64,000 nucleotides of DNA from Candidatus Undinarchaeota archaeon. Its GTDB lineage: Archaea > Undinarchaeota > CAZWFW01. The notes under the pieces were generated by a model. That model saw nothing but the letters and a program-made list of their open reading frames with translations. It searched no databases and was not told the DNA's origin. This document shows positions 1-64,000 of this stretch, one piece after another; position 1 is the stretch's first letter, and the number at the start of each line of letters is the position of its first letter. The stretch is taken from assembly GCA_964633445.1 (NCBI GenBank), contig CAZWFW010000001.1, positions 6,339 through 70,338 on the forward strand, written 5' to 3'. The translations under genes and the position numbers were made by a program.

Positions 1-1083
1 TATCCACGTCTTAAATGGTAGCGTTAACTCCGTATAATAATTCGCTACAAAAACTTCTGCTGCTTTTGCAAAGCCTAAACCAACTGTAATACCAAGCAGA
101 CCTCCAGCACATCCTATAAATCCAGATTCTAGCAAAAATATAAGAAATATGTGAATCTTCTTAGCACCTATAGCCTTCAATATACCTATCTCTCGTGTTC
201 TTTCAGTTACTGCCATATACATGGTGTTCATAATCCCTGTTGCTCCCACGATTAATGATATCCCAGCAATTCCAACAACAACTGCCGTTATTATTGATAG
301 AATGCTTCCTATCCTTTCAGACAATTCCTCTGTTGTTAAAATCGTAAAATCCTCTCTTTTCCTATCCTTCTTCAAAACCTTTTCTATTTCTTTAGCAACG
401 TCCTCGGGATCTCCCTTAGCTTTAACTAATATTAAATTTGCCTCATCAGCTTTTAAAACTTCCTTCGCAGCATCATAAGGAATATAAATTGAATAATCAT
501 CAAATCTGCTACCTATTTTATTTAAAATCCCGATGACTTTAAAAGGAACACCATTAATAACTATTTTATCACCAACCTCAATTTCTTTGCCAAATTCATA
601 TTTAGCAACTCCATAACCAAGAACAGCCTCATAGCTCTTGCTTTTTCTCAGATATTTTCCTTCTTCCAGGCTATAACCCTGTATGGTTTCCATAATTTCC
701 TTCATTTTATCTACAGGCAAACCGTAAACAAAGGTTACATCAGAGGTATCTTTATAAACAACGGTTGCTGTTTTGAATATCAAAGGAGCTGCTACTTCAA
801 CACCTTTAACTTTCTCTATGTCCTCTATTTCTTTTTCTGAAAATCCTTTTCCAAAAAGCGCGGTTCCAAGCATGCTTTTCTGAGACTTTCCTGGCAGTAC
901 TGTTATTTTATCCTTCCCAAGTTTTTCAAACTCTTCGCTTACGTACTTCTTCATACCAACGCTTATTGAAATCAAAGCCACAATTGCCGAAATTCCGATA
1001 ATTACACCAAGAATTGTTAACCAACTTCTTAATTTTTGTCTTGTAAGGTTTCTTAGTGCTAGGATTGCTATATCCAAAAGCAT
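1..1083 (-). CDS. ABC transporter permease, FtsX/MacB-like (N-terminal portion; gene continues beyond the left edge of the window)
   Basis: ATG at 1083..1081 overlaps the stop of the upstream gene. My own translation reads MLLDIAILALRNLTRQKLRSWLTILGVIIGISAIVALISISVG, which is the typical N-terminal TM1 of MacB/FtsX permeases. No stop occurs before position 1. It follows an ABC ATPase in the same orientation. Confidence 0.6.
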   Translation of the reverse strand, partial: MLLDIAILALRNLTRQKLRSWLTILGVIIGISAIVALISISVGMKKYVSEEFEKLGKDKITVLPGKSQKSMLGTALFGKGFSEKEIEDIEKVKGVEVAAPLIFKTATVVYKDTSDVTFVYGLPVDKMKEIMETIQGYSLEEGKYLRKSKSYEAVLGYGVAKYEFGKEIEVGDKIVINGVPFKVIGILNKIGSRFDDYSIYIPYDAAKEVLKADEANLILVKAKGDPEDVAKEIEKVLKKDRKREDFTILTTEELSERIGSILSIITAVVVGIAGISLIVGATGIMNTMYMAVTERTREIGILKAIGAKKIHIFLIFLLESGFIGCAGGLLGITVGLGFAKAAEVFVANYYTELTLPFKTWI

Positions 1084-2546
1084 TATTTACTTTTTATAAC
1101 TCTCTTTCCGAATTTTATCAAAATAATTGCTGAGATCAAGATAATTCCTAAACCACTAAATTTAAGCAAAGGAATTTCTTCTTTTTCCTCCACAGAAAAG
1201 GAGATTTCCTTAGACATAACATTTTCTTTATTAAATGCATCCTTGTAATAAACCTTAACATATAACTTTATCCTTTTACCTAAAGGCTCTATATTCAATT
1301 CTGCTGTTTCGTAATCGTTCTTATCGACATCTCCTACGAAATCAACACCTTTATTTATAACACAACCTTCGCATCTCTCCAATTCAATTAAAACACCAGT
1401 AGCTGTTGCATCTCCTCTATTTATGATTGTTAATGTAACCTTCCCCTCCTCTGTGTCGAAACTATCCAAATTAATTTCTAGATGTGGAGTAGCTTCTATT
1501 TTAACAACACCTAGAAATGTTGAGTTAAAACTTCTTCCAGCATTATCAGCGAAGGTAATGTAAATTGGGAATGCATATTCCCCTGCATCTGCATTTTCAA
1601 AAGCTTTAACGGGGATTTCAATCTTCCTCTTTTCCCCTATCTCTAAGCTATTAACTTTCACAATCTTATCACCCATTATGAAGAACGGCAAGCCCCCTTC
1701 CTGAAGAGTTATAAAAATATTATCTATTTTTGTATTTCCTTTGTTCTCTACGTATATTGTCAAATTAGTTAGGTTGCCTGGTGCTAAAGTTATTTCTGTT
1801 GTTTTTACTGATATTGAGGGAACTCTTGCATTAACTTTTATTTGCAAGCTTTTGATATCAAAAAGTTGAGGATTGTCCCAAGTTTCATATTTAATGAGTA
1901 AAGGAATAGAAAATCTGCCAGGATAATCAGACTCAACTTTTATGCAAAATCTTTGACTTTTGTCAGGGGCAAGAGAAGCAAAAAAGAAGTTGTTATTGCC
2001 AATAACCTGAACGTAAGGTGTGGAGTTTACTACTATCTCAATATTTCTTAAATCTATTTTCCCAACATTTTCGAGATATGCACAAACCTCTTTCCTTTCA
2101 CCAGTAACTAGCTCTGTAGAACTTTGCTTAATCATAAGAATGGGTCTATAGTTAATTGTTAAAGGATAGTACCAAATATCTTCATGATGCCCAGTGGTGT
2201 CGCTGTATTCAATTTTAATCTTTAACGGATATATTCCAGCTTCGCAATCCTTTGCTTTTAAGTCTACAGGTATGCTTCTTATTTCGTTAGCGTACAAATC
2301 CCCTAGATTCATCCTTGCTTCATTTTCCCCATTTACATACCAGCATGTTCCCCTCAAAGTCAACTCTACATTTGAAGATAGCTGCGTGCTTTTTAGTGAA
2401 AGTATCAGAGTCGCTGTTGTATTCGGCTCTATGTAGCTAGGTATTGTGTATGAGGATTGCATGTCAATAAAAACTGTAGAATAAGCTTTAGGTAGTAAGC
2501 ATATTGCCAAGGTTAAACATAGTGCTAAGCCAACAAGCTTTTTCAT
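1083..2546 (-). CDS. secreted beta-rich surface protein (signal peptide, CARDB/COG1361-like repeats, C-terminal TM anchor), partner of the ABC transporter
   Basis: 487 aa with an N-terminal signal peptide MKKLVGLALCLTLAICLLPKAYS. It has repeated beta-strand-rich modules and a C-terminal hydrophobic anchor LGIILISAIILIKF. It sits between the ABC ATPase and permease genes on the same strand. Confidence 0.6.
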   Translation of the reverse strand: MKKLVGLALCLTLAICLLPKAYSTVFIDMQSSYTIPSYIEPNTTATLILSLKSTQLSSNVELTLRGTCWYVNGENEARMNLGDLYANEIRSIPVDLKAKDCEAGIYPLKIKIEYSDTTGHHEDIWYYPLTINYRPILMIKQSSTELVTGERKEVCAYLENVGKIDLRNIEIVVNSTPYVQVIGNNNFFFASLAPDKSQRFCIKVESDYPGRFSIPLLIKYETWDNPQLFDIKSLQIKVNARVPSISVKTTEITLAPGNLTNLTIYVENKGNTKIDNIFITLQEGGLPFFIMGDKIVKVNSLEIGEKRKIEIPVKAFENADAGEYAFPIYITFADNAGRSFNSTFLGVVKIEATPHLEINLDSFDTEEGKVTLTIINRGDATATGVLIELERCEGCVINKGVDFVGDVDKNDYETAELNIEPLGKRIKLYVKVYYKDAFNKENVMSKEISFSVEEKEEIPLLKFSGLGIILISAIILIKFGKRVIKSK

Positions 2547-2604
2547 GGTACGAAAGAAATTTTCATGTTTTATAAATATAAATCTTTGCTTTACGCTTTA
2601 TCAA

Positions 2605-3324
2605 CTACTCACCTCTAATTATCTCCATAGCCTCATTAATGTTAACATTATCTTTTATTATTTTTCCGTCTCTCATAACCGCAATTCTGTCTGCGTAGTT
2701 GGCTATCTGAGGATCATGAGTCACAACTACTACTGTCTTTCCCTCCTTATTTAATCTTTTAAATAAATCCATAATAATTTTTCCGCTTTTTGTATCTAAA
2801 TTACCAGTAGGCTCGTCAGCAAGCACAACTTCAGGATCATTAGCCAATGCTCTTGCAATAGCAACTCTTTGCCTCTCACCCCCCGAGAGTTCCATAGGTT
2901 TGTGAGACTCTCTACCTTTTAACCCTACCTTCTCTAGCAATTCTCTTGCTTTCTTTATCCTCTCTTTCCTAGGGATATTTTTAAATATTGTTGGCAGTTC
3001 TACATTTTCCAGAGCTGAAAGAGTGGGAAGTAAATAAAAAAACTGAAATACAAAACCAATGAAATTTAATCTTATGTCCGCAAGCTCATTTTCATCCAAA
3101 CAATCAACTCTTCTATTTTTAATAAAGACCTTTCCTTCAGTCGGTTTATCCAAACAACCAGCTATATGAAGGAAAGTTGACTTCCCAGATCCACTAGGTC
3201 CCATTATCGCCAAAAATTCGCCCTTTTTAATTCTTATTGAAACACCTTTCAAGGCTTTAACTTTTATTTTACCTAAATCATATATTTTCCAAACGTTTTC
3301 CAATCTTATTACTGATGAACCCAT
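2605..3324 (-). CDS. ABC transporter ATP-binding protein (MacB/LolD-like)
   Basis: Walker [13 protein letters not shown] signature [15 protein letters not shown], Walker [13 protein letters not shown], and an H-loop VVTHD. Confidence 0.9.
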
Positions 3325-4502
3325 CTTCTGAAAATGAAAAACTTTTTCTTCTTCTTTTTCACTTCCTTCCTTCTCTTTACTTTTTCAATAACTTTGCTAG
3401 CATCTTTGTATGTATTACCTACACCAACGGAATTACCAACCCCTATTAAAATTACGCTCCCCCCTTCACCAACCTCTCTAATTAATTCTAAAATCTTTTC
3501 TCTAGCGGGGTTTATAGATTTTACTATTTTCTTATTCATGGGCTCAATAGCTTCAAAAGCATCCATCTTTACTGCAATGGCATCCAACTCTATATTTCTC
3601 TTGCTTGCAATCTCCTCGATAAATGCCTTGTGATAAAAACCTAGACCACCTATAGCAACACCAACACCGCTAGCTACGCTACCAGTCTCTTCCCCCTCTA
3701 ATTTACTAGCAGCATCTACGGTTATTATTTTCTTAATATTTTTATCTTTCTTCAGAATATCTCTAACAGCATCAGCTATCTCCCCAAGTCTCCCTCCAGG
3801 CCCTTTAGCTCTTATAACATAAACCTTTCTTCCTTCAACCTCCTCTTCGGAGCAAACTATATCCTTTGCTATATCTCTAGCTTCCTTAGATATAAAAGTG
3901 GTAACAATTAGAGGGCCTATGCTATCCCCAATAGGTTCATTTTCAAGAAAAGCCTTTGTGCATTTCAGTTCGGATTTAGCAACTTTCATTATTAATGGCA
4001 TTATCATTTGTAGCTCGGCAAGAAAAAGGGGGTTGTTATGTTTCTTAAACATATATAGGTAGTGTTTAACAACCTTCTTTATGGAGTTTAAGCTCCAAAC
4101 AGCTTTTAAAGCCATGGATATATTCATGATGTCTTCCTCACTGGCCTTGGCATTTCTCAGCAATCTTCTCGTTCCGTCTAGAAAACGATCTTCTGATTGG
4201 TCCAGTATATATTTTAATTTTTTTAATATTCCTGAAGGATCAAGATCTACGGGCTCTATAACAAAGAAATTGAGATAATCATCAAGAAACTTCTTAATGC
4301 TTTTCCTGCTTATACCAAATTTCCTAACTCTTGAGGATATCAAATTTCTACCCTTATTTACCATACCTTCAAGTTCAAGTAAGCTGTTCTCAACTCTGAT
4401 TATCATCTGACGTATAAAAAGCCTTGGTAATACAAAAAGTAGCAACATGAAAAATACTAGTGATAATAACCAATCTTTCCAATCTGTTGGTATTAGCATC
4501 AT
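3309..4502 (-). CDS. conserved archaeal hypothetical protein with N-terminal TM helix (possibly DUF1512-like)
   Basis: 397-aa ORF with an N-terminal hydrophobic segment, a Gly-rich [11 protein letters not shown] region and a C-terminal lysine-rich tail. No catalytic motif recognised. It overlaps the ATPase gene by 16 nt. Confidence 0.5.
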
Positions 4503-5197
4503 TCTTCTTTAGCTTTTAATATTTTTAATAATTTTCTTAAAATTCCTAGCATAGTATTTACCTCCCTACCAGTAAGGTTTGCTCTGCCAATAATCCTCTT
4601 AAACATTATTATAGCTTTTCTTCTTTTCTCCTTACTACTAGGAAATTCTACTATTTCTAAAAGTTCTTCAATATATTTAAATAAAACCTCCTTTTCTCTT
4701 TGGGAGGCAAGCCTAAATTCCCTTATTTTCAAGCTGGATAGCTCATAGAGGAAAATAGCAACGGCATGCGACAAATTTAATGTTGGATAATCTCTTGATG
4801 TTGGAATCGTTACCAAAATATCACACAGTTTTATTTCCTCGTTTAGCAAACCAATATCTTCTCTTCCAAACACAATCGCCACTTCTCCTTTGAGCATTTC
4901 CTTTAAATCCTTCAGCTTAATATAACTTCTTAAAAAATTAGAATCGCTTTTTGGGATCTTCGCAGTAGTTCCAATAACGAAGTCAAATTCTTTTATTGCA
5001 TCCTCAAACTTTCTAAAAATTTTAACATTGTTTACCAGCTTATAAGCGTGCTTTGCAACTTTCTTTATTTTTTCATCCTCAAAACTAAATTGGGGGTTAA
5101 CGACTATTATTTTCTTAAAACCAAAATTCATCATAACCCTTAATATTGCTCCAAAATTCTCAGGGTTTTTTGGTTCAACAAGAATTACAGTTATCAT
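4499..5197 (-). CDS. SpoU/TrmH-family (SPOUT) RNA 2'-O-methyltransferase
   Basis: ITVILVEPKNPENFGAILRVMMNFG is the typical N-terminal motif of TrmH/TrmJ-class SPOUT methyltransferases. I place the start at the internal Met (MITVIL), which gives a 4-nt overlap with the upstream gene instead of an 88-nt overlap. Confidence 0.7.
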   Translation of the reverse strand: MITVILVEPKNPENFGAILRVMMNFGFKKIIVVNPQFSFEDEKIKKVAKHAYKLVNNVKIFRKFEDAIKEFDFVIGTTAKIPKSDSNFLRSYIKLKDLKEMLKGEVAIVFGREDIGLLNEEIKLCDILVTIPTSRDYPTLNLSHAVAIFLYELSSLKIREFRLASQREKEVLFKYIEELLEIVEFPSSKEKRRKAIIMFKRIIGRANLTGREVNTMLGILRKLLKILKAKEE

Positions 5198-5559
5198 GCT
5201 ATATGCGCTAAAAATAGGTATTTTACCGAAAGTATCAGTATTATGTAATATAAAAATACTGCAACAAAGCTCTTTAACCAACTATCCAAACCTGCAAGGA
5301 AATTCAGCATTACTATCATAAGAATGATGGAGATAAAGCTTCCAAAAACAATGCCAAATAATGGAAATGCTATGAATGATCCAAAAATTTCTACAAGAAT
5401 AAAGGTTACTATACTGCCCAAAAAACTCCCACCTAAAAGTTTCACTATTATTCCTAAAACTATTGCGCTTACGATTATCACAAGAAGTCCTATAATGCTA
5501 ATGTGAAGATTGGAAACTAAGATTTTTTCTATTAGTTGAATATAAGCAGATTCAAGCAT
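5194..5559 (-). CDS. small polytopic membrane protein (hypothetical)
   Basis: 121 aa, almost entirely hydrophobic with 3-4 predicted TM helices. Confidence 0.45.
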   Translation of the reverse strand: MLESAYIQLIEKILVSNLHISIIGLLVIIVSAIVLGIIVKLLGGSFLGSIVTFILVEIFGSFIAFPLFGIVFGSFISIILMIVMLNFLAGLDSWLKSFVAVFLYYIILILSVKYLFLAHIA

Positions 5560-5562
5560 TTA

Positions 5563-5634
5563 TGGACCCGCGGGGATTTGAACCCCGGGCCTCCTGCTTG
5601 CGAAGCAGGCGCTCTACCCCTGAGCTACGGGCCC
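5563..5634 (-). tRNA. tRNA-Ala (anticodon CGC)
   Basis: I folded the cloverleaf by hand. Acceptor GGGCCCG/CGGGUCC includes the G3:U70 Ala identity pair. D stem GCUC/GAGC. Anticodon stem CCUGC/GCAGG with loop UUCGCAA. T stem CGGGG/CCCCG with loop UUCAAAU. Discriminator A; no encoded CCA. Confidence 0.85.
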
Positions 5635-5767
5635 TAATGTTATGTTTTATTGTCTCTAGAATTTAAGTTTTAGGAAAGTATTTATCTAACAATCTAACAT
5701 AAAAACATTTTCCATGCTAAATCCTTTTAATAAGTTAATAAAAAATTTAAATGAAAAAAAAGAAGTA

Positions 5768-5923
5768 TTAAACGATTATACCCTCTCTGCGATTCTTTTT
5801 ATTGATCTCTCTGTTCATACGATGTAAACCTCTCCTTACTAGCCACCTTCTAAATTCTTCAAAAGCTTCCTTTTCATATTGCTCATCAATTTTTTCTAGA
5901 ACTTCCTCGATTTCCATAATCAT
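5768..5923 (-). CDS. possible small ORF (51 aa) below the ORF-track length cutoff
   Basis: My own translation reads MIMEIEEVLEKIDEQYEKEAFEEFRRWLVRRGLHRMNREINKKNRREGIIV. It is preceded by GGTGAT (Shine-Dalgarno-like) 5 nt upstream of the ATG and lies in the tRNA-Ala/hypF intergenic region. Confidence 0.25.
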   Translation of the reverse strand: MIMEIEEVLEKIDEQYEKEAFEEFRRWLVRRGLHRMNREINKKNRREGIIV

Positions 5924-5998
5924 TTTGATCACCCAAAAGATTAATTAGTTTTAATTAGTTAGCAGTATAGCGCTAGAGTATGTTGCCATTATTTCAAA

Positions 5999-8275
5999 AT
6001 GAAAAACCGCAAAAAAGCAGTCAAAATAATAATTAGGGGAGTTGTTCAAGGCATAGGTTTTAGACCCTTCATTTTCAGAATTGCCAACTCGCTTAATGTT
6101 AAAGGATATGTTAAAAATGTGAAGGGTGGTGTGGAAGTTTATGCTGAAGCCTCTCAAAAGATTTTAGATAGTTTTTTAAATGAAATAATGAGTAAAAAGC
6201 CACCTTTATGCAAAATTGATGAAATCGAAATTAAGAATGTGTCTCTCGCCAATTTCAAGTCTTTTACTATAGAAAAAAGTGGTTTTGAAGATGAACCAGA
6301 GATGGTAATCCCTCCTGATATTGCTATCTGCAATGAATGTGTTAAGGAGCTACGCGATAAAGAAAATAGAAGATTTGGATATTTTTTCATAACATGCACT
6401 TCTTGTGGGCCAAGGTATACCATAATTGAGGATTTGCCTTTCGATAGAAAGAATACCACATTAAAATGTTTTAAATTATGTAAGGAATGTCTTAGGGAAT
6501 ACCTAGATCCCAAGAATAGGAGGTTTCATGCCCAGACAATTGCTTGCGGTAAATGCGGACCAAAGCTGTTTTTGAAAAGTAGCGGTAAGGTTTTGCGTAA
6601 TAATGTTATTAAAAAAGTTGCAAAATTACTGAGTAATGAAGAAGTTGTTGCAATTAAGGGTTTAGGAGGGTATCATCTAGCTGTTAGGGCTGATAGCAAT
6701 TTTGCGGTGCTAAATTTAAGGAAATCACTGAGAAGATCGCAAAAGCCTTTTGCTGTAATGTGTAAGGATGTTAAAACTGCAAAAACGTTTGCAGTAATTA
6801 ACGAAAGTGAGAGAAGGTTGCTAGAATCTTGGCAGAGACCAATAGTTGTTTTGAGAAAAAGCAGTGATTATTGGTTAAGCAAATATGTAGCACCAGGACT
6901 TGATACAATAGGGGTTTTTCTGCCATATACAGCTTTACATTACCTCTTATTTGACCACATAGATTTTCCAATAATCCTAACATCTGCGAATTATCCTAAC
7001 GAGCCTATTGCTAAAGACGAAAATGAAGTAGAGACGTTTGGTTTTGTTGAGCATATTCTTTACTACAATAGAAGAATAGCTAACAGATGCGATGATTCAG
7101 TCGTTAGGATCGTTGCAAATGAAAAAGTCTTTTTGAGAAAAGCAAGAGGTTATGCACCCTGCACGATGAAGTTGATTGGTGTTGACAAGAAAATTCTAAG
7201 TTTGGGCGCGGAACTCAATGTAACCTTTTCAATTTATAAGTATGGCAAGTGTATAACCTCACCGCATATAGGAGACGTTGATAATGAAGCTTGCTTAACA
7301 CATTTGAAGCAAACTTTGTTTAAATTTCTTAGAATGTTAAAAGTCAAACCTGAGATAGTTGTCTGTGACTTACATCCAGGATATCTAACAAGCTCTTTGG
7401 CTGAGGATCTAGCAAGCAAATTTAAGGCAAAGTTAGTTAAAGTTCAGCATCACGAAGCGCATGCATTTTCATTAATGGCTGAAAAAGGGATTAATAATAT
7501 TGTTTGCATTGTTTGCGACGGTTTAGGCTATGGTAATGATGGCAATATATGGGGTGGTGAGGTCTTTGCAATTAAGGGTAAAGAAGTTATAAGAGCTGGT
7601 AGGCTCGAGTACCAACCAATGCCTGGTGGAGAGCTTACAATAAAGTATCCTTTAAGGATGGCTGCAGGAATACTATTCAAAATTTTTGGGGATGATGCTA
7701 AGAGAATCTTAGCTAAATATGAAAACAAATTCAGATATGGTAGAAAGGAAATCACCGCAATTTTAAATCAAGTTATAAATAAGATAAATACTCCTTATAC
7801 AAGTAGCACTGGTAGAATTCTTGATGCGATTTCTGCATTGCTGGGCGTGTGTTATGAAAGAACTTATGAGGGGGAACCAGCAATGAAACTTGAAGCCATT
7901 GCTAAAGGAAGAGATTTGGGTTTTAACTTTAACATTAAAAAAGAAGACAATGCCCATGTTTTAATAACATCTTCAATTATTGAGGAGGTTGCTAATACCA
8001 TCAATCAAAAAAATGCAAAGGATGTAGCATTATCAGCTCATCTAGCATTAGCTAGAGGTTTATTTGAAATTGCTAGGAGAGTATGCAAAAAATATGATAT
8101 TGATAAGATTGGTTTTACTGGAGGCGTCGCTTACAACACTATAATATCTAGCGAGCTCAAAAGACTTTGCAATGAAGAAAATTTTGAGCTTTACTTACAA
8201 ACAAAATATCCTTGTGGAGATGGGGGGATATCCTTAGGTCAAATTTATAGAACATTGTTCTTTAAGGAAATATAA
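5999..8275 (+). CDS. hypF: [NiFe]-hydrogenase maturation carbamoyltransferase HypF
   Basis: N-terminal acylphosphatase domain (VQGIGFRPFI). Two zinc-finger pairs (CNEC..CTSCGPRY and CKEC..CGKCGPK). A YrdC-like domain followed by a Kae1/carbamoyltransferase domain. 758 aa, typical for HypF. Confidence 0.9.
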   Translation: MKNRKKAVKIIIRGVVQGIGFRPFIFRIANSLNVKGYVKNVKGGVEVYAEASQKILDSFLNEIMSKKPPLCKIDEIEIKNVSLANFKSFTIEKSGFEDEPEMVIPPDIAICNECVKELRDKENRRFGYFFITCTSCGPRYTIIEDLPFDRKNTTLKCFKLCKECLREYLDPKNRRFHAQTIACGKCGPKLFLKSSGKVLRNNVIKKVAKLLSNEEVVAIKGLGGYHLAVRADSNFAVLNLRKSLRRSQKPFAVMCKDVKTAKTFAVINESERRLLESWQRPIVVLRKSSDYWLSKYVAPGLDTIGVFLPYTALHYLLFDHIDFPIILTSANYPNEPIAKDENEVETFGFVEHILYYNRRIANRCDDSVVRIVANEKVFLRKARGYAPCTMKLIGVDKKILSLGAELNVTFSIYKYGKCITSPHIGDVDNEACLTHLKQTLFKFLRMLKVKPEIVVCDLHPGYLTSSLAEDLASKFKAKLVKVQHHEAHAFSLMAEKGINNIVCIVCDGLGYGNDGNIWGGEVFAIKGKEVIRAGRLEYQPMPGGELTIKYPLRMAAGILFKIFGDDAKRILAKYENKFRYGRKEITAILNQVINKINTPYTSSTGRILDAISALLGVCYERTYEGEPAMKLEAIAKGRDLGFNFNIKKEDNAHVLITSSIIEEVANTINQKNAKDVALSAHLALARGLFEIARRVCKKYDIDKIGFTGGVAYNTIISSELKRLCNEENFELYLQTKYPCGDGGISLGQIYRTLFFKEI

Positions 8276-8650
8276 TTCCTTTCACTCATCTTTGTGAATA
8301 AGCATATCTTCGATCGTTCTGTTCTTGATTCTTGAGAAATATTTCTTAGAATTGCTAACCCAAAATATAAAAACTTTTCCAAATTTTCTACTGTGTTGCA
8401 TGATTCATGCAAAACGGTAGCATAAGCCCTTAAAACTCTAAATAAGCATTATAATTGCTTCCTCAGAGCTCACATCAGAAAGAGCTCGCATACCTCAGAT
8501 TGCCAAAAGAAGGAAGAGATAACGGTTTTTTTAAATAATTGTGCAACACAGTACAAATTTTCAATCTGCGAAATAAGGATTATCAGCTAAAGATAGAAAA
8601 GAAACCGATAAAAACTATAATTTTTTAAAAATTTCAACAAAATATATACT

Positions 8651-9295
8651 ATGAAGAAAAACAAGTTTTCACCCTTCCTTTATTTCCTCCTCATTTCCGT
8701 ATCCATAATTCTTTCCTTCGATCTCTTTGCTACCGTTTATGTCAAGGAGGAGGTTTATTCGATTCCTTCGCCTCTTTTTGGGCTTGAATTAGACCCAAAT
8801 TGGAATGTTTCTAAGGAAAACGGTAAAATTATTTTTTCTGGAAGCGAAGTGGGGTTTGTAAGAATCTCGTTAGAAAGAGTGGGAGAGATAAAAATAAAGG
8901 AAGATCTGAAGAAACAAATTCTCCCAAGCGTAGTTGAGAAAATAGAAAAGGTCGAGTTTAGAATGAATATGGAAAAAGGTGGAGTGATCTTAAATTTAGA
9001 GGCTGTCGAGCACAAAGGTGGTTATAGAAGGTATCTAGTAAATTTCTACCAAAATGGAGTAGATATTACAAAGAGAGAGAGTGAAAACGTTTTACTCCAT
9101 GAAACCTTTCCTTTAAATTTGTCGTTCAACCGATGGTATAAAGTCGAAGCTTGGACCGAAAACAAAACGATTTACTTAAAAGTAGATAACTTTACTCAAG
9201 TAAGCTTTTATGATCCAAACCCTTATCGAATTAACAGTATAAGCTTTGAAACTTGGGAAGGCTCGAAGGCTAAAATATCAGAACATAAATATTGA
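8651..9295 (+). CDS. secreted hypothetical protein
   Basis: 214 aa with an N-terminal signal/TM segment FSPFLYFLLISVSIILSF. No recognisable catalytic motif. Confidence 0.5.
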   Translation: MKKNKFSPFLYFLLISVSIILSFDLFATVYVKEEVYSIPSPLFGLELDPNWNVSKENGKIIFSGSEVGFVRISLERVGEIKIKEDLKKQILPSVVEKIEKVEFRMNMEKGGVILNLEAVEHKGGYRRYLVNFYQNGVDITKRESENVLLHETFPLNLSFNRWYKVEAWTENKTIYLKVDNFTQVSFYDPNPYRINSISFETWEGSKAKISEHKY

Positions 9296-9323
9296 GGTGA
9301 AAAAGAAAGAATTTTTCAAGCTA

Positions 9324-10325
9324 ATGTATGAGGATCTCACCGTACTGGGAAGAATTTGTGGTTACTTATTCTTCTTTCTTGCAATCCTTTTCCTACTTCT
9401 CAAGGTAAATGCAAGGTATGCAACTTGGTTCTTTCTGGGATGCTCAGCTGCTTTCCTAGCGGAAAGACCAACCCTATGGTTTTCTCAGCAAGTGTTCGAC
9501 GAAGGTTTTCTCATAGGTTTTTCTCTCTATACTTTCCCCTTTCTAATAATTTCATCATACCTTCTTAGGAAGGGGTTCAGAGATTTCTACTCTTTACTGC
9601 TCGGTGGCCTAATAACCCACTTACTCATAGATTTTTCTCTGAATGTTGTAAGAATGAATATAGTTGGTCTTTCTTTGATGATTTTTGTCGGACCTCTGCT
9701 CTTAATCGATAAATATATTTCGAAGAAACCCATCATAACCTTTCAAAAAAGGATTTATGATATATTTACAAATAGGAGAAATTTTTATCTCTTACTCTTC
9801 TTTGTCTTCATAATTTACTTGGGATATTCGGAAATGGGTTTGGCTGTTTCCCCTCTACCCTTTTATCTTTCCGTCATAGCACTCTTTGCAGAGTTTACGC
9901 TCCTTTACCTCATGTTTTCCTTTCTTTCGGATTCTCCTATAACTTCGCTAAGCATAAGCGAGATATTGCCCAACAAAAGAGAATGGAAAATCTTAACAGC
10001 ATCTTTTTTGCCAATCTATTTTTTAATCTTGGGTTTTCTTGTTTGGAAAGTTAGCAAGCTTCTTCCTCTCTCTACCATCATAGTCTTGATGGGTATGAAT
10101 TTGTTAGCGGTTCCATTCTTGATAATTTTATTGAAAAGGTGTAAGAAGAAGCACATGGAAACTGTGAACATAGAACTTAAAAAGTATGTGAACAAGAAGC
10201 ATCTTCTTATTTTCCTTTGCTTAGCTTCTCTCCCTCTCTTTTTCCTAGCTCCGGTTTCCGCTACTCTCGGAGTATTAACAACGCTAATAGTGCTTTTCTT
10301 CGTATTGGCGGATATACTTAGATAA
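9324..10325 (+). CDS. polytopic integral membrane protein (hypothetical)
   Basis: At least 8 hydrophobic helices. I prefer the start at Met27 (MYEDLTVLGRICGYLFFFLAILF) at 9324, because the track start at 9246 overlaps the preceding gene by 50 nt. Confidence 0.5.
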   Translation: MYEDLTVLGRICGYLFFFLAILFLLLKVNARYATWFFLGCSAAFLAERPTLWFSQQVFDEGFLIGFSLYTFPFLIISSYLLRKGFRDFYSLLLGGLITHLLIDFSLNVVRMNIVGLSLMIFVGPLLLIDKYISKKPIITFQKRIYDIFTNRRNFYLLLFFVFIIYLGYSEMGLAVSPLPFYLSVIALFAEFTLLYLMFSFLSDSPITSLSISEILPNKREWKILTASFLPIYFLILGFLVWKVSKLLPLSTIIVLMGMNLLAVPFLIILLKRCKKKHMETVNIELKKYVNKKHLLIFLCLASLPLFFLAPVSATLGVLTTLIVLFFVLADILR

Positions 10326-10418
10326 TTTCTTCGCTTCTTCAAGAAATGATTTGAAATTTAAATGTTATATAACTTTACGTGCTAATTTAATTACAATAGA
10401 AAATCATTAAATAAATTT

Positions 10419-10991
10419 TTGATAATGGGTGGTTCTTTACCAAGAATAACAAAGGTTTTGGTATGCGTTATGATAACTGTTGGTGTTCTTATAGTATTAT
10501 TTCTGAATATAAACAAGAATATGAGTGGATTTGAATGTCCAAAATATACCCCACCATCTCCAGATTTTTGCAAAGATGGGATAATTATCACAGGATTAAA
10601 AGATTTTAGGGGTTGTAATCTTCCTCCATATTGCTTTAAGAGCGTATCTATGAAACCGCCTTTAAAGAAAATGAACAATAGTGCTATGATATCAAATCCA
10701 GCAGCTGTGTACTGCGAGGCGCTTGGTTATAAATTCAAGATACTGAATGAGGAAAAGGGGCAGAGAGGCTATTGTATATTTCCCGATAATAGTAATTGCA
10801 CCGCATGGTCTTTCTTTGCGGGAGAATGTGGAAAAGAGTGGAGCTATTGTGAAAGATACTTAGGAGGAAAAATTATAGGATATAAACCCTGTAGCGTATC
10901 TACCAAATGCGCTGTATGTAAAGTTAAATTAGATACTACAAGAGAATGTCTTGAATGGAATTTGGTGAGAGGGTTCTGTAGAAATGAATGA
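10419..10991 (+). CDS. secreted Cys-rich protein with DUF333/COG3042-like (putative hemolysin family) motif
   Basis: N-terminal TM/signal. The motif ISNPAAVYCEALGYKF...GQRGYCIFPDNSNCTAWSFFAGECG resembles the DUF333 signature NPAxxYC..GG..C.F.DGS.C..W.F..G.C. Confidence 0.45.
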   Translation: MIMGGSLPRITKVLVCVMITVGVLIVLFLNINKNMSGFECPKYTPPSPDFCKDGIIITGLKDFRGCNLPPYCFKSVSMKPPLKKMNNSAMISNPAAVYCEALGYKFKILNEEKGQRGYCIFPDNSNCTAWSFFAGECGKEWSYCERYLGGKIIGYKPCSVSTKCAVCKVKLDTTRECLEWNLVRGFCRNE

Positions 10992-10993
10992 GA

Positions 10994-11066
10994 AGCCCCG
11001 ACCGGGATTTGAACCCGGGACCTCCGCTTTACCAGAGCGGCGCTCTACCAGCTGAGCTACCGGGGC
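10994..11066 (-). tRNA. tRNA-Thr (anticodon GGU)
   Basis: Hand-folded. Acceptor GCCCCGG/UCGGGGC. D stem GCUC/GAGC. Anticodon stem CCGCU/AGCGG with loop CUGGUAA. T stem CCGGG/CCCGG with loop UUCAAAU. Discriminator U. Confidence 0.85.
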
Positions 11067-11140
11067 ATCATTTTTATTTTAAGCAAATTCATAAAATATA
11101 AAAGTGTTGCTAGAGCTCTTGGAAAATAAATCTGCAAGAT

Positions 11141-12013
11141 TTACAAATTTTCAGATTTCAAAATTTCCCTTAGATACTCTATATTTCCTTCAGCACTTTC
11201 TTTTGAATTCTCAGCCCCTGGCAAATAGCCTTCAACAGTTACGTAACCATTATAGCCAATTTCCTTAAGCAAGCTTAAAACCCTAGCAATATCTATATTA
11301 CCCTCATAAAGAGGTAAATGAGGTCTGGCGCCCTTTGGACCATAGTTGTTGCTAATGTGCACATGCCCTAAATAATCTTTACATTCCTTAACGAATCTAG
11401 CAATTTCTTCTATAGAAGAGCTACCATCTCTCTGCAAATTTACATGAGCTATATCTAAGGTCAACTTTAAACCTTTCTTATGGAATCCATCATTCTCCAA
11501 GAGTTTTTTAACGTCATCTCTCGTAACCACAAGCTCTGTTTCTCTTGGATATTTAGGTTCCATATTTTCAACTGTAATCTCAACATCAAGAATTTTTGCA
11601 AATCTTAAAATTTCATCGAGACCATCTACCATTAACCTCCAGACATCTTCTTTGCTTTGGGACGGTGTAACCTTCCTGCCAGGATGAATAACCACAACCC
11701 TAGCATTTAGTATCTTTGCTAATTTTATCGATGATTTTATGCAACGCAATGAATATCTTCTCACCATAGGATTTAAACTTGCAAAATTCAAATCCCATTT
11801 TGTTGCGTGAACGGTTATATCTAAACCCAAACTTTTAAGTTTCTCCTTCCATCTCTCCCAAAACTTTATTGGATATACTTGAAGCATCCAAGGATACTCG
11901 GCCCATATCTCAACAAAATCATACCCGCATCTAGCAACAAATTCCATAGTTTTGTTAAATCCCCACTCATGCAATAAATCCCAAAGTGCTCGTGTAGAAA
12001 TTCCAAATTTCAT
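11141..12013 (-). CDS. sugar phosphate isomerase/epimerase (xylose-isomerase-like TIM barrel, AP endonuclease family 2)
   Basis: 290 aa. VVVIHPG, ITVENMEP and LDIAHVNL motifs are typical of the TIM-barrel sugar isomerase/endonuclease IV fold. Confidence 0.65.
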   Translation of the reverse strand: MKFGISTRALWDLLHEWGFNKTMEFVARCGYDFVEIWAEYPWMLQVYPIKFWERWKEKLKSLGLDITVHATKWDLNFASLNPMVRRYSLRCIKSSIKLAKILNARVVVIHPGRKVTPSQSKEDVWRLMVDGLDEILRFAKILDVEITVENMEPKYPRETELVVTRDDVKKLLENDGFHKKGLKLTLDIAHVNLQRDGSSSIEEIARFVKECKDYLGHVHISNNYGPKGARPHLPLYEGNIDIARVLSLLKEIGYNGYVTVEGYLPGAENSKESAEGNIEYLREILKSENL

Positions 12014-12063
12014 AACAATAAAAATTATGTTCTTTTGCTATGATATTAATTTTCAGTTCTAAT

Positions 12064-15000
12064 TTATTTTATAATAAGAGTTATTGCCTCGCTCTGTCCT
12101 CTTATATCACTATACATACCATAAGCTACCGCTGGCTTGGCATAAACGACGCTTGGATATTCAGCAACTAATTCATATTCTATGCTTGCCTCACCCAAAT
12201 GATTAATAAACCACGAGATTTTGTTACCATTAATTTCATACCTCACAATATTCTCACTTAAGTCATCCTTTAGCGAAGTTTCTTTAACCCTGAATCCAGG
12301 AGGTATGTAATCTTCAAGAATAACATAGTAGATATCGTTGCCCCTAATGCTTATTTTAACATTCACAACATCCCCAACCCTTGCAACTGTTTTGTTATAA
12401 CTCTTTTCAACGATTATATCTTTTTCAGGTAAAATCTGCAGCGTTTCGGTTGTTTGCTTAACAATTATGGTATAATAAGGATTGCCAATACCCTCTTTTC
12501 TTATTTCAATAACATTTCTTCCTGTTTCTAAATATTTAGTCACATCAATGATGTAAAGTTCGTCCTTATTTTCCTCAGTTACTGTAAAGCTTTGAACCTC
12601 TTTACCATTAACAAAAATGCTTAGTTTATAGTCCGCTTTTTGTTCCTTAGTAATCTTACTATACTCATATATTGCTAGCAGCGCCTCAGCAGTATCTTTT
12701 GTTGTATACCAACCGTAATATCTCTTGTTCTCAATTAACCACTTAATCGCCTCTTGAACAATTCCGTAATACTTAACATTCTCCGTTGCTAATAACGCCC
12801 TTATAGCACATGCAGTTGTTTCAACATCACCTGCAAGTGCTTTACCATGCCAATGGTTATTAACTGCCATGTCATAAAGCTTTTCGGCTAAATGGCTGGT
12901 ATCTCTTCCTGCTTTTTCATAGGCTAGGATTATTAGGGAGAGTGTGTAAGCATCCTCAACATTCTCATGATCTTCCAAATATTCAAGTGCTTTCTGAATA
13001 TGATAATCATCTTTGCTAACACCACTTTCAAGCAAAGCTAAAGTTACGTAAGCTGTCATAGCAACATCATTACCCCTTAACCAATGACTACCATGCCATG
13101 CACCATTGTATTCTTGTCTCTGCATCAAAACCCTCTGAGCCCCATCAATTATGCTCCCATCAACATAGAAACCTACCTGTTTGGCTTTAGCTAGGCCAAA
13201 TAATACGTAAGCCGTCATGAACTCATTAGTAGCATCATTTTCCCACCACCCCCATCCCCCATCGCTATGTCTAAAGCTATAAATTCTTTGTAAACCTTTA
13301 GCTATCATATCATCAAGCTTTTTCTCAAATTCCTCATCAAGCATACCTTTTTCTTTTAGAAGCATTTTGATTATGATATCAGGATATAAGCTACTCATCG
13401 TTTGTTCAACACATCCGTAAGGATACCTTGCAAGTCTTTCTACCCCTACAATTGAAATGCTTAGTAAAGTAGGTTGGATGAGGATCTTAGCATTGGTAAA
13501 TTCTGGAATAGCATTTTCGTATATCTCAAACTCCTTTTTAACATAATTGCTTTCAAGCACACCTGAAAATGATAAGGTTATTGGCTCTATCTTTGGCGTA
13601 ATCAAAATTTGCTTTCTTACGCCATCTGAATACTCGCCTGAATAAGCAACTACAGTGACATTTGCTGAGCCATAACTTGTTAACTTAACATACCAACTTA
13701 CCTCCTTCGCTTCATTTGGTCTTAATCTAACTACTTTTGTTTCATTATCCAGTATGACAAATTTCTTGGATTGAATTAAGGTAACATAAGCATCTATGCT
13801 TTCATCCAAAAAGTTAAACACCCTAGCGCTTATGGTTACCTCATCCCCAACCGTCGCTTCACTAGGCACATGAACCTTTATAAAGAAGTCTTTCTTGGCA
13901 ATAACCTCAGCATCATTATTACTTCCAACATCACAATTCTTAGAGGCTGCTAAGGCAAGAACTTGCCACGTTGTTATACTATCAGGCAATTTGAATTTTA
14001 CCTCTGCGGTACCATCTTTTGCTATAATTTCTTTCCATAAAGCTGTGTCTGGGAAGTAGTATCTTATCTCTATTCCCTTAGGAATATACCCAACACCCCT
14101 TGCCTCTTCTTCTAGCGTTTTAGGTGCCCCAATACCCGCAGCCCATTCCTCATATGTGAGATACTGTGGTGCGGCCCTCATAACCATTCCTCCCATAAGG
14201 AACATGCCTATAAGCAAGAAAACTACAACAAAAATTGCTGAGAGAATCGCTACACAAACAAGCACTGGTTTTCTCATATCTTTTCTTATAGCAGCTAAAA
14301 TGGCCAAAGCTATTATGAAAATTGGTAAAATCCAGAAGGCAGATGCTCCTGAAATTACTAAAAGAAGTAGAGAAAATGGAACAGCTAATCCAGCCAAGTA
14401 GTATCTTGTAGGTCTCCTTTTTACTTTGAGAATTACCAAAGCACCAAGCAAGGACGCAGTTGAGATGGTTGCCCACGCATCTTCATCTACATATCCGATT
14501 CCGAGAACATCAATAATTACTGCAAGAATAAATGCAGCCCCTAAGATTAAAGTTGGTAGTATAGCATACAAATATCTTGCTCTTCCAGTTTTAGCTAAAT
14601 ATACTGATGCAAGCGCTAGTGTTAGCAAAACTATAACTATAGCTAGAAGAATAAGTTTTTCAGCAATTTCGTTAACTTTCCACCTATCCACCTCAATTGC
14701 TGTTAGCGATACTCTGATGCTTTGAGCAGGGTTAGCATAATAGTGCTCAAATGGCGAGAATTTGTTTTCTTTCAGTATTTGAACAGATTTATCTATTACT
14801 GCAAAACTAACTAATGCTGAAATTGGCTTATTATCTTTAGAAACTTTAAATTTTATAGTTGCTTCTTCTCTTGGCTCATAAATTTTCTTATCGGATATTA
14901 TTTCAACATCTAGTTTCTTATCTGGCAAAACGTATATTGAAATTTCGTCATATGGGCAGGGAACACCATAACTTCCTTTAACAAGTTTTGGCGAAACATA

Positions 15001-16701
15001 TTCATAAGCATAAGTTCTATAGTAAGGATAACTGTATTTTCTGCAATCTTTTAAGACATATGCTCTTATAATAGCGTTCTGATATGAGGGCTTAGCTTTG
15101 ATAGTTAATTCAGCTTTTGCATCATTATCAAGCCTTACAGCATAGAAATCTGATGCATAAGATCCTAGAACACTCACATAAACGATTTCGTTTCTGTACT
15201 TCTCCTTTGCCAGTATGCCAAGCTTTATATCCTCGTTTTCTCTATATTCTTTCTTATCAGAGAAAACAACTATGTTTTTTTGCTCAATTTCATTAACTTG
15301 TGGTCTGCAATAAATACCCCTTCTGGAGTAATACCAGCAAGGTTTATAATTTAGGAAAATCTCTTTTTCTGCTGAATAAACACCATCATCTATGCTGAGT
15401 GTTATTTTAACATATTCAACTCCGCTTGGGTACCTGAACTTTATTAAAAACCCAGCACCCCTGCTTGCACCTTCGTCTAGTACCTCCTCCTGCAACTCGT
15501 TATCAACAATTTTATATCCTATAAGCTTCCATGTAGTTCTCGCATTACTTGCCTCTGTGCTATCAGGATATGCTATTGAAACGTAAACTTCAACATTGTC
15601 CCCCTCTCTATAAACTTCCTTGTTTTTCTGAATTTCTACATTAAATGCAGATGTTACGATGGGTATTTTCTTTATAGCTGAGGTTTCTATACCTAAAACT
15701 TCGCTTTTTGCTTCTATTACAAGGGACTTTGGATATCTCCAATAATGGTGGTAGTAATAGGGAATCTCAAAGGGAAATCTAACTATGCAAATTCCTTGGG
15801 AATTTGTTATACAGCTATCCTGTTGAATAATATTCCTTTCACGCCACCCAGATACTTCCAAATAAACCTTGTAATCGATTTTCTGGTTAACAACTGGATC
15901 TCCGAAAATATAAGTCAATTTGAATTTTACCTCAAACTCCTTATCATCCCTTGTAATCCAGTTTTTGCTCAGAATATCTAATTTAGCCTCTGGTTTTTCG
16001 TATTTTCTTATCTCGACAACCAATTTTTCAGTAGTATTCCCATATAATGCTGTAAATGAATAGTTTCCAATCTCAGCTTCTTTATCTATAGGGAAGCTAA
16101 GGGAAAAATGACTAAAATCGTCTGTCTCAACATTTTTCTTAAAGATAATTCTATTAGACGGATTTCTTACTATTAAAGCAACGGTTTTATGAGTAATTGG
16201 TGCGTATGTTCCATTGATTTGCTGCCAAACAAAACCAGCAACCTTTATTTCCTGGCCTGGCTTATAAATTTTTCTATCTGAATATAAATATATCTTAGCT
16301 TTTCTTTTCTCGATCTTTATCATTCTAGAGATCTCTCTGCTCTTACCGTGGTGCCATGCTTTAACTTTAAGCTCATAATTCCCTTCTGGTAAGTCTGGCA
16401 AAGTTATTCTTGCCATACCTGCTTTATTTGCTATTACGGTTTCCTCAAAATCGCCAATCCCAAAAGTTATTTTTGCATAAGGTAGTGGTTTGTAATCGGG
16501 GGATAATGCCATAGCAAAACCGTTAAGCTCTTCACCAGCATATTGCGTATCAGATATTTCTAAAAGCAGATTTATTTTCGTGTATTTGTTGTATAAATAG
16601 AAAAGCTTAGATAACCATAGCGGTGATGAGAAAAGCAGAATGCTTAAAGCTATAAGAGATATTATCGCAAACTTCAATTTTCTAAAAGAAACTTTTTTCA
16701 T
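12064..16701 (-). CDS. alpha-2-macroglobulin-like thioester-containing protein with an internal multi-helix transmembrane module
   Basis: 1545 aa with a signal peptide and beta-rich MG-like repeats. IRYYFPDTALWKEII matches the A2M post-bait FPETWLW motif. Thioester motif GCVEQ is at nt 13403-13417. An alpha-helical TED-like region follows (YVLFGLAKAK, AYVTLALLESG, LSLIILAYEKAG). About 170 hydrophobic residues (roughly 6 TM helices) are encoded at about 14160-14665. Confidence 0.8.
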   Translation of the reverse strand: MKKVSFRKLKFAIISLIALSILLFSSPLWLSKLFYLYNKYTKINLLLEISDTQYAGEELNGFAMALSPDYKPLPYAKITFGIGDFEETVIANKAGMARITLPDLPEGNYELKVKAWHHGKSREISRMIKIEKRKAKIYLYSDRKIYKPGQEIKVAGFVWQQINGTYAPITHKTVALIVRNPSNRIIFKKNVETDDFSHFSLSFPIDKEAEIGNYSFTALYGNTTEKLVVEIRKYEKPEAKLDILSKNWITRDDKEFEVKFKLTYIFGDPVVNQKIDYKVYLEVSGWRERNIIQQDSCITNSQGICIVRFPFEIPYYYHHYWRYPKSLVIEAKSEVLGIETSAIKKIPIVTSAFNVEIQKNKEVYREGDNVEVYVSIAYPDSTEASNARTTWKLIGYKIVDNELQEEVLDEGASRGAGFLIKFRYPSGVEYVKITLSIDDGVYSAEKEIFLNYKPCWYYSRRGIYCRPQVNEIEQKNIVVFSDKKEYRENEDIKLGILAKEKYRNEIVYVSVLGSYASDFYAVRLDNDAKAELTIKAKPSYQNAIIRAYVLKDCRKYSYPYYRTYAYEYVSPKLVKGSYGVPCPYDEISIYVLPDKKLDVEIISDKKIYEPREEATIKFKVSKDNKPISALVSFAVIDKSVQILKENKFSPFEHYYANPAQSIRVSLTAIEVDRWKVNEIAEKLILLAIVIVLLTLALASVYLAKTGRARYLYAILPTLILGAAFILAVIIDVLGIGYVDEDAWATISTASLLGALVILKVKRRPTRYYLAGLAVPFSLLLLVISGASAFWILPIFIIALAILAAIRKDMRKPVLVCVAILSAIFVVVFLLIGMFLMGGMVMRAAPQYLTYEEWAAGIGAPKTLEEEARGVGYIPKGIEIRYYFPDTALWKEIIAKDGTAEVKFKLPDSITTWQVLALAASKNCDVGSNNDAEVIAKKDFFIKVHVPSEATVGDEVTISARVFNFLDESIDAYVTLIQSKKFVILDNETKVVRLRPNEAKEVSWYVKLTSYGSANVTVVAYSGEYSDGVRKQILITPKIEPITLSFSGVLESNYVKKEFEIYENAIPEFTNAKILIQPTLLSISIVGVERLARYPYGCVEQTMSSLYPDIIIKMLLKEKGMLDEEFEKKLDDMIAKGLQRIYSFRHSDGGWGWWENDATNEFMTAYVLFGLAKAKQVGFYVDGSIIDGAQRVLMQRQEYNGAWHGSHWLRGNDVAMTAYVTLALLESGVSKDDYHIQKALEYLEDHENVEDAYTLSLIILAYEKAGRDTSHLAEKLYDMAVNNHWHGKALAGDVETTACAIRALLATENVKYYGIVQEAIKWLIENKRYYGWYTTKDTAEALLAIYEYSKITKEQKADYKLSIFVNGKEVQSFTVTEENKDELYIIDVTKYLETGRNVIEIRKEGIGNPYYTIIVKQTTETLQILPEKDIIVEKSYNKTVARVGDVVNVKISIRGNDIYYVILEDYIPPGFRVKETSLKDDLSENIVRYEINGNKISWFINHLGEASIEYELVAEYPSVVYAKPAVAYGMYSDIRGQSEAITLIIK

Positions 16702-16707
16702 GAAAAT

Positions 16708-18504
16708 TCACCACATAACCTTCTTAATGGCATTCCTTTTCCATACTATGATTATAATGAAAAGAATTAGCAAAAATGTCCAGAGAATCTTAGACTCAAG
16801 CTTCATGCCAACAACCTCAACATAAACTTCCTCATTCGGTTTCAAATTTCTAAATTTCCCTTCCAAATACTTATTCATTCTTGGAATCTCTATTTCTATT
16901 GGTACACCTCTCTTTGTTACAACAACCTCCTCAACTTGCTTCTCAACACCTATCTCCCTTAAAACTTGAGCTTGCTGAGCAAAAAATCCTTTACCACCCA
17001 GCGTTATTTGTCTATATGGTCTTGTGGGAATAAATTCAACAATCTTCAACTCCATTTCAGGTTTCGAGCTCATTTTCAATTTTTTGAAATCTGTTGGCAG
17101 ACCTAGCTTAATCGCCCCTTCAAGAATTGGTGCTGAAATCTTGGGCAAATACGCTAAGTAAGTTAATAGAACATTTCCTTTTTGAACATTATCTTGTGTG
17201 TAGATTACTATTAATTCGAAATCTCTATAGTCATTACCAACTTTTTCTGAAAGAGGCAGAGGAATTTTTATTTTTTCTTGCTCCTTATAGGCGAAAGCAT
17301 TTTCACCGTCTATCAAAGCTCCCCAGAACGTTGCATTATCTGGCAAAGTCAACTCCAATGTTTTACCAGGCTCCGTATTTACAATGCGATACGTTGCTTT
17401 AACAAGTGCAAAATCCTTTGTAGGTAATATATCGTACGTTGCTTGCTTAATAATAGTAGCTAAAACACCTACTTCCTCAACTTTTTCTTTGGATATAAGC
17501 AGAGAAAATTTTTGGCCTTCATACGTTGCCACCAAAACGTAATCTGCAGCATATTTTCTTCCAAAATCCAGCAAATCCTGCCTTTCATACGGGGATATCT
17601 CCCTTACATTAGTTGCAGATGTAACGTTAATCTCAAATCCCTTTGCATATACTGCCAATGCACAAGCATACGCATCTGTAGCTCCTTTTTCTAAAAATAT
17701 CGTTGGCTGTGTAATATTGAGAGTTAGAACTTCAAATTTAAGCGTTAATAGAAGACTGTTTGTAGATCTAGGCAAGACTGCTGAGAGAGTATTATTTTCA
17801 ATCTCAGCAAAATCTAAAAGATGATAGTCGCTTCCAGCATAAGTGGCTATCGCATCCTCCAATCTATAGTTTGATGGGAAACTTAATTTTATGTAATTAA
17901 AGCTACCCGCGGATGTTGGGTGATATATAAATATTGCTTTGTCCTTATCTGCTAGGGTTATTATAGCATATGCCCTCTCTATTTCCTGCGGTAAAGTTAT
18001 CTCCTGCCATTCAGATTTAACATTTAGAGAATTTGCATTTGTAACCAGCCAAACAATCTTGTTTTCAACCCATTCATAGGGTTCAGGAGTGGGGTGAACC
18101 TTTAATTTTCTATAAAATTCATTATCGAACTCATATTCCATCTCCAAAATTTTTGCGGGGCTTGGCAAAGAAATTGAAGATTCCGCCTTATTCTTACAAA
18201 TCTTAATCCCATCAGCTAAGATTATATGTTTACCAGAAGTTAAATTAATTTTAAGCAAGTTGTAAGCATATTGCTCCTCAGAAACTGGGTTATTATCTAC
18301 ATAAACATCTTCAACAGCAAAATCCCCTAATGGCAGAGTGATTGTTGTATTCCTGAATGCTGAAATTTCTATTCTTAGCGAGACATCGCACTTATTCTCA
18401 GAAATCTTGTAAGCAAGTTCGTATTTATTTATGGTGTAATCCTGAGCATGTGCGTAATTCAAGCTTGTCAAGACCAGTAAAAGTAATATAAACAGACCCC
18501 TCAT
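16708..18504 (-). CDS. secreted protein with C-terminal TM anchor (hypothetical; co-operonic with A2M-like gene)
   Basis: 598 aa. Signal peptide MRGLFILLLLVLTSLNYAHA and a C-terminal hydrophobic helix ILWTFLLILFIIIIVW. The stop lies 7 nt before the A2M start codon. Confidence 0.55.
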   Translation of the reverse strand: MRGLFILLLLVLTSLNYAHAQDYTINKYELAYKISENKCDVSLRIEISAFRNTTITLPLGDFAVEDVYVDNNPVSEEQYAYNLLKINLTSGKHIILADGIKICKNKAESSISLPSPAKILEMEYEFDNEFYRKLKVHPTPEPYEWVENKIVWLVTNANSLNVKSEWQEITLPQEIERAYAIITLADKDKAIFIYHPTSAGSFNYIKLSFPSNYRLEDAIATYAGSDYHLLDFAEIENNTLSAVLPRSTNSLLLTLKFEVLTLNITQPTIFLEKGATDAYACALAVYAKGFEINVTSATNVREISPYERQDLLDFGRKYAADYVLVATYEGQKFSLLISKEKVEEVGVLATIIKQATYDILPTKDFALVKATYRIVNTEPGKTLELTLPDNATFWGALIDGENAFAYKEQEKIKIPLPLSEKVGNDYRDFELIVIYTQDNVQKGNVLLTYLAYLPKISAPILEGAIKLGLPTDFKKLKMSSKPEMELKIVEFIPTRPYRQITLGGKGFFAQQAQVLREIGVEKQVEEVVVTKRGVPIEIEIPRMNKYLEGKFRNLKPNEEVYVEVVGMKLESKILWTFLLILFIIIIVWKRNAIKKVMW

Positions 18505-19130
18505 CTTACAACGCTTGCTTTTTCTACAAATCCATAGCTTGCCTCAGCTAGGATTCCCGCTCTTACTTTTGGGGTCGGATGGAAAAGTAGATCCACAAAT
18601 TGAACTAGTGTAAAGATAAGAATACATAAAGTTACTATAATTAAAATAACTGTCTCCCAATCTTTTCTCTTTTCATGCTTAAAATATAAGTAAAGATATC
18701 TTATACTTGCAGCACCTCCTAACCATATTGAGATTATATGTAACACTACTGGCGAATGATCTGTTAAACTATAAAGAATGTTTAACGGTAGGATGGCAAG
18801 CATGACTAAAGTTGCTACCAAAAAAGTTACAAGGTTTCTTGAAAATGCATTAATAACAGTGTCTCTTGAGCCAAAAATCCATGTAAGCATATAAAGAGGA
18901 ATTGTTGCAAAAAGAATTGTTAAAATTTCTGTTACAGGAAATTTCCACGCAAATGCTAAAGATGTTTGGAAAATTTTATCTAATAAGTATCCGTAGATTG
19001 CCCCATAGATTGAGGAAAATATAATAAGCGCCAAGGAAAAATATAAGACGGTTATTTTTTCCTTGTTTAGCATATCAAAACTCTTCTCAGGCTTTTTTAG
19101 GAGAGATATTACTGCTGTTATAGCACCCAT
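18501..19130 (-). CDS. polytopic membrane protein (hypothetical), first gene of the A2M cluster
   Basis: 209 aa with about 6 hydrophobic helices. 4-nt overlap (ATGA-type) with the downstream 598-aa gene. Confidence 0.5.
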   Translation of the reverse strand: MGAITAVISLLKKPEKSFDMLNKEKITVLYFSLALIIFSSIYGAIYGYLLDKIFQTSLAFAWKFPVTEILTILFATIPLYMLTWIFGSRDTVINAFSRNLVTFLVATLVMLAILPLNILYSLTDHSPVVLHIISIWLGGAASIRYLYLYFKHEKRKDWETVILIIVTLCILIFTLVQFVDLLFHPTPKVRAGILAEASYGFVEKASVVR

Positions 19131-19295
19131 ACCAAATAGTATAGGTTACTGCTAAACTTTATAAAATTAACTTTTGCGTTGTATCTTGGTTTCTGTAGCT
19201 ATTGTTTGGTGATTTTGTTCATGATAAAATGCGGAAATTGCGATCATATAGTAACTTTCAAAGCAAAAAGGGTGTAAAATTGAGATAGGGGAGTA

Positions 19296-20252
19296 TCAAC
19301 CAAGACTTGCTAGAAACTTTATTCTCTTAAGAGTATTCGGATGTGTGCTAAGCAACTCCATAATTCTTTCGGCAAATCCTACTCTTATTTTCTTACTCCT
19401 TAAAGCTGCAAGCTCGTCTTCTTCAATTTTTCCACTCATATCCATATCGATTTGCTTTAATTCAGTAATTTCGTTGTAAGCCCTTGAAACATCATTTAAA
19501 AAGAATGCCTTTAATCCCTCAACTCTCCTCAATTCGCTTTCATCACTTCTTGCGGAACCATAAACTATCTTGTAAAGCGCTGAAGCTAGAGCGCTTGGCT
19601 TATTACCAAGCTTAACACTCCCTAAATCAGCATAGTACTCTCTTATTCTTGAAGCATATAGAACGACAAGATTTGTTATTAGGTAAAATATAAATGCTGC
19701 TAACCCAATTATTATTGCTTGCGCTGGTCTTTCCTCAAATGCTGCAACATAAATACTGTTTCTTGCGATCATCCAGCAAATTAGTGGTATTGCGCTTAAC
19801 ATCGTAATTATTATGACATCCCTATTTTTCAAGTGCGAAATTTCGTGCCCTAAAACAGCTTTTAATTCCTCTCTATCAAGCAACTCTACTATTCCTCTTG
19901 TTACACAAACTCTACCATCTCCAACTCCTCTGCCAAATGCAAATGCGTTTGGTATGCTTAAGTTGCATATACCAACTTTAGGTTTTCTAATTTTTGCTTT
20001 TCTCGCGAGCTCTTCAACAATTTCATGCAACTCTGGGTATTCCTCTTTGCTAATATATCTTACACCCATGCTAAGCTCCACAATCTTAGGACCGATAAGA
20101 TATTGGATAAAGAGAAGAAAACATGCGAAAGATACTGCAAACGCAATGCTATAAAATCCAAAAATAACACTTACTATAGATGCTATAGCATAGAATAAAG
20201 CAAATGCTAGCATCAAAACAAAAAACATCTTTATTCTTAGGATAAATGTCAT
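19296..20252 (-). CDS. htpX: HtpX-like M48 zinc metalloprotease
   Basis: HExxH zinc site in LGHEISHLKNRD, N-terminal TM helices, and a downstream Glu-containing region typical of M48 peptidases. Confidence 0.8.
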   Translation of the reverse strand: MTFILRIKMFFVLMLAFALFYAIASIVSVIFGFYSIAFAVSFACFLLFIQYLIGPKIVELSMGVRYISKEEYPELHEIVEELARKAKIRKPKVGICNLSIPNAFAFGRGVGDGRVCVTRGIVELLDREELKAVLGHEISHLKNRDVIIITMLSAIPLICWMIARNSIYVAAFEERPAQAIIIGLAAFIFYLITNLVVLYASRIREYYADLGSVKLGNKPSALASALYKIVYGSARSDESELRRVEGLKAFFLNDVSRAYNEITELKQIDMDMSGKIEEDELAALRSKKIRVGFAERIMELLSTHPNTLKRIKFLASLG

Positions 20253-20504
20253 AATTTTTTAACTTAAAGTGAACTATTTAAAAATTTTTATCAATGTATG
20301 GCTGAAAGAGTTTAGCCTGCCAGATTTCTGAAAAAGTTAAAGAAAATTTGAGAAAAAGTATTTAGAAGATTGGATGATTGATGGTTTGTTGACCATGGAG
20401 TATGTAGAATACCTATGGCCCTTTAACAAGGAAAAATAACTATTTTAAAAACTTATTGCGAGTATCAGGTGTTAGTTTTTCAAACATAATAAAGTTTAAA
20501 TATT

Positions 20505-23500
20505 TTGAGGGGATTCCAACATACAGGTATGAAAGCCATTTTCAAAGACTTTTGCCCAAACTGTAATGGGGAAATAGATGATGAGAGACTTTGGCATAAA
20601 GTTCCTTGCGAAAAGTGTTTACCCTTATCTTTGGACAAAGTTAAAAAACTAAGCGAAAATCTCAGCAATTTAGAATTTAAAGAGCTAATTTACGAGTTAC
20701 TAAATGAAAGAGGAACTCTAAAGAATTATTCAAAAATATATGAGCTGGAGAGAAGGGTTGAGGAAGTTAACAAGATTTTTGAGGCATGTATAGGCAGCGG
20801 TCTTTGGTCTGCCCAGAAAGTTTGGGTAAAGAGAATTTTAAACAAAGTAAGTTTTGCTTTGATAAGTCCTACAGGAATGGGAAAAACAACGTTTGGTATG
20901 GTAATGTCCCTTTATTTGGCAAAGCATGGTAAGAAATGTTACATAATTTTGCCAACGACGATCCTTGTTAAACAAATAAACGATAGACTTGAAGAGTTTA
21001 TGGAAAAAAGCGGGGTTAGAGTTAGAGTTTTAGCATATCATACCGAATTAAAAAAAGGCGAGAAAGAGGAGGTAAAGGAGAAGATAACTAAAGGAGAATT
21101 CGATATATTAGTAACATCAAGTCAATTCCTAGCAAGAAACTTTGAGATAATAAAAAAGCAGAGATTCTATTTCATATTTGTGGATGATGTTGACGCTTTT
21201 CTTAAAGCATCCAAAAACATTGACAGGGTTTTGTTTCTCATGGGATTTTCTGAAGATGCCATCAAAGCCGCTATGGAGATTATTAAAATTAAAAAACAGT
21301 TAGTTGTCAGGAGGGATAAAAATCTCGAAGATAAGCTAAAAACTCTTGAAAGAAGTTTGGAGGAGTTTAAGGATGTCGAAAGCATTCTTGTGGTTTCCTC
21401 AGCAACTGGTAAGGTTAAGGGCGATAAGGTAAAAGTTTTTAGAGAATTACTCAACTTTGAAGTTGGCACTGCAAGGGAAGGGGCTAGAAATATAGAGCAT
21501 ATTTGGCTTGAAGGCAAGCTAGAGGATATCTGTGAAATAATTAGGAAAATGGGTGGTGGTTGCTTAATATTTGTTCCTATAGATGCTGGTACAGAGCTTG
21601 CCAAGGAAATTGAGCAGTTTTTAATTTCGAAAGGAATTAACGCTAAAGCTGTTCATGCAAAAACTAAAAAGAGTGTTATTGATCGCTTTGCTAAAGGGGA
21701 AATTGATGCGTTGATAGGAGTAGCGAGTTATTATGGTGTTATTGTGAGAGGATTGGATATTCCCGAGAGGGTTAGGTATGCAATATTTTATGGAATTCCG
21801 AAATTCAAATTCTCCTTAGAGATAAAGGAGAGGAATCCGATTAGGGTTCTGTCCCTGCTATCTACCTTAAGGGAATTTTCAAGTAACAAAGAAAGAGTTG
21901 ATAGAATGATTATAAAATTAAGAAGGATACTGTCAAAGCTGTCACCAGAGGATTTGAGGAAAGTTGAGGAAAGCCAACAGTTAAATGATTTTTTGGTGTA
22001 TGTTAAGCAAGAATTTGAAAAAGCTGCTGAATTTTTGCAGAATATGCTCAAAAATAAGGAGGTTCTAGATAAAATAGGAAAAAGCCCGTATATTTCTCTA
22101 GTTAAAGAAAGTGAAGGATTATTCATAAAAATACCTGATGTAAGAACATACATACAGGCTACAGGTAGAACTTCAAGAATGTATGCTGGTGGTATTACCA
22201 AAGGAGCTTCCTTTGTCTTTATAGATGATGAAAAGGTGTTTAATGGTTTGAAAAGGCAGCTGATATTACTTGATGAGGAGTTCAAAAGTATTGGTGAAGT
22301 TGATCTTAAGAAGATTAAGGAGGAGATAGAAAGGGATAGGAAATTGCTTACTGAAATCAGGGAGGGTAAAGTTAAAGTTGAGGCAAAAGAACCCGTTAAA
22401 TCTTGTTTGTTTATTGTTGAATCCCCAAACAAAGCAAAAACAATTGCAAATTTCTTTGGTAGACCATCTAAGCGTAGAATTGGTGAATTGGTTGCTTATG
22501 AAACACATACTGGAGATTTCGCTTTAACAATAATTGCAACTGGTGGACATATTTTAGATTTAGCTCATGATGGTATATATGGGGTTAAGAGGGTTAATGG
22601 TAAATTTATTCCGATCTACACGACAATTAAAAAATGTAGGAAATGTAATGAGCAATTTGTTGAGGGTGATGTATGCCCGAATAAGAAATGCAATTCAAAG
22701 GACATATTTGATAGCAGGTATACAATTGAAGCATTAAGGCATCTTGCAGATGAAATAGGATATGTTATAGTCGGTACAGATGCTGATTCGGAAGGTGAGA
22801 AAATTGCTTGGGATGTAGCAACATTAATCGCACCTTTTGCAAAAGAAATAAAGAGAGCTGAGTTTCACGAGGTTACTAGGAGAGCTATTTTGAACGCTTT
22901 GGAAAATCCAAGAGAAATTGACGAATTTAGGGTTAACGCTCAAATTGTAAGGCGTATTGAGGATAGGTGGATTGGCTTCTACTTAAGCCAAGATTTATGG
23001 AGAATATTTGAAAAGGGTTGGCTTTCGGCTGGTAGGGTGCAAACGCCAGTACTTGGCTGGGTAATTGAGTTTGAGAAGCTTGCAAGAAAGAAGAAGTCAG
23101 TAGTTAGGATAGTACTTGAGAATGATGCTGTTGTGGATTTTGAGTTTAAAAACATTAGACAGGCTAAGAAATTTGCTGAAGATGTTGAGGAAGCGTATGT
23201 GGAAATACTTGAGGAGAAAGAGGAGAAAATAAAGCCGAATCCCCCATATACAACTGATACTTTACTAAGGGACGCTTCTCGCTTCTTCAGACTTGATGCT
23301 CCAAAGGTTATGCAAATTGCGCAGGATCTTTTCGAGGCTGGGTTATGCTTGACACCAGACACCTACGTAATTATGCATGATGGAAGTATTAAGAAGATAG
23401 GCGATATCTCCGAAAATGAAAATGTTTTGGGCTTGAACAATCTACATGAGATGCCTGCAAAGGTACTAAGGTTTTGGAAGATACCGTATAAAGGTGTGAT

Positions 23501-25598
23501 CAAAGAAATAGTGCTTGAGAATAATTATAGCATAAAGGCTACTCCAGATCACGGAATTTTTGTTTACAGAGATGGTAAATTTGGTTGGGTTTCAGCTAAG
23601 AATGTAAGGGTTGGAGATTATGTGGCAGTAGCTTTCAATGTCAACATTAAAAGAGAAAGCTTAGGTTTACTCGAATTATTGGCGAAGCTTGGAATATTGG
23701 ATATATGCGTCGAATTCAAGAAAGATTCAAAACTATTTGAAAAGCTTAAAAAGAGAGTTGATGGAAGTAAGGCAAGTGCAAAATATAAGTATATGGGAAG
23801 CAGGGCAATTCCTTTAAAGTATTTAGATAAATGGGGCATTGATCTAAAAGCCGTTGAAAGGGAAGCAACCACCATTTCCAAGCAGAGATCCTCAGCTGAA
23901 AAAATTCCAATTTTTAAATTAAATAGCGATTTTTGGTACTTCGTTGGACTGGTTATGGGTGGTGGAACAATCGAAGAAGAGAAAATTGTAATATCTCAAA
24001 AAGATGCTAAGGAAATCAAAAGGATACTTGAAAATGTGTTTCCATTTGCCAATGTGAGGATTGCTGGCACGCAAGTTTACCTTGCTAATTCGATTATAGC
24101 AGAGATTTTAAGAAAACTGGATGTAAGGGGCAAGTTAAATGGTTTAGTGTTTTCACTGCCAGAGGATTGCATAAATGCTATGATAGCTGGATATATTGAT
24201 GCTGATGATAGCATTTCGTTGAAGTTTGACAAGAAATGTTGTAAAAACAATCTTAGAATTGTTATAAGTAATAAAGAAAGGGAAAAAATTGAGAAAATTG
24301 GATATTACCTATGCTTGATTGGTATTTTGAACACATTGCATAAGGATGAAAAAACAGGTATTTGGAAACTAATTTTAGGCAATAAATCGCTTAAGACGTT
24401 TAAAAAGAAGATTGGTAAACATCTTAGAACTAGGAGAAAGATTTTTGAGAAAGCATACAAAGCATGCGCAAGTGAGCATCTAGAGTCAGATTTTGTTCCG
24501 TTTAGTAAATTTTTCAAGTTACTTAAATTTGGGAAAGGTGTTGAGGGTAGAATTCTCAAAGAACTTTGCACTGATGCTCGAAATTTGGATGACTGTGCAT
24601 GTATACAAAGAGAAAAGCTTAAGAAGGTAGTTAAATTGGCTGAAGACACTGATGTTAAGACATTTTTGCTTGAACTGTTAAATGCCAATGTTTCATGGGT
24701 TAGAGTGAAGGAGGTTAGGAATAGGCAATATAACGGATATGTTTACGATATAACAACTGCAACATCAAACTTCTTTGCTAATGCGATACTTAACCACAAC
24801 TGCACCTATCACCGTACAGATTCAACAAGAGTATCAAAGGAAGGTTTGAACGTTGCTAGGGAATTGGTTGAGGAAAGTTTTGGCAAGGAATATTTCAAAG
24901 CAAGAATTTGGTATATGGAAGGTGCCCATGAGTGCATAAGGCCCACAAAACCACTTACGAGAGAGTATCTCGAGGAGTTGATTAATACTGGCGCGCTAAC
25001 ATTGCCTAGACAATTAACCTTTTGGCATCTTGTAGTTTATGAGCTCATTGTGAATAGATTTATGGCAAGTCAGATGAGAGAGGCTAGAGTTGTTAAACAG
25101 AAAGTAAAAGTAAGTGTTAAAGATGTTGAAAAAGAAGTTGAAGGATACGCTAAGGTAGCTGATGAAAGTTTCCTAAAGATAACTAAGGTACCAATGATAC
25201 CCGAGTTTAGGAATGGTAGGGTAAAAGTTAAAGATGTAAAGGTAATGAGGGTACCATCATCCAAGTTGCTTACGCAAGCGGATCTCGTTGCTTTAATGAA
25301 GGAGAGGGGTATAGGTAGGCCATCAACCTATGCTACAATAATTGCTAAATTGTTCAAAAGGGGTTACCTTTACGAGCTTGGTAAGGAGAAGAGGATTAAT
25401 AAAATTGTGGCAAGGAAAATTGGCAAGGAAGTTTTTCAGTATTTGATTAGCAATTATCCTCATTTAATTAGCGAGGAGCGTACAAGGAAACTTGAGGAGG
25501 ATATGGATATGATAGAGGAGGGTAAGAAAGATTATCAGGAAGTTCTAAATGAAATTTACAAGGAAATCTTTGAGCCAGAAATACTCAAGCAATATTAA
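20505..25598 (+). CDS. rgy: reverse gyrase, interrupted in-frame by an intein
   Basis: N-terminal zinc finger CPNCNGE..CEKC. Helicase-like domain with Walker A SPTGMGKTT and a DExx-type box FIFVDDVD. C-terminal topoisomerase IA domain including the active-site motif LTREYLEELI. The predicted extein is 1212 aa, typical for reverse gyrase. The track start is a TTG at 20505; an in-frame ATG lies at 20529. Confidence 0.9.
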   Translation: MRGFQHTGMKAIFKDFCPNCNGEIDDERLWHKVPCEKCLPLSLDKVKKLSENLSNLEFKELIYELLNERGTLKNYSKIYELERRVEEVNKIFEACIGSGLWSAQKVWVKRILNKVSFALISPTGMGKTTFGMVMSLYLAKHGKKCYIILPTTILVKQINDRLEEFMEKSGVRVRVLAYHTELKKGEKEEVKEKITKGEFDILVTSSQFLARNFEIIKKQRFYFIFVDDVDAFLKASKNIDRVLFLMGFSEDAIKAAMEIIKIKKQLVVRRDKNLEDKLKTLERSLEEFKDVESILVVSSATGKVKGDKVKVFRELLNFEVGTAREGARNIEHIWLEGKLEDICEIIRKMGGGCLIFVPIDAGTELAKEIEQFLISKGINAKAVHAKTKKSVIDRFAKGEIDALIGVASYYGVIVRGLDIPERVRYAIFYGIPKFKFSLEIKERNPIRVLSLLSTLREFSSNKERVDRMIIKLRRILSKLSPEDLRKVEESQQLNDFLVYVKQEFEKAAEFLQNMLKNKEVLDKIGKSPYISLVKESEGLFIKIPDVRTYIQATGRTSRMYAGGITKGASFVFIDDEKVFNGLKRQLILLDEEFKSIGEVDLKKIKEEIERDRKLLTEIREGKVKVEAKEPVKSCLFIVESPNKAKTIANFFGRPSKRRIGELVAYETHTGDFALTIIATGGHILDLAHDGIYGVKRVNGKFIPIYTTIKKCRKCNEQFVEGDVCPNKKCNSKDIFDSRYTIEALRHLADEIGYVIVGTDADSEGEKIAWDVATLIAPFAKEIKRAEFHEVTRRAILNALENPREIDEFRVNAQIVRRIEDRWIGFYLSQDLWRIFEKGWLSAGRVQTPVLGWVIEFEKLARKKKSVVRIVLENDAVVDFEFKNIRQAKKFAEDVEEAYVEILEEKEEKIKPNPPYTTDTLLRDASRFFRLDAPKVMQIAQDLFEAGLCLTPDTYVIMHDGSIKKIGDISENENVLGLNNLHEMPAKVLRFWKIPYKGVIKEIVLENNYSIKATPDHGIFVYRDGKFGWVSAKNVRVGDYVAVAFNVNIKRESLGLLELLAKLGILDICVEFKKDSKLFEKLKKRVDGSKASAKYKYMGSRAIPLKYLDKWGIDLKAVEREATTISKQRSSAEKIPIFKLNSDFWYFVGLVMGGGTIEEEKIVISQKDAKEIKRILENVFPFANVRIAGTQVYLANSIIAEILRKLDVRGKLNGLVFSLPEDCINAMIAGYIDADDSISLKFDKKCCKNNLRIVISNKEREKIEKIGYYLCLIGILNTLHKDEKTGIWKLILGNKSLKTFKKKIGKHLRTRRKIFEKAYKACASEHLESDFVPFSKFFKLLKFGKGVEGRILKELCTDARNLDDCACIQREKLKKVVKLAEDTDVKTFLLELLNANVSWVRVKEVRNRQYNGYVYDITTATSNFFANAILNHNCTYHRTDSTRVSKEGLNVARELVEESFGKEYFKARIWYMEGAHECIRPTKPLTREYLEELINTGALTLPRQLTFWHLVVYELIVNRFMASQMREARVVKQKVKVSVKDVEKEVEGYAKVADESFLKITKVPMIPEFRNGRVKVKDVKVMRVPSSKLLTQADLVALMKERGIGRPSTYATIIAKLFKRGYLYELGKEKRINKIVARKIGKEVFQYLISNYPHLISEERTRKLEEDMDMIEEGKKDYQEVLNEIYKEIFEPEILKQY
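23346..24800 (+). mobile_element. intein (485 aa) with LAGLIDADG homing-endonuclease domain inside the reverse gyrase topoisomerase domain
   Basis: It starts with Cys (FEAGL|CLTPD). Block B TxxH (ATPDHGIF). LAGLIDADG-type motifs DFWYFVGLVMGGG and INAMIAGYIDADDS. It ends ..ILNHN followed by +1 Cys (CTYHRTD). All coordinates are in frame with the host ORF. Confidence 0.8.
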
Positions 25599-25636
25599 GT
25601 TTATGACATAATCACTAGAACGGATTTGAAGCTTAT

Positions 25637-25696
25637 CGTTAACATCGTTAAGAATGTTAAGTTTATTATCGTTAAGTAAAATTTAAGTAGTGTTAA
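25637..25696 (+). repeat. direct repeat copy 1 (about 60 bp, GTTAAG-submotif rich) upstream of the COG2865 gene
   Basis: CGTTAACATCGTTAAGAATGTTAAGTTTATTATCGTTAAGTAAAATTTAAGTAGTGTTAAG is about 90% identical to the copy at 27003-27062. Confidence 0.75.
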
Positions 25697-25712
25697 GTTA
25701 ATTTGATTTTTT

Positions 25713-27002
25713 ATGAGGCTAGAGGAATTCTTTAAATTGATTGAAAATGGAGAAAGTGAGAGAATAGAGTTTAAGGAGAAAGTAACGAAAAATATTGCTG
25801 AGGAGATAGTTGCATTTGCAAACTCTTTGGGAGGTTACTTGTTAATAGGAGTGAAAGACGATAAAACACTTGTAGGTCTTAATACTAAAGAATTGCAAGA
25901 GGCCAAAAGATTCATATCTAATTGCCTAGCGAATATTGCTCCACCCATAACAGTAAAATTTCATGAAGTGAGAATAAATAGAAAGAGTTTTCTAATAGTG
26001 GAAGTTCCAAAATCAAAATATATTTGTTCCATTGGTGGTATAGCCTACATTAGAGTTGGCACATCCAAAAGACCTTTATCAATTCAAGAAACACTAACTT
26101 TAGGCGCAGAAATTCTACTTTTTCCCTTCGATAAAACACCAACAAAAATTCCTGCAAAATTAATCTGGGAAGATGCCTTGAAGAGGTACGAAAGAGGTTT
26201 GAAGGAGAGAAATATTAAGGTAAGCGATATCTACTATCATTTAAAAAAATTGGATGTAATTATATCAAAGAAAGGTAGAGATTTCTTGACATTTGGAGGT
26301 GCCTTAATTTTCCTTGAAAACCCCCAAGAATATTTTCCACAGAGTTACTTAAGGGTTTGCTTTGAAGAAGGTTACACAAGAATCTCAGGCCCTCTATGGA
26401 AAATTATTGACAAGTTTGTGGAAGCTTTCTTTAAGCAAGAGATCCTTAGATATGTGCTAAAAGGATTTAGGAGAATAGATTATGAAATGTTGCCAGCAAG
26501 GATTTTAAGAGAAGGTGTAACTAACGCTTTGATTCATAGAAATTATACAATATCCTCTGAAACTTTTGTTTCCTTAGAAAGCAACGCTATCAAAATAAAG
26601 AATCCTGGAGCCTTTCCTCCTGGAGTTACCCCTGAGGATCCTCATCCTGTGGCGAGAAATCCACTAATATATGAATTGATGTTTAATATGGGTTACATAG
26701 AGAAGCAAGGTGCTGGGGTAAAAATGATATTTGAAGAAGCGAGAAAAAATCCTTATTTGGATGTTGAATATAAGATTTCGCCAAACTTCACAACATTGCT
26801 ATTAAAATTTAAGGTTGAGCTAGATGAAGTCGATAAGAAAATACTAGACGCCTTAATTGGTCCAAAATCTTCAAGTGAGATTGCTAGAATTGTAGGATTA
26901 AGCAAACCAGCTGTAATTAATAGGCTAAACAGACTAATTGATGCCAAACTTGTTAAAAGGATTGGAAGTGGGGCAAAAACCAAATATAGGTTAACAAGTT
27001 AA
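25713..27002 (+). CDS. COG2865-type protein: N-terminal AlbA_2 (Schlafen-like divergent AAA) domain + HATPase_c-like domain + C-terminal winged HTH
   Basis: N-terminus ESERIEFKEKV..AEEIVAFANSLGGYLLIGVKDD is the characteristic AlbA_2 box. The C-terminus KKILDALIGPKSSSEIARIVGLSKPAVINRLNRLIDAKLVKR is a wHTH. The gene is flanked on both sides by the 60-bp direct repeat. Confidence 0.7.
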   Translation: MRLEEFFKLIENGESERIEFKEKVTKNIAEEIVAFANSLGGYLLIGVKDDKTLVGLNTKELQEAKRFISNCLANIAPPITVKFHEVRINRKSFLIVEVPKSKYICSIGGIAYIRVGTSKRPLSIQETLTLGAEILLFPFDKTPTKIPAKLIWEDALKRYERGLKERNIKVSDIYYHLKKLDVIISKKGRDFLTFGGALIFLENPQEYFPQSYLRVCFEEGYTRISGPLWKIIDKFVEAFFKQEILRYVLKGFRRIDYEMLPARILREGVTNALIHRNYTISSETFVSLESNAIKIKNPGAFPPGVTPEDPHPVARNPLIYELMFNMGYIEKQGAGVKMIFEEARKNPYLDVEYKISPNFTTLLLKFKVELDEVDKKILDALIGPKSSSEIARIVGLSKPAVINRLNRLIDAKLVKRIGSGAKTKYRLTS

Positions 27003-27062
27003 CGTTAACATCGTTAAGAGTGTTAAATTTTCTAGCGTTAAGTAAAATTTGAGTAGTGTTAA
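27003..27062 (+). repeat. direct repeat copy 2 (about 60 bp) immediately after the COG2865 stop codon
   Basis: CGTTAACATCGTTAAGAGTGTTAAATTTTCTAGCGTTAAGTAAAATTTGAGTAGTGTTAA begins 1 nt after the TAA stop at 27000-27002. Confidence 0.75.
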
Positions 27063-27103
27063 AAATAGTAAGCTTAAATGGAAGAATAGTTTTTATTTAA
27101 ATA

Positions 27104-27931
27104 TTGTTTTTTAAGTTAATGAATGTAGAAATTTCGCTAGAAAAAGATTTAAGCCTAATAAGAAAAAATAAGCCGCTAATCCTCCACTTAGTTAATTATG
27201 TTGCTATGAACGATTGCGCAAATGTTACGCTTGCTTTGCATGCTTCTCCAATAATGACAAGCTATGAGGACGAAATTAAGGAAATTGTTAGCAAATCTGA
27301 TTCTCTTTATATAAACATTGGCACACCAACAAGAAGAATAATTGATGTTATTAAACAAGCATGCAAAGTCGCAAATGAAAATAAAAAGCCAATAATTCTT
27401 GACCCTGTTGGAGTTGGGGCTACTAAGGCAAGAACTAGTTTTGTTCATTATTTACTCAAGAATTATGAAATAGATGTTTTGAAAGGCAACTATGGCGAAA
27501 TTTGCTCAGTTGCTGGCTTAAATAATGCTATGAAGGGTGTCGACTCCTTAGAAATTAATGAAAAAATTGTTTTAAGAAGTTGCAAAGAAATTGCTAGGGA
27601 ATATAGTATTTGTGTTGTAGCTACTGGTGAAAAGGATTTTGTTGTTGATAAAAATGAAAATGCTTATGTAGTGTTAAATGGTCATGAGATGCTTAGCATG
27701 CTCACAGGTAGCGGATGCATGCTTGGTAGCGTAATTGCCTGCTTTTTAACAACACAAAAGCCATTAAATGCTTGCTTAGAGGGATTAGTAGTTTTTAATG
27801 TCAGCGCTGAAATTGCTGCGAAGCATGCTAATGGTTTGGGTAGTTTTAAAGTAAGATTGCTCGATGAAATATCAAATGTTGATACTGAGCAAATTAAGAA
27901 ACTTGCAAGGATTAAAGTTTGCCAGTTTTAA
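27104..27931 (+). CDS. thiM: hydroxyethylthiazole kinase
   Basis: 275 aa. PLILHLVNYVAMNDCANVTLALHASPIM, VDVLKGN and ATGEKDFVVD motifs match ThiM. Confidence 0.8.
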   Translation: MFFKLMNVEISLEKDLSLIRKNKPLILHLVNYVAMNDCANVTLALHASPIMTSYEDEIKEIVSKSDSLYINIGTPTRRIIDVIKQACKVANENKKPIILDPVGVGATKARTSFVHYLLKNYEIDVLKGNYGEICSVAGLNNAMKGVDSLEINEKIVLRSCKEIAREYSICVVATGEKDFVVDKNENAYVVLNGHEMLSMLTGSGCMLGSVIACFLTTQKPLNACLEGLVVFNVSAEIAAKHANGLGSFKVRLLDEISNVDTEQIKKLARIKVCQF

Positions 27932-29508
27932 GGATTTAGCAAGAATAGAATAATGTTGGCTAGTAAGGATGTGAAAATGGCAGTTAATATTAAAAATAGA
28001 CAAAGCATGCCAACAGCAACTAATGTTTTAGGAATTACTTGCTTTATATTGATCTTTTTCAAATATCTTAGCTTCAAATATCTCAGCAATATTGCTATTG
28101 TTGGGATAATGCATATAAGGAGGAGAAACTCTAAGGGGTGATATTCCAGTAAATCTAGTAGTAATGATAGAATAAAGCCAAAAATGTAAGGAATTGCTAC
28201 AAAAAATGCTACTTTTTTAATACCTCTGTTGAACTTCAAGAAGAATAGAAGTAATAAAACTGCTATAGTAACGCTTATAGGCACCAAATTATCTGAAATT
28301 GCGATTAAAATCGAAGCAGAATTTGAAGGGAGCAGATACAAATCATCCTTTATTTTATTAGAGTCTATTTCAAATTTCGTGTAAACGTTATCTCCTATTC
28401 TTCCATATTTCCCTTTGTAATTTCCTTTATAGGCCCCTTTCGCGTACACAGCAATTTTTATATCATGGTTAGCCATTAAGAGCAAAGGATAATAAGGCTT
28501 GTTATCCAGGGGTATAAACTCTATTTCTATATTAGCTCTTCTTTGACATTTAAAAAATAGGTCACGAGCAAGACCCCAACGCGCTTCACGGACTTTTTCA
28601 CATGTTATAGGGATTTTTGTGTAGTCTTCTATGTAACCAACAATAAAGTATGTTGTATCACTTTTAAGCTTTTCAAGCATCTCTTTTTCTTCTTGAGTCA
28701 AATTTCCAAATTTTGACAAATATGCAATGATGTTCTCGCTTGATGGTATTAGTTCAAGAGCTATGCCGTATTTTTTAATTGTTAGCAGCTTCTTAACTTG
28801 CACCTCTTCAGAAACACCAGCGGCACCTATATAAAAAGTAAATAAATCTAGCCAAGAAGTCAAGGGGCGAATTACTGTAGCTTCAGTAACATCGGAGGCA
28901 ACTTTTCTTAGGGATTCTTCTATAGGAATGAACTCTAGATTAATGTTGGTTTCCGTTATGTCGAGTTTAATTTGCTTAGGATATTTAGTTTCAATAGGGA
29001 TAACCCAAAAAATGTTTGTAAAGTTTTTCTTATCAATTTTTTCATAGAAGTTCTCTGGTGAAATGTCCCAGCAGTAGATGCAATTATAACAATAGACACA
29101 ATTTCTGGAAATCTTCCCATACTTCTCTATACAGTGCTCCAGTACAATCCAATGAAATTTTGGTTCTGGACAAGTTTCCTTATATAATATATGAGAACTA
29201 ATAGAAAGGTTTAAAGGAAAAATCTTCACGTTGCCAACGTATGTTTTTATAATCTCTTCTCTTCCAAAATCATTTATTATAGTCATTTTTTCTTTTTCAC
29301 CATCATACTCAACAATTCCAACCTGATCGTAGCCGTACAACGACTTTAGCAAAGCTGTTCTTTCTTCAAAAAAGTAAACAGTTCCATCGCAAAACACACT
29401 AGGTAAAGTTAAAAGAAATGCTATAGCAATAAGGAGAAACCTCATTAAGTTTTTATTTTGATGTCCCATTAATAAACTTAAGGAAAATCTTTTATTTGGA
29501 ATTCTCAA
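27928..29508 (-). CDS. Cys-rich membrane protein (signal peptide, large extracytoplasmic domain, about 4 C-terminal TM helices), hypothetical
   Basis: 526 aa with a cysteine cluster CPEPKFHWIVLEHCIEKYGKISRNCVYCYNCIYCWD and a C-terminal hydrophobic block. Its start overlaps the upstream nuclease-like gene by 17 nt. The real start may be at the internal MRFLLIAIAF. Confidence 0.5.
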   Translation of the reverse strand: MRIPNKRFSLSLLMGHQNKNLMRFLLIAIAFLLTLPSVFCDGTVYFFEERTALLKSLYGYDQVGIVEYDGEKEKMTIINDFGREEIIKTYVGNVKIFPLNLSISSHILYKETCPEPKFHWIVLEHCIEKYGKISRNCVYCYNCIYCWDISPENFYEKIDKKNFTNIFWVIPIETKYPKQIKLDITETNINLEFIPIEESLRKVASDVTEATVIRPLTSWLDLFTFYIGAAGVSEEVQVKKLLTIKKYGIALELIPSSENIIAYLSKFGNLTQEEKEMLEKLKSDTTYFIVGYIEDYTKIPITCEKVREARWGLARDLFFKCQRRANIEIEFIPLDNKPYYPLLLMANHDIKIAVYAKGAYKGNYKGKYGRIGDNVYTKFEIDSNKIKDDLYLLPSNSASILIAISDNLVPISVTIAVLLLLFFLKFNRGIKKVAFFVAIPYIFGFILSLLLDLLEYHPLEFLLLICIIPTIAILLRYLKLRYLKKINIKQVIPKTLVAVGMLCLFLILTAIFTSLLANIILFLLNP

Positions 29509-30010
29509 ATTTCTTTATTTCTTCCTGCAGATGCAGGAGTAACCACGAAACCCTACCTTTTTCTACCAATTCTTTGATTAACCTTTCCACTTTGCTTAAA
29601 CTTGCTGTCTTCCCGCTCTTAACTTCAACAAATATTATTTCCTCAGGCTCTTCTTTATGCAAACCTTTAAACACGACAAAATCCACGGGAGTCCCTAAGA
29701 ATCTAACATCCTTTGGTTCAATTCCGTAATTTGAAAACAAAATTATTGGTGCTAGTTGCTCACCTACTCTTCCCAAAATAGTTGCTGCTGATCTTTTTAC
29801 AGCATCCTCCCTGATATCCTCCTCCGCTTTAAGCCTCCATTCCTCAAATAAAACTTTTGCTCTTTCATTAGCTTCTCGTTCAAGCTCTGAAACACGCCAG
29901 TTATCAAATAATTTCCTTGCTCTTTCCTCAATTTCGTCTTTGATTTTCAAGTAATTCCAGAATAATACTAACAAAGCAACAATTAATATTAATAGTATAA
30001 GTTCAAGCAT
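29492..30010 (-). CDS. membrane-anchored PD-(D/E)xK nuclease-like protein (Holliday-junction-resolvase-related fold)
   Basis: N-terminal TM helix LILLILIVALLVLFW, a coiled-coil linker, then GTPVDFVVFKG...IIFVEVKSG, which matches a D...E-x-K restriction-endonuclease-like core. Confidence 0.45.
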   Translation of the reverse strand: MLELILLILIVALLVLFWNYLKIKDEIEERARKLFDNWRVSELEREANERAKVLFEEWRLKAEEDIREDAVKRSAATILGRVGEQLAPIILFSNYGIEPKDVRFLGTPVDFVVFKGLHKEEPEEIIFVEVKSGKTASLSKVERLIKELVEKGRVSWLLLHLQEEIKKFENSK

Positions 30011-30119
30011 TTTAATTTGTGTTTATTTAATCTTATTAAATAAATTTAGAGGCAAGCTACATCCTACTATCTTCCTTAGCTTAAAACGCATAAATATATT
30101 CAAATAATTTTATAATAAA

Positions 30120-31481
30120 ATGGTGGGTATACAAGAGATCCCAGAGGATGTTAGAGAATTGGAAAGAGTTGCTGCACATAGCCACATTAAGGGCTTGGGA
30201 TTAGAAGGCTTGAAGGCAAAATTTATTGCTGATGGATTTGTTGGGCAAGAAGAGGCAAGAGAAGCTGCAGGTATAATTGTTAGGCTTATAAAAGCTGGTA
30301 GATTTGGTGGAAGAGCGATATTGATCGCTGGACCACCTGGCACAGGTAAGACTGCAATTGCTGTGGGTATAGCAAGGGAGCTTGGTAAAGACGTTCCGTT
30401 TGTTCCTTTAACCGCAAGCGAAATATACTCTGCTGAAGTTAAGAAAACGGAATTTTTGACACAAACACTAAGAAAGGCTATTGGTGTTAGAATAAGGGAA
30501 TTAAGGAAAGTTTATGAGGGTGAAGTAGTTGAGCTTAATATTGAGCGCAAACCCCATCCCTATAATCCATATTTTCAGATTCCTGTAGCTGCAACAGTTA
30601 AGCTTGAGACTAAGGATGAATCAAAACGTTTGAGCGTTGATCAGAATTTCGCAATGCAATTGATGCAGCAGGGTGTTAATGAAGGGGATGTTATACAAAT
30701 AGATGTTGATGGCGGGCGATTAATAAGACTTGGACCAAGTGAGAGAATAGCTAATAAACTCAAGGATATAACTACTGAAAAGCCAGTTCCTCTGCCAGTA
30801 GGTAAAGTACTTAAAGAAAAGGAATTTGTTTATGTGCTTAGCTTACATCAGCTTGATATGATGCGTGCTAGAAGTGAGGTTGACATATTTGGCTTGCTTT
30901 TTGGTTCAACAAGAAAGGAGGTTGATTCCGAGGTAAGGAGAGAGGTAGATGAACTTGTAAAAGAGATGGTTGAAAAAGGTAAAGCTGAGCTTGTACCAGG
31001 GGTAATATTTATTGATGAATGCTCACTGCTTGATATTGAAACGTATGCATTTCTTAACAGAGCGTTGGAGCAAGAATTAAGTCCAATAATAATATTTGCT
31101 ACAAATAGAGGAACCGCAAGAATTAGGGGCACTGATCAGGTTTCCCCTCATGCAATGCCGCTTGATTTGCTTGATAGAGTTCTGATAATTACCACAAGAC
31201 CGTATAATGAGGAGGAGATAAGAGAGATAATAAAGATAAGAGCTAAGGCAGAAAAAATTGGAATTGATGAGCAGGCATTGGAATTATTAACGAAACTTGG
31301 AGTTGAGCGTTCCTTGCGTTATGCTTTGCAATTACTTGCGCCAGCTTATGAAGTTGCTAAGGAAGAAGGTAAGGAAAAAGTTTGTAAAGAACATGTTGAA
31401 GCTGTTGCTAAGCTATTTGTTGATGTTAAGAAATCATCTAAATACTTAAAGAAGATGGAGGAAAAATTGCTTAGTTACTAA
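30120..31481 (+). CDS. TIP49/RuvB-like AAA+ ATPase (Pontin/Reptin family homolog)
   Basis: Walker A GPPGTGKTAIA, Walker B GVIFIDECSLL, and the TIP49-specific inserted domain between them (EGEVVELNIER..VDGGRLIRLG). 453 aa. Confidence 0.8.
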   Translation: MVGIQEIPEDVRELERVAAHSHIKGLGLEGLKAKFIADGFVGQEEAREAAGIIVRLIKAGRFGGRAILIAGPPGTGKTAIAVGIARELGKDVPFVPLTASEIYSAEVKKTEFLTQTLRKAIGVRIRELRKVYEGEVVELNIERKPHPYNPYFQIPVAATVKLETKDESKRLSVDQNFAMQLMQQGVNEGDVIQIDVDGGRLIRLGPSERIANKLKDITTEKPVPLPVGKVLKEKEFVYVLSLHQLDMMRARSEVDIFGLLFGSTRKEVDSEVRREVDELVKEMVEKGKAELVPGVIFIDECSLLDIETYAFLNRALEQELSPIIIFATNRGTARIRGTDQVSPHAMPLDLLDRVLIITTRPYNEEEIREIIKIRAKAEKIGIDEQALELLTKLGVERSLRYALQLLAPAYEVAKEEGKEKVCKEHVEAVAKLFVDVKKSSKYLKKMEEKLLSY

Positions 31482-31636
31482 TTAAAGCAATACATAAACT
31501 TTTACAGATTTTTAATGACTATAGAAAACTGGAAAATTTGGAAAGTTCATTTTTGGAAATTTTCAAAGTAATGATATATATCAGCAACCTCTATAACGTT
31601 AGATGTTTTTATTTCTGGAAAATACGTGATGCATAC

Positions 31637-32572
31637 TCATTTTATTTTTATACTCCTTACAATGTCTTTTCCAAATGCTATATTAAGAATAAGGTTAAGA
31701 TAACATTCACCTTCACCAAATCCTATTAAAACTGGCTTTTTAACGCTTAATTTTTCTAAAAGTTTTGAAGGATGGATATTCTTCGATAAGGAAAGTACTA
31801 TGAAATCGTCATCCAGATTCAATTGCTTTACCACATTAATTGAGCCCCTGCTTGCTTCCGCAAGAGTTAAACTGAATTTCCTATTCTTTCCAACACAGCA
31901 CAACTCCACTCTTGCACCTCTGCATTTTCTCTTTGGAAGGGTTTCAAGAGTCCCCTCAATTTTTCCTTCTTCTATTTTACCGAAAAACCTTGCATTTCCC
32001 TTTTCATCATATATTTCAAGTGACACCTCCTTGTTTGGAAGATAACATACCTTTGGTATGAGTAAAAGATACGCTTTAGAGCCCTCTATTTCAAATTCTA
32101 GAGAAGGCAAGTGCATATAGCTTGTTAAGTCTTTTCTTACAAAAATCGTATTTTTCCTTAGAAACTCGGGATTAATCTTAACATCATCACCAAAGCCCTC
32201 CTGCATAGAATTAAAGTTACTGCTTATATTATACGTTACTACCCTGCCATAATACTCCCATTCTCCAACTATATCCAAGTAGCCTAATTTATATCTTGTC
32301 TTGCGTCTAAATTTAATTCTTTCCAAAGAACTGCTTTCAGCATCAAAAATTTCGCTAACAAAGCTTAAAATCTTTCTTTTCTTTTTTTGCTTAAAAAACA
32401 TAAGCAAGAAAAACGCAACATTTATAATCGCTAGTAGAAGAACAAGGTATTTTATTGAAGGAGCTTTCAGATAGAAAAGGAGGAAGATGAAGAACGCTAA
32501 TAGCGCAACGAAAGGTGCTACTGCTAAGGTGAATATCCTGCTACCATAATCTTTAACTATGTGAAATTTCAT
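31637..32572 (-). CDS. membrane protein, hypothetical
   Basis: 311 aa with two N-terminal TM helices followed by a soluble domain. No motif recognised. Confidence 0.45.
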   Translation of the reverse strand: MKFHIVKDYGSRIFTLAVAPFVALLAFFIFLLFYLKAPSIKYLVLLLAIINVAFFLLMFFKQKKKRKILSFVSEIFDAESSSLERIKFRRKTRYKLGYLDIVGEWEYYGRVVTYNISSNFNSMQEGFGDDVKINPEFLRKNTIFVRKDLTSYMHLPSLEFEIEGSKAYLLLIPKVCYLPNKEVSLEIYDEKGNARFFGKIEEGKIEGTLETLPKRKCRGARVELCCVGKNRKFSLTLAEASRGSINVVKQLNLDDDFIVLSLSKNIHPSKLLEKLSVKKPVLIGFGEGECYLNLILNIAFGKDIVRSIKIK

Positions 32573-32597
32573 GATAATTTAGTACTAACAAAACAAT

Positions 32598-33089
32598 TCA
32601 AATAACTTTACCACCTTGATACCTACCATTGTATTTCTCAGCTTTTCCTTCAACTTTTTCAAAAACAATTTGAGCAATTTTGGCAAACCTTTTAACTCTA
32701 AATTCGTAATTTGAAAAATTCTTAATACCAAAAGTTAATGCGCCTTTATAACCAGGATCTACTAATGCTGTAAAAATATAAACTCCGCATCTAAAAAGCG
32801 TAGATCTTGGTAAAATTCTTGCAATTAAGTTACTTGGAATATTAACCTTTTCAACAGTTTTTACAAGATAATACTCATTTGGTTTAATTACATAAACATC
32901 CCCACAAATCTCTTCAACTTCTGGAAGCTTTCTTGAATTAATTCCAAGTCTAGCATCACTTTTTATCTTATACAGAACATCAAGTCTCAAATCATAGCCT
33001 GCTCCTTGCAAATTTTCTTTCTTAAAATTCTCTATTAAAGGAGGGTTTTCCGCAACTAACTTTTCAATTTCACTTTTTGCAAGTATCAT
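32598..33089 (-). CDS. dcd: dCTP deaminase / dUTPase-fold protein
   Basis: 163 aa. GYDLRL and the Tyr/Gly-rich beta-jelly-roll motifs (IFTALVDPGYKGALTFGIKN) are typical of the Dcd/Dut family. Confidence 0.65.
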   Translation of the reverse strand: MILAKSEIEKLVAENPPLIENFKKENLQGAGYDLRLDVLYKIKSDARLGINSRKLPEVEEICGDVYVIKPNEYYLVKTVEKVNIPSNLIARILPRSTLFRCGVYIFTALVDPGYKGALTFGIKNFSNYEFRVKRFAKIAQIVFEKVEGKAEKYNGRYQGGKVI

Positions 33090-33139
33090 ATAGTTATTTT
33101 AGGTTTTTTGAAAAATTTATCTTCATGTTGTTTGCAAGA

Positions 33140-33370
33140 CCCAATGCGTAAGCGTGGGGATACGCAATGGGAGGCGGGTGGGAAATATTTAAATACTTTG
33201 AAGTTGTATAAACAGTAATCTCGCAACAGCCGTTAAGGCCGGACAGCCCGTGAGGATAACGGGTAGTGGCCTCGTGAACAGGCCTGTGAGGATAAGGGTG
33301 GTAGAAATCCACCAAACTCCTCACGAAGCTCCTTTCGTAAGGGAGGGGCAGTTTACAGCCCTGTTTTTCC
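33140..33370. ncRNA. GC-rich intergenic island 1: candidate structured RNA and/or regulatory repeat module (family not identified)
   Basis: About 230 nt of G+C-rich sequence in an AT-rich genome. Strong hairpins: CCCAATGCGUA..UACGCAAUGGG, GGCC-UCGUGAACA-GGCC, CCCG-UGAGGAUAA-CGGG and GGUGG-UAGAAAU-CCACC. A plus-strand TATA-like AAAAATTTAT lies at 33111-33120 and a T5 run at 33364-33368. The strand is not certain. Confidence 0.35.
33169..33198 (-). promoter_or_regulatory. consensus archaeal TATA box (TTTAAATA) module oriented toward dcd, shared with the hypC upstream region
   Basis: The minus strand reads AAGTATTTAAATATTTCCCACCCGCCTCCC. This is 28/30 identical to 62418-62446 on the plus strand. 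TATA at 33186-33195 lies about 100 nt upstream of the dcd ATG. Confidence 0.4.
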
Positions 33371-34004
33371 AATATTTCTTGAGAAGCTCTCCAGAAGCAT
33401 ATGCACTAAGAAGTGCGAAAAGTGAAAAATTAACTCTTCTTTCAAAGCTGCCAATTAATTTCACTTCTACAAATTCCTTTCTTTCAAAAGCTTTGACAAG
33501 AATTCTACAAACCTTTCTATTGTTTAAATAACCCTCCAAATAAATAAACTCGTTTTTTAAAATTTTTATAGTGTAGGATGTTTTTTTGATTTTACCCATT
33601 AAAAATCTAAATTCGCTATTCTTTATCAAAAGTTTTGCGAATTGTTTTCTTAGTGAAAGCAATATCGGATTTCCACTCCCACCAAATTCCAAAATAACGT
33701 CCTTTAAAGACTTTTTAGTAGTAAGAATTATTTTACCCTCCAGATATACAGGTATCGAAAAAAGTAGATAATAGGAGGTAGAAACAGCATCCAGCCAGAT
33801 CTCGTAATAACAATGTTTACAGAATAGAAAAAGTGAAAATGAAGATAGAAAATATCCAGGGGAATGAGGAATACCATTTTTAATGAAAGGGAATATTAGA
33901 GCATAGATACATGAATGCAACAAAAATAGATATGTTGCTAAAAATAGTTTAAGCAAACCAAAAATTATAAACAGAGAATCGAGAAGATAAATCAAACTTA
34001 CCAA
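33321..34004 (-). CDS. hypothetical protein with N-terminal TM segments
   Basis: 227 aa. The hydrophobic N-terminus is followed by a basic soluble domain. The last about 18 codons run into GC island 1. Confidence 0.4.
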   Translation of the reverse strand: MVSLIYLLDSLFIIFGLLKLFLATYLFLLHSCIYALIFPFIKNGIPHSPGYFLSSFSLFLFCKHCYYEIWLDAVSTSYYLLFSIPVYLEGKIILTTKKSLKDVILEFGGSGNPILLSLRKQFAKLLIKNSEFRFLMGKIKKTSYTIKILKNEFIYLEGYLNNRKVCRILVKAFERKEFVEVKLIGSFERRVNFSLFALLSAYASGELLKKYWKNRAVNCPSLTKGAS

Positions 34005-34151
34005 TAAAAGTGCAAAAGTAGCATAAAGGTATTTTTAAAATAATTTCTCTTAATTCAAAAATTAATAAATAAAATGTTAAATAGTAAAAGCTTAAGTATA
34101 TGCCCAATAGGAAAATCTTGTAAATTTTGCTGAAGTTCATAAATTTCCATA

Positions 34152-35576
34152 TTATTCTTGTTTTATTTTGCTAATATTAATTTGCCTCACCAACAACTTC
34201 TCAAATTTCTCAATAAATTCGCTTATTTTATCCTTAGGAACAAACGCTCCTGCTGCTGGTGCGTGTCCTCCACCACTACCTCCAACTTCGCTTGCAGCAA
34301 TCCTTATCGCCTTACCTAAATTCATATTTTTCATTGCAAGTAATTTTGAGCATCTTGCTGAAACTTTGTACCCCTTTTCAGTCTCAACGAATCCTACTAA
34401 TGGTTTATAGTGGTTAACAATATCAGAACCTAAAATTAATCCAACAACACTTCCAAGCAAAACTGCATCTACTTTATTTTTAGCATCGAAAAATTGCAAA
34501 TAGCCTTTTGGCGCGTAATCAATACCCTCCTCAATAATTACCTCACATGCCTTAGCTAAGTTGCGTCTATGCTTTTCAAGCAACCTCTGCAAAACCTTAT
34601 AATACAACCCACGTCTACCGGTGGCAACCTCTATGCCAATGATTTCTTTTTTATTTCGTCCAGCAGCATTTAAACAAGTAGCGAACTCTTCCACATCTTT
34701 TAATGGTGATTTGTCGCTTTCATCTTTAAGCGAATATACTTCACCGATTATAAGTTTTGGAACATAAATGGCAAGCTCCTTTGGTGCATATGCCATTGCT
34801 CTTGCTATCAAAGCATCCGCAATTTTTCTTTTTTCCTCTTCACTTAAATCAACAAGTCTTCGCCAGGAATTTTCTTTATTATCATTTTGTAATTTTATAC
34901 CTAATTTGTTAAGAAAATTTATACTGCCTGCCTCACTACCAGAGATACCTGGAATGTAAGGATCCGTAAGCAGCTCTAATGCCTTGAAAACTGGTCTTGT
35001 ATATCTTCCATAAAGCGCTAAGTCAACTTTAACTTCTATCTTATCAGCCTTTATGGCATCCTCCAGTATTTTCCTATTCATCCCTGTGAAACTGCCCCAG
35101 AAGTTTTGCATATCCCCAATTGCCCCTATAATAGCGAGATAACTTAAATCTACATTTCTTTCATTTAAATACTTAGCAAATAGATATGCTGAACCAGCTC
35201 CAGAAATTTCGCTGGATCCATCTATTCCAAAAAAGTAAGGATTGAAATGCACAAGTTCTTGCCAACTTTCACGTTCAGGTTGGTGATGATCAAGAATAAT
35301 GGTGTCATGCCCCTTAAATTTTTCCTTAAGTAAATTCGTTTGTCCAGAACCAAGATCCGTAAAGAATGTTAAGTCATCTGGAGCTAAATCCTCTATTGTT
35401 TCTGGGTCTATTTGCCTGATAGTAACAATATTCGCCTCAGCACCTTCCCTCTGCAAACATTTATAAAGAATAGCTGCTGCAGACAAACCATCAGCATCTA
35501 TATGCGATATAATAGTTATGGAATCATTTTTGTGCTTTCTGAACAAATCTATTGCCTTTTTTATTATTCTTATCAT
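34152..35576 (-). CDS. archaeal RecJ-like DHH/DHHA1 phosphoesterase (GAN/RecJ-like nuclease)
   Basis: DHH motifs ITIISHIDADGLSAAA, IILDHHQP and GDMQNFWG. C-terminal DHHA1-like GGGH motif (GSGGGHAPAAGA). 474 aa. Confidence 0.75.
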   Translation of the reverse strand: MIRIIKKAIDLFRKHKNDSITIISHIDADGLSAAAILYKCLQREGAEANIVTIRQIDPETIEDLAPDDLTFFTDLGSGQTNLLKEKFKGHDTIILDHHQPERESWQELVHFNPYFFGIDGSSEISGAGSAYLFAKYLNERNVDLSYLAIIGAIGDMQNFWGSFTGMNRKILEDAIKADKIEVKVDLALYGRYTRPVFKALELLTDPYIPGISGSEAGSINFLNKLGIKLQNDNKENSWRRLVDLSEEEKRKIADALIARAMAYAPKELAIYVPKLIIGEVYSLKDESDKSPLKDVEEFATCLNAAGRNKKEIIGIEVATGRRGLYYKVLQRLLEKHRRNLAKACEVIIEEGIDYAPKGYLQFFDAKNKVDAVLLGSVVGLILGSDIVNHYKPLVGFVETEKGYKVSARCSKLLAMKNMNLGKAIRIAASEVGGSGGGHAPAAGAFVPKDKISEFIEKFEKLLVRQINISKIKQE

Positions 35577-35625
35577 TTTACACTCAGATTAAAATATGAG
35601 ATTTAGCTATTTTTAAATTTAAACA

Positions 35626-36963
35626 ATGAAAGACGCGGGAATAAGCATAGAGGATATTGGCAAATTAAGGAGAACTCACTATACTATAGATGTTATAGAG
35701 GAGGAAGAAGGGAAAGAAGTTGTATTAATGGGATGGGTTCATGAAATAAGGGATTTGGGAGGTATAAAATTTCTTTTGCTTAGAGATAGAGAGGGTATAA
35801 TTCAAATAACTTTTCCAAAGAAGAAAGTGCCAGGGAATATCTTTAAAATTGCTTCAAAGTTAACAAAGGAGAGTATTATAGCTGTTAAAGGAAAAATTAT
35901 AAGAAATAAGCAAGCCCCCAATAGTGTTGAAATTTTACCGAGCGATTTAAAGGTTTTAAGTTTGGCTGATGCTTTATTACCTTTAGATGTAACTGAAAAG
36001 GTTAAGGCTGATTTGGATACGCGTTTAGATGCAAGAGTTTTGGATTTGAGGAAGCCAAAAATTCAGGCGATTTTTAAAATTAGAATGACAATTTTAAATG
36101 CATTCAGAGAGTATTTGAAAAATCAAGGATTTATTGAAGTTAACACGCCAACAATAGTGGCTGCCGCTACTGAAGGTGGTGCAGAGCTATTCCCTGTAGC
36201 ATATTTTGAAAGAGAGGCATTTCTAAGGCAATCACCTCAATTGTATAAACAAATGCTCATGGCCACAGGATTTGATAGGGTCTTTGAGATTTGCCCAGTT
36301 TTTAGAGCAGAAAAGCACAATACCGTTAGGCATCTAAACGAAATTACGCAAATGGATATTGAAATGGCTTTCGCAACACATGAAGATGCCATGCGGATGC
36401 TTGAGAATGTTGTTAGGTACATGATTGAAAAAGTTGCCAAGGAAAACAAAAGAGAATTAGAATTACTTAATAAAAAGATTGATGTGCCTGAAACACCATT
36501 TAAAAGGCTTACCTATGATGAAGTTCTTGAGATAGCAAAGAAGTATAACTTAGCGTTTGAATGGGGCGAAGATGTACCCACGCAAGTTATGAAATTGCTT
36601 GGCAAGCTATACAAAGATCCTATTTTTATTGTAGACTGGCCTACGGAAGCAAGAGCTTTTTATGCAATGCCGCATGAAGATGATGAGAAATATTGCTATG
36701 CATTCGATTTGGCTTATAGAGGTATTGAGATTTCCTCTGGCACATGCAGAATTCATCAGTACGATTTGCTTGTGAAGCAATTAAAGGCTAGAGGATTAAG
36801 CGTTGAGAGCTTTAAAGCTTATCTTGACGCTTTTAGATATGGAATGCCTCCGCATGCAGGTTGGTCTATTGGAGCCGAGCGTTTTTTAATGGCTTTGCTT
36901 GATTTGGATAATATAAGAGAAGCTACGCTATTTCCGAGGGATAGGAAAAGGTTATTGCCTTAA
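35626..36963 (+). CDS. aspS: aspartyl-tRNA synthetase (archaeal/eukaryotic-type class IIb)
   Basis: N-terminal OB anticodon-binding domain. Class II motif 2 [21 protein letters not shown]. Motif 3 [17 protein letters not shown]. 445 aa. Confidence 0.9.
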
Positions 36964-37084
36964 ATTTTGGTTATCTAGTTAAAACCTCTTAGCATCTTAA
37001 ACATAATTTTTGCATAAGTTACTAGTTTGCACGGATTATAATGTTGGAAATCCTAAATTATACTCAAAATTCGGAAAATAGAAA

Positions 37085-37384
37085 CTAGAACTCCTCAGCC
37101 TCTTCATACTTTCTAGGTACTCTTATTAAAACAACATCACCGAACGCCGAGACTTCTGAGAAAGGAACAAGCAAAACTTTGGCTTTCTCAGGATCTGTAC
37201 TTTCCTTCATTAATTCAAGAATTCTTTTATAAATTATACTATCAGACGAGAGCTGGATGACCAAACCATAAACGTGACTCCTCTCTATATCAAGCTGAAT
37301 ATCCTTAACTTTTCCTACATAATTAGCATTCATCGTGTAAACATCTCTACCTATAATCTCCGAAAGAGGAAGCTTCTCAACCAT
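37085..37384 (-). CDS. PRC-barrel domain protein
   Basis: 99 aa. EIIGRDVYTMNANYVGKVKDIQLDIE is typical of PRC-barrel proteins. Confidence 0.5.
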   Translation of the reverse strand: MVEKLPLSEIIGRDVYTMNANYVGKVKDIQLDIERSHVYGLVIQLSSDSIIYKRILELMKESTDPEKAKVLLVPFSEVSAFGDVVLIRVPRKYEEAEEF

Positions 37385-37454
37385 ACTGGGTCACCTTAAA
37401 TAACTATTCTTTTATGTTTATAAATCTATTTCTTTTTTAAACTTTGCTATGATT

Positions 37455-38291
37455 TTAAAAATCAAAAAGGCTTTTCTGGGCACCTTGCATAATGAAATTT
37501 GCTAGCTTTATTTGCATATTATCCCTAGCTGCTATTGTTTTAACCTTTGCTTTTTCTTCAATGATTCTCGCTTCTTTTTCAGGATTTGCCTTCAGCATAG
37601 CTAATCCGAAATGCTGTATGATTGCTAATTTTGGTTTAATTTCACTTAGAATTTTTATAACATCCTCGGTACATAGATGAAACTTTATTCTTCTAGCATT
37701 TGGACGCATAACATTAATTATTAAAACATCTACGTCAGAAAATTGAGAGGCCAGACCAGGAAAATACTCAGTATCACTTGTATATCCTAAAGTTACGTCT
37801 TTGAAATAAATTTTAACGCCTATGGTTGTTGGATCCTCGTGCTTACATTTTGTTGCTTCAAACTTAATACCCATGATTTCTCTGAATTCTCCTTCATTCA
37901 GAATGAAAATGTTGCAAAGGCTTGCATGGTATTTTGTTATTACAGGAAATCTGTCATCAACTCCCTCAACAACGCTTTCGCTTGCCAAAACGTATCCTCT
38001 CTTCGTACTTGCCCCCTTAGCCATTGCCTCTATCAGAACATTAGCATCATTGCAGTGATCTGGATGGGCATGGGTAACTATAATAACATCAAGATTTCTA
38101 GGATTCAGGTTGTTATCGACAGACCTTACCAAAGCACCTGGCCCAGGATCGACATGAATGTTAAGGTTGCTGTGGATTCTGAATCCTGCAGTTGCTCGCA
38201 TTTGCGTAGTCATGCAATGTCTTCCTCCACCACTACCGAGGAAAAATATTTCAGTGGCAACTTGTTCATGCATTAAAGAAAAAAATAACAT
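37455..38291 (-). CDS. metallo-beta-lactamase-fold hydrolase
   Basis: HxHxDH motif (VTHAHPDHCND) with downstream His/Asp ligands. Confidence 0.7.
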   Translation of the reverse strand: MLFFSLMHEQVATEIFFLGSGGGRHCMTTQMRATAGFRIHSNLNIHVDPGPGALVRSVDNNLNPRNLDVIIVTHAHPDHCNDANVLIEAMAKGASTKRGYVLASESVVEGVDDRFPVITKYHASLCNIFILNEGEFREIMGIKFEATKCKHEDPTTIGVKIYFKDVTLGYTSDTEYFPGLASQFSDVDVLIINVMRPNARRIKFHLCTEDVIKILSEIKPKLAIIQHFGLAMLKANPEKEARIIEEKAKVKTIAARDNMQIKLANFIMQGAQKSLFDF

Positions 38292-38308
38292 TGATTAGAT
38301 AAAACTTA

Positions 38309-39361
38309 ATGATAAACAAAAAAGTAAGATTGATAGAGTTTTCAAAATTTGACAAATGTACGACTGTTTATGAAACCTCTAGGCGAATTCCATTATTCAA
38401 GACATTAATTTCCAATAAATGCATAAATAATTGCTTATATTGCGCATTCAGAAGAGATAGAAGATGCGAGAGGATGGAGTTTAACAATGAGGAAATTGTG
38501 AAATTGACTTTTCTGTTAAAAAATAAGGGTTTAATAAGGGGCGTATTCTTTAGCTCAAGCGTTGATAGAGACCCTGATGCGACAACTCAGAAACTTGTTA
38601 GCATTTCTATGGAACTTAGAAAGAAAGGATTTAGTGATTACATACACCTTAGGCTGATGCCTGGTTGCAGCAAAGATCTGATAAAAACAGCTTTATGCCT
38701 AGCAGATAGAGTTGGCATAAATGTTGAGGCTCCAAAGGGCGTTTTCAGCGAAATTTGTCCAGATATAGACCTCAAATACGACATTATCAAAAGATTTCAA
38801 ATTATGTTTAAATTAAAGAAAAAGTTAGGTGTTAAGACCGACATTGACACTCAGTTTGTCGTTGGAGCAGGTAACGAGACTGATAAAGAAATTCTTCTAA
38901 CAACTTACAGACTTTATAGGAAGTTCAATCTTAAAATTATTTACTTCAGCCCATTCGAACCTGTGAGGGGGACTCCCCTGGAGAATAGGAAGGTCTGCGA
39001 AAAGAAAAGGATTTTAAGGTTGTATCAGGCAAGCTTCCTAATAAGAGATTATGGAATAAGAATTAGGAATTTGCTTGATATTCTGGAGAATGACATGCTA
39101 CCTGATGAAGATCCTAAGGTGCTGATTGCAAGGGGTATGGGCATCTTTCCTATAGACCTAAATAATGCAAGCATAAAGGAATTAATGTTTTTACCTGGAG
39201 TTGGAAAATTTACTGCGAGAGAAATAGTAAAATTGAGGGAGAAAAAGAGAATTGAAAAACCTGGAGATTTACTTAGCATCATGAGCGTTGAAAAAATAAG
39301 GAAAATTACACCCTTTGCAAAATTTAGATATGCTCAAAGAAAGCTAATAGAAGACTACTGA
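38309..39361 (+). CDS. radical SAM protein with C-terminal helix-hairpin-helix domain (putative DNA modification/repair radical SAM family)
   Basis: CxxxCxxC cluster [10 protein letters not shown] and a C-terminal Hh[21 protein letters not shown]. The architecture matches the radical-SAM+HhH family that is usually paired with a UDG-like protein. Confidence 0.6.
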
Positions 39362-39669
39362 TATTCTCGCCAAGTATACTTACATTTTGTGCATCTGAAG
39401 AATCTTGTTTCAGGCTCATCCGCAGCTCTTGTTTGCTGTGTCCAGTAATATGCTTCGTTATGACCACATTTAGGACACTCAACTTTTGTTTTTGGTAGAA
39501 GCTCCACATCTTTAACAATTGCCAGTTCGTCTCTTTCTTCTTTCTTTATCTTTCCAGAGATGGTATACTCCTCTTTATCAAATTTACTTTCCTTATATCC
39601 GCATTTCCTGCAAACTAGTTCATCTCCCTTTGGGAACATCATGCTACCACACTTAGGACAAAACTTCAT
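39355..39669 (-). CDS. tfs: transcription factor S / RNA polymerase subunit M (TFIIS-type zinc ribbon)
   Basis: N-terminal zinc ribbon [14 protein letters not shown]-terminal TFIIS zinc ribbon [32 protein letters not shown] with an acidic hairpin. Confidence 0.8.
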
Positions 39670-39710
39670 TGTTCCACAAAAAGGATAGTATTAGAGAAGT
39701 ATATTTAAAA

Positions 39711-40190
39711 TTATTTTCTAAGCAAGAAGGTGATTATTTCTGAAAAAATTACCTTAACCCAACCAATGTAGGGTATTCTAAAAACAACTCTACCCAAAAC
39801 CATGTTTGGGTTCACTGGTGGAGATATTCCTACATCCTGATCTGCAGCTGGATTATTATCTCCTCTAGTTATAAAATATCCCTCATTGGTAATATTAATA
39901 ACTCTGTGAACAATTCTCATGCCACTTGGTGCCTTATAAACAATTATATCACCAATTTTTATGTCCTGAGGGTCTACCCCTTTAACAATTAGCACATCAC
40001 CTTTATGAATAGCGGGATACATGCTATTAGACATAACAGCTACCAAAGGCGTCTCCGTTTTTAGAGCGTAACCTAAGGCATGATTGAAAGTGAAACTAAA
40101 AACTATGGCGAAAGCTATCCAGAATATCCAACTTTTCAACTCCTCTTTATCAATTTTTAATACAATTCTCAAGTCCAACACCCCTTGCAA
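39711..40190 (-). CDS. signal peptidase I (archaeal Sec11/SPC18 type)
   Basis: N-terminal TM, then the catalytic Ser box VMSNSMYPAIHKGD and a downstream conserved GDNN motif (ITRGDNNPAADQ). Confidence 0.7.
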   Translation of the reverse strand: MQGVLDLRIVLKIDKEELKSWIFWIAFAIVFSFTFNHALGYALKTETPLVAVMSNSMYPAIHKGDVLIVKGVDPQDIKIGDIIVYKAPSGMRIVHRVINITNEGYFITRGDNNPAADQDVGISPPVNPNMVLGRVVFRIPYIGWVKVIFSEIITFLLRK

Positions 40191-40764
40191 TTATATGAGC
40201 AACTCTTATTGGCTCTGGTATAAGGCTTCTGGTTGCACTCAGCCTTGTTATGTTTATTGCATCCTCCAAATAAATTCCCTTTGTTTGGATATAAATATAT
40301 TTAGCAGGTCTTACGGCAACTTTATAAATTTCACCGGCCTTCTGAATCATACGCCACCTGATTTCTGCGTCCTTAAAATTATTGAACAAGGCCTTTCTAA
40401 TTTTTTTAAAGTTTGGTTTATCTCGCATAACGACTATAACGGGCAAATTCGTATTTTTATAAATTTCCTCGATATCCATAACATTAAAGCCAGCATATGT
40501 TATACCATCAAGCATAATAACTCTTAGCTGCTCCTTGTGATTGCTTTTGTTAATAACCTCGATAAGTTTTTGCGTAGCATCTAATCCATCAACAGTTATC
40601 TTTGTTGCTAACAACCCATCAAGCCACAAACCCCCTCTGAAAATGGTGCAAATAAGAAAAGTCTTCTCATGATTTTTATTAAAAGGCCCATCATCAACGC
40701 CCAAAATTCTAATTTCAGGCTTTGCCTCTATTCTTTTGTAGCTCATTATTAAATTCCTTTTCAA
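40150..40764 (-). CDS. DUF99/UPF0215 family protein (endonuclease V-like fold)
   Basis: 204 aa. ILGVDDGPF is the signature N-terminal motif of DUF99. Conserved neighbourhood next to rpoL. Confidence 0.55.
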   Translation of the reverse strand: MKRNLIMSYKRIEAKPEIRILGVDDGPFNKNHEKTFLICTIFRGGLWLDGLLATKITVDGLDATQKLIEVINKSNHKEQLRVIMLDGITYAGFNVMDIEEIYKNTNLPVIVVMRDKPNFKKIRKALFNNFKDAEIRWRMIQKAGEIYKVAVRPAKYIYIQTKGIYLEDAINITRLSATRSLIPEPIRVAHIIARGVGLENCIKN

Positions 40765-41005
40765 ATTCCTTAATTTGTTTTCTTAAAGACTTTATAGTCC
40801 TTAGTAAAGCTTCCTTAGCATCCTCCTTACATACCAAGTAAAGCCGAGGATTTGAGAGATACGGGTGATCAATAACATAACTTGCCACTTTAACGTCTTT
40901 ATCCCTATGCAAAGCCTCTCTAAGCAAATTTGCAAGTGTATGTGTCTCCCCCTCAAGTTCAATCTCCAACTTATTCTTTTTTATCTCCAAAACCTTAACT
41001 TTCAT
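40715..41005 (-). CDS. rpoL: DNA-directed RNA polymerase subunit L (Rpo11)
   Basis: 96 aa. FELEGETHTLANLLREAL is the typical Rpb11/RpoL dimerisation motif. Confidence 0.75.
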   Translation of the reverse strand: MKVKVLEIKKNKLEIELEGETHTLANLLREALHRDKDVKVASYVIDHPYLSNPRLYLVCKEDAKEALLRTIKSLRKQIKEFEKEFNNELQKNRGKA

Positions 41006-41023
41006 GATAATTGGAAATTCATA

Positions 41024-41776
41024 CTATGTAATATAAATTTTTATTCTCTCATATATACTTCTTAACTCCTCTATAGAAAGGGAATAAACTTTTCTATGTA
41101 GAATTTCATCATCAAAAGGTAAACGAACTCTATATGCAGCCTCAAAAGCATTTTTTAGTGTTTTTCTTCTGTAGCAGAAAACTTTGTCAACGAATCTGCC
41201 GAAATCATTGTCAAGAATTCTTTTAGATTTCGGTTCTATAAGAACTATAGCTGAAAATACTTTTGGAACGGGTCTAAAATTTCTTGGATGGATAAATCTC
41301 AATATTTTCCCTTCGGCAAGCATATTAAATTTGACTGAGAGTCTACCATAATTAGGCATACCTGGTTTAGCTATCATCTTCTCAGCAAATTCTTTTTGAA
41401 ACATTAAAACTCCTAGCTCAAAATCGTAGCTCAAAATTTTAAAAAGTAGTTTGGAGGATATTGAATAGGGAATGTTGGATACCACTTTATTAAATTTTGG
41501 GAAATTAACTTTAAGAGCATCTCCCAAAATTACCTCTAAATTCTTAGCATCTTTAAACCTATTTTTTAGATATTCTACCAATAACCTATCTTTTTCTATT
41601 ACAATAACTTTCCTAGCTTTCCTGATGAGATATTTTGTTAGTATTCCTCTCCCTGCCCCTATCTCAAAAACTGTGTCCTTCTTATTCACATTTGCATACT
41701 TAACTTGCTTTTTTGCAATATTTTCGTTAATCAAAAATACTTGTCCTAGCTTTTTAGCTCTATAATTCCTTGGCAT
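41024..41776 (-). CDS. ksgA: 16S rRNA (adenine1518/1519-N6)-dimethyltransferase KsgA/Dim1
   Basis: LGQVFL start motif and a SAM-binding VFEIGAGRGILT motif. Confidence 0.85.
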   Translation of the reverse strand: MPRNYRAKKLGQVFLINENIAKKQVKYANVNKKDTVFEIGAGRGILTKYLIRKARKVIVIEKDRLLVEYLKNRFKDAKNLEVILGDALKVNFPKFNKVVSNIPYSISSKLLFKILSYDFELGVLMFQKEFAEKMIAKPGMPNYGRLSVKFNMLAEGKILRFIHPRNFRPVPKVFSAIVLIEPKSKRILDNDFGRFVDKVFCYRRKTLKNAFEAAYRVRLPFDDEILHRKVYSLSIEELRSIYERIKIYIT

Positions 41777-42359
41777 CTAGCATGCCAGGTCTCTTCTTAA
41801 ATTTAGGCGTAAAAACGTAGTATCTTGTTTCACCCGTAAGCTCTTTAAGGATTCTTTCAATGATCATCTTCCTAGGATCAGGTACCAGCTTTAGTCTTCT
41901 CTTTATATCTTCGAAGCTTTCAAAAGGCTTTTTTTCTCTTTCCTCTATTATCTTCTTCATATGTTGCTTCCCTATACCAGGTAATAGTTCCAAAGCATGC
42001 AACCTTGGTGTTATTGGCCCTGCTTTATTGAAAAACTCTATAAACCTCTCCTCATTCTTCTTAACCAGCTCCTCAACAACATACTTTAACTCCCCCTCCG
42101 CAGCTGGTGTTAGCTCTTGTCTTGTTAATCTTCTCTTTATATGCTTAATTTTGTCTCTAATACCCTCCCCAATATATACTCTTTCGTGTAATTCTAAAGT
42201 TGTACCTTCTTTAGGGATTACCTCAAGTAAAACAAAATTTTGCTCCGTAATTACCTGAGCTATTGGTTTTTTTAGATGAGGTGGTCTAGTATCAGTAGGG
42301 TACCCTTCAGGTAAAAAATCTAAAACTATAGCATATTCGTCCTTTGGCATTATCCCCAC
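41760..42359 (-). CDS. DUF655-family conserved archaeal protein (predicted RNA-binding, HhH-containing)
   Basis: 199 aa. LELLPGIGKQHMKKIIEERE is an HhH. Conserved position between rpoF and ksgA. Confidence 0.6.
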   Translation of the reverse strand: MGIMPKDEYAIVLDFLPEGYPTDTRPPHLKKPIAQVITEQNFVLLEVIPKEGTTLELHERVYIGEGIRDKIKHIKRRLTRQELTPAAEGELKYVVEELVKKNEERFIEFFNKAGPITPRLHALELLPGIGKQHMKKIIEEREKKPFESFEDIKRRLKLVPDPRKMIIERILKELTGETRYYVFTPKFKKRPGMLDAKEL

Positions 42360-42368
42360 CTAAAATTT

Positions 42369-42701
42369 TTAACTCGATTTTAGAACGCTATTAACAGCCT
42401 CAAGTATCTTATTTATATCTTCTTGCTTTAACTTGTATCTCTCTCTAGCGAAAATTATTCTGACATCATCAGCATCTTTCGGTAAGATATCAACAATCTT
42501 TGCTGCAACCTTCTCATCATATCCCAGTTCTAAAATTTTCTTCTTTAATTGTTTTGCTTTTGATAATTCTAGTTTAGCATATTTTTCTGCGTAATCCAAT
42601 GCTAGTTTTTGATAATCATTCAGATTTTCTAAGGAATTAAGCATATCTGCAACCTCTGCTAAACTTAACACCTTTTCTTTAACAACTTTTTTCCCAATCA
42701 T
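42369..42701 (-). CDS. rpoF: DNA-directed RNA polymerase subunit F (Rpo4)
   Basis: 110 aa acidic helical protein in the conserved L21e-RpoF gene order. It overlaps rpl21e by 4 nt. Confidence 0.65.
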   Translation of the reverse strand: MIGKKVVKEKVLSLAEVADMLNSLENLNDYQKLALDYAEKYAKLELSKAKQLKKKILELGYDEKVAAKIVDILPKDADDVRIIFARERYKLKQEDINKILEAVNSVLKSS

Positions 42702-42994
42702 CTAACCTTCACAAGCTTTAAATGTTCTGGTAATGCGATAATCTTTTTTATCGTATTCCCATCCTTCACCTCAATAACATACGCTCTTCCTCTTTTCTCT
42801 ACAACTTTACCTGTTCTTCCATAAAACCTTGGATGTGGCATTCCCTTGTGTATGCTAGGGTCAATTTTTATGGCTACATAATCTCCAACATTAAATTCTT
42901 GAAGGGCTTTTGTAACATAGATTTTCCCCTTCTCTCTAACCCCCTTGCGAAGCTTTTTTCGCGTTTTTCTTCTAAAACCTTTTGATCTTCTCAT
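42698..42994 (-). CDS. rpl21e: 50S ribosomal protein L21e
   Basis: 98 aa. MRRSKGFRRKTRKKL...GDYVAIKIDPSIHKGMPHPRFYGRTGKV is diagnostic for L21e. Confidence 0.85.
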   Translation of the reverse strand: MRRSKGFRRKTRKKLRKGVREKGKIYVTKALQEFNVGDYVAIKIDPSIHKGMPHPRFYGRTGKVVEKRGRAYVIEVKDGNTIKKIIALPEHLKLVKVR

Positions 42995-43062
42995 TTTTTA
43001 AAATAATAGAAAAACTTATAAATATACATTACTTTCAGATAGTTTTTGAAACTTCTTAAAAA

Positions 43063-43452
43063 TCAGCCACTTCCCTCCTCTGGTAGTTCCTCAGCTGCCA
43101 AAACTTTTCTAATAACTTCTATAACTGCAGATGGTTCAAAGGGTTTAACAACGTAATCCTCCGCTCCTAAATCTAAAGCCTTCTTTATAATTGCATCCTG
43201 ACCAACTGCAGAAACCATAATAACTTTTATTTCTGGAAACTCTCCCTTTATTTCTTTAAGTGTTTCAATACCATCTTTTCCCTCCATTATAATATCAAGC
43301 ATAACTAGTTCTGGTTTTTCAATCTTGACTTTTGCAATAGCCTCATCACCAGATCCTGCTTCAATAATATCAGAGTAACCCTCCTTCTCAAGTATTCCTC
43401 TAAGGACTCTTCTCATAAACTTGGAGTCATCAACTATTAGTACTTTGACCAT
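43063..43452 (-). CDS. cheY: chemotaxis response regulator CheY
   Basis: Stand-alone receiver domain: VLIVDDS, phospho-acceptor context LVMLDIIMEG, and the conserved Lys in VVKPF. Confidence 0.85.
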   Translation of the reverse strand: MVKVLIVDDSKFMRRVLRGILEKEGYSDIIEAGSGDEAIAKVKIEKPELVMLDIIMEGKDGIETLKEIKGEFPEIKVIMVSAVGQDAIIKKALDLGAEDYVVKPFEPSAVIEVIRKVLAAEELPEEGSG

Positions 43453-43608
43453 TTTCCTAAGAGTTTTATTGTAAATAAATTATACTTAAATTGTTCTACA
43501 CCTTCGTATGAATCTTTTTTCTTCACATAGGCTGCAACATCTATTACAATGTATGCTTTAATCTACTATATATATGCTTTTCGGTTACTCTCTCTTGTGT
43601 GTGAAGTA

Positions 43609-44079
43609 TTATTGAGGTGTTGTTAAACTACTTAGTTTTTCGAGCTCCTTAGGCGAAAGAATTTTTTTTACATCAATTATAAGAATTATTTTCTTATCTA
43701 TGGTTATGACTCCTGTCAAATACTTCGCTGAAATTAAAGATGTTAAAACTTGAGGAACTGGTTTTATTTCCTTTTTCGGAACTCTGATTATCTCGGAAAC
43801 ACCGTCTACAATTATTCCAACAAAAGATTCTTTCTCTACCTCAACAATTATAATATTACTACCCTTTTTCTTACTTTCAACGTTAAATCTCTTCTTTAAA
43901 TCTATAACAGGAATTATGTCACCACGCAAATTAATTAACCCTTCAACAAATTCTGGAACATTTGGCACCTTTGTTACCTCTTCTCTCACAATTATTTCCT
44001 TAGCTTGAAGTATATCCATAGCGTATTCTTCATCCTCCAATTTAAAGACTATAAGTTGCGCTTCCTCGCTTCCAACCAT
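43609..44079 (-). CDS. cheW: chemotaxis coupling protein CheW
   Basis: 156 aa. QLIVFKLEDEEYAMDILQAKEII and LINLRGDIIPVIDLKKRF are CheW motifs. Confidence 0.8.
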   Translation of the reverse strand: MVGSEEAQLIVFKLEDEEYAMDILQAKEIIVREEVTKVPNVPEFVEGLINLRGDIIPVIDLKKRFNVESKKKGSNIIIVEVEKESFVGIIVDGVSEIIRVPKKEIKPVPQVLTSLISAKYLTGVITIDKKIILIIDVKKILSPKELEKLSSLTTPQ

Positions 44080-44085
44080 TTTTAT

Positions 44086-45207
44086 TTATTTTTTAAATTT
44101 TCTAATCTCCTCTAATTTTTTGCTGAATTCCTTTAGAGAATTAGCAAATCCCTCAACACTTGCTGTAACTTCCTCAGCCCCAGCTGCGTTCTCTTCAGCT
44201 GCTGCAGCAATTTCTGTTATTGTTGTCGAAACTTGTTGTATATTTTTAGCTTGTTGTTGTTGGGATGCAGAAACTTGCTGCATTTGTGCAGCAATTCTCT
44301 GAATGGCTTCAGCAATAGTTCTAAATGCTAGTAAAGCATTAGCAGATGTTTTGACAGCCTTTGTAACACTACTTTTGGCTATTCCTGCAGATTCTACAGA
44401 TTTAGCGCTATAAGTTTGTATTTCTCCAAGTAAATCGGAAATTTTTGTTGCAGCAACTCTTGAATTTTCAGCCAACTTTCTAATCTCATCAGCAACTACT
44501 GCGAATCCTCTACCAGCTTCACCAGCTCTTGCAGCTTCTATAGCAGCATTTAATGCTAGTAAGTTAGTTTGTAATGATATATCTTTTATAGTTTCGACAA
44601 TTTTTCCAATTTCCTGACTTTTACCACCCAAATTTTTAATTATATCAGAAAGCTCCACAACAATTTTCTCGCTATTTTTAAGCTCCTCTATAGCTTTTTC
44701 AGCGCCTTCCTTACCCCTAGTAGCACTTTTACTTATATCAACTGCAAGTTTTTCTGCTTTCTGAATACTTGAGCTAATTTGTTGTGAAGCTGCTGAAAGC
44801 TCTATAATTGCTTTTCTAATGTCCTCAATTTGAATAGATTGATTTTGAGCATTTTTTGCCATTTGCTGAGTAACAGCATTAATTTCCTTGGAAACATCGA
44901 CAATATTTGAAAAAGACTTCATCATCTTTTCTATTTCGCTGGAAATACCTTCTTTTACTTTCACTTCAATAGAGTCTAAAACATCGTTTAAAGCTTGTGC
45001 AAAAACTTTGAAATTAGGATCGGGAATCTCATCTGGGTTTACTCTTGCCTTTATATTTCCCTCCTTGTATATTCTAAGCAAAACTTCACATATCTTACCA
45101 ATACTTTCACTAATTTCAGAGGCTACTCTTCCCACTTCCTCAGGTTTGTTAACATGTTCAAAAACTTTAGCTTTTAACTCGTTTATGTCCAAAAATTTCT
45201 CAGTCAT
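44086..45207 (-). CDS. methyl-accepting chemotaxis protein, soluble (no TM helices)
   Basis: Highly conserved signalling hairpin [34 protein letters not shown]. Methylation-helix heptads. No hydrophobic segment. Confidence 0.85.
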
Positions 45208-45299
45208 TCTATTTTTTTGTTTCTTTTACATAATTTTTATCAAAGCTCAAAGGAATTACCATCTATAAGTAATTGTTATCATCTAAAAGTTAAAAATCT

Positions 45300-45480
45300 T
45301 ATTATCTTCATGTTACTTGCAAGATCCCAGTAGCCCACTCTTAACGAGAGTGGTATGCGGGGACTGTGAGCTGGAGGGTGTATGAGCTTAGAGCGTAAAG
45401 CTCTGGGTGAATGTCTAAACTTGCAAGCCATGAAAAGATTAAGGATTGGATTGAAAGTGTGTACGGAAAACAATCAACTC
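45300..45480. ncRNA. GC-rich intergenic island 2: candidate structured RNA (family not identified)
   Basis: About 180 nt GC-rich stretch between two minus-strand genes. Its 5' end CTTCATGTTACTTGCAAGATCCCAGTAG aligns (about 25/30) with the 5' end of island 1, CTTCATGTTGTTTGCAAGACCCAATGCG. Both are preceded by AAAAAT-TTAT-like TATA elements. Hairpin CCACUC-UUAACGA-GAGUGG. Confidence 0.3.
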
Positions 45481-45753
45481 CTCTTCTAATGAAGGATCTG
45501 AAGAAAAAATATGAAAAAATATATGAATAGGAAAGTTTTGGTGGGAAAGATACTTTTTCTAACCTTTAGGAATCTTTGGGAAATGTTAAGGCAAGTTTGA
45601 AAACAGATCAATTAGTTTTATGAATCTGCAAATCGAATGGATCTGGTGGTTTGGTTATGTGTGTTTATAATCAAAAATTATTGAAACGCAACGTATTCAA
45701 TTAGGAAAAATTACTTAATTATAAAAATAAAAATTAGAGAGCTAGAAGTAAAG

Positions 45754-46491
45754 TTATTGTCCGATACTCTTAAAAATTCTTAAAAACTCCATTGGAATCA
45801 CTATGGTGACATTCTTCTCCGCTGCAACCTCCGAAATTGTTTGTAAGTATCTTAAACTTGCAGCATCTACGCCAAGAATTTCAGCTGCTTGTTTTAATCT
45901 TTGCGCAGCTTGAACTTCAGCCTCAGCGGTTATTATTCTTGCCCTTCTATCTCTTTCAGCTTCTGCAGCTCTAGCCATTGCTCTATGCATCTCCTCAGGA
46001 ATCTGTACATCTTTTATCTCAACCGCTGAAACTTTTACACCCCAAGGATCTGTTGCCAAATCGATTTGCTCCTGCAATACCTGATTTATTTTCTCTCTTT
46101 CAGCAAGTACCTCATCAAGCTCTGCTTTACCAACAACCGCTCTTAACGTAGTTTGAGCAATCTGGCTTGTTGCATACATGTAATCTTCAACCTTACAAAC
46201 TGCTTTTTCTGCATCGAAGACTCTTGCGTATACTACTGCATTGACCTTTACTGGTACATTATCCTTCGTAATGATTTCCTGGGGAGGCACATCAATTACA
46301 AATGTCCTCAGACTTATGATGTTTATCTTATCTATTACTGGTATAACGAATATTAATCCTGGTCCCTTAACACCGTGCAACCTTCCTAGTCTAAAAACAA
46401 CTGCTCTTTCATACTCTTTTAGTATCCTAATGGCTCTGCTCACTATAAAAAGCAAGATTATTAATACTGCAATTAATGTTCCCCATCCCAT
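45754..46491 (-). CDS. SPFH/band-7 protein (stomatin/prohibitin homolog)
   Basis: N-terminal TM, then an SPFH core ([31 protein letters not shown]) and a C-terminal coiled coil. Confidence 0.8.
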
Positions 46492-47751
46492 TCACATCTC
46501 CTCCACTATTAATATTAGCCCATCCTCCTTTATATCAACTATTCTAACCTTTCTCCCTTCCTCAGCCTTACCATCTTTATTTCTAAGCACAGCATTCCAA
46601 ATCTCACCTTCAACCAGAACTTTACCCTCTGGTTGTAATGTCTTAATTACTTTAGCTTCCTTACCAATCAATTCCTCCTTACCAACCTTAGGCTTACCTA
46701 TCTGGGCCCTTATACCTTTATAGATTGCAAAGATGAAAAAAGCTGCAAATGTACCAACAGTTGCAAGTATTACCTCTATGGGCAAACTCGGCATCAGAGG
46801 TTCTTTTAGAAGCATTAGAGAGCCTAGTATTATTGCTACTGAAGCACCTAATGTTAATAAGCCATGAGAAGGTACAAAGAGTTCTGCAGCGAGCATAGCT
46901 GTGCCAATCATTATAAGTAAAATCGCTGCTGCGCTAACTTCAAGAGTCCCAAAGGCGTATAAAGCCAAAATTAATAGCGTTATGCCCAGAACACCACCAA
47001 TTGTTATTCCTGGAATTAATAATTCAAAAATTAGGCCGTATAAACCAAGGATAAAAAGTAGATAGGCAACAGTTGGATCCGTAATTAACCTTAGGAAGTA
47101 TTCTCTTGACGTTTCTTTTATCTCGATTCTTCCTCTGGTATTTAAAGTAAAAGGCTTTCCTTTAACGGTAATGTTTTTTCCATCCAAATAATCAAGCAGG
47201 CTATCCTCGTTTTCAAAAATGCCATTTATAATGTGAGCTTTATATGCTTCATTAGCATCATATGCTTTGCTTTCATTTATCATAACCTCTATTGCGGTAG
47301 CATTTCTATTTCTTTCCTCTGCAAATGCTTTTAACCTTGCCATATATGCCCTAGTTATTTTCTCAAGCAAAACCTCATCTTCAGCACCAACGGGATGCGC
47401 TGCACCAATTGCCGAGTTATTAGCCATTGCCGCATAATGACTTGCAATAACAATAAATGCGCCTGCTGAAAATGCTTTCTTACCCGCAGGAACATATGTG
47501 ATTATAGGAATTCTCGATTCCTCAATTTTCTCGAGAATTCTGTCAGTGGCGTCTGCTGTTCCTCCTGGGGTATTAATAATTATCAATAAAGCAGCATCCT
47601 CAGAATTTGCTAAGTTTATACATCTTTCCAAATATTCAGCCACACCATGATCTATTACGCTATCAACCTCAGCAATGTAAACTTTAGCACAGGAAGTTTT
47701 GGAAATTAAAACTAGCATTAAGGTAAAAATGAGTACTTGCTTGATCGTCAT
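46492..47751 (-). CDS. NfeD-like membrane-bound ClpP-class serine protease (stomatin operon partner)
   Basis: N-terminal ClpP/crotonase-like domain (GGTADATDRI..AFSAGAFI), central TM helices, and a C-terminal OB/NfeD beta-barrel. It sits immediately upstream of stomatin, the classical pair. Confidence 0.75.
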   Translation of the reverse strand: MTIKQVLIFTLMLVLISKTSCAKVYIAEVDSVIDHGVAEYLERCINLANSEDAALLIIINTPGGTADATDRILEKIEESRIPIITYVPAGKKAFSAGAFIVIASHYAAMANNSAIGAAHPVGAEDEVLLEKITRAYMARLKAFAEERNRNATAIEVMINESKAYDANEAYKAHIINGIFENEDSLLDYLDGKNITVKGKPFTLNTRGRIEIKETSREYFLRLITDPTVAYLLFILGLYGLIFELLIPGITIGGVLGITLLILALYAFGTLEVSAAAILLIMIGTAMLAAELFVPSHGLLTLGASVAIILGSLMLLKEPLMPSLPIEVILATVGTFAAFFIFAIYKGIRAQIGKPKVGKEELIGKEAKVIKTLQPEGKVLVEGEIWNAVLRNKDGKAEEGRKVRIVDIKEDGLILIVEEM

Positions 47752-47797
47752 AAGATTATTTAAGTGAATGGATAATATAATTTTATACTCATAGATT

Positions 47798-47870
47798 GGG
47801 CCCGTGGTCTAGTGGTTAGGACGTCCCGCTGACGCCGGGAAGGTCGCAGGTTCGAATCCTGCCGGGCCCA
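47798..47870 (+). tRNA. tRNA-Val (anticodon GAC)
   Basis: Hand-folded. Acceptor GGGCCCG/CGGGCCC. D stem GUCU/GGAC. Anticodon stem UCCCG/CGGGA with loop CUGACGC. T stem GCAGG/CCUGC with loop UUCGAAU. Discriminator A. Confidence 0.85.
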
Positions 47871-48090
47871 TTAAAGCCAAAAAAATCTTGAATCCTAGCT
47901 TTCTTATTTTTCTAGTTTTCCCAAGATATGCTTTCGAATTCCTTGAATCTTCTCTATCTCCTTGAGTTTAGCTATCTTCTCAAAATTTTCGAAAAATCCT
48001 ATCCTCAAACCGCTAGCTTTGATAGTATCTTTCAATTCTCATTCTTATTTTTAATAAGTTTTAATTTTTATTCTGAAGATTATAATTTTT

Positions 48091-48912
48091 ATGAAGCTGC
48101 AAGAAAGAATACTTGAGCAAATAAGACTCTATGGTCCGAGTACACCTGTAGATGTTGCTCAGAGAACAAAGGAAAACTCAATAATCATTACTGCAATATT
48201 AGAAGATTTGGTGAAGCAAGGTATGCTCTTAAAAGCCAAAAAGAAGTTTGGCTCGCTTGAGATATACTATCTACCTCATCAAAAAAGTACTTTGAGGAGG
48301 GTTTTAATGGAAAGGATATACAATGAGATTGAAAAATATCTTTTGCGGAAGATAGAGGCTAGGGGTTACATTCATGAAAGCGAATTAAGTGATGAGGAAA
48401 AGAAGGCGATTTATGGGCTTGCGGATTTTGTTGAAAAGGAAAACAAATTTTGGAAGTTGAAAGGATTTGTAATACCTAAGGAAGAGATACCTGAAATCAA
48501 AACTGAGGAAGAAGTAAAAGAAAAAGTTGAGCAAGTACAAATACAACCAATTAAGAAAGAAAAGGATAAACTTCCTAAAGATGTTAAGCAAATAAAGGCA
48601 AAGGTATTGGATTGGCTTAAGGATAAAGGTGTAGAGATATTAAAGGAGGAGGAAGTGAGAAAAAATGTCTACAAGCTAGTTGCAAAGGCTCCTACAGCTT
48701 TTGGTAAACAAAAATACTATGTGTTCATCAAGATAAAGAAGAAAGTTGCGTATCAAGACATGGCTGATATTTTGAATATTTGCATAACAGAGAAAGTGCC
48801 AATTGTTATTATAACAACTGGCGAATTTTCAAAATCAGCGAAGGAGTTCCATAAGAAGAATTTGGGTGAGATGGTTAAACTTGTAGAACTTAAGGAAATT
48901 GACATGTCCTAA
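48091..48912 (+). CDS. hypothetical protein with N-terminal winged-helix domain
   Basis: 273 aa. N-terminal ILEQIRLYGPSTPVDVAQRT...LEDLVKQGML resembles a wHTH. A lysine-rich middle is followed by a C-terminal alpha/beta domain with no recognised motif. Confidence 0.45.
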   Translation: MKLQERILEQIRLYGPSTPVDVAQRTKENSIIITAILEDLVKQGMLLKAKKKFGSLEIYYLPHQKSTLRRVLMERIYNEIEKYLLRKIEARGYIHESELSDEEKKAIYGLADFVEKENKFWKLKGFVIPKEEIPEIKTEEEVKEKVEQVQIQPIKKEKDKLPKDVKQIKAKVLDWLKDKGVEILKEEEVRKNVYKLVAKAPTAFGKQKYYVFIKIKKKVAYQDMADILNICITEKVPIVIITTGEFSKSAKEFHKKNLGEMVKLVELKEIDMS

Positions 48913-48924
48913 GGTTTTTAAGAT

Positions 48925-50145
48925 TCAGGTGAGAACGCCGTAACCGATTAATCTCCACCTACCTTTAACTTGCCTACTTATTGTTACCCTATCCCCCTCC
49001 TCAGCACAAATTGGTAGTCTAAATACCACCTCGACATATTCCTTTTTAACATTTTTAACTATACTCAGCGTTGTTCTCGTGCCGCAAGTTATCATTAATG
49101 GTTCGTTAACTTTCAAAGGTTCAACCTTAATCTCTTTATCCAACCCAACTACCCTCTCTAACAAATTATATTCGATTGTTGCTTGCATTAACACATCTGG
49201 CAGCTTGTCTGGTAAGCCAACAACATTACCAACTAAGGCATCGGCTTTGGTTAAGTTAGGGTCAAGATACGTGCCGATAGCTATTGAACCTCCAGCATGT
49301 ACCTCTTCGAGCTTTACATCACCAGCATATAAACTTGCTGTCTCTGTAAATAAACTTTGCCATCCCTTTCTCTCATCATATATTCCAGGCCTAATTTCTA
49401 TTTCCTGCCCAACCTTTAATTTTCCTTTAATTAAACTACCTCCGAGTACACCTCCTACAAGCTCCTCTGGAGGCATACCTGGCTTATTAACATCAAAACT
49501 TCTAGCAACATAAAATTTTGGGTTTGCATCCAGATCACGTTTTGGTGTTGGTATGAATTCCTCAATTGCTTGAATTAATGCATCTATGTTAACCTTATGC
49601 TGTGCCGAAACCGGTATTATGGGAGCATCTTCAATTTGCGTGTTTTCTAAAAATTTTTTTATTTCTTCATAATTCCTCAACGCTTTTTCCTTGTTAACAA
49701 GATCTATCTTATTCTGGACAACAACAACATTCTTGATTCCAGTTATCTTCAGAGCAATTAAATGTTCCTTTGTTTGAGGTTGAGGACAATGTTCGTTAGC
49801 TGCAATTATTAGCAAAGCGCCATCCATTATTGCAGCACCACTCAGCATTGTAGCCATTAGCGTTTCATGACCAGGCGCATCAACAAACGATACTCTTCTT
49901 AAAAACTCCGTTTTGCTTCCACAGTGTTCACATGTTTCCTTGGTAGTGTAAGCTTCGGGCTCCCCACATCTTGGACATTTATAAAAATTCGTATCTGCAT
50001 AACCTAATTTTATTGTTATTCCACGCCTTAGCTCCTCAGAATGTGTATCCGTCCACTTTCCTGTTAATGCTTCGGTAAGTGTTGTTTTACCATGATCTAT
50101 GTGACCTACTAACCCAATATTTACCTCTGGCTGCTTCTTAATCAT
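48925..50145 (-). CDS. eif2g: translation initiation factor aIF2 gamma subunit
   Basis: G1 GHIDHGKTTL and NKID (G4). The characteristic zinc ribbon CPRCGEP..CEHCGSK in the G domain. 406 aa. Confidence 0.9.
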   Translation of the reverse strand: MIKKQPEVNIGLVGHIDHGKTTLTEALTGKWTDTHSEELRRGITIKLGYADTNFYKCPRCGEPEAYTTKETCEHCGSKTEFLRRVSFVDAPGHETLMATMLSGAAIMDGALLIIAANEHCPQPQTKEHLIALKITGIKNVVVVQNKIDLVNKEKALRNYEEIKKFLENTQIEDAPIIPVSAQHKVNIDALIQAIEEFIPTPKRDLDANPKFYVARSFDVNKPGMPPEELVGGVLGGSLIKGKLKVGQEIEIRPGIYDERKGWQSLFTETASLYAGDVKLEEVHAGGSIAIGTYLDPNLTKADALVGNVVGLPDKLPDVLMQATIEYNLLERVVGLDKEIKVEPLKVNEPLMITCGTRTTLSIVKNVKKEYVEVVFRLPICAEEGDRVTISRQVKGRWRLIGYGVLT

Positions 50146-50528
50146 TTCTCTTTCTTGGGAATTAGCTCCTCAAGATTTCTCTTGCCTCTCTTAACAACAA
50201 CGGTATTTATTTGAACAATATCTTGAGATATTGTATTACCTCTTACTCTTTTTCTTCTCCTCATACCCCTCTCCTTAGGCCTATAACCTGGACCAGAAGT
50301 GAGCAAAACATATTTTACACCAGGCCCATTAATATCCTTACGCATCGGGAAACCATCTTTATCTGTTCCGCCAGTAATTTTTAGCTTATAACCAGCTAAG
50401 CCTAAAGGGGTAGCATCAAATTCTTGCCCTATTTTCATACCTATCAAAAATTTAGCTTTGTTCTCATCCACTTCAAGCTGATGTGCCTTACCGCTTTCGG
50501 GATCTGAGATAACTATTTTGAATACCAT
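50142..50528 (-). CDS. rps6e: 30S ribosomal protein S6e
   Basis: 128 aa. KIVISDPESGKAHQLEV..GKDGFPMRKDINGPGVKYVLLT is diagnostic for S6e. 4-nt overlap with eif2g. Confidence 0.85.
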   Translation of the reverse strand: MVFKIVISDPESGKAHQLEVDENKAKFLIGMKIGQEFDATPLGLAGYKLKITGGTDKDGFPMRKDINGPGVKYVLLTSGPGYRPKERGMRRRKRVRGNTISQDIVQINTVVVKRGKRNLEELIPKKEK

Positions 50529-50881
50529 CCTATATCACCACCTAAATTTTATAGACATTATTAATGTGGTCACAATTTTAATAAAATTATTCAATTCCAA
50601 AAAACTGTCAACTTACCCTAGCATAGAACAAGTTATACAAAACACAAGCAAAAATTCGTAAATCGCTTCAAATCTTTCAAAAAGCAATTATAAATCTCCC
50701 TTAGTTATGTGTCTCATCAAGAAAAATTTTGCATGTTGCATTCCTCAAAAGAATTTCATAATTTAACTAAATTTTTCAAAAGCATGATAGCATGACCCTC
50801 TATTGCAAAGAATTAGCTTTCTTTAAGGGCAATGTTAAGTTGACAAGTTGAAATCTCAAAGGTCTGTCCAGCAGCAAAAAA

Positions 50882-52621
50882 CTATACTCTTTCAATTTTT
50901 ATCCTCTTTATCTCGTTAAGCAATTCTTTTTCCTCGTCGCTTAACATATTTAGCAGTTTTTCCTCAATGATACTGATATCCCTGTCCTCAAGAAAAACAT
51001 AAAGCATATCTCCCTCATTTGCTTGTCTGCCAATTGTTAAACCCTCTACTGCAATCGCAACGCGCTTGCCTTTCTTTGCCTCTTTAATATTTTCACCATG
51101 CTCCTGCATGCTTTTCAGTCTTCCTACAATTCTTCCATCTTTTCTCATTAAATAACAATTTGGTTTTAGAGTTCCGCAAATCACCTCTATACCGAAAATT
51201 GCTGGCTTACTTTGCCTAAATATATAACCTGGTAGGATCTTTATCTTTGCTGGTAGTGTAGCCTTCAGTTTTTCAATCTCCTCTTTTTTAGCCTTTTCAA
51301 TCCACTTCTCGTAATCCTCCTTAAGCTTGTAAATAACATTGCTCAGGAAAATCTTTATTTTATAATCTTCAGCAAGCTTTTTAGCGTCTTCATTGACATA
51401 TACATTAAATCCAAAGATAACAGCTTTCAACGGATCCTCAGCCCTAACACTCTTAACCTCCATGATGTCAGCTCTTGAAATATTACCGACATCTGCCTTC
51501 CTTATAGGAACTACGCCCTCAAGTAGCTTTGTTAACGCTTCTAACGAGCCTAGAGTATCGGCTTTAACGATTGCCCCTATATTCTGCTTGTTAAATATTA
51601 TTTTAGCTATTTCCTTTTGAACATCTTTACATGCTTTATCAATGTCTTTTGCGACAATTAAAGGTGAACCAGCTAGTGCTTCCTCAATATTTTTTGCGAG
51701 AATCCTTATACCTGCCGCAGCGTAAGCTTCGTCAATTTTCCTAAATTTTCTCTCACTTTCTCTTAATTCGCTTAAAGGCTTAGGTTTAAGGATCGCCCTT
51801 ATTTTCGTTATTATTGGCCCTTGCTTACCAGCCAGAACGATCGTATCCCCTTGCTTAATATGCCCATCGTAGAGAATAACGTCTAGTGCGATTCCAGCAA
51901 GCGTCTTTTTAACGTCGAGCACAACACCTTTACCAGGGCCCTTGACCTCGATTTTTAGCTTATCCTCAAGATATTTTTGTGCTAAGCCAGTTAAAATCAT
52001 TAGCAACTCAGCAATACCCTCACCAGTTTTTGCTGAGATCGGCACGATGCATATCTGCTTTGTAAAATCAGTAACTCTGTCGAAGCGATCCGCATTAAAG
52101 TTATACTTTGCAAGCTCCTCAACAATCTTGTAAATTCTCTCCTCAAGCTTTGCTACAGCATCGTCTCTTTGATTTCTCAGGTTTTGTGTAAATGGTTCAT
52201 GGCTACTTTGCCAACCATCTATTAAATCAATTTTGTTTGCGGCAACAATAAAGGGAACTTTGTATTTTCTCAAAATTTCTACGCATTCAATTGTTTGGGG
52301 CTGAAAGCCTTGCACTATGTCAATTACCAAAATAGCTAAATCAGAAATTGATCCTCCTCTGGCTCTCAAATTTGTGAATGCCTCGTGTCCTGGCGTATCT
52401 ATGAAGAGCAATCCAGGTATTGTTATTTTTATTTTCAAAGTCTCTAACAATCCCTTGCAAATTTTTTTAATAGCACTTATTGGTATTTCAGTAGCTCCTA
52501 TATGCTGTGTTATACCTCCTGCCTCTTTTGCCGCAATTGCAGTTCCTCTAATTTTATCGAGTAGTGCTGTTTTTCCGTGATCTACATGCCCAAGCACTGT
52601 AATTATTGGCTGACGAATCAT
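50882..52621 (-). CDS. infB: translation initiation factor aIF5B (IF2 homolog)
   Basis: G1 VLGHVDHGKTALLD, DTPGHEAF, and NKID. 579 aa, colinear with aIF5B. No intein insertion. Confidence 0.9.
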   Translation of the reverse strand: MIRQPIITVLGHVDHGKTALLDKIRGTAIAAKEAGGITQHIGATEIPISAIKKICKGLLETLKIKITIPGLLFIDTPGHEAFTNLRARGGSISDLAILVIDIVQGFQPQTIECVEILRKYKVPFIVAANKIDLIDGWQSSHEPFTQNLRNQRDDAVAKLEERIYKIVEELAKYNFNADRFDRVTDFTKQICIVPISAKTGEGIAELLMILTGLAQKYLEDKLKIEVKGPGKGVVLDVKKTLAGIALDVILYDGHIKQGDTIVLAGKQGPIITKIRAILKPKPLSELRESERKFRKIDEAYAAAGIRILAKNIEEALAGSPLIVAKDIDKACKDVQKEIAKIIFNKQNIGAIVKADTLGSLEALTKLLEGVVPIRKADVGNISRADIMEVKSVRAEDPLKAVIFGFNVYVNEDAKKLAEDYKIKIFLSNVIYKLKEDYEKWIEKAKKEEIEKLKATLPAKIKILPGYIFRQSKPAIFGIEVICGTLKPNCYLMRKDGRIVGRLKSMQEHGENIKEAKKGKRVAIAVEGLTIGRQANEGDMLYVFLEDRDISIIEEKLLNMLSDEEKELLNEIKRIKIERV

Positions 52622-52690
52622 ATTAGATTAAACTTAGGGGTTTATTTATAAAAAACTTCAAACTAAATTTATCAGCAGGAGAATATTAGC

Positions 52691-55600
52691 CTAAAATAAT
52701 CTAAGTGCCCTGCACCTTGAGAAATAGGCGAGTGCCAGAATAACAGCTAAAATAATTGCATAAGTGTTTATACCACTTGCAATCTTAATCGTTACGGGAA
52801 TCCAAGGAGTCACTTGAACGTCCTCCACTATATCAACACTTATTGATTTTTCAGGATAATCACATATATCGCCATAAGGGCCTTTTTCACAAACTTTAAT
52901 TCCAATAGTGTCAGTACCAGCCTGTGCACCCAATAGAGTAATAGTAACTTTAATTTCGCTAAAACCTTTTACATTCTGTATGCAGAACTCAGAAATACCA
53001 CACTTAAAGATGCCTGATCCTGTATCAGGATCAGCTCCTGAAACATCCTCTATTTTAACATTACCTTTGTTTATGTCTATGGTTATCGTAATATTTCTTT
53101 CCTCCTTTAATCTTTTACCTATTTTTAGCAGAATTTCTCTATCTTGACCCAAAGGGATTTCTACTTTAGTCTGGGAAATAGCAGCAGATATGCAAGCGCC
53201 ACATCCACTATTTATTCCGCAATCTACATCCTCCTCATTGCAAATGTTATCATCCTTAATATTATTCTCGCAATGATTATCGTACCAAGTTCCATTTAAG
53301 CAAACCCCTCCTTCATATATATGGCACCAGTTATCTGTTGGCTTGTCGCAGCATTTGTTAAAGTTAATATCCGTGTTATATGGAGAGTCATCATCCCAGT
53401 GATGTCCAAAGGCTTCGCAGATTGCCGAGTCCAGCTCTTTCTCATATTCGCTTCCCCAATATATCTTTCCAGCTGACGAATTATATCTCGATCCAGTTAG
53501 GTTAACGCATGCATATTTGGTGCCATTATATACAGTAACAATTTCATTCAAATCTTTTTCTTTAACAAAATTACTCTCATCAGAGCTCACGTCAAAGTAA
53601 CACTTGTATACATAAGATTGAGTACCTTCGTCAGAATCTGAACCATAACCAGATGTTATCGTATCGTTACCTGGGCAGAGGTAGCAGTTGTAGCAAAGAG
53701 ATGGCGTATCTGTTGCATTTACTCTCCAAATCTCGTTTAGTTTACATGATTTGTAAACAGTTATGGAATGCTTACTTTCCTCCTCACCAAAAGTACCATC
53801 CGTGCTTAATATGCTTAACCTTGTTTTAAGTTCAGATTGATTAACAATACCATCACCATTTTCGTCTGCTGTAAATGGTAGGTCTTCAACTTCACCAACA
53901 CCACAGTGAGCTACCTCATAAAACCCTCCTCTACTTCTTTTTATGCATTTATCGAAATTATAAAGGCATTCTGCTAAAGTTAGTGGTTCCAGATCTTGAA
54001 AGCTTGCATATGCCCACGCTTGACTGCAGTTATAAGAAATTTGCTCGGTTATGTTAAGTGATACTGTGAGGTCATCCAACCATGATAAAGCAAGATCCAA
54101 CTTTATGTCTGCAATCTGGTTAATCTTAATAGTTAGATCTCCAACAAGATCGTTTTCCCAGCCTATTGTGAGATTTAATGTGATGTTGGCCAAATCCTTA
54201 TTTACAGGAGAAACTTCTATAGAGTTAACACTCTCGGATGCTACACTTGGCACATATCCCTCGCAAAGGGAATATTTTTTCTCAATTTCATCTTTTAACT
54301 TGCTTTTAATTTGGGAATCAGTTACAACGCCTTTATTTTTAATATCATTGTAAACAGTGTTGTAGTTTGTGTAGTCCTCAGCATAATTCTCAAATTCAGT
54401 GGAATTCATACCGAATATTTCAGTAGTATTTATATCTGAAAGATTCATCATTATATTAAAGGTTTCAGTTGGTAGTGGTGAAGGAAGACTTGCAGAAACG
54501 CTTTCTATACCTCCATCTACGCCGCATTTACTCTTTATTAATGCTTCAAAAGATTTCCAATTTGAATTTATATCATTAGCTAGCTCAGTAGCATTGCAAT
54601 AACCCCAGTCAGTTGCTATGAACCCACAAATTTTTGTTACTTCGTAATACGTGTCTGGTGTAACAGCTATGTTAGCTGGTGGTTTTTCAACATAGAATAT
54701 TGGGTTATACGAGGGGCAAACACTTGGACTTATATAACCAAGGGAGGTTAGTTTGTTAATCAGTTTTTGCTTTAGAACAGTTTTATCTATATAACCAGAA
54801 GAATTTAGTTCATCAAAAGTCTCATTATAATTTACAGGATTTTCGGCATAAGTCTTGAACTCGGAGGCACTTAAGCCAAATAGTTTTGTTACGTTAACAT
54901 CATCTAAAGTTAATAGAACATTAAAAGATGTATATCCTGCAGGAACATTTGCTTGGACATCCTTAATATTTTCCTCCTTAACACCACACTCGGTAGCAAT
55001 GGCACTTTTAAAACTCTGCCAATTACCATTTATATCATTAGCTAAACTATAAGCATCACAATAACCACTCCAACTGCTACTTGTTGCTATAGAAACGCAT
55101 GAGGAGTATTGAGTTACAGTTAATTCACATTCTGTAATATTTGGAGGCACTTCATGCTGTCCTAGGACAAATGATTCGGAAAAATAAATATCTCCAACTC
55201 TTTTTGGACCCTCTGTCTCGGTAGGAACATAAATACCTTTGGCTGTAAGATTTACCCAACCAGGAATTCCCCCACTTCTACCAATCTCAACAGTCTTGTT
55301 AATAGCTTCTATGAGCGCTCTTCTCCATGCCCAACTTTTATACCCTTTACCTATCAATTTTAGCGTATAATTTTTCCTAAAAACTTGCTGTTCAGGAATT
55401 GTAAAATTTTCCAGAATTCCGGTATTACCTGCAGTAAGATTTAAGCTTTGATGAGCAACAAATATACCATATTCAGTGCTTAAAACATTACTGCCATCTA
55501 AAAGGCTTGCATTAACTCCTAACATTGGAATTCTGTCTACACAAGCTTCTATAAATGCTGAGAAAGTGACAGTGACATTCTCACCGGAACGCCATATATT

Positions 55601-57562
55601 GTTTGCATCTCTTATCCCAGGGTTGCTTAATCCAAGAGATAAACTATCAATTGATGTTAAATTTAAACCAATACGTGACAATTCTTTTTCTAAAACATTT
55701 TCTCGAAGCTCTCCAATAACTCTACACATTGGACAAATCCATCCTCCCGAAATTGTAAGTGTGGAACTGGACCCAGAAGTAAGTGAGCAACCCCCACTGA
55801 AAGGATTGCAACCTTCAGAAGGGATGGTATAGGATACTATGCATGGCTGCGTTACGGTTGTGCTACCTGCCTCATTTTTATATTCCCATTTACATTGGGG
55901 AGGATCACACCATGTTCCATATTGTACACATCTCCTACAACTTTCAGCAGCCTTTATTTCAGTTTTCTCAACTGGATGGGGGCAAAAACTTAAGGAAGCT
56001 GCACCAAAACTACAACTTGCATTTTTATATAAGCTTAATGGCTGGTATAGCGTTGTTGTTTCTCCTCCACTACAACATGGCCAAGGATTACTTGGAGAAT
56101 AAAGACATCTCGCACATTCCGAGGTACAACATCCTGCGTATGCAAATTTCGTATTAAGAAACAAAGTGAATAAGAGTAGAACGATTGGAAGGTATTCCTT
56201 CCTTCTAAAGAACTTGAAGAATAACATCGTTGCTAATATAATGGTTAGAGCTACTAAAATATATACTTTGTTCGACTTCTTAACTTCAACTTTTTCCCCA
56301 AAACCTGGAGTTTCCTCACCAGTTTCTTTTGCAGGCATGAAGCTTATGCAATCCATACAATTAAGTTTTTTCTCAAAATCATCGCAAATTCCATCATCAA
56401 AGCATTGATTGGCATTCAAATATTTGACTCTCCCATCCTCAGCAAGTATTATCTCAGGTTCTAAATCATAATACTCTATTTGCTCTTCATCAAAAACACG
56501 ACCATCTTTTCCTAATTTTACAACAACCTTATATTTCAACAAATCTTCTTTGGCTCTAAATTTGAACGTAAAACTTTCTGGTTTAAAAGTAAGGTCTATT
56601 GTCTTATTCTCACTAAACACCTCCTCATTATTCCTATAGATTTCAAGCAAAAGATATGCATTGCTGACAATTGATTTATCTGCAGGCCCTACAACCGTAA
56701 CGTTAATTTCAACTTCATCACCTTTTTTATAGACGTCCTTCTTATTTTCAATACTTAGTATTGTGCCACCTTCACCCATGATAACAGCTCTGCATTCGCT
56801 CGTAGCTAATAAATTGTTCTGCAAATCGTAAATCTCTATAACAACTCTATAAGTTCCTGGGATTGTTATGCTAATAGGAATCTCAATAACTTTTCTAGCA
56901 TTACCTTCTAGCTCTCCAATATCAACCTCCTTCTCAAAGATAACATTGCCAGAGTAAGTACCAATCGCTTTTACTAATCCCTTTACTTTTATGCTAAAAG
57001 GATTTTTATTTATTAAGGGAGCGATTAGACGAATTTCGGCTGATGGTGGTATTTCTCTCCCCCAATCTGAATAGGAATACCATACAATTCTCCTGACAAT
57101 TGTGTCTGAGCGTTGAATTTGAATAACTTTTAAATAAACAGTTTTCTCAAATGAAACCTTTGGTAAGGTTGCAATGTCGCTTAAGTTCACATCACTTGAT
57201 AACCATGTAAGAGGCTTTCCAAACTCGTATACTTTGCAATATACCTTATAATTATCTCTTGGAAGTTTCTCTGGTAGTGTTAAGCTAAAACTTAAATCTT
57301 TTACCTCTCTTGAATCTAGAAGCACTGTCTCAGTATTTCTTGCGAAGATGCTGGAATCAGATCCTGCAAGAATGACCTCAACGTTAAATTTCTTTACGAC
57401 GTATTCCGTATTAGCAACTCTTACAGAAACATCTAAAGCATTACCTACATTCTCAGCTTCACATTGAAGCAAAGTAACACAATTTGCCACATTTAATATA
57501 ACAAGCTGTGCTAGGCAAATAATAAAAAAAACCTTAAAATTTTTCAATCCTCGCCTAACCAT
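52691..57562 (-). CDS. giant cysteine-rich surface protein (signal peptide, Ig/CARDB-like beta domains, internal TM/second signal-like segment, tandem about 115-aa repeats, C-terminal TM anchor)
   Basis: 1623 aa with an N-terminal signal. There are more than 60 Cys residues concentrated in two regions. An internal hydrophobic pair lies around aa 432-480. Duplicated modules [29 protein letters not shown] / [29 protein letters not shown]. The C-terminal [17 protein letters not shown] is a TM anchor. Confidence 0.65.
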
Positions 57563-57999
57563 TCCTCATCACATCTCCTATAATCATATATTTCATTATC
57601 ATTAAAATAAATTCTTATTTCTCTTTCAGCTGTTTTTCTTGAATCAGAAGCATGAACAATATTATTTGGCAAGCCTATTGCAAAATCTCCTCTTATACTA
57701 CCTGGTAAAGCTTCCCTAGGATTTGTTGCGCCTACAAGATTTCTAACAACTTTAATAGCCTCCTTACCCTCAACAACCATAACAACGCTGGGGGCTGAGG
57801 TTATATATTTTATTAAACCTTCATAAAATGGTTTGCCTTTATGCATCTCATATTGCTTCTCCGCAAGCCTTTTATTAATCCAAATCATCTTCATTGCAAC
57901 GATTTTAAGCCCTTTTTTCTCAATTCTTTTAACAACCTCTCCAACTAGCCCCCTAACAACACCATCTGGTTTTACTATAACAAGTGTTTTTTCGATCAT
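57544..57999 (-). CDS. ndk: nucleoside-diphosphate kinase
   Basis: [21 protein letters not shown], the active-site His in NIVHASDS, and YFNDNE. I place the start at the internal MIEKTL, which gives 151 aa. Confidence 0.85.
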
Positions 58000-58049
58000 G
58001 CTATATTTTATGATAGTAAAGCAGAAATTTATATCATAAAGCATGATAC

Positions 58050-58676
58050 ATGAACATTGAGAAAATTATAGATGCTCTAAAGGAAGCAAGAATTTGTGAG
58101 AAGTTGCCTTCCGAGAGATACAAGGATCCGTTCAAAGTTTTGGTTTCTGCCTTTCTTAGCACGAGAACCAAAGATGAGGTTACTGAGCAAGCTACCAAAA
58201 AACTTTTCAAAGTTGTTAATAATCCTGAGGATTTGCTTAAGCTTGATGTTGAGCAAATCGAAAAGCTAATCTATCCCGTTGGGTTTTATAAGGTTAAGGC
58301 TAGAAGGCTGAAAGAACTTGCCGAACAAATTTGCAAAGAGTTCAATGGCAAGGTGCCAGATAATTTTAATGATCTAATAAAACTTAAAGGTGTTGGAAGG
58401 AAAGTAGCGAATGTTGTTTTAGCTTACGCTTTTAACAAAGATGTTATAGCTGTAGATACTCATGTGCATAGAGTCGCTAACAGGCTCGGTATTGTTAACG
58501 CAAAAACTCCAGAAGAAACTGAGAAAGCGTTAAAAAATGTAGTACCAAGAAGATTTTGGAAAGATATAAATCATCTGTTTGTTAACTTTGGAAAGAAAGT
58601 TTGCAAACCAGTTAAGCCGAATTGCAAAGCCTGTCCAATAAGGAAATTTTGCAACCTTTCACAGCATCCAAAATGA
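58050..58676 (+). CDS. nth: endonuclease III (HhH-GPD DNA glycosylase with [4Fe-4S] cluster)
   Basis: Hh[20 protein letters not shown] with the catalytic Asp in VDTHVHRV. Cys ligands [17 protein letters not shown]. Confidence 0.85.
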
Positions 58677-58800
58677 GAATTTTTCAACATTCTCTACCAT
58701 TCTTTCTGAGTTTTTGCTGTAAGTGGTGGGAATGTAATCCACTTTACAGTGGTTACTCTGAAACACTTTAAAACTTTTATGTTAATTAAAATTTAAGTGG

Positions 58801-61278
58801 ATGCTAAAGATGATAAGTGCAAACGCCATTCCCAAAATATTTAAGGGAAAACTTGGTGTTGTTATAGTTGTGGTATTTTTAGTAATTTTAGTTGGTCTCT
58901 TAATTCACCATACAACTGTCTCGAATGTCTCTAACGCATCCTCAACTGAGGAGGTAGGTCAGGAAACGCCGTCTCCTGAATCATCTCCCGAAATAACTAA
59001 AGAAATTGAGGAGGAAATTAAGAAAGAGGAAGAACTTGAGGAGTCTGACAAAAGCCCTCCAGAGATTTTTGTGAAGTTATCTAAGGAAAAGGTTAAAAAA
59101 GGAGATACTGTTGACATTGAGGTTACAGCAAGAGACGAGTCTGGAGTTGCTAGTGTTGTTGCGGAGGTTGAAACTGAGGGAACCTTCAATTTACAACTTG
59201 CTGAGGGTAGTGAATATAGTGGTATATGGAGGGCCTCATTTGTCATTGTTTCCGATTTGGAGAAGGATAAGAAGTATAAGATAGTTATTAAAGCATTTGA
59301 TAGAAGAGGAAATTTGGCCGTAAAAACTTTGGAATACTACGATCCAGTTACCAAAATTGTGATACCTAGAGCTGATGATGATATGAACTATCAAACCCAG
59401 GACTCAGATTGTTCATCGAATCCTGAATATAAATATTATACTTGCAGCAATTGCGATGAAAATGATATTCCTGGTTGGTATATGCTTAGCTATGATGATT
59501 CCTCATGGCCAACGGGCTACGCACCTTTTGGTCAACCTGCTTGGGGAGAATGCACTCAAGCCTTAACTTCAGCTCCAGATGATTTGTTTGTAAGGAAGTG
59601 GTTCTTTATTCCTGGCACTCCTCAAGGCGCTACATTAAGATTGAGTTATGATGATGGGATTAAATGCTACATTAATGAGAATGTTGTAATTAATGTTATA
59701 AGCGAAGCTCATGGCCCTTCATATTGGAATAGGCAAGTTACTATATCTAGCTCTGTTTTGAAGTCTGGCCAAAATCTTTTAACTTGTTGGGTTGCTAATG
59801 GTGGTGAGAATAGTGGCAGTGGAGGAGGCTGGCTTGATTTAGAGCTAGAAGTTACTTATGAACCTATATATATAACGAATGTTACAGTTGAAACAGATAA
59901 ACAAGCCTACGATCCTGGTGATGACGTCAACATAACTGTTACAGTCTTCTCGGACTCCACAAGACTAAGCAACGTTCCCGTTACCATAAAGATCTATGAT
60001 CCAGACGAAAAAATTGTTTTAGATAAACAAGCGGTAACTGATAACAACGGTGAAGTGAAACTCACATATACTTTACCTGTCGATGCGAAGTGGGGTGTTT
60101 ACGTAATTAATGCTACTGCTGAAATGGAAAATACATTCAGCACAATTAAAAAATTTGGTGTTGGTCCAGCTGTTGATATATTTGACATAAAAACAACTCC
60201 TCAAAAGGTTAAGGCACCTGCTAATGTTACAATAACTGCAGACATTTCAAATATAGGTAGCATGAACCTTAGCAATTTGGTTGTTGAAACAAAGATTATT
60301 GGAGGGTCATGGTTTGATGCTTCGTGGAATTACAGAGTACCTATAACAATAACCGAGCAAAGTGGGAATGTTTTGACAGACTATCAAGTTCTGGTTACTT
60401 TAGATACCGCTTCTTTGATTTCAGCAGGGAAAATGCGAAGTGATTGCGGAGATATAAGGTTTGCTGACTCAAATGGAAATACATTAAGCTATTGGATAGA
60501 GTCTGGTTGTGGTTCAGCTAATACAAAAATCTGGATAAAAGTTCCAGAGATTATGGCTAATAAGAATACAACAATTTATGTTTACTATGGGAATCCTAAC
60601 GCAGAAAGTATGAGTAATGGAAATGATGTATTTTTAGACTATGAAGAAACACTTTACTGTCAAGGTTCAACTGCTTCAGGGGGATGTTATGTAACGTTCT
60701 CTCTTTCTAATGAAAAATTTGCTCCTTATCAATCTTCAGGCTATGGTGTATTAGATTGGAAAATGGCTGGAGACTTTAATTCCGGAGGAAGTTATTCATC
60801 CTCGGGCTGTAGCTGTGTCTCAGAAAGCTATGAAAGAGCAAGATTATGTGCAGATTCAACTACTTGTTCAGATACTCATCCAAATTGTCTTGGATGCTAC
60901 TCAACTGGATATCAAGATTGTACGCTGCGCTCTCCTTCTGGCTTCCCAAAGGATGTTAGCAGCTATATAATAGATAAAACTTCTGTGTCTTTTGCAACAG
61001 ACACTACGAATGAAGTAAACTATAATCCTGGCTGTGGTTATTATTACAAATTTGAGTTTCATTTGAAAGCTAAAACTCGCAAGTATGTCTCTCCAGAACC
61101 AACAACAAGTGTAGGTGATGAGGAAACTTTAAGCTCTGTAATACTGGCATCACTTTCAAAAACAATCTCAAGCTTAGCAGTAGGCCAAACAATAAATGAT
61201 TTCCAATTAGGTAAAGTAGATGTTGACTGCTGGGATGTAGGGAATTATAACATAGTCATAACCGTTAAGCAAGGATGA
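58801..61278 (+). CDS. secreted/membrane-anchored protein containing a DUF2341 domain and Cys-rich C-terminal region
   Basis: N-terminal TM LGVVIVVVFLVILVGLLI and an acidic/Ser-rich linker. SWNYRVPITITEQSGNVLTDYQVLVTLDTASL...CGDIRFADSNGNTLSYWIESG...KIWIKVPEIMANKNTTIYVYYGNPNA matches the DUF2341 consensus. Confidence 0.6.
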   Translation: MLKMISANAIPKIFKGKLGVVIVVVFLVILVGLLIHHTTVSNVSNASSTEEVGQETPSPESSPEITKEIEEEIKKEEELEESDKSPPEIFVKLSKEKVKKGDTVDIEVTARDESGVASVVAEVETEGTFNLQLAEGSEYSGIWRASFVIVSDLEKDKKYKIVIKAFDRRGNLAVKTLEYYDPVTKIVIPRADDDMNYQTQDSDCSSNPEYKYYTCSNCDENDIPGWYMLSYDDSSWPTGYAPFGQPAWGECTQALTSAPDDLFVRKWFFIPGTPQGATLRLSYDDGIKCYINENVVINVISEAHGPSYWNRQVTISSSVLKSGQNLLTCWVANGGENSGSGGGWLDLELEVTYEPIYITNVTVETDKQAYDPGDDVNITVTVFSDSTRLSNVPVTIKIYDPDEKIVLDKQAVTDNNGEVKLTYTLPVDAKWGVYVINATAEMENTFSTIKKFGVGPAVDIFDIKTTPQKVKAPANVTITADISNIGSMNLSNLVVETKIIGGSWFDASWNYRVPITITEQSGNVLTDYQVLVTLDTASLISAGKMRSDCGDIRFADSNGNTLSYWIESGCGSANTKIWIKVPEIMANKNTTIYVYYGNPNAESMSNGNDVFLDYEETLYCQGSTASGGCYVTFSLSNEKFAPYQSSGYGVLDWKMAGDFNSGGSYSSSGCSCVSESYERARLCADSTTCSDTHPNCLGCYSTGYQDCTLRSPSGFPKDVSSYIIDKTSVSFATDTTNEVNYNPGCGYYYKFEFHLKAKTRKYVSPEPTTSVGDEETLSSVILASLSKTISSLAVGQTINDFQLGKVDVDCWDVGNYNIVITVKQG

Positions 61279-62309
61279 AGAATTTAAAGCTAATTATTAT
61301 AGCTTTACTATTTTTACTCTTTGCTGAAAATTCTTTTTCACAAACAATTTATGGAAAGGCTAAGTCAGAATTATGCATAATTTATTCTTGTATTCCTGAG
61401 AACTTCACTTATGCTCAAGCTCTGCAGGAAATGAGAATAATCTATTCATGTATACCTAAAAATTTCACTTATACAGAAACTTCTGGAAAATTTAGGGTAA
61501 TCTATTCATGTATACCTAAAAATTTCACTTATACACAAATTTCTGGAAAAATGAGGGTAATTTATTCTTGCATACCACCTAATTTTATTTATCAAAGTTA
61601 CGAATTCGAAGGTTTTGAAATAAATGAAACCTGCCCACCCCAGCCAGCTGATCTGAAAATTCTAGACTATGATATTATTCCATTGTCAAGCCCCTTGGAG
61701 TCATTACAGAAATTCAGGCTCGAGGTTCTTGTCACATCAAACACAACGTGCTATGCAACTCTACTATTTAAGGATTACTCCACGTCTTTTTATATTCGTG
61801 CAAATGAAACAAAGGAGCTAGCAATTTATTTCGATGAAAATGTAAGTACAGAAAGCTTAACAAGGAAAATAGAAATAAGCTATCCACTTGAAGTTAATGA
61901 AAGCGATAATAAAAAAACAATAGTTCTTTACGTTCAGAACCCACCTAACGTTTTGAAAGCAAACGAAACATATGATTTTTCAGCCTCTGAGGGTAAGATA
62001 ATCGCAAGTGTTGATCTGAAATCTAGTGATGTTTGGACATGGATTGAGATTGAAGAAAACGATGATGCGAGGGGAATGAGTATAAAAAAGATTGTTAGGC
62101 AGGATGGAAAAGTTATTGAGAGATGGTTTAGAATAGGAAACAAGGTATACATTTTTGACGATCCATCAACCTACATCGTATACTATGTGAAACCATATCT
62201 GCCTGTAGTTGCCTATGAAACTAGCTTATTCATAGCAGTTCTAATTTCACTGGCAATAGGGATAATTGTTAGTTTGAGAACGGTTAGACGAAGTAAGATA
62301 GGAAGTTAA
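61275..62309 (+). CDS. secreted protein with four tandem 20-aa repeats and C-terminal TM anchor
   Basis: Signal peptide MKNLKLIIIALLFLLFAENSFS. Repeats (I/V)IYSCIP.NFTY....(M/F)R encoded by exact 60-bp tandem units. C-terminal hydrophobic helix LFIAVLISLAIGIIVSL. 4-nt overlap with the upstream gene. Confidence 0.55.
   Translation: MKNLKLIIIALLFLLFAENSFSQTIYGKAKSELCIIYSCIPENFTYAQALQEMRIIYSCIPKNFTYTETSGKFRVIYSCIPKNFTYTQISGKMRVIYSCIPPNFIYQSYEFEGFEINETCPPQPADLKILDYDIIPLSSPLESLQKFRLEVLVTSNTTCYATLLFKDYSTSFYIRANETKELAIYFDENVSTESLTRKIEISYPLEVNESDNKKTIVLYVQNPPNVLKANETYDFSASEGKIIASVDLKSSDVWTWIEIEENDDARGMSIKKIVRQDGKVIERWFRIGNKVYIFDDPSTYIVYYVKPYLPVVAYETSLFIAVLISLAIGIIVSLRTVRRSKIGS
61376..61600 (+). repeat. 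tandem direct repeat, period 60 bp, about 3.7 copies (coding)
   Basis: The units starting at 61381, 61441, 61501 and 61561 are in exact 60-nt register. Copies 2 and 3 are more than 90% identical (ATCTATTCATGTATACCTAAAAATTTCACTTATACA...). Confidence 0.8.
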
Positions 62310-62319
62310 GTATTAAGGT

Positions 62320-62417
62320 CTGTGAACTACCCACCGTTTTTAATGGGTGGCTTCCCCCAGATAAACACCACCACGGCTGGGGTCGGGCTGTTCACGAGCC
62401 CCGATGCCACCCATCAA
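62320..62417. other. GC-rich intergenic island 3: structured element upstream of the hypC promoter
   Basis: Nested helices: GGGUGGC...GCCACCC (62345-51 / 62406-12) enclose CCCCAG..CUGGGG and GGGCU-GUUCACG-AGCCC. The GUUCACGA hairpin loop is the same as the one in island 1 (33268-33284, opposite strand). Confidence 0.3.
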
Positions 62418-62446
62418 AGGTATTTAAATATTTCCCACCTCCTCCC
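62418..62446 (+). promoter_or_regulatory. consensus archaeal TATA box (TATTTAAATA) module oriented toward hypC
   Basis: AGGTATTTAAATATTTCCCACCTCCTCCC is nearly identical to the minus-strand module at 33169-33198. TATA at 62421-62430 lies about 140 nt upstream of the hypC ATG. Confidence 0.4.
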
Positions 62447-62570
62447 TAATTCACCCACCGATTGAAATCAGGGGTACTCTTAGCGACATTTTTATGGAAA
62501 TATTTATACTCTGCAAGACATTATTTTAACCTCTCAAATTTAGAAATACAGGGAAGTCAATGAAAAATTT

Positions 62571-62777
62571 ATGTGCTTAGGTGTGCCTGGTAAAGTGATT
62601 AAAATAATTGGCGATGAGGGTATAGTGGATTTTGGAGGTGTTAAAAGGAGAGTTGTGTTGGCTTTGCTGAAGGATTTAAAGGAAGGAGACTATGTTGTTG
62701 TTCATGCTGGTTTTGCGATTGAGAAAATTAATATGCAAGAGGTTAGAAAGCTAAAAGAAATACTTGAAAAATTTTGA
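62571..62777 (+). CDS. hypC: hydrogenase maturation factor HypC/HupF
   Basis: 68 aa. Invariant N-terminal MC(L)G(V)P and the OB-fold core (VDFGGVKRRV..EGDYVVVHAGFAIEKI). Confidence 0.85.
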   Translation: MCLGVPGKVIKIIGDEGIVDFGGVKRRVVLALLKDLKEGDYVVVHAGFAIEKINMQEVRKLKEILEKF

Positions 62778-63700
62778 AAGCAAATATGGTGAAGTATTAT
62801 CTATTTGCTGGCAAAGGCGGTGTTGGTAAAACTACAATGGCTTCCTCCTTAGCCTTATTGCTTTCAGAAAATTCAAAAGTTTTGCTGATATCTACAGATC
62901 CAGCGCATTCGCTTTCAGACATTTTTGAAACAGAAATTGGTGGTAAGGAAACAGAAGTAGACGAAAATTTGTTTGCCATAGAAATCTCTCCAGAGGATGC
63001 TTACAGAGAATATAAGCGCATAGTATCCTCTGCAAATTTAAATTTGCCTATGGATCTAAATTTTGATTTAACGCTAGAGGATTTTGAAGCACCTGGTGTT
63101 GATGAGGCTACAGCTTTTATGAAGTTTGTTGATTTAATAAATAATGCTAATTATGATTACATTGTTTTCGATACTGCTCCTACTGGACATACTCTAAGAT
63201 TTCTATCACTGCCTGACATATTGGACAGCTGGCTCGGAAAAATGATTAAATTGAGACTAAAGCTGGAAAGCATATTTGCTACATTCAAAGCATTGATACC
63301 TTTCATGAAAAAGGAGGATGAAAAAGATAAATCCTTAGAATTGTTGGATGAGCTAAGAAAAAAAGTTGAAAACTGTAAAGAGGTGCTAAGGGATGATAAA
63401 AAAACTAAGGTGAATATAGTTATGATTCCAGAGGATTTATCTATTTTTGAATCTGAAAGGGCAATAAAACAACTAGCAAAATATGGAATAAAAGTCAGCA
63501 GCATTATTGTCAACAAAGTTCAACCTCAATGCTCGTGCAATTTTTGTCAAGCAAGGATAAATATGCAAAAGGAGAAAATGAGAGTTATAAGATCGAAATT
63601 TTCAAATATGAAGATCATTGAAGTGCCTTTCTTTGAAAGGGAAGTTAAAGGCAGAGAAATGCTTTGGAAAGTTGCGAACTATTTACAAGAACTGTGCTGA
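62774..63700 (+). CDS. ArsA/Get3-family P-loop ATPase (single ArsA-type domain)
   Basis: Deviant Walker A AGKGGVGKTT. The ArsA/Get3 signature DTAPTGHTLRFL. CxC/CxxC cysteines (QCSCNFCQ). The start overlaps the hypC stop by 4 nt. Confidence 0.75.
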   Translation: MKANMVKYYLFAGKGGVGKTTMASSLALLLSENSKVLLISTDPAHSLSDIFETEIGGKETEVDENLFAIEISPEDAYREYKRIVSSANLNLPMDLNFDLTLEDFEAPGVDEATAFMKFVDLINNANYDYIVFDTAPTGHTLRFLSLPDILDSWLGKMIKLRLKLESIFATFKALIPFMKKEDEKDKSLELLDELRKKVENCKEVLRDDKKTKVNIVMIPEDLSIFESERAIKQLAKYGIKVSSIIVNKVQPQCSCNFCQARINMQKEKMRVIRSKFSNMKIIEVPFFEREVKGREMLWKVANYLQELC

Positions 63701-63712
63701 TTATATCATAAT

Positions 63713-63895
63713 TCATCGGGACTTTGTGAAAATCCTTATCCTCTGTAAGATTAGCCAAATCCCCCAAAGCTTTCCTGTTATATTTTTCTTTTTCCTTTTT
63801 CCTGTATTCTTTAAAATTCTTATAATTTCTTCAGCAGATTTTCTTCTTTTTATTAATGGACCTTCCTCCGAAGGTATAACTATAAACTTCTCCAC
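63713..63895 (-). CDS. possible small basic protein (GTG start), hypothetical
   Basis: 60-aa ORF rich in K/R (KRRKSAEEIIRILKNTGKRKKKN). The frame stays open upstream to an in-frame stop near 63990 without any ATG. Weak. Confidence 0.2.
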   Translation of the reverse strand: MEKFIVIPSEEGPLIKRRKSAEEIIRILKNTGKRKKKNITGKLWGIWLILQRIRIFTKSR

Positions 63896-64000
63896 CCTCT
63901 TTATACCGTACGCTTCTCTAAGTATTTTGGGAATACTATTTGCCGTTCCAACATATATAACTAATCTATAGGTGTACTGTGTTGCATTTTAATAATTTTT

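Follow-up and report, generated by a model that had tools for sequence, protein, structure and literature searches.

The window, a stretch of 64,000 nucleotides from a Candidatus Undinarchaeota archaeon, carries three closely packed genes on its minus strand, as do all the features described below. Gene 1 (18501–19130), recognized from its open reading frame, translation and hydropathy, encodes a 209-residue polytopic membrane protein that is weakly Yip1-like. Gene 2 (16708–18504), read from its open reading frame and translation, encodes a 598-residue orphan with a signal peptide and a C-terminal anchor. Gene 3 (12064–16701) encodes a 1545-residue, membrane-integral thioester protein of the A2M/TEP family, assigned from its reading frame, Pfam, PDB phmmer, an AF2 model and Foldseek. 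An earlier note on this DNA, made from the letters alone, had the three reading frames right, as a tight trio of 1545, 598 and 209 residues on one strand. The gaps of 4 and 7 nt that it gave are, respectively, a 4-nt overlap (ATGA) at the junction of the 209- and 598-residue genes and a 6-nt gap between the 598-residue and A2M genes. About 32 nt upstream of the ATG of gene 1 is an archaeal TATA-box-like element, TTTTATAAA (19158–19166), which from the sequence reading is a candidate promoter for the trio as an operon. The element lies between the gene for the HtpX protease and the trio. HtpX was considered as a conserved fourth member and rejected, as it adjoins the trio only in the window and in an 85% identical relative and not in the locus L002; the upstream sequence of a further locus, L085, is too short to judge HtpX adjacency. 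The immediate neighbors of the A2M gene are the 598-residue orphan upstream and a gene for a xylose-isomerase-like TIM-barrel protein downstream.

Genes for aIF5B, aIF2-gamma, an archaeal RecJ and reverse gyrase are found within the window, and the host is therefore archaeal. The aIF2-gamma is closest to Pyrococcus and Methanocaldococcus structures, and by its genes the host reads as a thermophilic, euryarchaeote-like archaeon. Several further surface-anchored proteins are encoded in the window, one of them a second protein with an MG2 domain, and the organism has chemotaxis and hydrogenase-maturation genes. PADLOC gave no defense model for any of the three trio proteins at E ≤ 0.01, and Pfam and NCBIfam profiles gave no transglycosylase or transpeptidase match in the trio or its neighbors.

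By sequence, the 1545-residue protein is a genuine A2M-type thioester-family protein in an archaeon. Pfam assigns it TED_complement (133 bits, 1.4e-38, residues 1083–1347), the A2M domain (80.6 bits against a cutoff of 21, E 8e-23, residues 886–975) and MG2 (63.7 bits against a cutoff of 32.8, E 2e-17, residues 136–222). Two further domains are only sub-threshold: A2M_BRD, with the end of the model at residues 584–642, and bMG10, which at 25.9 bits over profile positions 19–129 of 131 falls just short of its gathering score, 26.2. PDB phmmer matched human A2ML1 (6.8e-40) and A2M (3e-38), and also 4ziq, 5a42 and 4u48, structures of the bacterial type I A2Ms (ECAM/SaA2M). When the N-terminal half was run with HMMER against 1.84 billion representatives, 596 proteins were returned at E ≤ 1e-10, and all the matches listed were long A2M-like proteins.

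The order of elements along the chain is that of the family. A signal anchor or signal peptide at residues ~10–32 (16606–16674; hydropathy peak 2.18) is followed by an extracellular array of MG domains, MG2 among them, at residues ~40–642 (14776–16584; Pfam, HMMER and AF2). No lipobox Cys is present in the N-terminus, MKKVSFRKLKFAIISLIALSILLFSSPLWLSK. The post-bait motif FPDTALW (residues 883–889; 14035–14055), which opens the MG6b/A2M domain, aligns in PDB phmmer to FPETWLW of A2ML1 and FPETWIW of A2M. The thioester domain, TED (residues 1083–1347; 12661–13455; Pfam and AF2), contains the thioester motif GCVEQ at residues 1096–1100 (13402–13416), which aligns to GCGEQ of both human proteins, placing Cys1097 and Gln1100 at the thioester positions. 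The chain ends in a bMG10-like beta-sandwich at residues 1434–1531 (12109–12402; Pfam bMG10 and AF2). The earlier note's identification of the family is thus borne out by Pfam, PDB phmmer and Foldseek alike: IRYYFPDTALW is at residues 879–889 and aligned as the post-bait motif, the helical TED-like region is a TED, and the GCVEQ motif is real, the position given for it, 13403–13417, being one base off. In the Pfam scan, MG2, A2M and TED_complement all clear their gathering scores by a wide margin, while A2M_BRD and bMG10 are below threshold.

The AF2 model covers residues 560–1545 with a mean pLDDT of 75.5. Foldseek matches it to A2ML1, CD109, A2M, C3, C5 and TEP1 at E values from 1e-40 to 1e-34, the top matches being the CD109/A2ML1 entries 7q1y (1.2e-40) and 8s3o (1.4e-40). 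The MG6b-MG7-CUB-TED-MG8 fold superimposes on solved A2M/TEP members with TMq up to 0.59. The agreement is with the native forms (TMq 0.54–0.59) rather than with the activated ones (0.24–0.32). The MG6a strands have a pLDDT of ~90, the C-terminal beta-sandwich is of high confidence, and the TED is modeled as an alpha-alpha toroid (pLDDT 80–97) in a native-like buried arrangement. These features bear on the proposal that the protein has decayed, or is purely structural in the envelope, with a thioester that no longer forms. Thioester activity is indeed a prediction from sequence and model. However, the TED is confidently modeled as native-like, G1096, C1097, E1099 and Q1100 are invariant in four archaeal homologs, and so are many TED residues, though the homologs are only ~31–47% identical overall. 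Decay is, in our judgment, very improbable. F883, P884, D885 and T886 of the post-bait motif are invariant in the same four proteins.

The most unusual feature of the protein is a membrane-spanning bundle at the bait site, rather than its archaeal host. MG6 is split in two by six transmembrane helices, at the position expected for the bait region (hydropathy, residues ~682–840, 14182–14658; AF2, residues 673–836). The earlier note had pictured a standard secreted or anchored A2M; the family was right, and the six-helix membrane domain had been overlooked. Since this domain occupies the bait region, the likely mechanism changes. The basic sequences KTGRAR, KVKRRPTR and RKDMRK are on alternate loops of the bundle and DEDA is on the opposite side, a positive-inside pattern that places both A2M halves on the same, outer side; both are thus predicted by the model to lie outside the cell. 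Only ~8–10 residues precede the first helix on the cytoplasmic side in the archaeal proteins. The bundle is 89% identical to that of the orthologous A2M P0002, above the protein average of 85%. Within the archaeal clade, the number of inserted helices is even (2, 6 or 10); the insert of P0127 has five helices by hydropathy and six by eye. Scanned separately against Pfam, the inserts of four proteins matched no family.

Between the last transmembrane helix and FPDTALW there is a linker of ~35 residues (residues ~841–877; 14071–14181), and this segment aligns to the one directly preceding FPETWLW in A2ML1. In comparison with P0002 the linker is the lowest-identity 35-residue window of the protein, 34% versus 85% overall. 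A second, independent pair, P0127/L085, also has its minimum here, at 37% versus 80% overall. The linker is predicted to be disordered (AF2 pLDDT 25–35). Its divergence is bait-like behavior, and from these sequence comparisons we suggest the linker as the candidate bait. The variability could instead reflect relaxed constraint on a spacer, and a linker so near the membrane may, under an S-layer, be poorly reachable by proteases.

The two partner proteins agree in their hydropathy with the earlier description of a polytopic and a secreted, C-terminally anchored protein, and neither is PBP1C-like, as had been said: Pfam and NCBIfam gave no PBP1c match and no Mag/Yfa (MagA-F) family match in either. 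The 209-residue protein has four to five hydrophobic segments (at 25–47, 64–88, 95–123 and 156–186). Its match to Pfam Yip1 (PF04893) is 20.6 bits, below the 28.6 cutoff, across profile positions 2–168 of 173, and Yip1 is matched in two of four orthologs. The 598-residue protein has a signal-peptide-like N-terminus, a single C-terminal transmembrane segment at 569–594 and a basic tail; it matches no Pfam, NCBIfam or PADLOC family. An AF2 model of it from a three-sequence alignment had a mean pLDDT of 30.7 and was unusable, and neither partner has a recognizable fold. Word-index searches with the single sequence and with a profile found only itself, the 85% ortholog and a bacterial protein, P0285, which shares a domain of ~107 residues (hhalign probability 94.5) and lies in an unrelated genomic context. 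A 673-residue reading frame 4 kb downstream of the Nanoarchaeia A2M was rejected as a homolog of the 598-residue protein (hhalign probability 0.1).

The trio is kept together in four loci, namely the window, L001, L002 and L085, with tight or overlapping junctions and down to ~27–32% identity, which answers in the positive the question of distribution raised by the earlier note. The 209-residue protein has orthologs in L001 (85% identity), L002 (31%) and L085 (32%), and the 598-residue protein in L001 (85%), L002 (27%, E 5e-43) and L085. Among 90 loci, the two partners are seen only beside this archaeal clade. No conserved regulator was found next to the trio in the window or the relatives' loci.

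When the N-terminal half was compared with its 148 nearest 50%-identity representatives, an FPET motif was recognized in 90 of these, and at least two transmembrane helices are present at the bait site in 52 of the 90. Inserts at this site are common among bacterial relatives too, many of which are fused to anti-sigma domains beside ECF sigma genes, and they go together with cytoplasmic N-termini. An HxxxCxxC (zf-HC2 anti-sigma) N-terminus is present in 20 of the 52 proteins with an insert versus 2 of the 38 lacking one, and more than 50 cytoplasmic residues in 27 of 52 versus 2 of 38. The gene for one such protein, P0130, immediately follows an ECF sigma-70 gene and overlaps it, and another, P0135, matches the NCBIfam anti-sigma model. 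The bacterial anti-sigma-A2M fusions with inserts have a linker of ~40–150 residues after the last helix. Literature searches returned no relevant paper on anti-sigma-fused A2Ms or on transmembrane inserts at the bait site, and these bacterial fusions are apparently undescribed.

That bacterial insert relatives are often fused to anti-sigma domains points to signaling rather than simple trapping. It is tempting to extend this to the archaeal protein as a transmembrane protease sensor, in which the bundle would repack once the linker is cut or the thioester has reacted, and would thereby signal to the cytoplasm or the partners, trapping being secondary. The association of inserts with anti-sigma N-termini, the gene order at P0130, the anti-sigma match of P0135 and the conservation of the bundle above the protein average are all in keeping with such a role. 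The archaeal proteins, however, have only their ~8–10 cytoplasmic residues and no anti-sigma or output domain, no regulator is kept beside the trio, and in a rough neighbor-joining tree of C-terminal halves the archaeal clade is not placed inside the bacterial insert clade. In that tree, whose distances are saturated (0.69–0.76), the insert proteins form a large bacterial clade, a small clade and the archaeal clade, a grouping compatible with one origin of the insert or with several. On balance, we regard a primary sensor role in the archaeon as rather unlikely. A broader proposal is that A2M/TEPs whose bait is replaced by a transmembrane hairpin or bundle are a widespread, unrecognized class of membrane-integral thioester receptors, which would turn external proteolysis into a transmembrane event, coupled by a fused anti-sigma domain to ECF sigma factors in bacteria and to the 209/598-residue pair in thermophilic archaea. 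We offer this tentatively, as possible but less likely than not.

For the trio itself, the best reading of the sequences is that the A2M and its partners make up a thioester trap or sensor that is integral to the membrane and triggered by proteases, and a cell-surface complex built around a membrane-integral thioester macroglobulin has, we think, about an even chance of being correct. The envelope-defense or protease-trapping module that the earlier note had in mind remains plausible on these sequences. By sequence and model, the N-terminal anchor helix is followed by the outer MG array and then by six membrane passes at the bait position. The chain re-emerges as the disordered linker and leads into FPDTALW, MG7, CUB, TED and the C-terminal MG domain, all predicted to be outside the cell. 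In the mechanism that we propose, the hypervariable juxtamembrane linker would serve as bait and be cut by a protease from outside, whether of a competitor, a predator, a virus-associated activity or the environment. The cut would release MG6b and the alpha'-N-terminus, and the TED would swing out, as in A2M, C3 and ECAM. The Cys1097-Gln1100 thioester would then react with the attacker. Anchor and bundle both belong to the N-terminal half, and each half contributes to MG6, so that a cleaved and loaded trap would stay on the cell, a retention that would matter for a cell with no outer membrane. The co-translated 598- and 209-residue partners probably join the bundle in a membrane complex that would serve stabilization, assembly or relay; we propose this by analogy with MagB, a single-pass protein of 589 residues that is needed to keep MagD at the membrane and stable (PMC5764988).

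The reaction might extend to hydroxyls through His1206 (13084–13086), which in the HMMER alignment is aligned with His-1084 of A2ML1, the residue that conveys hydroxyl reactivity there (PMC7864068). The A2ML1 chain numbering is offset by 18, as checked against Gln-973 and His-1084 of that paper. The assignment of His1206 is tentative because the alignment is gapped at this point. A histidine at the position that gives C3, C4B and A2ML1 their reactivity toward glycans would also suit a protein that acts as a covalent adhesin or as an opsonin-like tag, its thioester linking the cell to other cells, to surface glycans or to the cell's own envelope, in the manner of C3b deposition or of Gram-positive thioester-domain adhesins and not of protease inhibition. 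Outside the genus, the nearest relative is from a MAG labeled Nanoarchaeia, whose members are symbionts attached to other cells, and the other surface-anchored proteins in the window, with their second MG2-domain protein, fit an adhesive role. The gapped alignment weakens the histidine argument, though; an organism with chemotaxis and hydrogenase-maturation genes is unlike an obligate symbiont, and the hypervariable linker is easier to explain as bait. We judge an adhesin or tag to be unlikely.

The humoral innate immunity of animals is built around A2M/C3-type thioester proteins. To our knowledge, all prokaryotic relatives described so far are traps of the periplasm, either soluble or lipid-tethered. 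An A2M threaded through the membrane at its trigger site, with a hypervariable trigger loop retained, would be a new architecture, and it suggests how a monoderm cell that has no outer membrane can hold a snap-trap on its surface. Taken together with the anti-sigma-fused bacterial relatives, it raises the prospect that bait cleavage may be read inside the cell. If the receptor reading is true, prokaryotes have a danger sensor of the complement/A2M type that is wired directly to the inside of the cell. The trio offers a concrete three-protein system, with a candidate cleavage site at 841–877, a predicted Cys1097/Gln1100 thioester and two orphan partners.

Archaeal A2M homologs with CxEQ have already been described by Makarova et al. 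in 2021 (PMC8416519), so an archaeal A2M as such is not new, and the earlier note's view that A2Ms are outside the standard archaeal repertoire is not supported. For the proteins in that paper, in which a signal peptide is usual, a role in immunity or conflict was suggested. They are similarly surface proteins with Ig/MG domains, a TED and an intact CxEQ, encoded beside surface or membrane genes, and the 1545-residue protein shares the archaeal host, signal sequence, MG domains and TED with CxEQ by which the paper's text characterizes the group. Their domain organizations vary, but the paper's text describes no membrane insert at the bait site, and the neighbors named in its main text are arCOG14565, peptide transporters and regulators, not the 209/598-residue pair. 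By sequence, what is unusual here is the transmembrane bundle at the bait site and the two partners that stay with the A2M in distant relatives.

The bacterial type I A2Ms, ECAM/YfhM and SaA2M (PMC5764988), are also monomeric, membrane-tethered CxEQ proteins. Their C-terminal domain is of the bMG10 type, which the archaeal protein approaches with its sub-threshold score, and they protect the envelope by a snap-trap on bait cleavage, a mode of action proposed here as well. ECAM, however, has an N-terminal lipid anchor and a soluble bait, resides in the periplasm and usually occurs with PBP1c, whereas the archaeal A2M is anchored by one helix and the six-helix insert, has other partners and belongs to a cell with no outer membrane. 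The type II MagD of Pseudomonas, with MagA/B/F, is likewise an A2M whose operon also encodes membrane or periplasmic partners, one of them single-pass and of ~590 residues. MagD has no thioester, while the archaeal protein has the motif; the MagB helix is N-terminal and the transmembrane segment of the 598-residue protein is C-terminal. With no sequence similarity of the latter to Mag/Yfa families in Pfam or NCBIfam, the likeness to MagB is by analogy only. The C-terminal half of the archaeal A2M is 27–30% identical to bacterial YfaS/ECAM-like proteins and its last domain is bMG10-like, as would follow from horizontal acquisition of a classical ECAM/YfhM- or MagD-type A2M, a lipid-anchored periplasmic trap working with PBP1c or Mag proteins. 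Yet a lipobox, pbpC and mag genes are all missing, a membrane domain replaces the bait region, the partners are unrelated orphans and full-length relatives are archaeal only, and we find such an origin scarcely credible.

The best structural matches, CD109 and A2ML1, are thioester proteins that act as monomers and are activated when the bait is cut, as proposed here. They have ordinary soluble bait regions and only ~16–20% identity to the archaeal A2M, and CD109 is tethered by a C-terminal GPI anchor instead of a polytopic insert. The bacterial anti-sigma-A2M fusions (such as P0130 and P0135) share the position of the transmembrane insert, directly before FPET, and the CxEQ thioester motif. 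They differ in having a zf-HC2 anti-sigma domain, an adjacent ECF sigma gene and mostly two inserted helices, and they lack the 209- and 598-residue partners that accompany the archaeal protein.

The three minus-strand genes lie exactly where the earlier note had placed them, ORF calling and translation giving a 209-aa gene at 18501-19130, a 598-aa gene at 16708-18504 and a 1545-aa A2M/TEP-family gene at 12064-16701. The tight spacing described there also stands, but not the gaps of 4 and 7 nt: the 209-aa and 598-aa genes share a 4-nt ATGA overlap, and the spacer between the 598-aa and A2M genes is 6 nt. A TTTTATAAA element read from the sequence at 19158-19166, some 32 nt ahead of the 209-aa gene, suggests that the trio may have its own archaeal promoter, separate from the HtpX-type M48 membrane metalloprotease gene directly upstream on the same strand (19296-20252, minus). 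This protease is probably not a member of the module, as it adjoins the trio elsewhere only in locus L001, from the close relative, and does not do so in the more distant locus L002; in L085, a further trio locus, the upstream sequence is too short to judge.

The window, with a G+C content of about 35%, is archaeal, since it encodes an intein-bearing reverse gyrase, aIF5B, aIF2-gamma and archaeal RecJ, as well as HypF and MCP; its lineage looks thermophilic and euryarchaeote-like. The reverse gyrase (20505-25598, plus strand; TIGR01054, 1388 bits) is divergent from the HtpX/trio side, an arrangement conserved in the 85% relative, and is split within its topoisomerase part, at residues ~955-1432, by an intein that carries a LAGLIDADG homing-endonuclease domain. 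Adjoining it is a gene (25713-27002, plus) whose 429-aa product combines Schlafen AlbA_2, HATPase_c_4 and winged-helix domains. Anchored surface proteins are numerous in the window, one of them being a 487-aa protein (1083-2546, minus) in which CARDB/Ig-like domains lie between a signal peptide and a C-terminal anchor. A second macroglobulin-domain surface protein of 825 aa (58801-61278, plus) has an N-terminal anchor helix, MG2 (1.2e-13) and DUF2341 (3e-24); the gene after it (61275-62309) encodes 344 aa, again with a signal peptide and C-terminal anchor. A large orphan surface protein, the 1623-aa ORF at 52691-57562 (minus), has a signal-peptide-like N-terminus, a C-terminal transmembrane anchor and no Pfam match.

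The 1545-aa protein is a real A2M-family member, as the earlier note had proposed from its FPDTALW and GCVEQ motifs. Pfam matches are to TED_complement (residues 1083-1347, 1.4e-38), A2M (886-975, 7.6e-23) and MG2 (136-222, 2.1e-17), with bMG10 (1434-1531) and A2M_BRD (584-642) slightly below threshold. Among PDB sequences, phmmer retrieves A2ML1 (6.8e-40), A2M, CD109, TEP1, C3/C4/C5 and E. coli YfhM. In these alignments, FPDTALW, within IRYYFPDTALW (residues 879-889), stands opposite FPETWLW/FPETWIW, and YPYGCVEQ, with GCVEQ at residues 1096-1100 (nt 13402-13416), opposite PSGCGEQ/PYGCGEQ. An AF2 model of residues 560-1545 (mean pLDDT 75.5) matches native A2ML1, CD109, A2M, C3 and TEP1 in Foldseek (E ~1e-40 to 1e-35), with TMq of 0.54-0.59 for native conformers versus 0.24-0.32 for activated ones. 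A histidine equivalent to A2ML1 His-1084 confers hydroxyl reactivity on C3, C4B and A2ML1 (PMC7864068); His1206, which HMMER places opposite it, is only a lead to such a residue because the alignment is locally gapped there. The 2021 paper by Makarova et al. (PMC8416519) reports archaeal A2M homologues with CxEQ, so the view that A2Ms fall outside the archaeal repertoire is out of date; its text mentions neither a membrane insert nor the 209-aa and 598-aa partners. Architecturally the 1545-aa protein is a new variant, encoded in a conserved, lineage-restricted gene module.

The variant consists of six hydrophobic helices (residues ~682-840 by hydropathy, 673-836 in the AF2 model) lying beyond residue 642, where the Pfam BRD model ends, and ahead of the FPDT motif at residue 883. 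This site holds the bait in A2Ms and the anaphylatoxin domain in C3. The insert matches no Pfam family. Three of its loops are basic (KTGRAR, KVKRRPTR and RKDMRK) and occur in alternation with an acidic YVDEDAW loop and a tight hairpin, so that, by the positive-inside rule, both large halves of the protein are predicted to lie outside.

The ~35 residues that join the last helix to FPDT are disordered in the AF2 model (pLDDT 25-35). Compared with the 85%-identical orthologue P0002, no other 35-aa window of the protein is as divergent as this linker (34% identity, the next lowest being 57%), while the transmembrane bundle is 89% identical; in an independent pair, the A2Ms of L002 (P0127) and L085, the linker position is again the most divergent, at 37% identity versus 80% overall. 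In bait regions, hypervariability is confined to a disordered loop directly preceding FPETW. We read the linker as a candidate retained bait because its hypervariability is restricted to just such a loop; alternatively, the same variability could reflect relaxed constraint on a spacer.

The trio is conserved in relatives, a point on which the earlier note had staked its proposal: it occurs in the window, the 85% relative, L002 and L085. Full-length matches among 5.8 billion clustered proteins are limited to an identical sequence and the 85% orthologue, whose neighbours are those of the window. Searched exhaustively with residues 1-880, HMMER recovered P0127 (1.7e-56), 31% identical over its full length by pairwise BLASTP, on a contig with archaeal GINS, L44e, S27e and eIF2-alpha genes. 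There, three adjoining or overlapping genes keep the order of the window, the 211-aa and 610-aa products being 32% (E 1e-27) and 27% (E 5e-43) identical to the 209-aa and 598-aa proteins. A metagenome scan with a profile of the 598-aa protein yielded L085, the fourth trio locus (211, 613 and 1742 aa), whose A2M (2988-8216) has ten helices because its insert contains a tandem duplication of a ~130-residue block that starts "...VSGYHGAD(K/R)RFLALGVGGV...". The insert evolves through internal duplication, helix number staying even. A 47%-identical homologue in a Nanoarchaeia MAG, its gene cut at the contig end, has a two-helix insert. In a set of 90 loci that also covers Asgard and numerous bacterial A2Ms, partner homologues occur only beside this archaeal clade.

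Bait-site helices are more widespread. Transmembrane segments, usually 2, 4 or 6, directly precede the FPET motif in 63 of the 148 best 50%-identity representatives that match the N-half; the 80 genome loci retrieved via TED motifs encode classical A2Ms with no inserts. In the 90 representatives with a recognisable FPET motif, an HxxxCxxC N-terminus is present in 20/52 with at least two inserted helices versus 2/38 that lack an insert; for a long cytoplasmic N-terminus the figures are 27/52 versus 2/38. Insert-bearing relatives are thus strongly enriched in anti-sigma-like N-termini. Bacterial A2M/TEP proteins such as P0130, P0128, P0132 and P0135 combine an intact CxEQ with an N-terminal zf-HC2 anti-sigma fusion and 2-8 bait-site helices, and their genes directly follow an ECF sigma gene; an NCBIfam anti-sigma model recognises P0135, and the P0130 gene (L086, 6001-11136) is overlapped by the ECF sigma-70 gene directly upstream (5423-6004). 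The arrangement resembles a sigma/anti-sigma pair, seemingly undescribed, in which an entire macroglobulin is the sensor; we found no description of transmembrane-insert or anti-sigma-fused A2Ms in the open-access literature. These fusions lend support to a signalling role for the archaeal six-helix bundle, a serious rival to a thioester trap, if an improbable one. A six-helix bait-site insert is also present in P0026 (L089, 6001-10995), an A2M from a Firmicute that sporulates and is likewise monoderm, so polytopic anchoring may be a general solution for cells without an outer membrane; the neighbours of P0026 are Spo0A, YabP, YqfD, sortase and Agr. P0134 (1593 aa), which adjoins the archaeal clade in a rough tree, lacks an N-terminal signal or anchor, and its bait position is taken up by a long helical insert that is not hydrophobic; this could be a thioester macroglobulin of the cytoplasm, or its start may be mis-called.

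The reading with the most support, to which we give about an even chance, is a membrane-integral latent thioester trap, every functional step of which we infer. The hypervariable juxtamembrane linker would be the trigger; once it was cleaved, both halves would remain on the cell, because the N-half retains its anchors and MG6 is built from both; and the two partners would form a membrane complex with the six-helix bundle. Use of the thioester for covalent adhesion is possible, though slightly less probable than signalling.

The 598-aa partner has a signal peptide, a single C-terminal anchor helix and a basic tail; it matches no Pfam, NCBIfam or PADLOC family, gave no usable AF2 model, and has a ~107-residue domain in common with one unrelated bacterial protein. 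The 209-aa partner has 4-5 helices and a full-length but sub-threshold Pfam match to Yip1. In Pseudomonas, the single-pass MagB (589 residues) is required for membrane retention and stability of the A2M MagD (PMC5764988). This analogy is the sole functional guide to the partners, in which we detected no sequence similarity to Mag proteins. We exclude a classical ECAM/PBP1c or Mag system, since lipobox, pbpC and Mag families are absent and the bait is replaced.

Follow-up and report, generated by a model that had tools for sequence, protein, structure and literature searches.

A predicted six-helix membrane block at the bait position of an archaeal alpha-2-macroglobulin homologue

The window (the whole stretch of 64,000 nucleotides analysed here) encodes a protein of 1545 amino acids that, judged from its sequence, is a thioester-containing alpha-2-macroglobulin (A2M) homologue, and that carries a predicted block of six transmembrane (TM) helices at the position of the protease bait. 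Its source is a thermophilic archaeon. With moderate confidence, from sequence and structure model together, we predict that the protein functions as a membrane-integrated protease trap whose bait loop is stitched into the membrane. Although widespread, the architecture appears to be undescribed: the first-pass annotation knew of no A2M with such a topology, and we likewise found no description of TM helices in the bait loop of an A2M in full-text literature searching. The preprint on the CAGE complex proved to be unrelated.

Gene integrity and domain architecture

The gene occupies positions 12064..16701 of the minus strand, as do all its features below, and was defined by a single open reading frame (ORF) together with its domain matches. 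This ORF runs uninterrupted, and neither a frameshift nor a stop occurs at the boundaries of the hydrophobic block. A second assembly (P0282) contains the same ORF with 1543/1545 residues identical, and an orthologue from another genome (P0002, locus L001) is 85% identical, with conserved synteny, so that the ORF with its internal TM block is present in three assemblies. The closest relatives, ranked by similarity of the N-terminal half, have the same TM-inserted design. The chimera or frameshift that had been named as a possible objection to the earlier reading is thus ruled out by the single ORF, the agreement of three assemblies and the occurrence of the design in distant relatives.

The protein begins with a signal peptide or signal anchor (aa 10-30, 16612..16674) preceded by the basic stretch MKKVSFRKLK, and its N-terminus, MKKVSFRKLKFAIISLIALSILLFSSPLW, contains no lipobox cysteine and indeed no cysteine. 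The features typical of the A2M/TEP family were found, namely an MG2 domain, an FPETWLW-like start of the A2M domain and a CxEQ thioester domain, and the complete A2M domain set is retained in its order. The MG2 domain covers aa 136-222 (16036..16296; PF01835, E 2e-17) and is followed by the end of A2M_BRD, the first half of MG6, at aa 584-642 (14776..14952). The latter match (PF07703) spans profile positions 84-139 of 140 with an E of 0.0017, below the curated cutoff; the same family is significant in relatives, for example in P0118 at 36 bits. A pre-membrane linker (aa 643-682, 14656..14775), which forms short helices in the AlphaFold2 (AF2) model and differs from P0002 by two substitutions, leads to the TM block. 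Beyond the block, the FPDTALW motif (aa 883-889, 14035..14055) forms the first strand past the bait position, and the Pfam A2M domain extends over aa 886-975 (13777..14046; PF00207, E 8e-23). The thioester domain follows at aa 1083-1347 (12661..13455; PF07678, E 1e-38); its GCVEQ motif (aa 1096-1100, 13402-13416) has an intact CxEQ, from which a reactive internal thioester is predicted. The C-terminal MG8/bMG10-like beta-sandwich (aa 1434-1531, 12109..12402; PF17973) scores 25.9 bits, just below its cutoff, and is modelled as strands with high pLDDT.

The AF2 model of the protein has a mean pLDDT of 72 and shows repeated beta-sandwiches in the N-terminal half. Its ectodomain reaches TM-scores of 0.47-0.50 against native A2M-family forms (CD109 8s3o, A2ML1 7q1y, A2Moo 7s62 and ECAM 5a42), as against 0.23-0.34 for activated forms, and Foldseek matched it to native CD109 with an E of 6e-52.

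The transmembrane block and its insertion site

The first-pass annotation had placed about 170 almost purely hydrophobic residues at 14160-14665, and this is matched by the block LILLAIV...GMVMRAAP (aa 682-845, 14167..14658). Hydropathy, AF2 helices and loop charges together delimit a six-helix block at aa 683-842 (14176..14655). The hydropathy scan resolved TM1 at aa 683-702 (14596-14655), TM2 at aa 711-735 (14497-14571), TM3 at aa 742-760 (14422-14478), TM4 at aa 768-786 (14344-14400), TM5 at aa 787-805 (14287-14343) and TM6 at aa 812-842 (14176-14268). The AF2 model, proposed earlier as a check, independently draws six helices here (674-705, 709-732, 740-757, 766-782, 788-805 and 812-839), at a low-confidence pLDDT of 30-50, and hydropathy and model thereby agree with the even number, roughly six, that had been suggested. 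The mean Kyte-Doolittle hydropathy of the block is 1.6 versus -0.31 in the remaining protein, and in 200 shuffles no 160-aa window rose above 0.84. An artefact, whether an assembly chimera, a frameshift-fused gene pair or a chance hydrophobic stretch, is therefore extremely improbable: the block is far more hydrophobic than the shuffled controls, the ORF is unbroken, its architecture is repeated in the second assembly and in the syntenic orthologue, and the design recurs in many distant proteins. A Pfam search with the window protein returned no family covering the six helices.

The five loops of the block contain 3/0/4/0/4 lysines plus arginines, with a total of 11 in the odd loops and none in the external ones. 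These charges fit the prediction that both large halves of the protein are extracellular, and, together with the mostly even helix numbers of relatives, they bear out the earlier proposal that the two halves lie on the same side. The predicted cytoplasmic loops measure 6-8 aa and the N-terminal tail 9 aa. The block shows a dN/dS of 0.44 against P0002, compared with 0.10-0.15 for the globular parts, a value that suits an anchor under looser constraint. TM6 was also inspected as a cleavable internal signal peptide, which was ruled out by its 29-aa hydrophobic core and unfavourable -3/+1 residues.

The claim that the block lies at the insertion point of the bait region holds by several measures. 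The block is flanked by the Pfam domains A2M_BRD, which ends at aa 642, and A2M, which starts at aa 886. From residue 878 onward the protein (EIRYYFPDTALW) aligns to human A2M from residue 704 (TVRKYFPETWIW), which we take to be the stretch directly after the bait, and aa 877-878 align to C3 761 and to residue 14 of the C3b alpha' chain. The end of the block lies 265 aa upstream of GCVEQ, and the same spacing was found in 47 full-length relatives. We propose to define a TM-inserted A2M subfamily by at least two hydrophobic helices located between PF07703 and PF00207, the last of them ending some 260-310 aa ahead of GCxEQ; the window protein falls within this definition.

The linker behind the membrane block

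The first-pass annotation proposed that the bait had been replaced by the membrane bundle. This is probably not the case, since a disordered and hypervariable linker of 35 aa (aa 843-877, 14071..14175), delimited by divergence and AF2 coil, stays between TM6 and FPDTALW. A flexible hypervariable stretch is thus present at the bait position, where it shares a loop with the six helices. The linker is modelled as coil with a pLDDT of about 30 and diverges more than any other part of the protein, with 33% identity to P0002 versus 85% protein-wide, whereas the TM block and the adjacent parts are 87-100% identical. Its dN is 0.48 versus about 0.07, and its nucleotide identity is 61-67% within a region that is otherwise 93-98% identical. 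In relatives, the median length of the linkers after the membrane block is 66 aa, and their fraction of disorder-promoting residues is somewhat raised, at 0.70 versus 0.60 in the C-terminal part.

These data suggest that aa 843-877 are most likely a residual protease bait at the membrane surface. The divergence of the linker is saturated, and instead of a bait in an arms race the linker could be a spacer free of constraint or a segment that has been replaced. The dS against P0002 is 0.14 in the centre of the gene versus 0.5 elsewhere; because the low divergence of the centre extends to synonymous sites, it may stem from recombination and not from selection.

Distribution of the design among relatives

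A search for homologues with or without the block, as had been recommended, showed TM helices at the bait site in 56 of the 150 best database representatives, including all of the top 10. The relatives carry from 2 to 10 helices, mostly 2, 4, 6, 8 or 10, and the A2M of locus L090 has reached 10 by internal duplication. In a tree calculated from the C-terminal part alone the TM-type proteins cluster, requiring 7 state changes versus about 42 expected by chance. Homology between the TM block of the window and that of the clostridial P0026 was not detectable in sequence (E 0.04), and the match with the block of P0118 is merely colinear, at 22% identity. A genome scan of species representatives yielded 80 loci with no internal TM block, the best match being 29% identical. 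A plain C-terminal TM anchor is used by other prokaryotic A2Ms. One relative from Armatimonadota is annotated only as 'MG2 domain-containing'.

A conserved three-gene module

The A2M gene is preceded on the same strand by two genes. The first (16708..18504), which stops 6 nt short of the A2M start codon, encodes a secreted protein of 598 aa bearing a signal peptide and, at its C-terminus, a TM anchor; the second (18501..19130), which overlaps it by 4 nt, encodes a multi-pass membrane protein of 209 aa with a weak match to Yip1. The 598-aa protein is homologous to the product of the gene upstream of the L084 A2M (27% identity, E 5e-43) and has a homologue in L090. The 209-aa protein has a homologue in L084 (32% identity, E 1e-27), and in L090 an ORF of 211 aa takes its place. 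We therefore propose an archaeal module of three overlapping or abutting genes, for a multi-pass protein of about 210 aa, a C-terminally anchored protein of about 600 aa and a TM-inserted A2M, which was found in the window, L001, L084 and L090, representing three archaeal lineages. The Yip1-like protein and the ~600-aa surface protein are probably membrane partners of the A2M and would contact it. For the 598-aa protein, single-sequence and profile searches returned orthologues only, Pfam, NCBIfam and PADLOC contained no known family, and the AF2 model (pLDDT 32) was unusable.

Further upstream on the same strand lies a gene for an M48 (HtpX-like) membrane peptidase (19296..20252), syntenic in L001; it is probably not a member of the module, being absent from the modules of L084 and L090. 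Another neighbour of the A2M gene encodes a xylose-isomerase-like TIM barrel. Two further proteins encoded in the window are an MG2+DUF2341 protein anchored at its N-terminus and a CARDB/Ig-like protein that has a hydrophobic segment at the C-terminal end.

The two last-named proteins would suit a different function, in which the A2M is a surface-anchored covalent binder or structural envelope protein, acting in adhesion or in opsonin-like tagging, with the TM block serving only to anchor the protein through a tolerant loop and the fast-evolving linker serving as a spacer. The plain C-terminal anchors of other prokaryotic A2Ms and the discussion of archaeal A2M homologues alongside surface and conflict systems in the text of PMC8416519 point the same way. 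We nevertheless regard this function as improbable, given the complete A2M domain order, the native-like model and the flexible hypervariable segment exactly at the bait position, which agree with a trap, and given the use of the same insertion site in distant lineages, which is unexpected for a loop that is merely tolerant.

Bacterial relatives and a possible signalling role

Among the TM-type relatives, 9 of 44 have an N-terminal anti-sigma domain that matches Pfam zf-HC2, for instance P0151 and P0121, and more appear similar by eye. A gene for an ECF sigma factor is found directly upstream in all four bacterial loci examined (P0151, P0126, P0121 and P0160), which cover 2-, 4- and 6-helix forms, and three of them have the sigma and A2M genes either 2 nt apart or overlapping by 4 nt. 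By sequence and gene order these four relatives are anti-sigma factors paired with ECF sigma factors. They share the N-terminal domain and the sigma linkage with known zf-HC2 anti-sigma/ECF pairs, from which the window protein differs in having no anti-sigma domain. Literature searching yielded no anti-sigma factor with a whole thioester A2M as its sensor.

By analogy, the bacterial relatives point to signalling over plain trapping and lend indirect support to the membrane-embedded sensor suggested in the first-pass annotation, and a signalling role is a serious, though on balance unlikely, rival to the trap. The A2M ectodomain would serve as a switch triggered by proteases, and the helices next to the bait would relay the event across or along the membrane to a receiver, the Yip1-like partner in archaea and the anti-sigma domain with its ECF sigma factor in bacteria. 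The bait follows the last helix, which leads outward from the cytoplasmic side; cleavage may leave that helix with a short external stub, comparable to RseA once cut at site 1, and it could then become a substrate of a site-2 protease. Bait cleavage and A2M rearrangement would in this way be transduced by the helices in the bait loop into a transmembrane signal, releasing the ECF sigma factor from the anti-sigma domain in bacteria, possibly through the last helix as site-2 substrate, and passing through the Yip1-like and 600-aa partners in archaea; we consider such a transducer a possible but doubtful interpretation. In addition to the bacterial sigma linkage, the co-transcription of the A2M gene with two membrane proteins in three lineages speaks for a sensor. 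Since an N-terminal hydrophobic segment is already present, a second, internal anchor looks superfluous, which hints that it does more than tether. Against it, the window protein has no cytoplasmic domain: Pfam found no zf-HC2 match in it, its first hydrophobic segment starts after just 9 residues, and its inner loops are short. There is no ECF sigma gene in the window neighbourhood and, to our knowledge, archaea lack ECF sigma factors. Moreover, the TM block is under relaxed constraint, and no output component was identified among the partners in Pfam, NCBIfam or PADLOC.

Proposed mechanism and significance

The protease trap, our preferred reading, would work as follows. The A2M would be made from the tightly coupled three-gene operon together with the Yip1-like protein and the C-terminally anchored protein of ~600 aa. 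Its signal peptide or anchor would put the N-terminal macroglobulin domains outside the cell; the chain would then cross the membrane six times within the loop that splits MG6, at the bait/anaphylatoxin position, and re-emerge, so that the second half of MG6, MG7, CUB, the thioester domain and MG8 are built outside. Both halves would assemble the spring-loaded A2M body on the cell surface. A foreign protease may cut the linker close to the membrane (aa 843-877), upon which the ectodomain would rearrange and the thioester would couple to the protease. The complex would remain on the cell, since the six helices would stay with the N-terminal fragment and the two chains would be joined through the split MG6 domain.

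The analysis thus describes an A2M-family protein whose trigger loop is predicted to be threaded through the membrane, a design that recurs in archaea and bacteria and is currently annotated only as 'MG2 domain-containing' or 'hypothetical'. TM-inserted A2Ms offer a testable system for a spring-loaded thioester protein fixed to a bilayer. A conserved archaeal three-gene surface module is also defined, and the ECF sigma/anti-sigma relatives point to a possible new form of extracellular-protease sensing. If the transducer were confirmed, prokaryotes would have a complement-like receptor for sensing protease attack on the cell surface.

Comparison with known systems

A2M, complement C3/C4/C5, insect TEPs, CD109 and bacterial ECAM have been described as soluble or peripherally tethered proteins with a free bait loop. 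The bacterial type I A2Ms (E. coli ECAM/YfhM and Salmonella SaA2M) resemble the window protein in being monomeric, in combining MG, bait-region and CxEQ thioester domains and in their tether to the cytoplasmic membrane, and the model has TM-scores of about 0.47-0.48 with native ECAM 5a42 and SaA2M 4u48. They differ in having an N-terminal lipid (lipobox) anchor and a soluble bait, whereas the window protein has no lipobox cysteine and carries helices in its bait loop. Unlike in bacterial type I A2Ms, pbpC (penicillin-binding protein 1C) is absent beside the window gene, and YfhM is less similar to the window protein in sequence than eukaryotic A2M/CD109. The best structural and sequence matches are native CD109 (8s3o) and A2ML1 (7q1y). 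CD109 is, like the window protein, a membrane-tethered monomeric member of the family; it has a C-terminal GPI anchor and a soluble bait, and is not known to carry membrane-spanning helices in the bait loop.

Archaeal A2M homologues were presented by Makarova et al. 2021 as proteins with MG/Ig domains, a CxEQ TED and usually a signal peptide, encoded near genes for surface proteins; the text of that paper mentions neither TM helices at the bait position nor a Yip1-like/600-aa module (PMC8416519). Complement C3/C4/C5 offer the parallel for the insertion itself, as their anaphylatoxin domain is inserted at the same point of MG6 as the TM block of the window protein. That insert is a soluble four-helix domain freed by convertase cleavage, whereas the insert of the window protein is predicted to be a membrane bundle.

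Position and predicted topology of the transmembrane block

The A2M-like protein of the window is encoded by a single long ORF of 1545 aa (12064..16701, minus strand). Pfam profiles matched MG2 at aa 136-222, TED (the thioester domain) at aa 1083-1347 and, between the two, the A2M domain at aa 886-975; A2M_BRD, the bait-region domain, gave a weak match to its end part only (aa 584-642), and bMG10 a near-threshold one at the C-terminus. FPDTALW starts at residue 883 and GCVEQ, the thioester motif, at residue 1096. The first-pass annotation had placed a hydrophobic block at 14160-14665, and we found it at aa 682-845 (window 14167..14658), with a mean hydropathy of 1.6 vs -0.31 for the remainder of the protein; in 200 shuffles no 160-aa window exceeded a mean of 0.84. 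The block lies in the gap that separates the end of PF07703 from the beginning of PF00207, and relatives in which both profiles score well carry a hydrophobic block in that same gap. A search of solved structures aligned the protein from aa 878 on (EIRYYFPDTALW) with human A2M from residue 704 on (TVRKYFPETWIW), and also with C3 at residue 761 (position 14 in the alpha' chain of C3b). The FPDTALW-type motif is the first strand past the A2M bait region and, in C3, past the anaphylatoxin domain and the alpha'-N-terminus; this strand completes domain MG6. Since these alignments agree with the established family knowledge of the motif, the placement of the block at the bait-region insertion point was correct.

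An assembly artefact is ruled out by a second copy of the protein on a separate 10.8-kb contig, identical at 1543/1545 residues, and by a syntenic orthologue, P0002 (GCA_054010715.1), which is 85% identical and has the same transmembrane (TM) block. At the P0002 locus the genes follow one another as in the window: an M48 peptidase, proteins of 212 aa and 598 aa, the A2M and a TIM-barrel protein, with reverse gyrase close by.

The hydropathy scan revealed six helices, at aa 683-702, 711-735, 742-760, 768-786, 787-805 and 812-842. AlphaFold2, given residues 347-1545 and an alignment of 30 sequences, placed six helices at nearly the same positions, with a pLDDT of only 30-50 for the TM helices and of 80-95 for the MG, CUB and TED parts; the even number of about six helices expected at first reading was thus recovered by both approaches. 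Lys and Arg are concentrated in the TM1-2 loop (AKTGRARY, three, with no Asp or Glu), the TM3-4 loop (KRRPTRY, four, with no Asp or Glu) and the TM5-6 loop (RKDMRK, four, with one acidic residue), and are absent from the TM2-3 loop (GYVDED, three acidic residues), from the TM4-5 junction, which has no loop and no charge of either sign, and from the first 15 residues past TM6 (AAPQYLTYEEWAAGI, two acidic residues). Read with the positive-inside rule, these charges clearly describe six helices with both ends of the block outside. The protein begins with a basic tail followed by a hydrophobic segment at aa 10-30, which together are predicted to export the N-terminal half. With an exported first half and an outside-to-outside block, both halves of the A2M body would therefore be extracellular, a prediction that agrees with the same-side topology proposed originally and draws on hydropathy, loop charges, AlphaFold2 secondary structure and the even helix counts in relatives.

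A probable residual bait downstream of the block

Identity to P0002 is 87-97% in the TM block and falls to 33% at aa 841-870, the lowest value in the whole protein. The whole gene showed dN 0.077, dS 0.52 and dN/dS 0.15 in this comparison and the TM block (683-842) dN 0.061, dS 0.14 and dN/dS 0.44; in the post-TM linker (843-877) dN was 0.48 with dS saturated, so that its dN/dS is not meaningful. AlphaFold2 modelled the linker as coil (pLDDT about 30). A short, disordered and fast-changing segment directly before FPDTALW is bait-like, and the linker is probably a residual bait, although a neutral spacer would diverge fast too. The TM block thus seems to have been inserted into the bait loop, upstream of this candidate bait, and not to substitute for it. 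The first-pass interpretation is supported with this one correction, as it had the TM bundle replacing the bait.

Compared at the nucleotide level with its orthologue in L001, the P0002 locus (10001-14635), the gene is 93-98% identical in its centre (about aa 400-925) vs 75-88% in the flanks, and the linker drops to 61-67% inside this otherwise conserved centre. Third-position identity in the centre is 0.9-0.97. Because synonymous divergence is so low there, the mosaic suggests a recent recombination of the gene centre, broken by the hyperdivergent linker, and such recombination confounds arguments from conservation.

A widespread family of TM-inserted A2Ms

Residues 1-885 were searched exhaustively with HMMER against 1.84 billion representatives, which gave 2969 matches. 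As proposed at the outset, we looked for homologues with and without the block: among the best 150 matches, it was present at the bait site in 10/10, 25/50 and 56/150 of the top ranks, ending 260-310 aa ahead of GCxEQ. A crude count gave two helices in 22 proteins, six in 12, four in 3 and eight in 3, and the few odd counts are probably miscounts. Matches driven by the C-terminal half in a word-indexed search were nearly all ordinary A2Ms; a loose TM filter flagged 6/117 of them, including one ordinary spider A2M. In a rough neighbour-joining tree based on the C-terminal part alone, without the TM block or the N-terminal half, the window protein clusters with P0002, P0118 and P0119 and TM state changes 7 times, vs a mean of 42 (minimum 35) with shuffled labels. 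This tree indicates few origins for the TM-inserted A2Ms.

Hosts include the archaea of the window, L084 and L090. They also include a spore-forming Firmicute lineage (neighbouring genes Spo0A, YabP/YqfD, sortase and AgrB), Armatimonadota and a bacterium with an adjacent TonB-dependent receptor gene. Existing annotations of the relatives read 'MG2 domain-containing protein', 'YfaS family' or 'hypothetical protein'; the family is large, widespread and unrecognised.

Ordinary A2Ms from Iainarchaeum, Vulcanimicrobiota and Synergistia (L007, L022, L024, L026) have a single C-terminal hydrophobic anchor and no internal block, which is a different mode of tethering. A 2060-aa relative, P0067 (JGI 3300047160 contig), combines an anti-sigma-like N-terminus with a two-helix hairpin, separated from the A2M domain by several hundred low-complexity Gly/Pro/Ala-rich residues.

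Anti-sigma relatives in bacteria

Many TM-type relatives begin with a cytoplasmic domain of ~85 aa that carries HxxxCxxC and is followed by a TM helix; Pfam zf-HC2 was matched in 9/44 of their N-termini (E 1e-12 in P0151). An ECF sigma factor gene (Sigma70_r2/r4) lies directly upstream in all four such loci examined, those of P0151, P0126, P0121 and P0160, whose A2Ms have 4, 2, 6 and 6 helices, and in 3/4 the two genes abut or overlap (2-nt gap or 4-nt overlap). TM-inserted A2M genes with a zf-HC2 or similar N-terminus are located at L088 3405-9016, L089 275-5934, L091 3423-9136 and L092 3387-9202, and these loci encode sigma/anti-sigma pairs with a complete thioester A2M as putative sensor. 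In bacteria, then, the TM-inserted A2M is often the extracytoplasmic part of such a pair. The window protein is without any cytoplasmic domain. At L089 6042-8231, beside the A2M anti-sigma gene, we observed genes for M4 and M10 peptidases and for an emfourin-type inhibitor of M4 peptidases.

The archaeal three-gene module

The window A2M gene is preceded by a 598-aa gene (16708..18504), whose stop lies 6 nt ahead of the A2M start codon, and by a 209-aa gene (18501..19130) that overlaps the 598-aa gene by 4 nt. The 598-aa product carries a signal peptide and is held C-terminally by a TM anchor, and the 209-aa product is a multi-pass membrane protein; beyond a weak Yip1 match of the latter, neither fell into a family of Pfam, NCBIfam or PADLOC. 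Next in closeness among the A2M relatives, P0118 (L084; 28% identity, six helices) is on an archaeal contig (Gins51, L44e, S27e and eIF2-alpha present) and is preceded by 211-aa and 610-aa genes homologous to the window partners (E 1e-27 and 5e-43, respectively). A metagenome scan with the partner alignment uncovered a third lineage, L090, with 211-aa, 613-aa and 1742-aa genes. Its A2M (2988-8216) has FPDTALW, GCAEQ and about ten helices at the bait position, which arose by tandem duplication of a unit of roughly four helices (repeat YIK..SGYHGAD.RFLALGVGGV.VIIGTFLL...), so that the helix number is still even. An M48 (HtpX-like) membrane peptidase gene directly upstream of the module (19296-20252, minus) was rejected as a member: L001 has it in synteny, but L084 and L090 lack it. 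Near the Armatimonadota relative in L088 there is also an M48-TPR gene.

Source organism and other genes of the window

The window has a GC content of 35%. Its reverse gyrase gene (20505-25598, plus) encodes zf_Rg, helicase, Toprim and topoisomerase domains and an intein with a LAGLIDADG endonuclease, and the best solved-structure match of its aIF5B is 7yyp/7zag, the Pyrococcus abyssi factor. The source is an archaeon and, because reverse gyrase is present, probably a hyperthermophile.

A Schlafen/AlbA_2 protein gene with a C-terminal winged-helix domain (25713-27002, plus) adjoins reverse gyrase, and a TIP49/RuvBL-type AAA+ ATPase gene (30120-31481, plus) matched strongly (452 bits). Additionally, a second macroglobulin-domain surface protein (58801-61278, plus; 825 aa) has an N-terminal anchor, MG2 and DUF2341. 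A 1623-aa ORF (52691-57562, minus), without a Pfam match, encodes another large orphan surface protein, with a signal at the N-terminus, a TM anchor at the C-terminus and two hydrophobic segments within aa 433-476 that possibly form an internal hairpin. A 487-aa protein (1083-2546, minus) matches CARDB and Ig-like domains and has a signal peptide and an anchor at its C-terminus; the region is rich in surface-protein genes.

Proposed membrane anchoring and possible signalling

The best-supported reading is that of a membrane-integrated A2M, in which both halves would build a spring-loaded A2M body outside the cell, the bait loop would make six passes through the membrane and leave linker 843-877 exposed as the trigger. 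Cleavage, rearrangement, thioester capture and surface retention would be expected from knowledge of the family. The AlphaFold2 model resembles native forms (TM-score 0.47-0.50) more than activated ones (0.23-0.34), although AlphaFold2 may favour native states.

The main rival, in which the TM-inserted A2M is linked to signalling, is plausible: it draws on the anti-sigma relatives in bacteria and on the membrane partners conserved in the archaeal module. Moreover, since the last helix is predicted to run from inside to outside with the bait next, the cleaved protein would resemble RseA after site-1 cleavage. The dN/dS of the TM block, however, is more in keeping with an anchor than with a finely tuned transducer.

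Comparison with known systems

Our search of the full-text literature, whose incomplete coverage gives no proof of novelty, turned up neither a described A2M with helices in its bait loop nor a described anti-sigma factor of the A2M type, in line with the initial impression that no A2M of this topology had been described. According to a survey (PMC8416519), archaeal A2M homologues have signal peptides and vary in domain organisation; its text does not mention bait-loop helices. The window protein belongs to the thioester A2M family by sequence and fold. It differs from the bacterial YfhM type, which is defined by a lipobox and linkage to pbpC, in having neither, and from the anti-sigma factors in lacking both the zf-HC2 domain and an adjacent ECF sigma gene.

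What the first reader, a model, noticed from the sequence alone, without database searches (positions are those of the whole stretch)
25637..27062. COG2865-type AlbA_2/HATPase/wHTH gene precisely bracketed by two 60-bp direct repeats made of GTTAAG submotifs
A 60-bp sequence (CGTTAACATCGTTAAGAATGTTAAGTTTATTATCGTTAAGTAAAATTTAAGTAGTGTTAAG) sits 16 nt upstream of the start codon. A copy about 90% identical begins 1 nt after the stop codon. Each copy contains 5-6 iterations of (C/T)GTTAAG. The unit of one repeat plus the gene (about 1.37 kb) lies between reverse gyrase and thiM. Without it those genes would be separated by about 140 nt, so the unit looks like an inserted cassette with long flanking direct repeats. 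The repeats look like att-like sites or a duplicated operator. The encoded protein ends in a winged HTH, so the iterated GTTAAG boxes are plausible self-binding sites. Schlafen-like AlbA_2 ATPases are increasingly linked to defence, which adds interest.
Basis: seen in the sequence. Interest (0 to 1): 0.75.

Follow-up and report, generated by a model that had tools for sequence, protein, structure and literature searches.

The report
Repeat-bracketed archaeal Schlafen-like gene cassette
An archaeal gene for a Schlafen-like nuclease/ATPase with a DNA-binding tail lies between two copies of its own promoter-plus-binding-site array; nine of eleven relatives examined, in eight different genomic neighbourhoods, share this design, and in one relative the unit is cleanly missing from a sister strain, so it behaves as a small self-contained movable gene cassette that I could not find described.

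Summary
A 64-nt direct repeat (25633-25696 and 26999-27062, 89% identical) brackets a 429-aa AlbA_2/Schlafen + GHKL-like + winged-helix gene. It has only two copies in the window, and none of 43 other genes has such a bracket.

It is also not a one-off. Nine of eleven distinct relatives (42-60% identity), in eight other neighbourhoods, carry the same bracket.
- The second copy always starts at or inside the stop codon.
- Box spacing is conserved: 9-9-15-21 nt, with the last two boxes 21-22 nt apart around a TATA-like stretch.
- Box sequence changes with the protein: CGTTAAG, ATCGTTAAR, GGTAAC, TATCGTAAAT.
- For one relative, a 99%-identical sister contig lacks the 1361-nt unit and keeps one solo repeat.
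- Two cassettes that are 94% identical sit in unrelated contexts, and their homology ends exactly at the repeats.

Best reading: an autoregulated one-gene cassette whose control region is terminally duplicated, gained and lost by recombination across the repeats. Still inferred: protein binding, looping, a circular form and the first-insertion mechanism. No empty site was found for this particular locus. No integrase, attC-like hairpin or known defence system fits, and I found no published description.

The parts
25633..25696 (+). Repeat copy R1: the cassette's control region. Five GTTAA-core boxes (starts 25638, 25647, 25656, 25671, 25692) spaced 9-9-15-21 nt.
25677..25690 (+). A/T-rich TATA-like stretch (TAAAATTTAAGTAG) between the last two boxes, which lie 21 nt apart. 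Putative core promoter. A second candidate, TTTATTAT, lies at 25662-25669.
   Evidence: Read from the sequence. The same position is A/T-rich in all nine bracketed relatives. Its promoter role is inferred.
25713..27002 (+). Cassette gene, 429 aa: Schlafen/AlbA_2 + GHKL-like HATPase_c_4 + winged HTH.
25752..26078 (+). Schlafen/AlbA_2 domain (aa 14-122). The catalytic-type motif G13-E14-x4-E19-F-K21 is conserved.
   Evidence: the CbCash E17/D22/K24 triad in PMC13462974
26568..26801 (+). HATPase_c_4 (GHKL/Bergerat-type) domain, aa 286-363. E267, N271 and G333xG335 are invariant in the family alignment.
26802..26996 (+). C-terminal winged helix-turn-helix (aa 364-428), with recognition-helix region LSKPAVINRLNRL. 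Presumed reader of the boxes.
26990..27062 (+). Repeat copy R2 (26999-27062, 89% identical to R1, same 9-9-15-21 spacing) together with two extra GTTAAC boxes inside the last codons (26990, 26998). It overlaps the stop codon.
25690..25698 (.). 9-nt segment GTGTTAAGT (box 5) shared by the two contig ends in one metagenome sample. Likely the target-site duplication of an insertion present in only part of the population, lying between the promoter and the ATG.
   Evidence: inference

Best explanation
The 1366-bp unit (one repeat plus the gene) is a self-contained one-gene cassette.

The repeat is the cassette's own control region. It is an array of five short boxes in a fixed grammar, and the last two boxes lie two helical turns apart on either side of a TATA-like stretch just upstream of the ATG. 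I infer that the boxes are binding sites for the winged helix at the C-terminus of the encoded protein. The protein would thereby repress its own gene, which encodes a probably active Schlafen-type nuclease joined to a GHKL-type ATP-binding domain.

The second copy abuts or overlaps the stop codon. It is a terminal redundancy of the same control region, so the integrated cassette is slightly more than one unit length of a circularly permuted unit (gene plus one 51-104 nt control region). The second copy gives the protein an operator array at the other end of its gene, so a protein-bridged loop that closes off the gene is possible.

Because the two copies are in direct orientation, recombination between them removes the unit and leaves a solo repeat. 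A resident array can also take up or exchange a unit.

Shown: the anatomy, its recurrence in eight other gene neighbourhoods, co-variation of box and protein, an empty site with a solo repeat, and near-identical cassettes in different contexts with homology ending at the repeats.

Inferred: protein binding, repression, looping, a circular intermediate, and whether host recombination or the cassette protein does the cutting.
For: (1) The bracket recurs. Nine of eleven distinct family members (42-60% aa identity) have upstream/downstream alignment scores of 56-142. The shuffle maximum is 38 or less, with 0 of 500 shuffles reaching the observed score. Repeat lengths and identities are:
- L012: 63 nt, 100%
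- L145: 76 nt, 97%
- L013: 39 nt, 95%
- L011: 35 nt, 91%
- window: 64 nt, 89%
- L014: 69 nt, 86%
- L152: 79 nt, 84%
- L147: 35 + 41 nt, 89% and 80%

(2) The neighbourhoods differ:
- window: rgy / thiM
- L011: AlaRS / PTH2
- L014: L44e
- L013: DEAD helicase
- L012: HepT-MNT / M23 peptidase
- L145: AAA_14 / PMT_2
- L147: Mre11-Rad50 / PheRS
- L152: thermosome-glycosylase

(3) The box grammar is conserved. Spacing is 9-9-15-21 in five loci and 9-9-14-21 in L012. The last interval is 21-22 nt in all nine bracketed loci, while the box sequence changes: CGTTAAG, ATCGTTAAR, GGTAAC, TATCGTAAAT.

(4) P. abyssi and T. barophilus orthologues lack R2 but keep CGTTAAG/CTTAACG boxes in their promoters.

(5) Box clusters occur only at R1 and R2 in about 150 kb of fetched loci.

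(6) An empty site exists. L054 matches the left flank plus R1 of L013 at 99.4% and R2 plus the right flank at 98.75% over 2082 nt. It has one repeat and no gene.

(7) L107 and L011 are 94% identical over 1389 nt, running exactly from box 1 of R1 to box 3 of R2, with unrelated flanks.

(8) R2 starts from 28 nt inside the gene to a few nt after the stop codon in every bracketed locus. In L147 and L152 the duplicated segment includes the last 27-28 coding nt. That points to duplication by descent rather than convergent placement of operators.

(9) The two copies exchange sequence. A SNP is swapped between R1 and R2 in L013 versus L051, and R2 has 1 box in L051 versus 3 in L013.

(10) Protein: pLDDT 88, with Schlafen N-domain and GHKL folds and an intact E-x4-E-x-K motif.
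Against: - No empty site or solo repeat was found for the rgy/thiM locus itself.
- There are no binding, expression or looping data.
- Two Thermococcales orthologues work without R2, so R2 is not essential to the protein's function.
- No circle-junction sequence was seen.
- How a unit enters a site that has no resident array is unexplained.
- Deletion between 35-79 nt direct repeats could be passive.
- The sample is eleven members, chosen by similarity rank rather than at random.
- L054 could in principle be an assembly collapse. This is unlikely, because the identical stretch is only about 31 nt.
- GC content gives no sign of foreign origin.
Confidence: 0.55

Rival explanations
1. Autonomous one-gene mobile element. 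The encoded protein itself binds the two arrays, brings them together, and uses its Schlafen-type metal-dependent nuclease and GHKL ATPase to excise and insert a circle of about 1.37 kb. Alternatively, it opens the unit by nicks staggered across the array, which would create the terminal redundancy on repair.
For: - There is no other recombinase in or near the cassettes.
- Element ends coincide with the box arrays.
- The redundancy always spans boxes 1-3 and ends after box 3 or box 5, as if it were defined by the boxes.
- R1 and R2 are 97-100% identical in L145 and L012, as expected after a recent copy through a single-repeat intermediate.
- The nuclease motif is intact.
- 94%-identical copies in two contexts come from the same metagenome, Ga0190309.
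Against: - Characterised Schlafen domains cleave RNA, mostly tRNA (PMC13462974).
- No circle junction was found, and no consistent target-site duplication (only AAGCTTA in the window).
- High copy number within one genome has not been demonstrated.
- Thermococcales orthologues are single, unbracketed genes.
- Distant bacterial relatives are ordinary operon members.
Confidence: 0.2
2. A purely regulatory bracket. The protein is an ordinary autoregulated transcription factor or sensor with operator arrays at both ends of its gene, giving a repression loop or insulation of a toxic gene. Its appearance in different contexts reflects ordinary gene transfer, and the solo repeat is an accidental deletion.
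For: - The box grammar around the TATA-like stretch is conserved.
- Boxes are kept in Thermococcales promoters.
- In context C, R2 has been kept through about 20% nucleotide divergence: the L107 and L014 flanks are 81.6% identical and the genes 79.2%. A decaying relic would not be expected to survive that.
- By my own knowledge, lambda CI is a precedent for a repressor gene lying between two triple-operator arrays that loop.
Against: - It does not explain why R2 always starts at or inside the stop codon.
- It does not explain why up to 28 coding nt are part of the duplication.
- It does not explain why the homology between cassettes in unrelated contexts ends exactly at the arrays.
- It does not explain why non-box spacer bases are also shared between R1 and R2 of one locus but not between loci.
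Confidence: 0.15
3. An integrated copy of a minimal circular replicon (plasmid- or satellite-like). The box array would be an iteron origin and the protein its initiator. It would be integrated as slightly more than unit length after rolling-circle or concatemer formation.
For: - Short direct iterated boxes sit next to an A/T-rich stretch.
- The structure is more than one unit length, with a compact 51-104 nt non-coding part.
- Homologs P0010 and P0019 are listed on Logan contigs of 1369 and 1364 nt, about one unit length. I did not inspect these contigs.
Against: - The protein has no known replication-initiator domain.
- Breakpoints are never inside the gene, which random linearisation of concatemers would produce.
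- There were no family hits of this subfamily in IMG/VR. Only 23-27% relatives were found there.
- Unit-length contigs are also what an assembler yields for a repeat-bounded loop.
Confidence: 0.05
4. attL/attR of an integrase-mediated insertion, or an integron-type cassette with attC sites.
For: - Direct repeats flank an inserted-looking gene.
- The repeat starts right after the stop codon, as attC does.
- The box GTTAAGT fits the GTTRRRY core consensus (my own knowledge).
Against: - There is no tyrosine or serine recombinase within 10 kb.
- There is no tRNA target.
- The repeats belong to the element and co-vary with its protein.
- All boxes are direct, with no inverse core. Single-strand folding is no better than shuffles, z from -1.5 to +0.9.
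- The cassette carries its own promoter-like region.
Confidence: 0.03

Closest known systems
COG2865 / DIP2311-like proteins (Pfam SLFN_AlbA_2 + HATPase_c_4 + winged HTH; PDB 3lmm)
   Same: Same three-domain architecture. The best sequence and fold match is 3lmm (profile E 1e-26; Foldseek E 1.5e-20). The family is large: 9939 representative clusters at E up to 1e-3.
   Different: The family is functionally uncharacterised and often misnamed RecG-like helicase. The bracketing repeats were absent from the 12 distant viral-contig relatives tested (23-27% identity); the two plasmid relatives fetched sit in operons, for example with a type I restriction gene, and were not tested for repeats. I found no description of the bracket in the literature I could search.
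Prokaryotic and mammalian Schlafen nucleases (CbCash, SLFN11/13/14)
   Same: The N-terminal domain aligns with Schlafen nuclease domains. It keeps the acidic-acidic-lysine motif (E14, E19, K21) that matches the CbCash catalytic triad E17/D22/K24. The Cash paper notes many Schlafen homologs with ATPase plus DNA-binding domains.
   Different: There is no CARF/Csx15-type sensor, no CRISPR, BREX or restriction-modification neighbours in the window, and no PADLOC system match. Nuclease activity and substrate are untested.
Lambda CI with the OL and OR triple-operator arrays (my own knowledge, not tested here)
   Same: A repressor gene lies between two arrays of several operator sites 1-2.4 kb apart. 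One array overlaps its own promoter, and long-range looping sharpens autoregulation.
   Different: Here the arrays are in direct orientation, are sequence copies of each other including non-box bases, and the second one abuts the stop codon. Looping is only inferred.
LTR elements and their solo-LTR footprints
   Same: Direct terminal repeats that carry the promoter. Identity between the two copies varies from 84 to 100%, like an insertion clock. Recombination between them leaves a solo repeat.
   Different: The repeats are only 35-79 nt, there is no reverse transcriptase or integrase, the element holds a single gene, and the host is an archaeon.
Integron gene cassettes (attC)
   Same: A unit of one gene plus one recombination site of about 60 nt that starts right after the stop codon. 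Presence/absence behaviour is cassette-like.
   Different: There is no integrase or attI, no hairpin-forming inverted repeat, the cassette has its own promoter, and it encodes its own DNA-binding protein.
Iteron or centromere arrays bound cooperatively by small DNA-binding proteins (ParR-parC, plasmid Rep iterons; my own knowledge)
   Same: Several short direct boxes at roughly helical spacing flank a core promoter and are bound by the product of the adjacent gene.
   Different: There is no partner partition ATPase and no Rep domain, and the location is chromosomal. The array is duplicated at the gene's 3' end.

Membership tests
COG2865-type AlbA_2/HATPase_c_4/wHTH proteins | N-terminal SLFN_AlbA_2 domain | tested here: met
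   PF04326, aa 14-122, E 2.1e-25, 90 bits against a cut-off of 25.3
COG2865-type AlbA_2/HATPase_c_4/wHTH proteins | Central HATPase_c_4 (GHKL-like) domain | tested here: met
   PF13749, aa 286-363, 53 bits against a cut-off of 26. Foldseek hits histidine-kinase CA and PDK domains. E267, N271 and GxG are invariant.
COG2865-type AlbA_2/HATPase_c_4/wHTH proteins | C-terminal winged helix-turn-helix | tested here: met
   HTH_AsnC-type, HTH_20, HTH_24 and HTH_5 all pass their cut-offs, aa 364-428. ArsR and Lrp structures are hit.
Schlafen nucleases | Conserved catalytic acidic-acidic-lysine motif | tested here: met
   G13, E14, E19, F20 and K21 are at least 90% conserved in 20 family members. They align with 'ES..EFK' of SLFN14 and rSlfn13. 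The CbCash triad is E17/D22/K24 (PMC13462974).
Schlafen nucleases | tRNA/RNA endonuclease activity | not testable with these tools
   Needs biochemistry.
Known anti-phage defence systems (PADLOC models) | Full-length match to a system protein, with the partner genes nearby | tested here: not met
   Only partial hits: pAgo-associated fusion models over aa 174-347, and Csa3/CasR winged helices. The neighbours are rgy, thiM, Hjc and TIP49.
Integron gene cassette | attC site with imperfect inverted repeats that folds as single-stranded DNA | tested here: not met
   z-scores from -1.46 to +0.85 on both strands of R1, R2 and the L012 R2. All boxes are in direct orientation.
Integron gene cassette | IntI integrase and attI next to the cassette(s) | tested here: not met
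   No recombinase domain in the genes within 10 kb.
Integrase-generated attL/attR (integrated plasmid or provirus) | Integrase gene inside the element, with repeats derived from the target (often a tRNA gene) | tested here: not met
   The element holds a single gene. The nearest tRNAs are at 10994 and 47797. The repeats co-vary with the cassette protein across contexts.
Insertion sequence / transposon | Transposase, terminal inverted repeats and a target-site duplication | tested here: not met
   No transposase domain. No inverted repeat at the ends. AAGCTTA occurs at both outer edges in the window only, and nothing comparable was seen in L011, L012, L145, L147 or L152.
Direct-terminal-repeat elements that leave solo repeats (LTR-like behaviour) | Direct terminal repeats, and solo-repeat empty sites in related genomes | tested here: met
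   The bracket is present in 9 of 11 members. The solo repeat is in L054 against the occupied L013/L051. This was shown for a relative, not for the window locus.
Direct-terminal-repeat elements that leave solo repeats (LTR-like behaviour) | Reverse transcriptase / integrase | tested here: not met
   Pfam shows only the Schlafen, GHKL and wHTH domains.
Self-operator (autoregulated repressor with looping arrays) | Specific binding of the product to the boxes, and loop formation | not testable with these tools
   Indirect support only: conserved grammar and box/protein co-variation.

The most novel reading that the evidence does not exclude
These cassettes are a previously unrecognised class of archaeal mobile element. 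It would be a single gene whose product (Schlafen-type nuclease + GHKL ATPase + winged helix) recognises the box arrays at both ends of its own gene, brings them together, and catalyses excision and insertion of a unit of about 1.35 kb. The terminal redundancy would be generated by cuts staggered across the array. The box array would serve at once as promoter, operator and recombination site.
Probability: 0.17. Interest if true: 0.95.

Novelty: new variant of a known kind. Interest (0 to 1): 0.8.

Why it matters
COG2865-type Schlafen/ATPase/HTH proteins are very common in prokaryotes (thousands of clusters) and have no established function, although Schlafen nucleases have just been tied to immunity.

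This locus, with its relatives, predicts the DNA motif that each protein reads and gives a conserved site grammar to test. It also shows that, in one archaeal subfamily, gene and sites travel together as a unit of about 1.36 kb that can be cleanly absent from a sister strain.

Three questions become directly testable:
- how a potentially toxic nuclease is kept silent;
- whether a gene can carry its own insulating or looping operator pair;
- whether single-gene cassettes can move in archaea without a classical recombinase.

If the protein itself does the moving, it would be a new transposition chemistry and a compact programmable DNA-binding/recombination module from hyperthermophiles.

Tried and rejected
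- Synteny test for an empty rgy/thiM site. The genome-contig scan with the reverse gyrase C-terminus found only relatives at 45-48% identity with a different downstream gene order. Exact-protein look-ups of thiM and rgy found only occupied alleles. The test was uninformative.
- Metagenome scan with CGTTAANNNCGTTAAGNNNGTTAA. Only 8 loci were relevant, so solo repeats are surely under-sampled. The same pattern in viral contigs gave 12 unrelated hits.
- IMG/VR protein scan. It found only bacterial-type relatives at 23-27% identity, none with a bracket.
- Plasmid tblastn. All hits were below 30% identity. The two fetched lie among other genes (a type I restriction gene and DUF87 at H3; a transposase and ParA at H1) and were not tested for repeats.
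- Rfam found nothing in the region. GC and skew profiles show no foreign island.
- attC-like hairpin: rejected.
- Target-site duplication: AAGCTTA at 25629-25635 and 27070-27076 is not paralleled at other loci, so I treat it as probable chance.
- A regulon of other box arrays: none in the 64-kb window or in the other fetched loci. The rest of the genome was not available.
- Literature searches for COG2865, AlbA_2, HATPase_c_4 and Schlafen in archaea found no description of the repeats.
Full report
**1.

The window contains a 64-nt direct repeat at 25633-25696 (R1) and 26999-27062 (R2). The copies are 89% identical and 1366 nt apart. R1 ends 16 nt before the ATG of an ORF at 25713-27002. The first box of R2 starts at the base after the TAA stop, and with its 4-nt extension the repeat overlaps the stop codon.

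Long sub-strings of the repeat occur only at these two places in 64 kb, even with 3 mismatches, against 0 expected. A triple GTTAA box pattern with 9-nt period occurs twice against 0.03 expected.

As a control I aligned 150 nt upstream against the last 40 nt plus 150 nt downstream for 44 genes of the window. This gene scores 93, the next best scores 24, and the median is 18.

The ORF encodes 429 aa with SLFN_AlbA_2, HATPase_c_4 and a C-terminal winged HTH. The upstream gene is a reverse gyrase carrying an intein, and the downstream gene is hydroxyethylthiazole kinase. GC content is not unusual. No Rfam family or tRNA lies in the region, and no recombinase lies within 10 kb.

**2. The bracket belongs to the gene, not to the site**

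The closest homologs found are only 54-60% identical. I fetched the DNA around four of them. Each sits in a different neighbourhood: AlaRS/PTH2, HepT-MNT/M23 peptidase, DEAD helicase, and ribosomal L44e. Each is bracketed by a direct repeat of the same design, and the second copy begins within 2 nt of the stop codon or overlaps it.

More distant homologs (42-46%), in three further contexts, show the same arrangement:

| Locus | Repeat length | Identity R1 vs R2 |
|---|---|---|
| L145 | 76 nt | 97% |
| L147 | 35 + 41 nt | 89% and 80% |
| L152 | 79 nt | 84% |

In nine of eleven distinct members the upstream/downstream score is 56-142. The shuffle maximum is 38 or less, and 0 of 500 shuffles reach the observed score.

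The two exceptions are the cultured Thermococcales, Pyrococcus abyssi GE5 and Thermococcus barophilus CH5. They lack a downstream copy but still carry CGTTAAG/CTTAACG boxes in the 100 nt before the ATG.

Twelve distant relatives on viral contigs (23-27% identity) show no bracket. The two plasmid relatives fetched lie among other genes and were not tested for repeats.

**3. A conserved site grammar with a changing word**

GTTAA box starts are spaced 9-9-15-21 nt in the window, L011, L107, L013 and L014. They are spaced 9-9-14-21 in L012 and 12-9-13-11-21 in L145.

In L147 the box is GGTAAC (spacing 13-12-22). In L152 it is TATCGTAAAT (spacing 10-24-21).

In all nine bracketed loci the last two boxes are 21-22 nt apart and enclose an A/T-rich, TATA-like stretch. 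The last box lies 12-19 nt before the ATG (37 nt in L145).

The recognition-helix region of the winged helix is most divergent in L147, the member with the most divergent box. Box clusters occur nowhere else in about 150 kb of fetched sequence.

I read this as a promoter whose TATA element is flanked by two sites on the same face of the helix, plus an upstream triple site, all read by the cassette's own winged helix. The binding is inferred, not shown.

**4. The duplication is by descent**

- R2 keeps the same spacings as far as it extends.
- Non-box spacer bases are shared between R1 and R2 of one locus but differ between loci.
- In L147 and L152 the duplicated segment starts 27-28 nt inside the coding region. 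In L147 it runs to a copy of the ATG.
- In the window, two further GTTAAC boxes lie in the last codons.

The integrated form is therefore slightly more than one unit length of a circular permutation. The unit is the gene plus one 51-104 nt control region and measures 1341-1380 nt in total.

**5. Evidence that the unit comes and goes**

A metagenome pattern scan was mostly noise but returned L054.
- L054 1367-1522 matches L013 1-156 (left flank plus R1) at 99.4%.
- L054 1484-3565 matches L013 1479-3560 (R2 plus right flank) at 98.75%.
- L054 has one repeat and no family gene.
- This is a precise empty site with a solo repeat, between a 120-aa ORF and a DEAD/ResIII helicase.

A second occupied allele, L051, has one box instead of three in R2. 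A prefix SNP is swapped between R1 and R2 relative to L013. This shows exchange between the two copies.

L107 (L44e context) and L011 (AlaRS context) are 94% identical over 1389 nt. The match runs exactly from box 1 of R1 to box 3 of R2, and the flanks are unrelated. By contrast, L107 and L014 share the L44e context and have diverged equally in flank (81.6%) and gene (79.2%). The cassette therefore persists vertically at one site and has also recently reached a new one. L107 and a copy in the AlaRS context (L132) come from the same metagenome.

**6. The protein**

- The AlphaFold model is confident (pLDDT 88).
- Foldseek and sequence searches hit the uncharacterised DIP2311 (PDB 3lmm), Schlafen N-terminal domains and GHKL ATP-binding domains.
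- The motif G13-E14-x4-E19-F-K21 is nearly invariant in the family. It aligns with the Schlafen active-site segment.
- In the bacterial Schlafen nuclease CbCash the catalytic triad is E17/D22/K24, and the enzyme cleaves tRNA (PMC13462974).
- PADLOC, NCBIfam and PHROGs give only domain-level matches or misnamed ones ('DNA helicase').
- The broad family is very large, with 9939 representative clusters. The close subfamily is small, with 119 clusters at E up to 1e-30.

**7. Interpretation**

My best reading (0.55) is an autoregulated one-gene cassette whose control region is terminally duplicated.
- R1 acts as promoter and operator.
- R2 is a second operator array that may allow a loop enclosing a potentially toxic gene.
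- The direct orientation makes the unit excisable, leaving solo repeats, and exchangeable.

Rivals:
- the protein itself is the recombinase (0.2);
- the bracket is purely regulatory and mobility is incidental (0.15);
- an integrated minimal replicon with iterons (0.05);
- integrase or integron att sites (0.03), rejected on the absence of an integrase, the absence of a hairpin and the element-specific nature of the repeats.

**8. Limits**

- No empty site was found for the window's own locus.
- The survey covers eleven members.
- The metagenome scan was truncated.
- Binding, repression, looping, nuclease activity and any circular form are untested.
- The source organism is an unnamed, presumably hyperthermophilic archaeon from vent-type metagenomes.

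Noticed in passing
window 25690-25698 (L002, L003 and L004 start at 25690; L006 ends at 25698): In one sample (SRR7051322 = JGI 3300022170 = ERZ27247980), three different assemblers break the contig at the same base. The left and right contigs share exactly 9 nt, GTGTTAAGT (box 5, 15-23 nt before the ATG). The longest exact match between R1 and R2 is 17 nt, so the repeat cannot cause the break. Ends that do not depend on k-mer size and share a 9-nt overlap are what a polymorphic insertion with a 9-bp target-site duplication would give. That suggests an IS-like element disrupting the cassette promoter in part of the population. A Tn5 library hot spot or a physical staggered break are alternatives.
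   Followed up: partly
window 20505-25598 (+); intein about 23367-24800: The reverse gyrase is 1697 aa because its topoisomerase domain is interrupted by an intein with a LAGLIDADG homing-endonuclease domain (Intein_splicing aa 955-1432, LAGLIDADG_3 aa 1221-1304).
   Followed up: no
window 25629-25635 and 27070-27076: The 7-mer AAGCTTA lies 1 nt before box 1 of R1 and again 7 nt after the end of R2. It could be a target-site duplication of the original insertion. No comparable duplication was seen at five other family loci, so it may be chance.
   Followed up: partly
L051 (Ga0164318_10177269) compared with L013: The downstream repeat of L051 has one CGTTAAG box where L013 has three. The AATC/ATTC prefix SNP is swapped between the upstream and downstream copies. 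This indicates slippage and/or exchange between the two repeats of one cassette.
   Followed up: partly
L044 700-1848 (Ga0180302_10037230): Relative to L107, about 1.1 kb carrying a 323-aa predicted membrane-protein ORF sits between the cassette's downstream repeat and the shared right flank. This is a second variable insertion next to the repeat.
   Followed up: no
L012 5074-5863; L011 8703-9101; L145 225-2864; L168 4497-6028; L150 1713-2876: Several family members lie next to toxin-antitoxin or abortive-infection-type genes: HepT/MNT pairs, AbiEi/AbiEii, AAA_14-DUF4143 ATPases and a resolvase. Others, including the window, lie among housekeeping genes.
   Followed up: no
window, minus strand, ending at about 16702 (L001 1-990): A very large (1545 aa) alpha-2-macroglobulin-like protein (MG2, A2M, TED_complement domains) is encoded in this archaeal contig, followed by two ORFs with no Pfam match.
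   Followed up: no
proteins P0010 and P0019: These two homologs (43% and 41% identity) are recorded on Logan contigs of 1369 and 1364 nt, which is about one cassette unit length. The contigs could be unit-length circles or repeat-bounded assembly loops.
   Followed up: no
window 27931-29469 (-): The 513-aa ORF downstream of thiM is conserved in all contigs of this locus but has no Pfam family.
   Followed up: no
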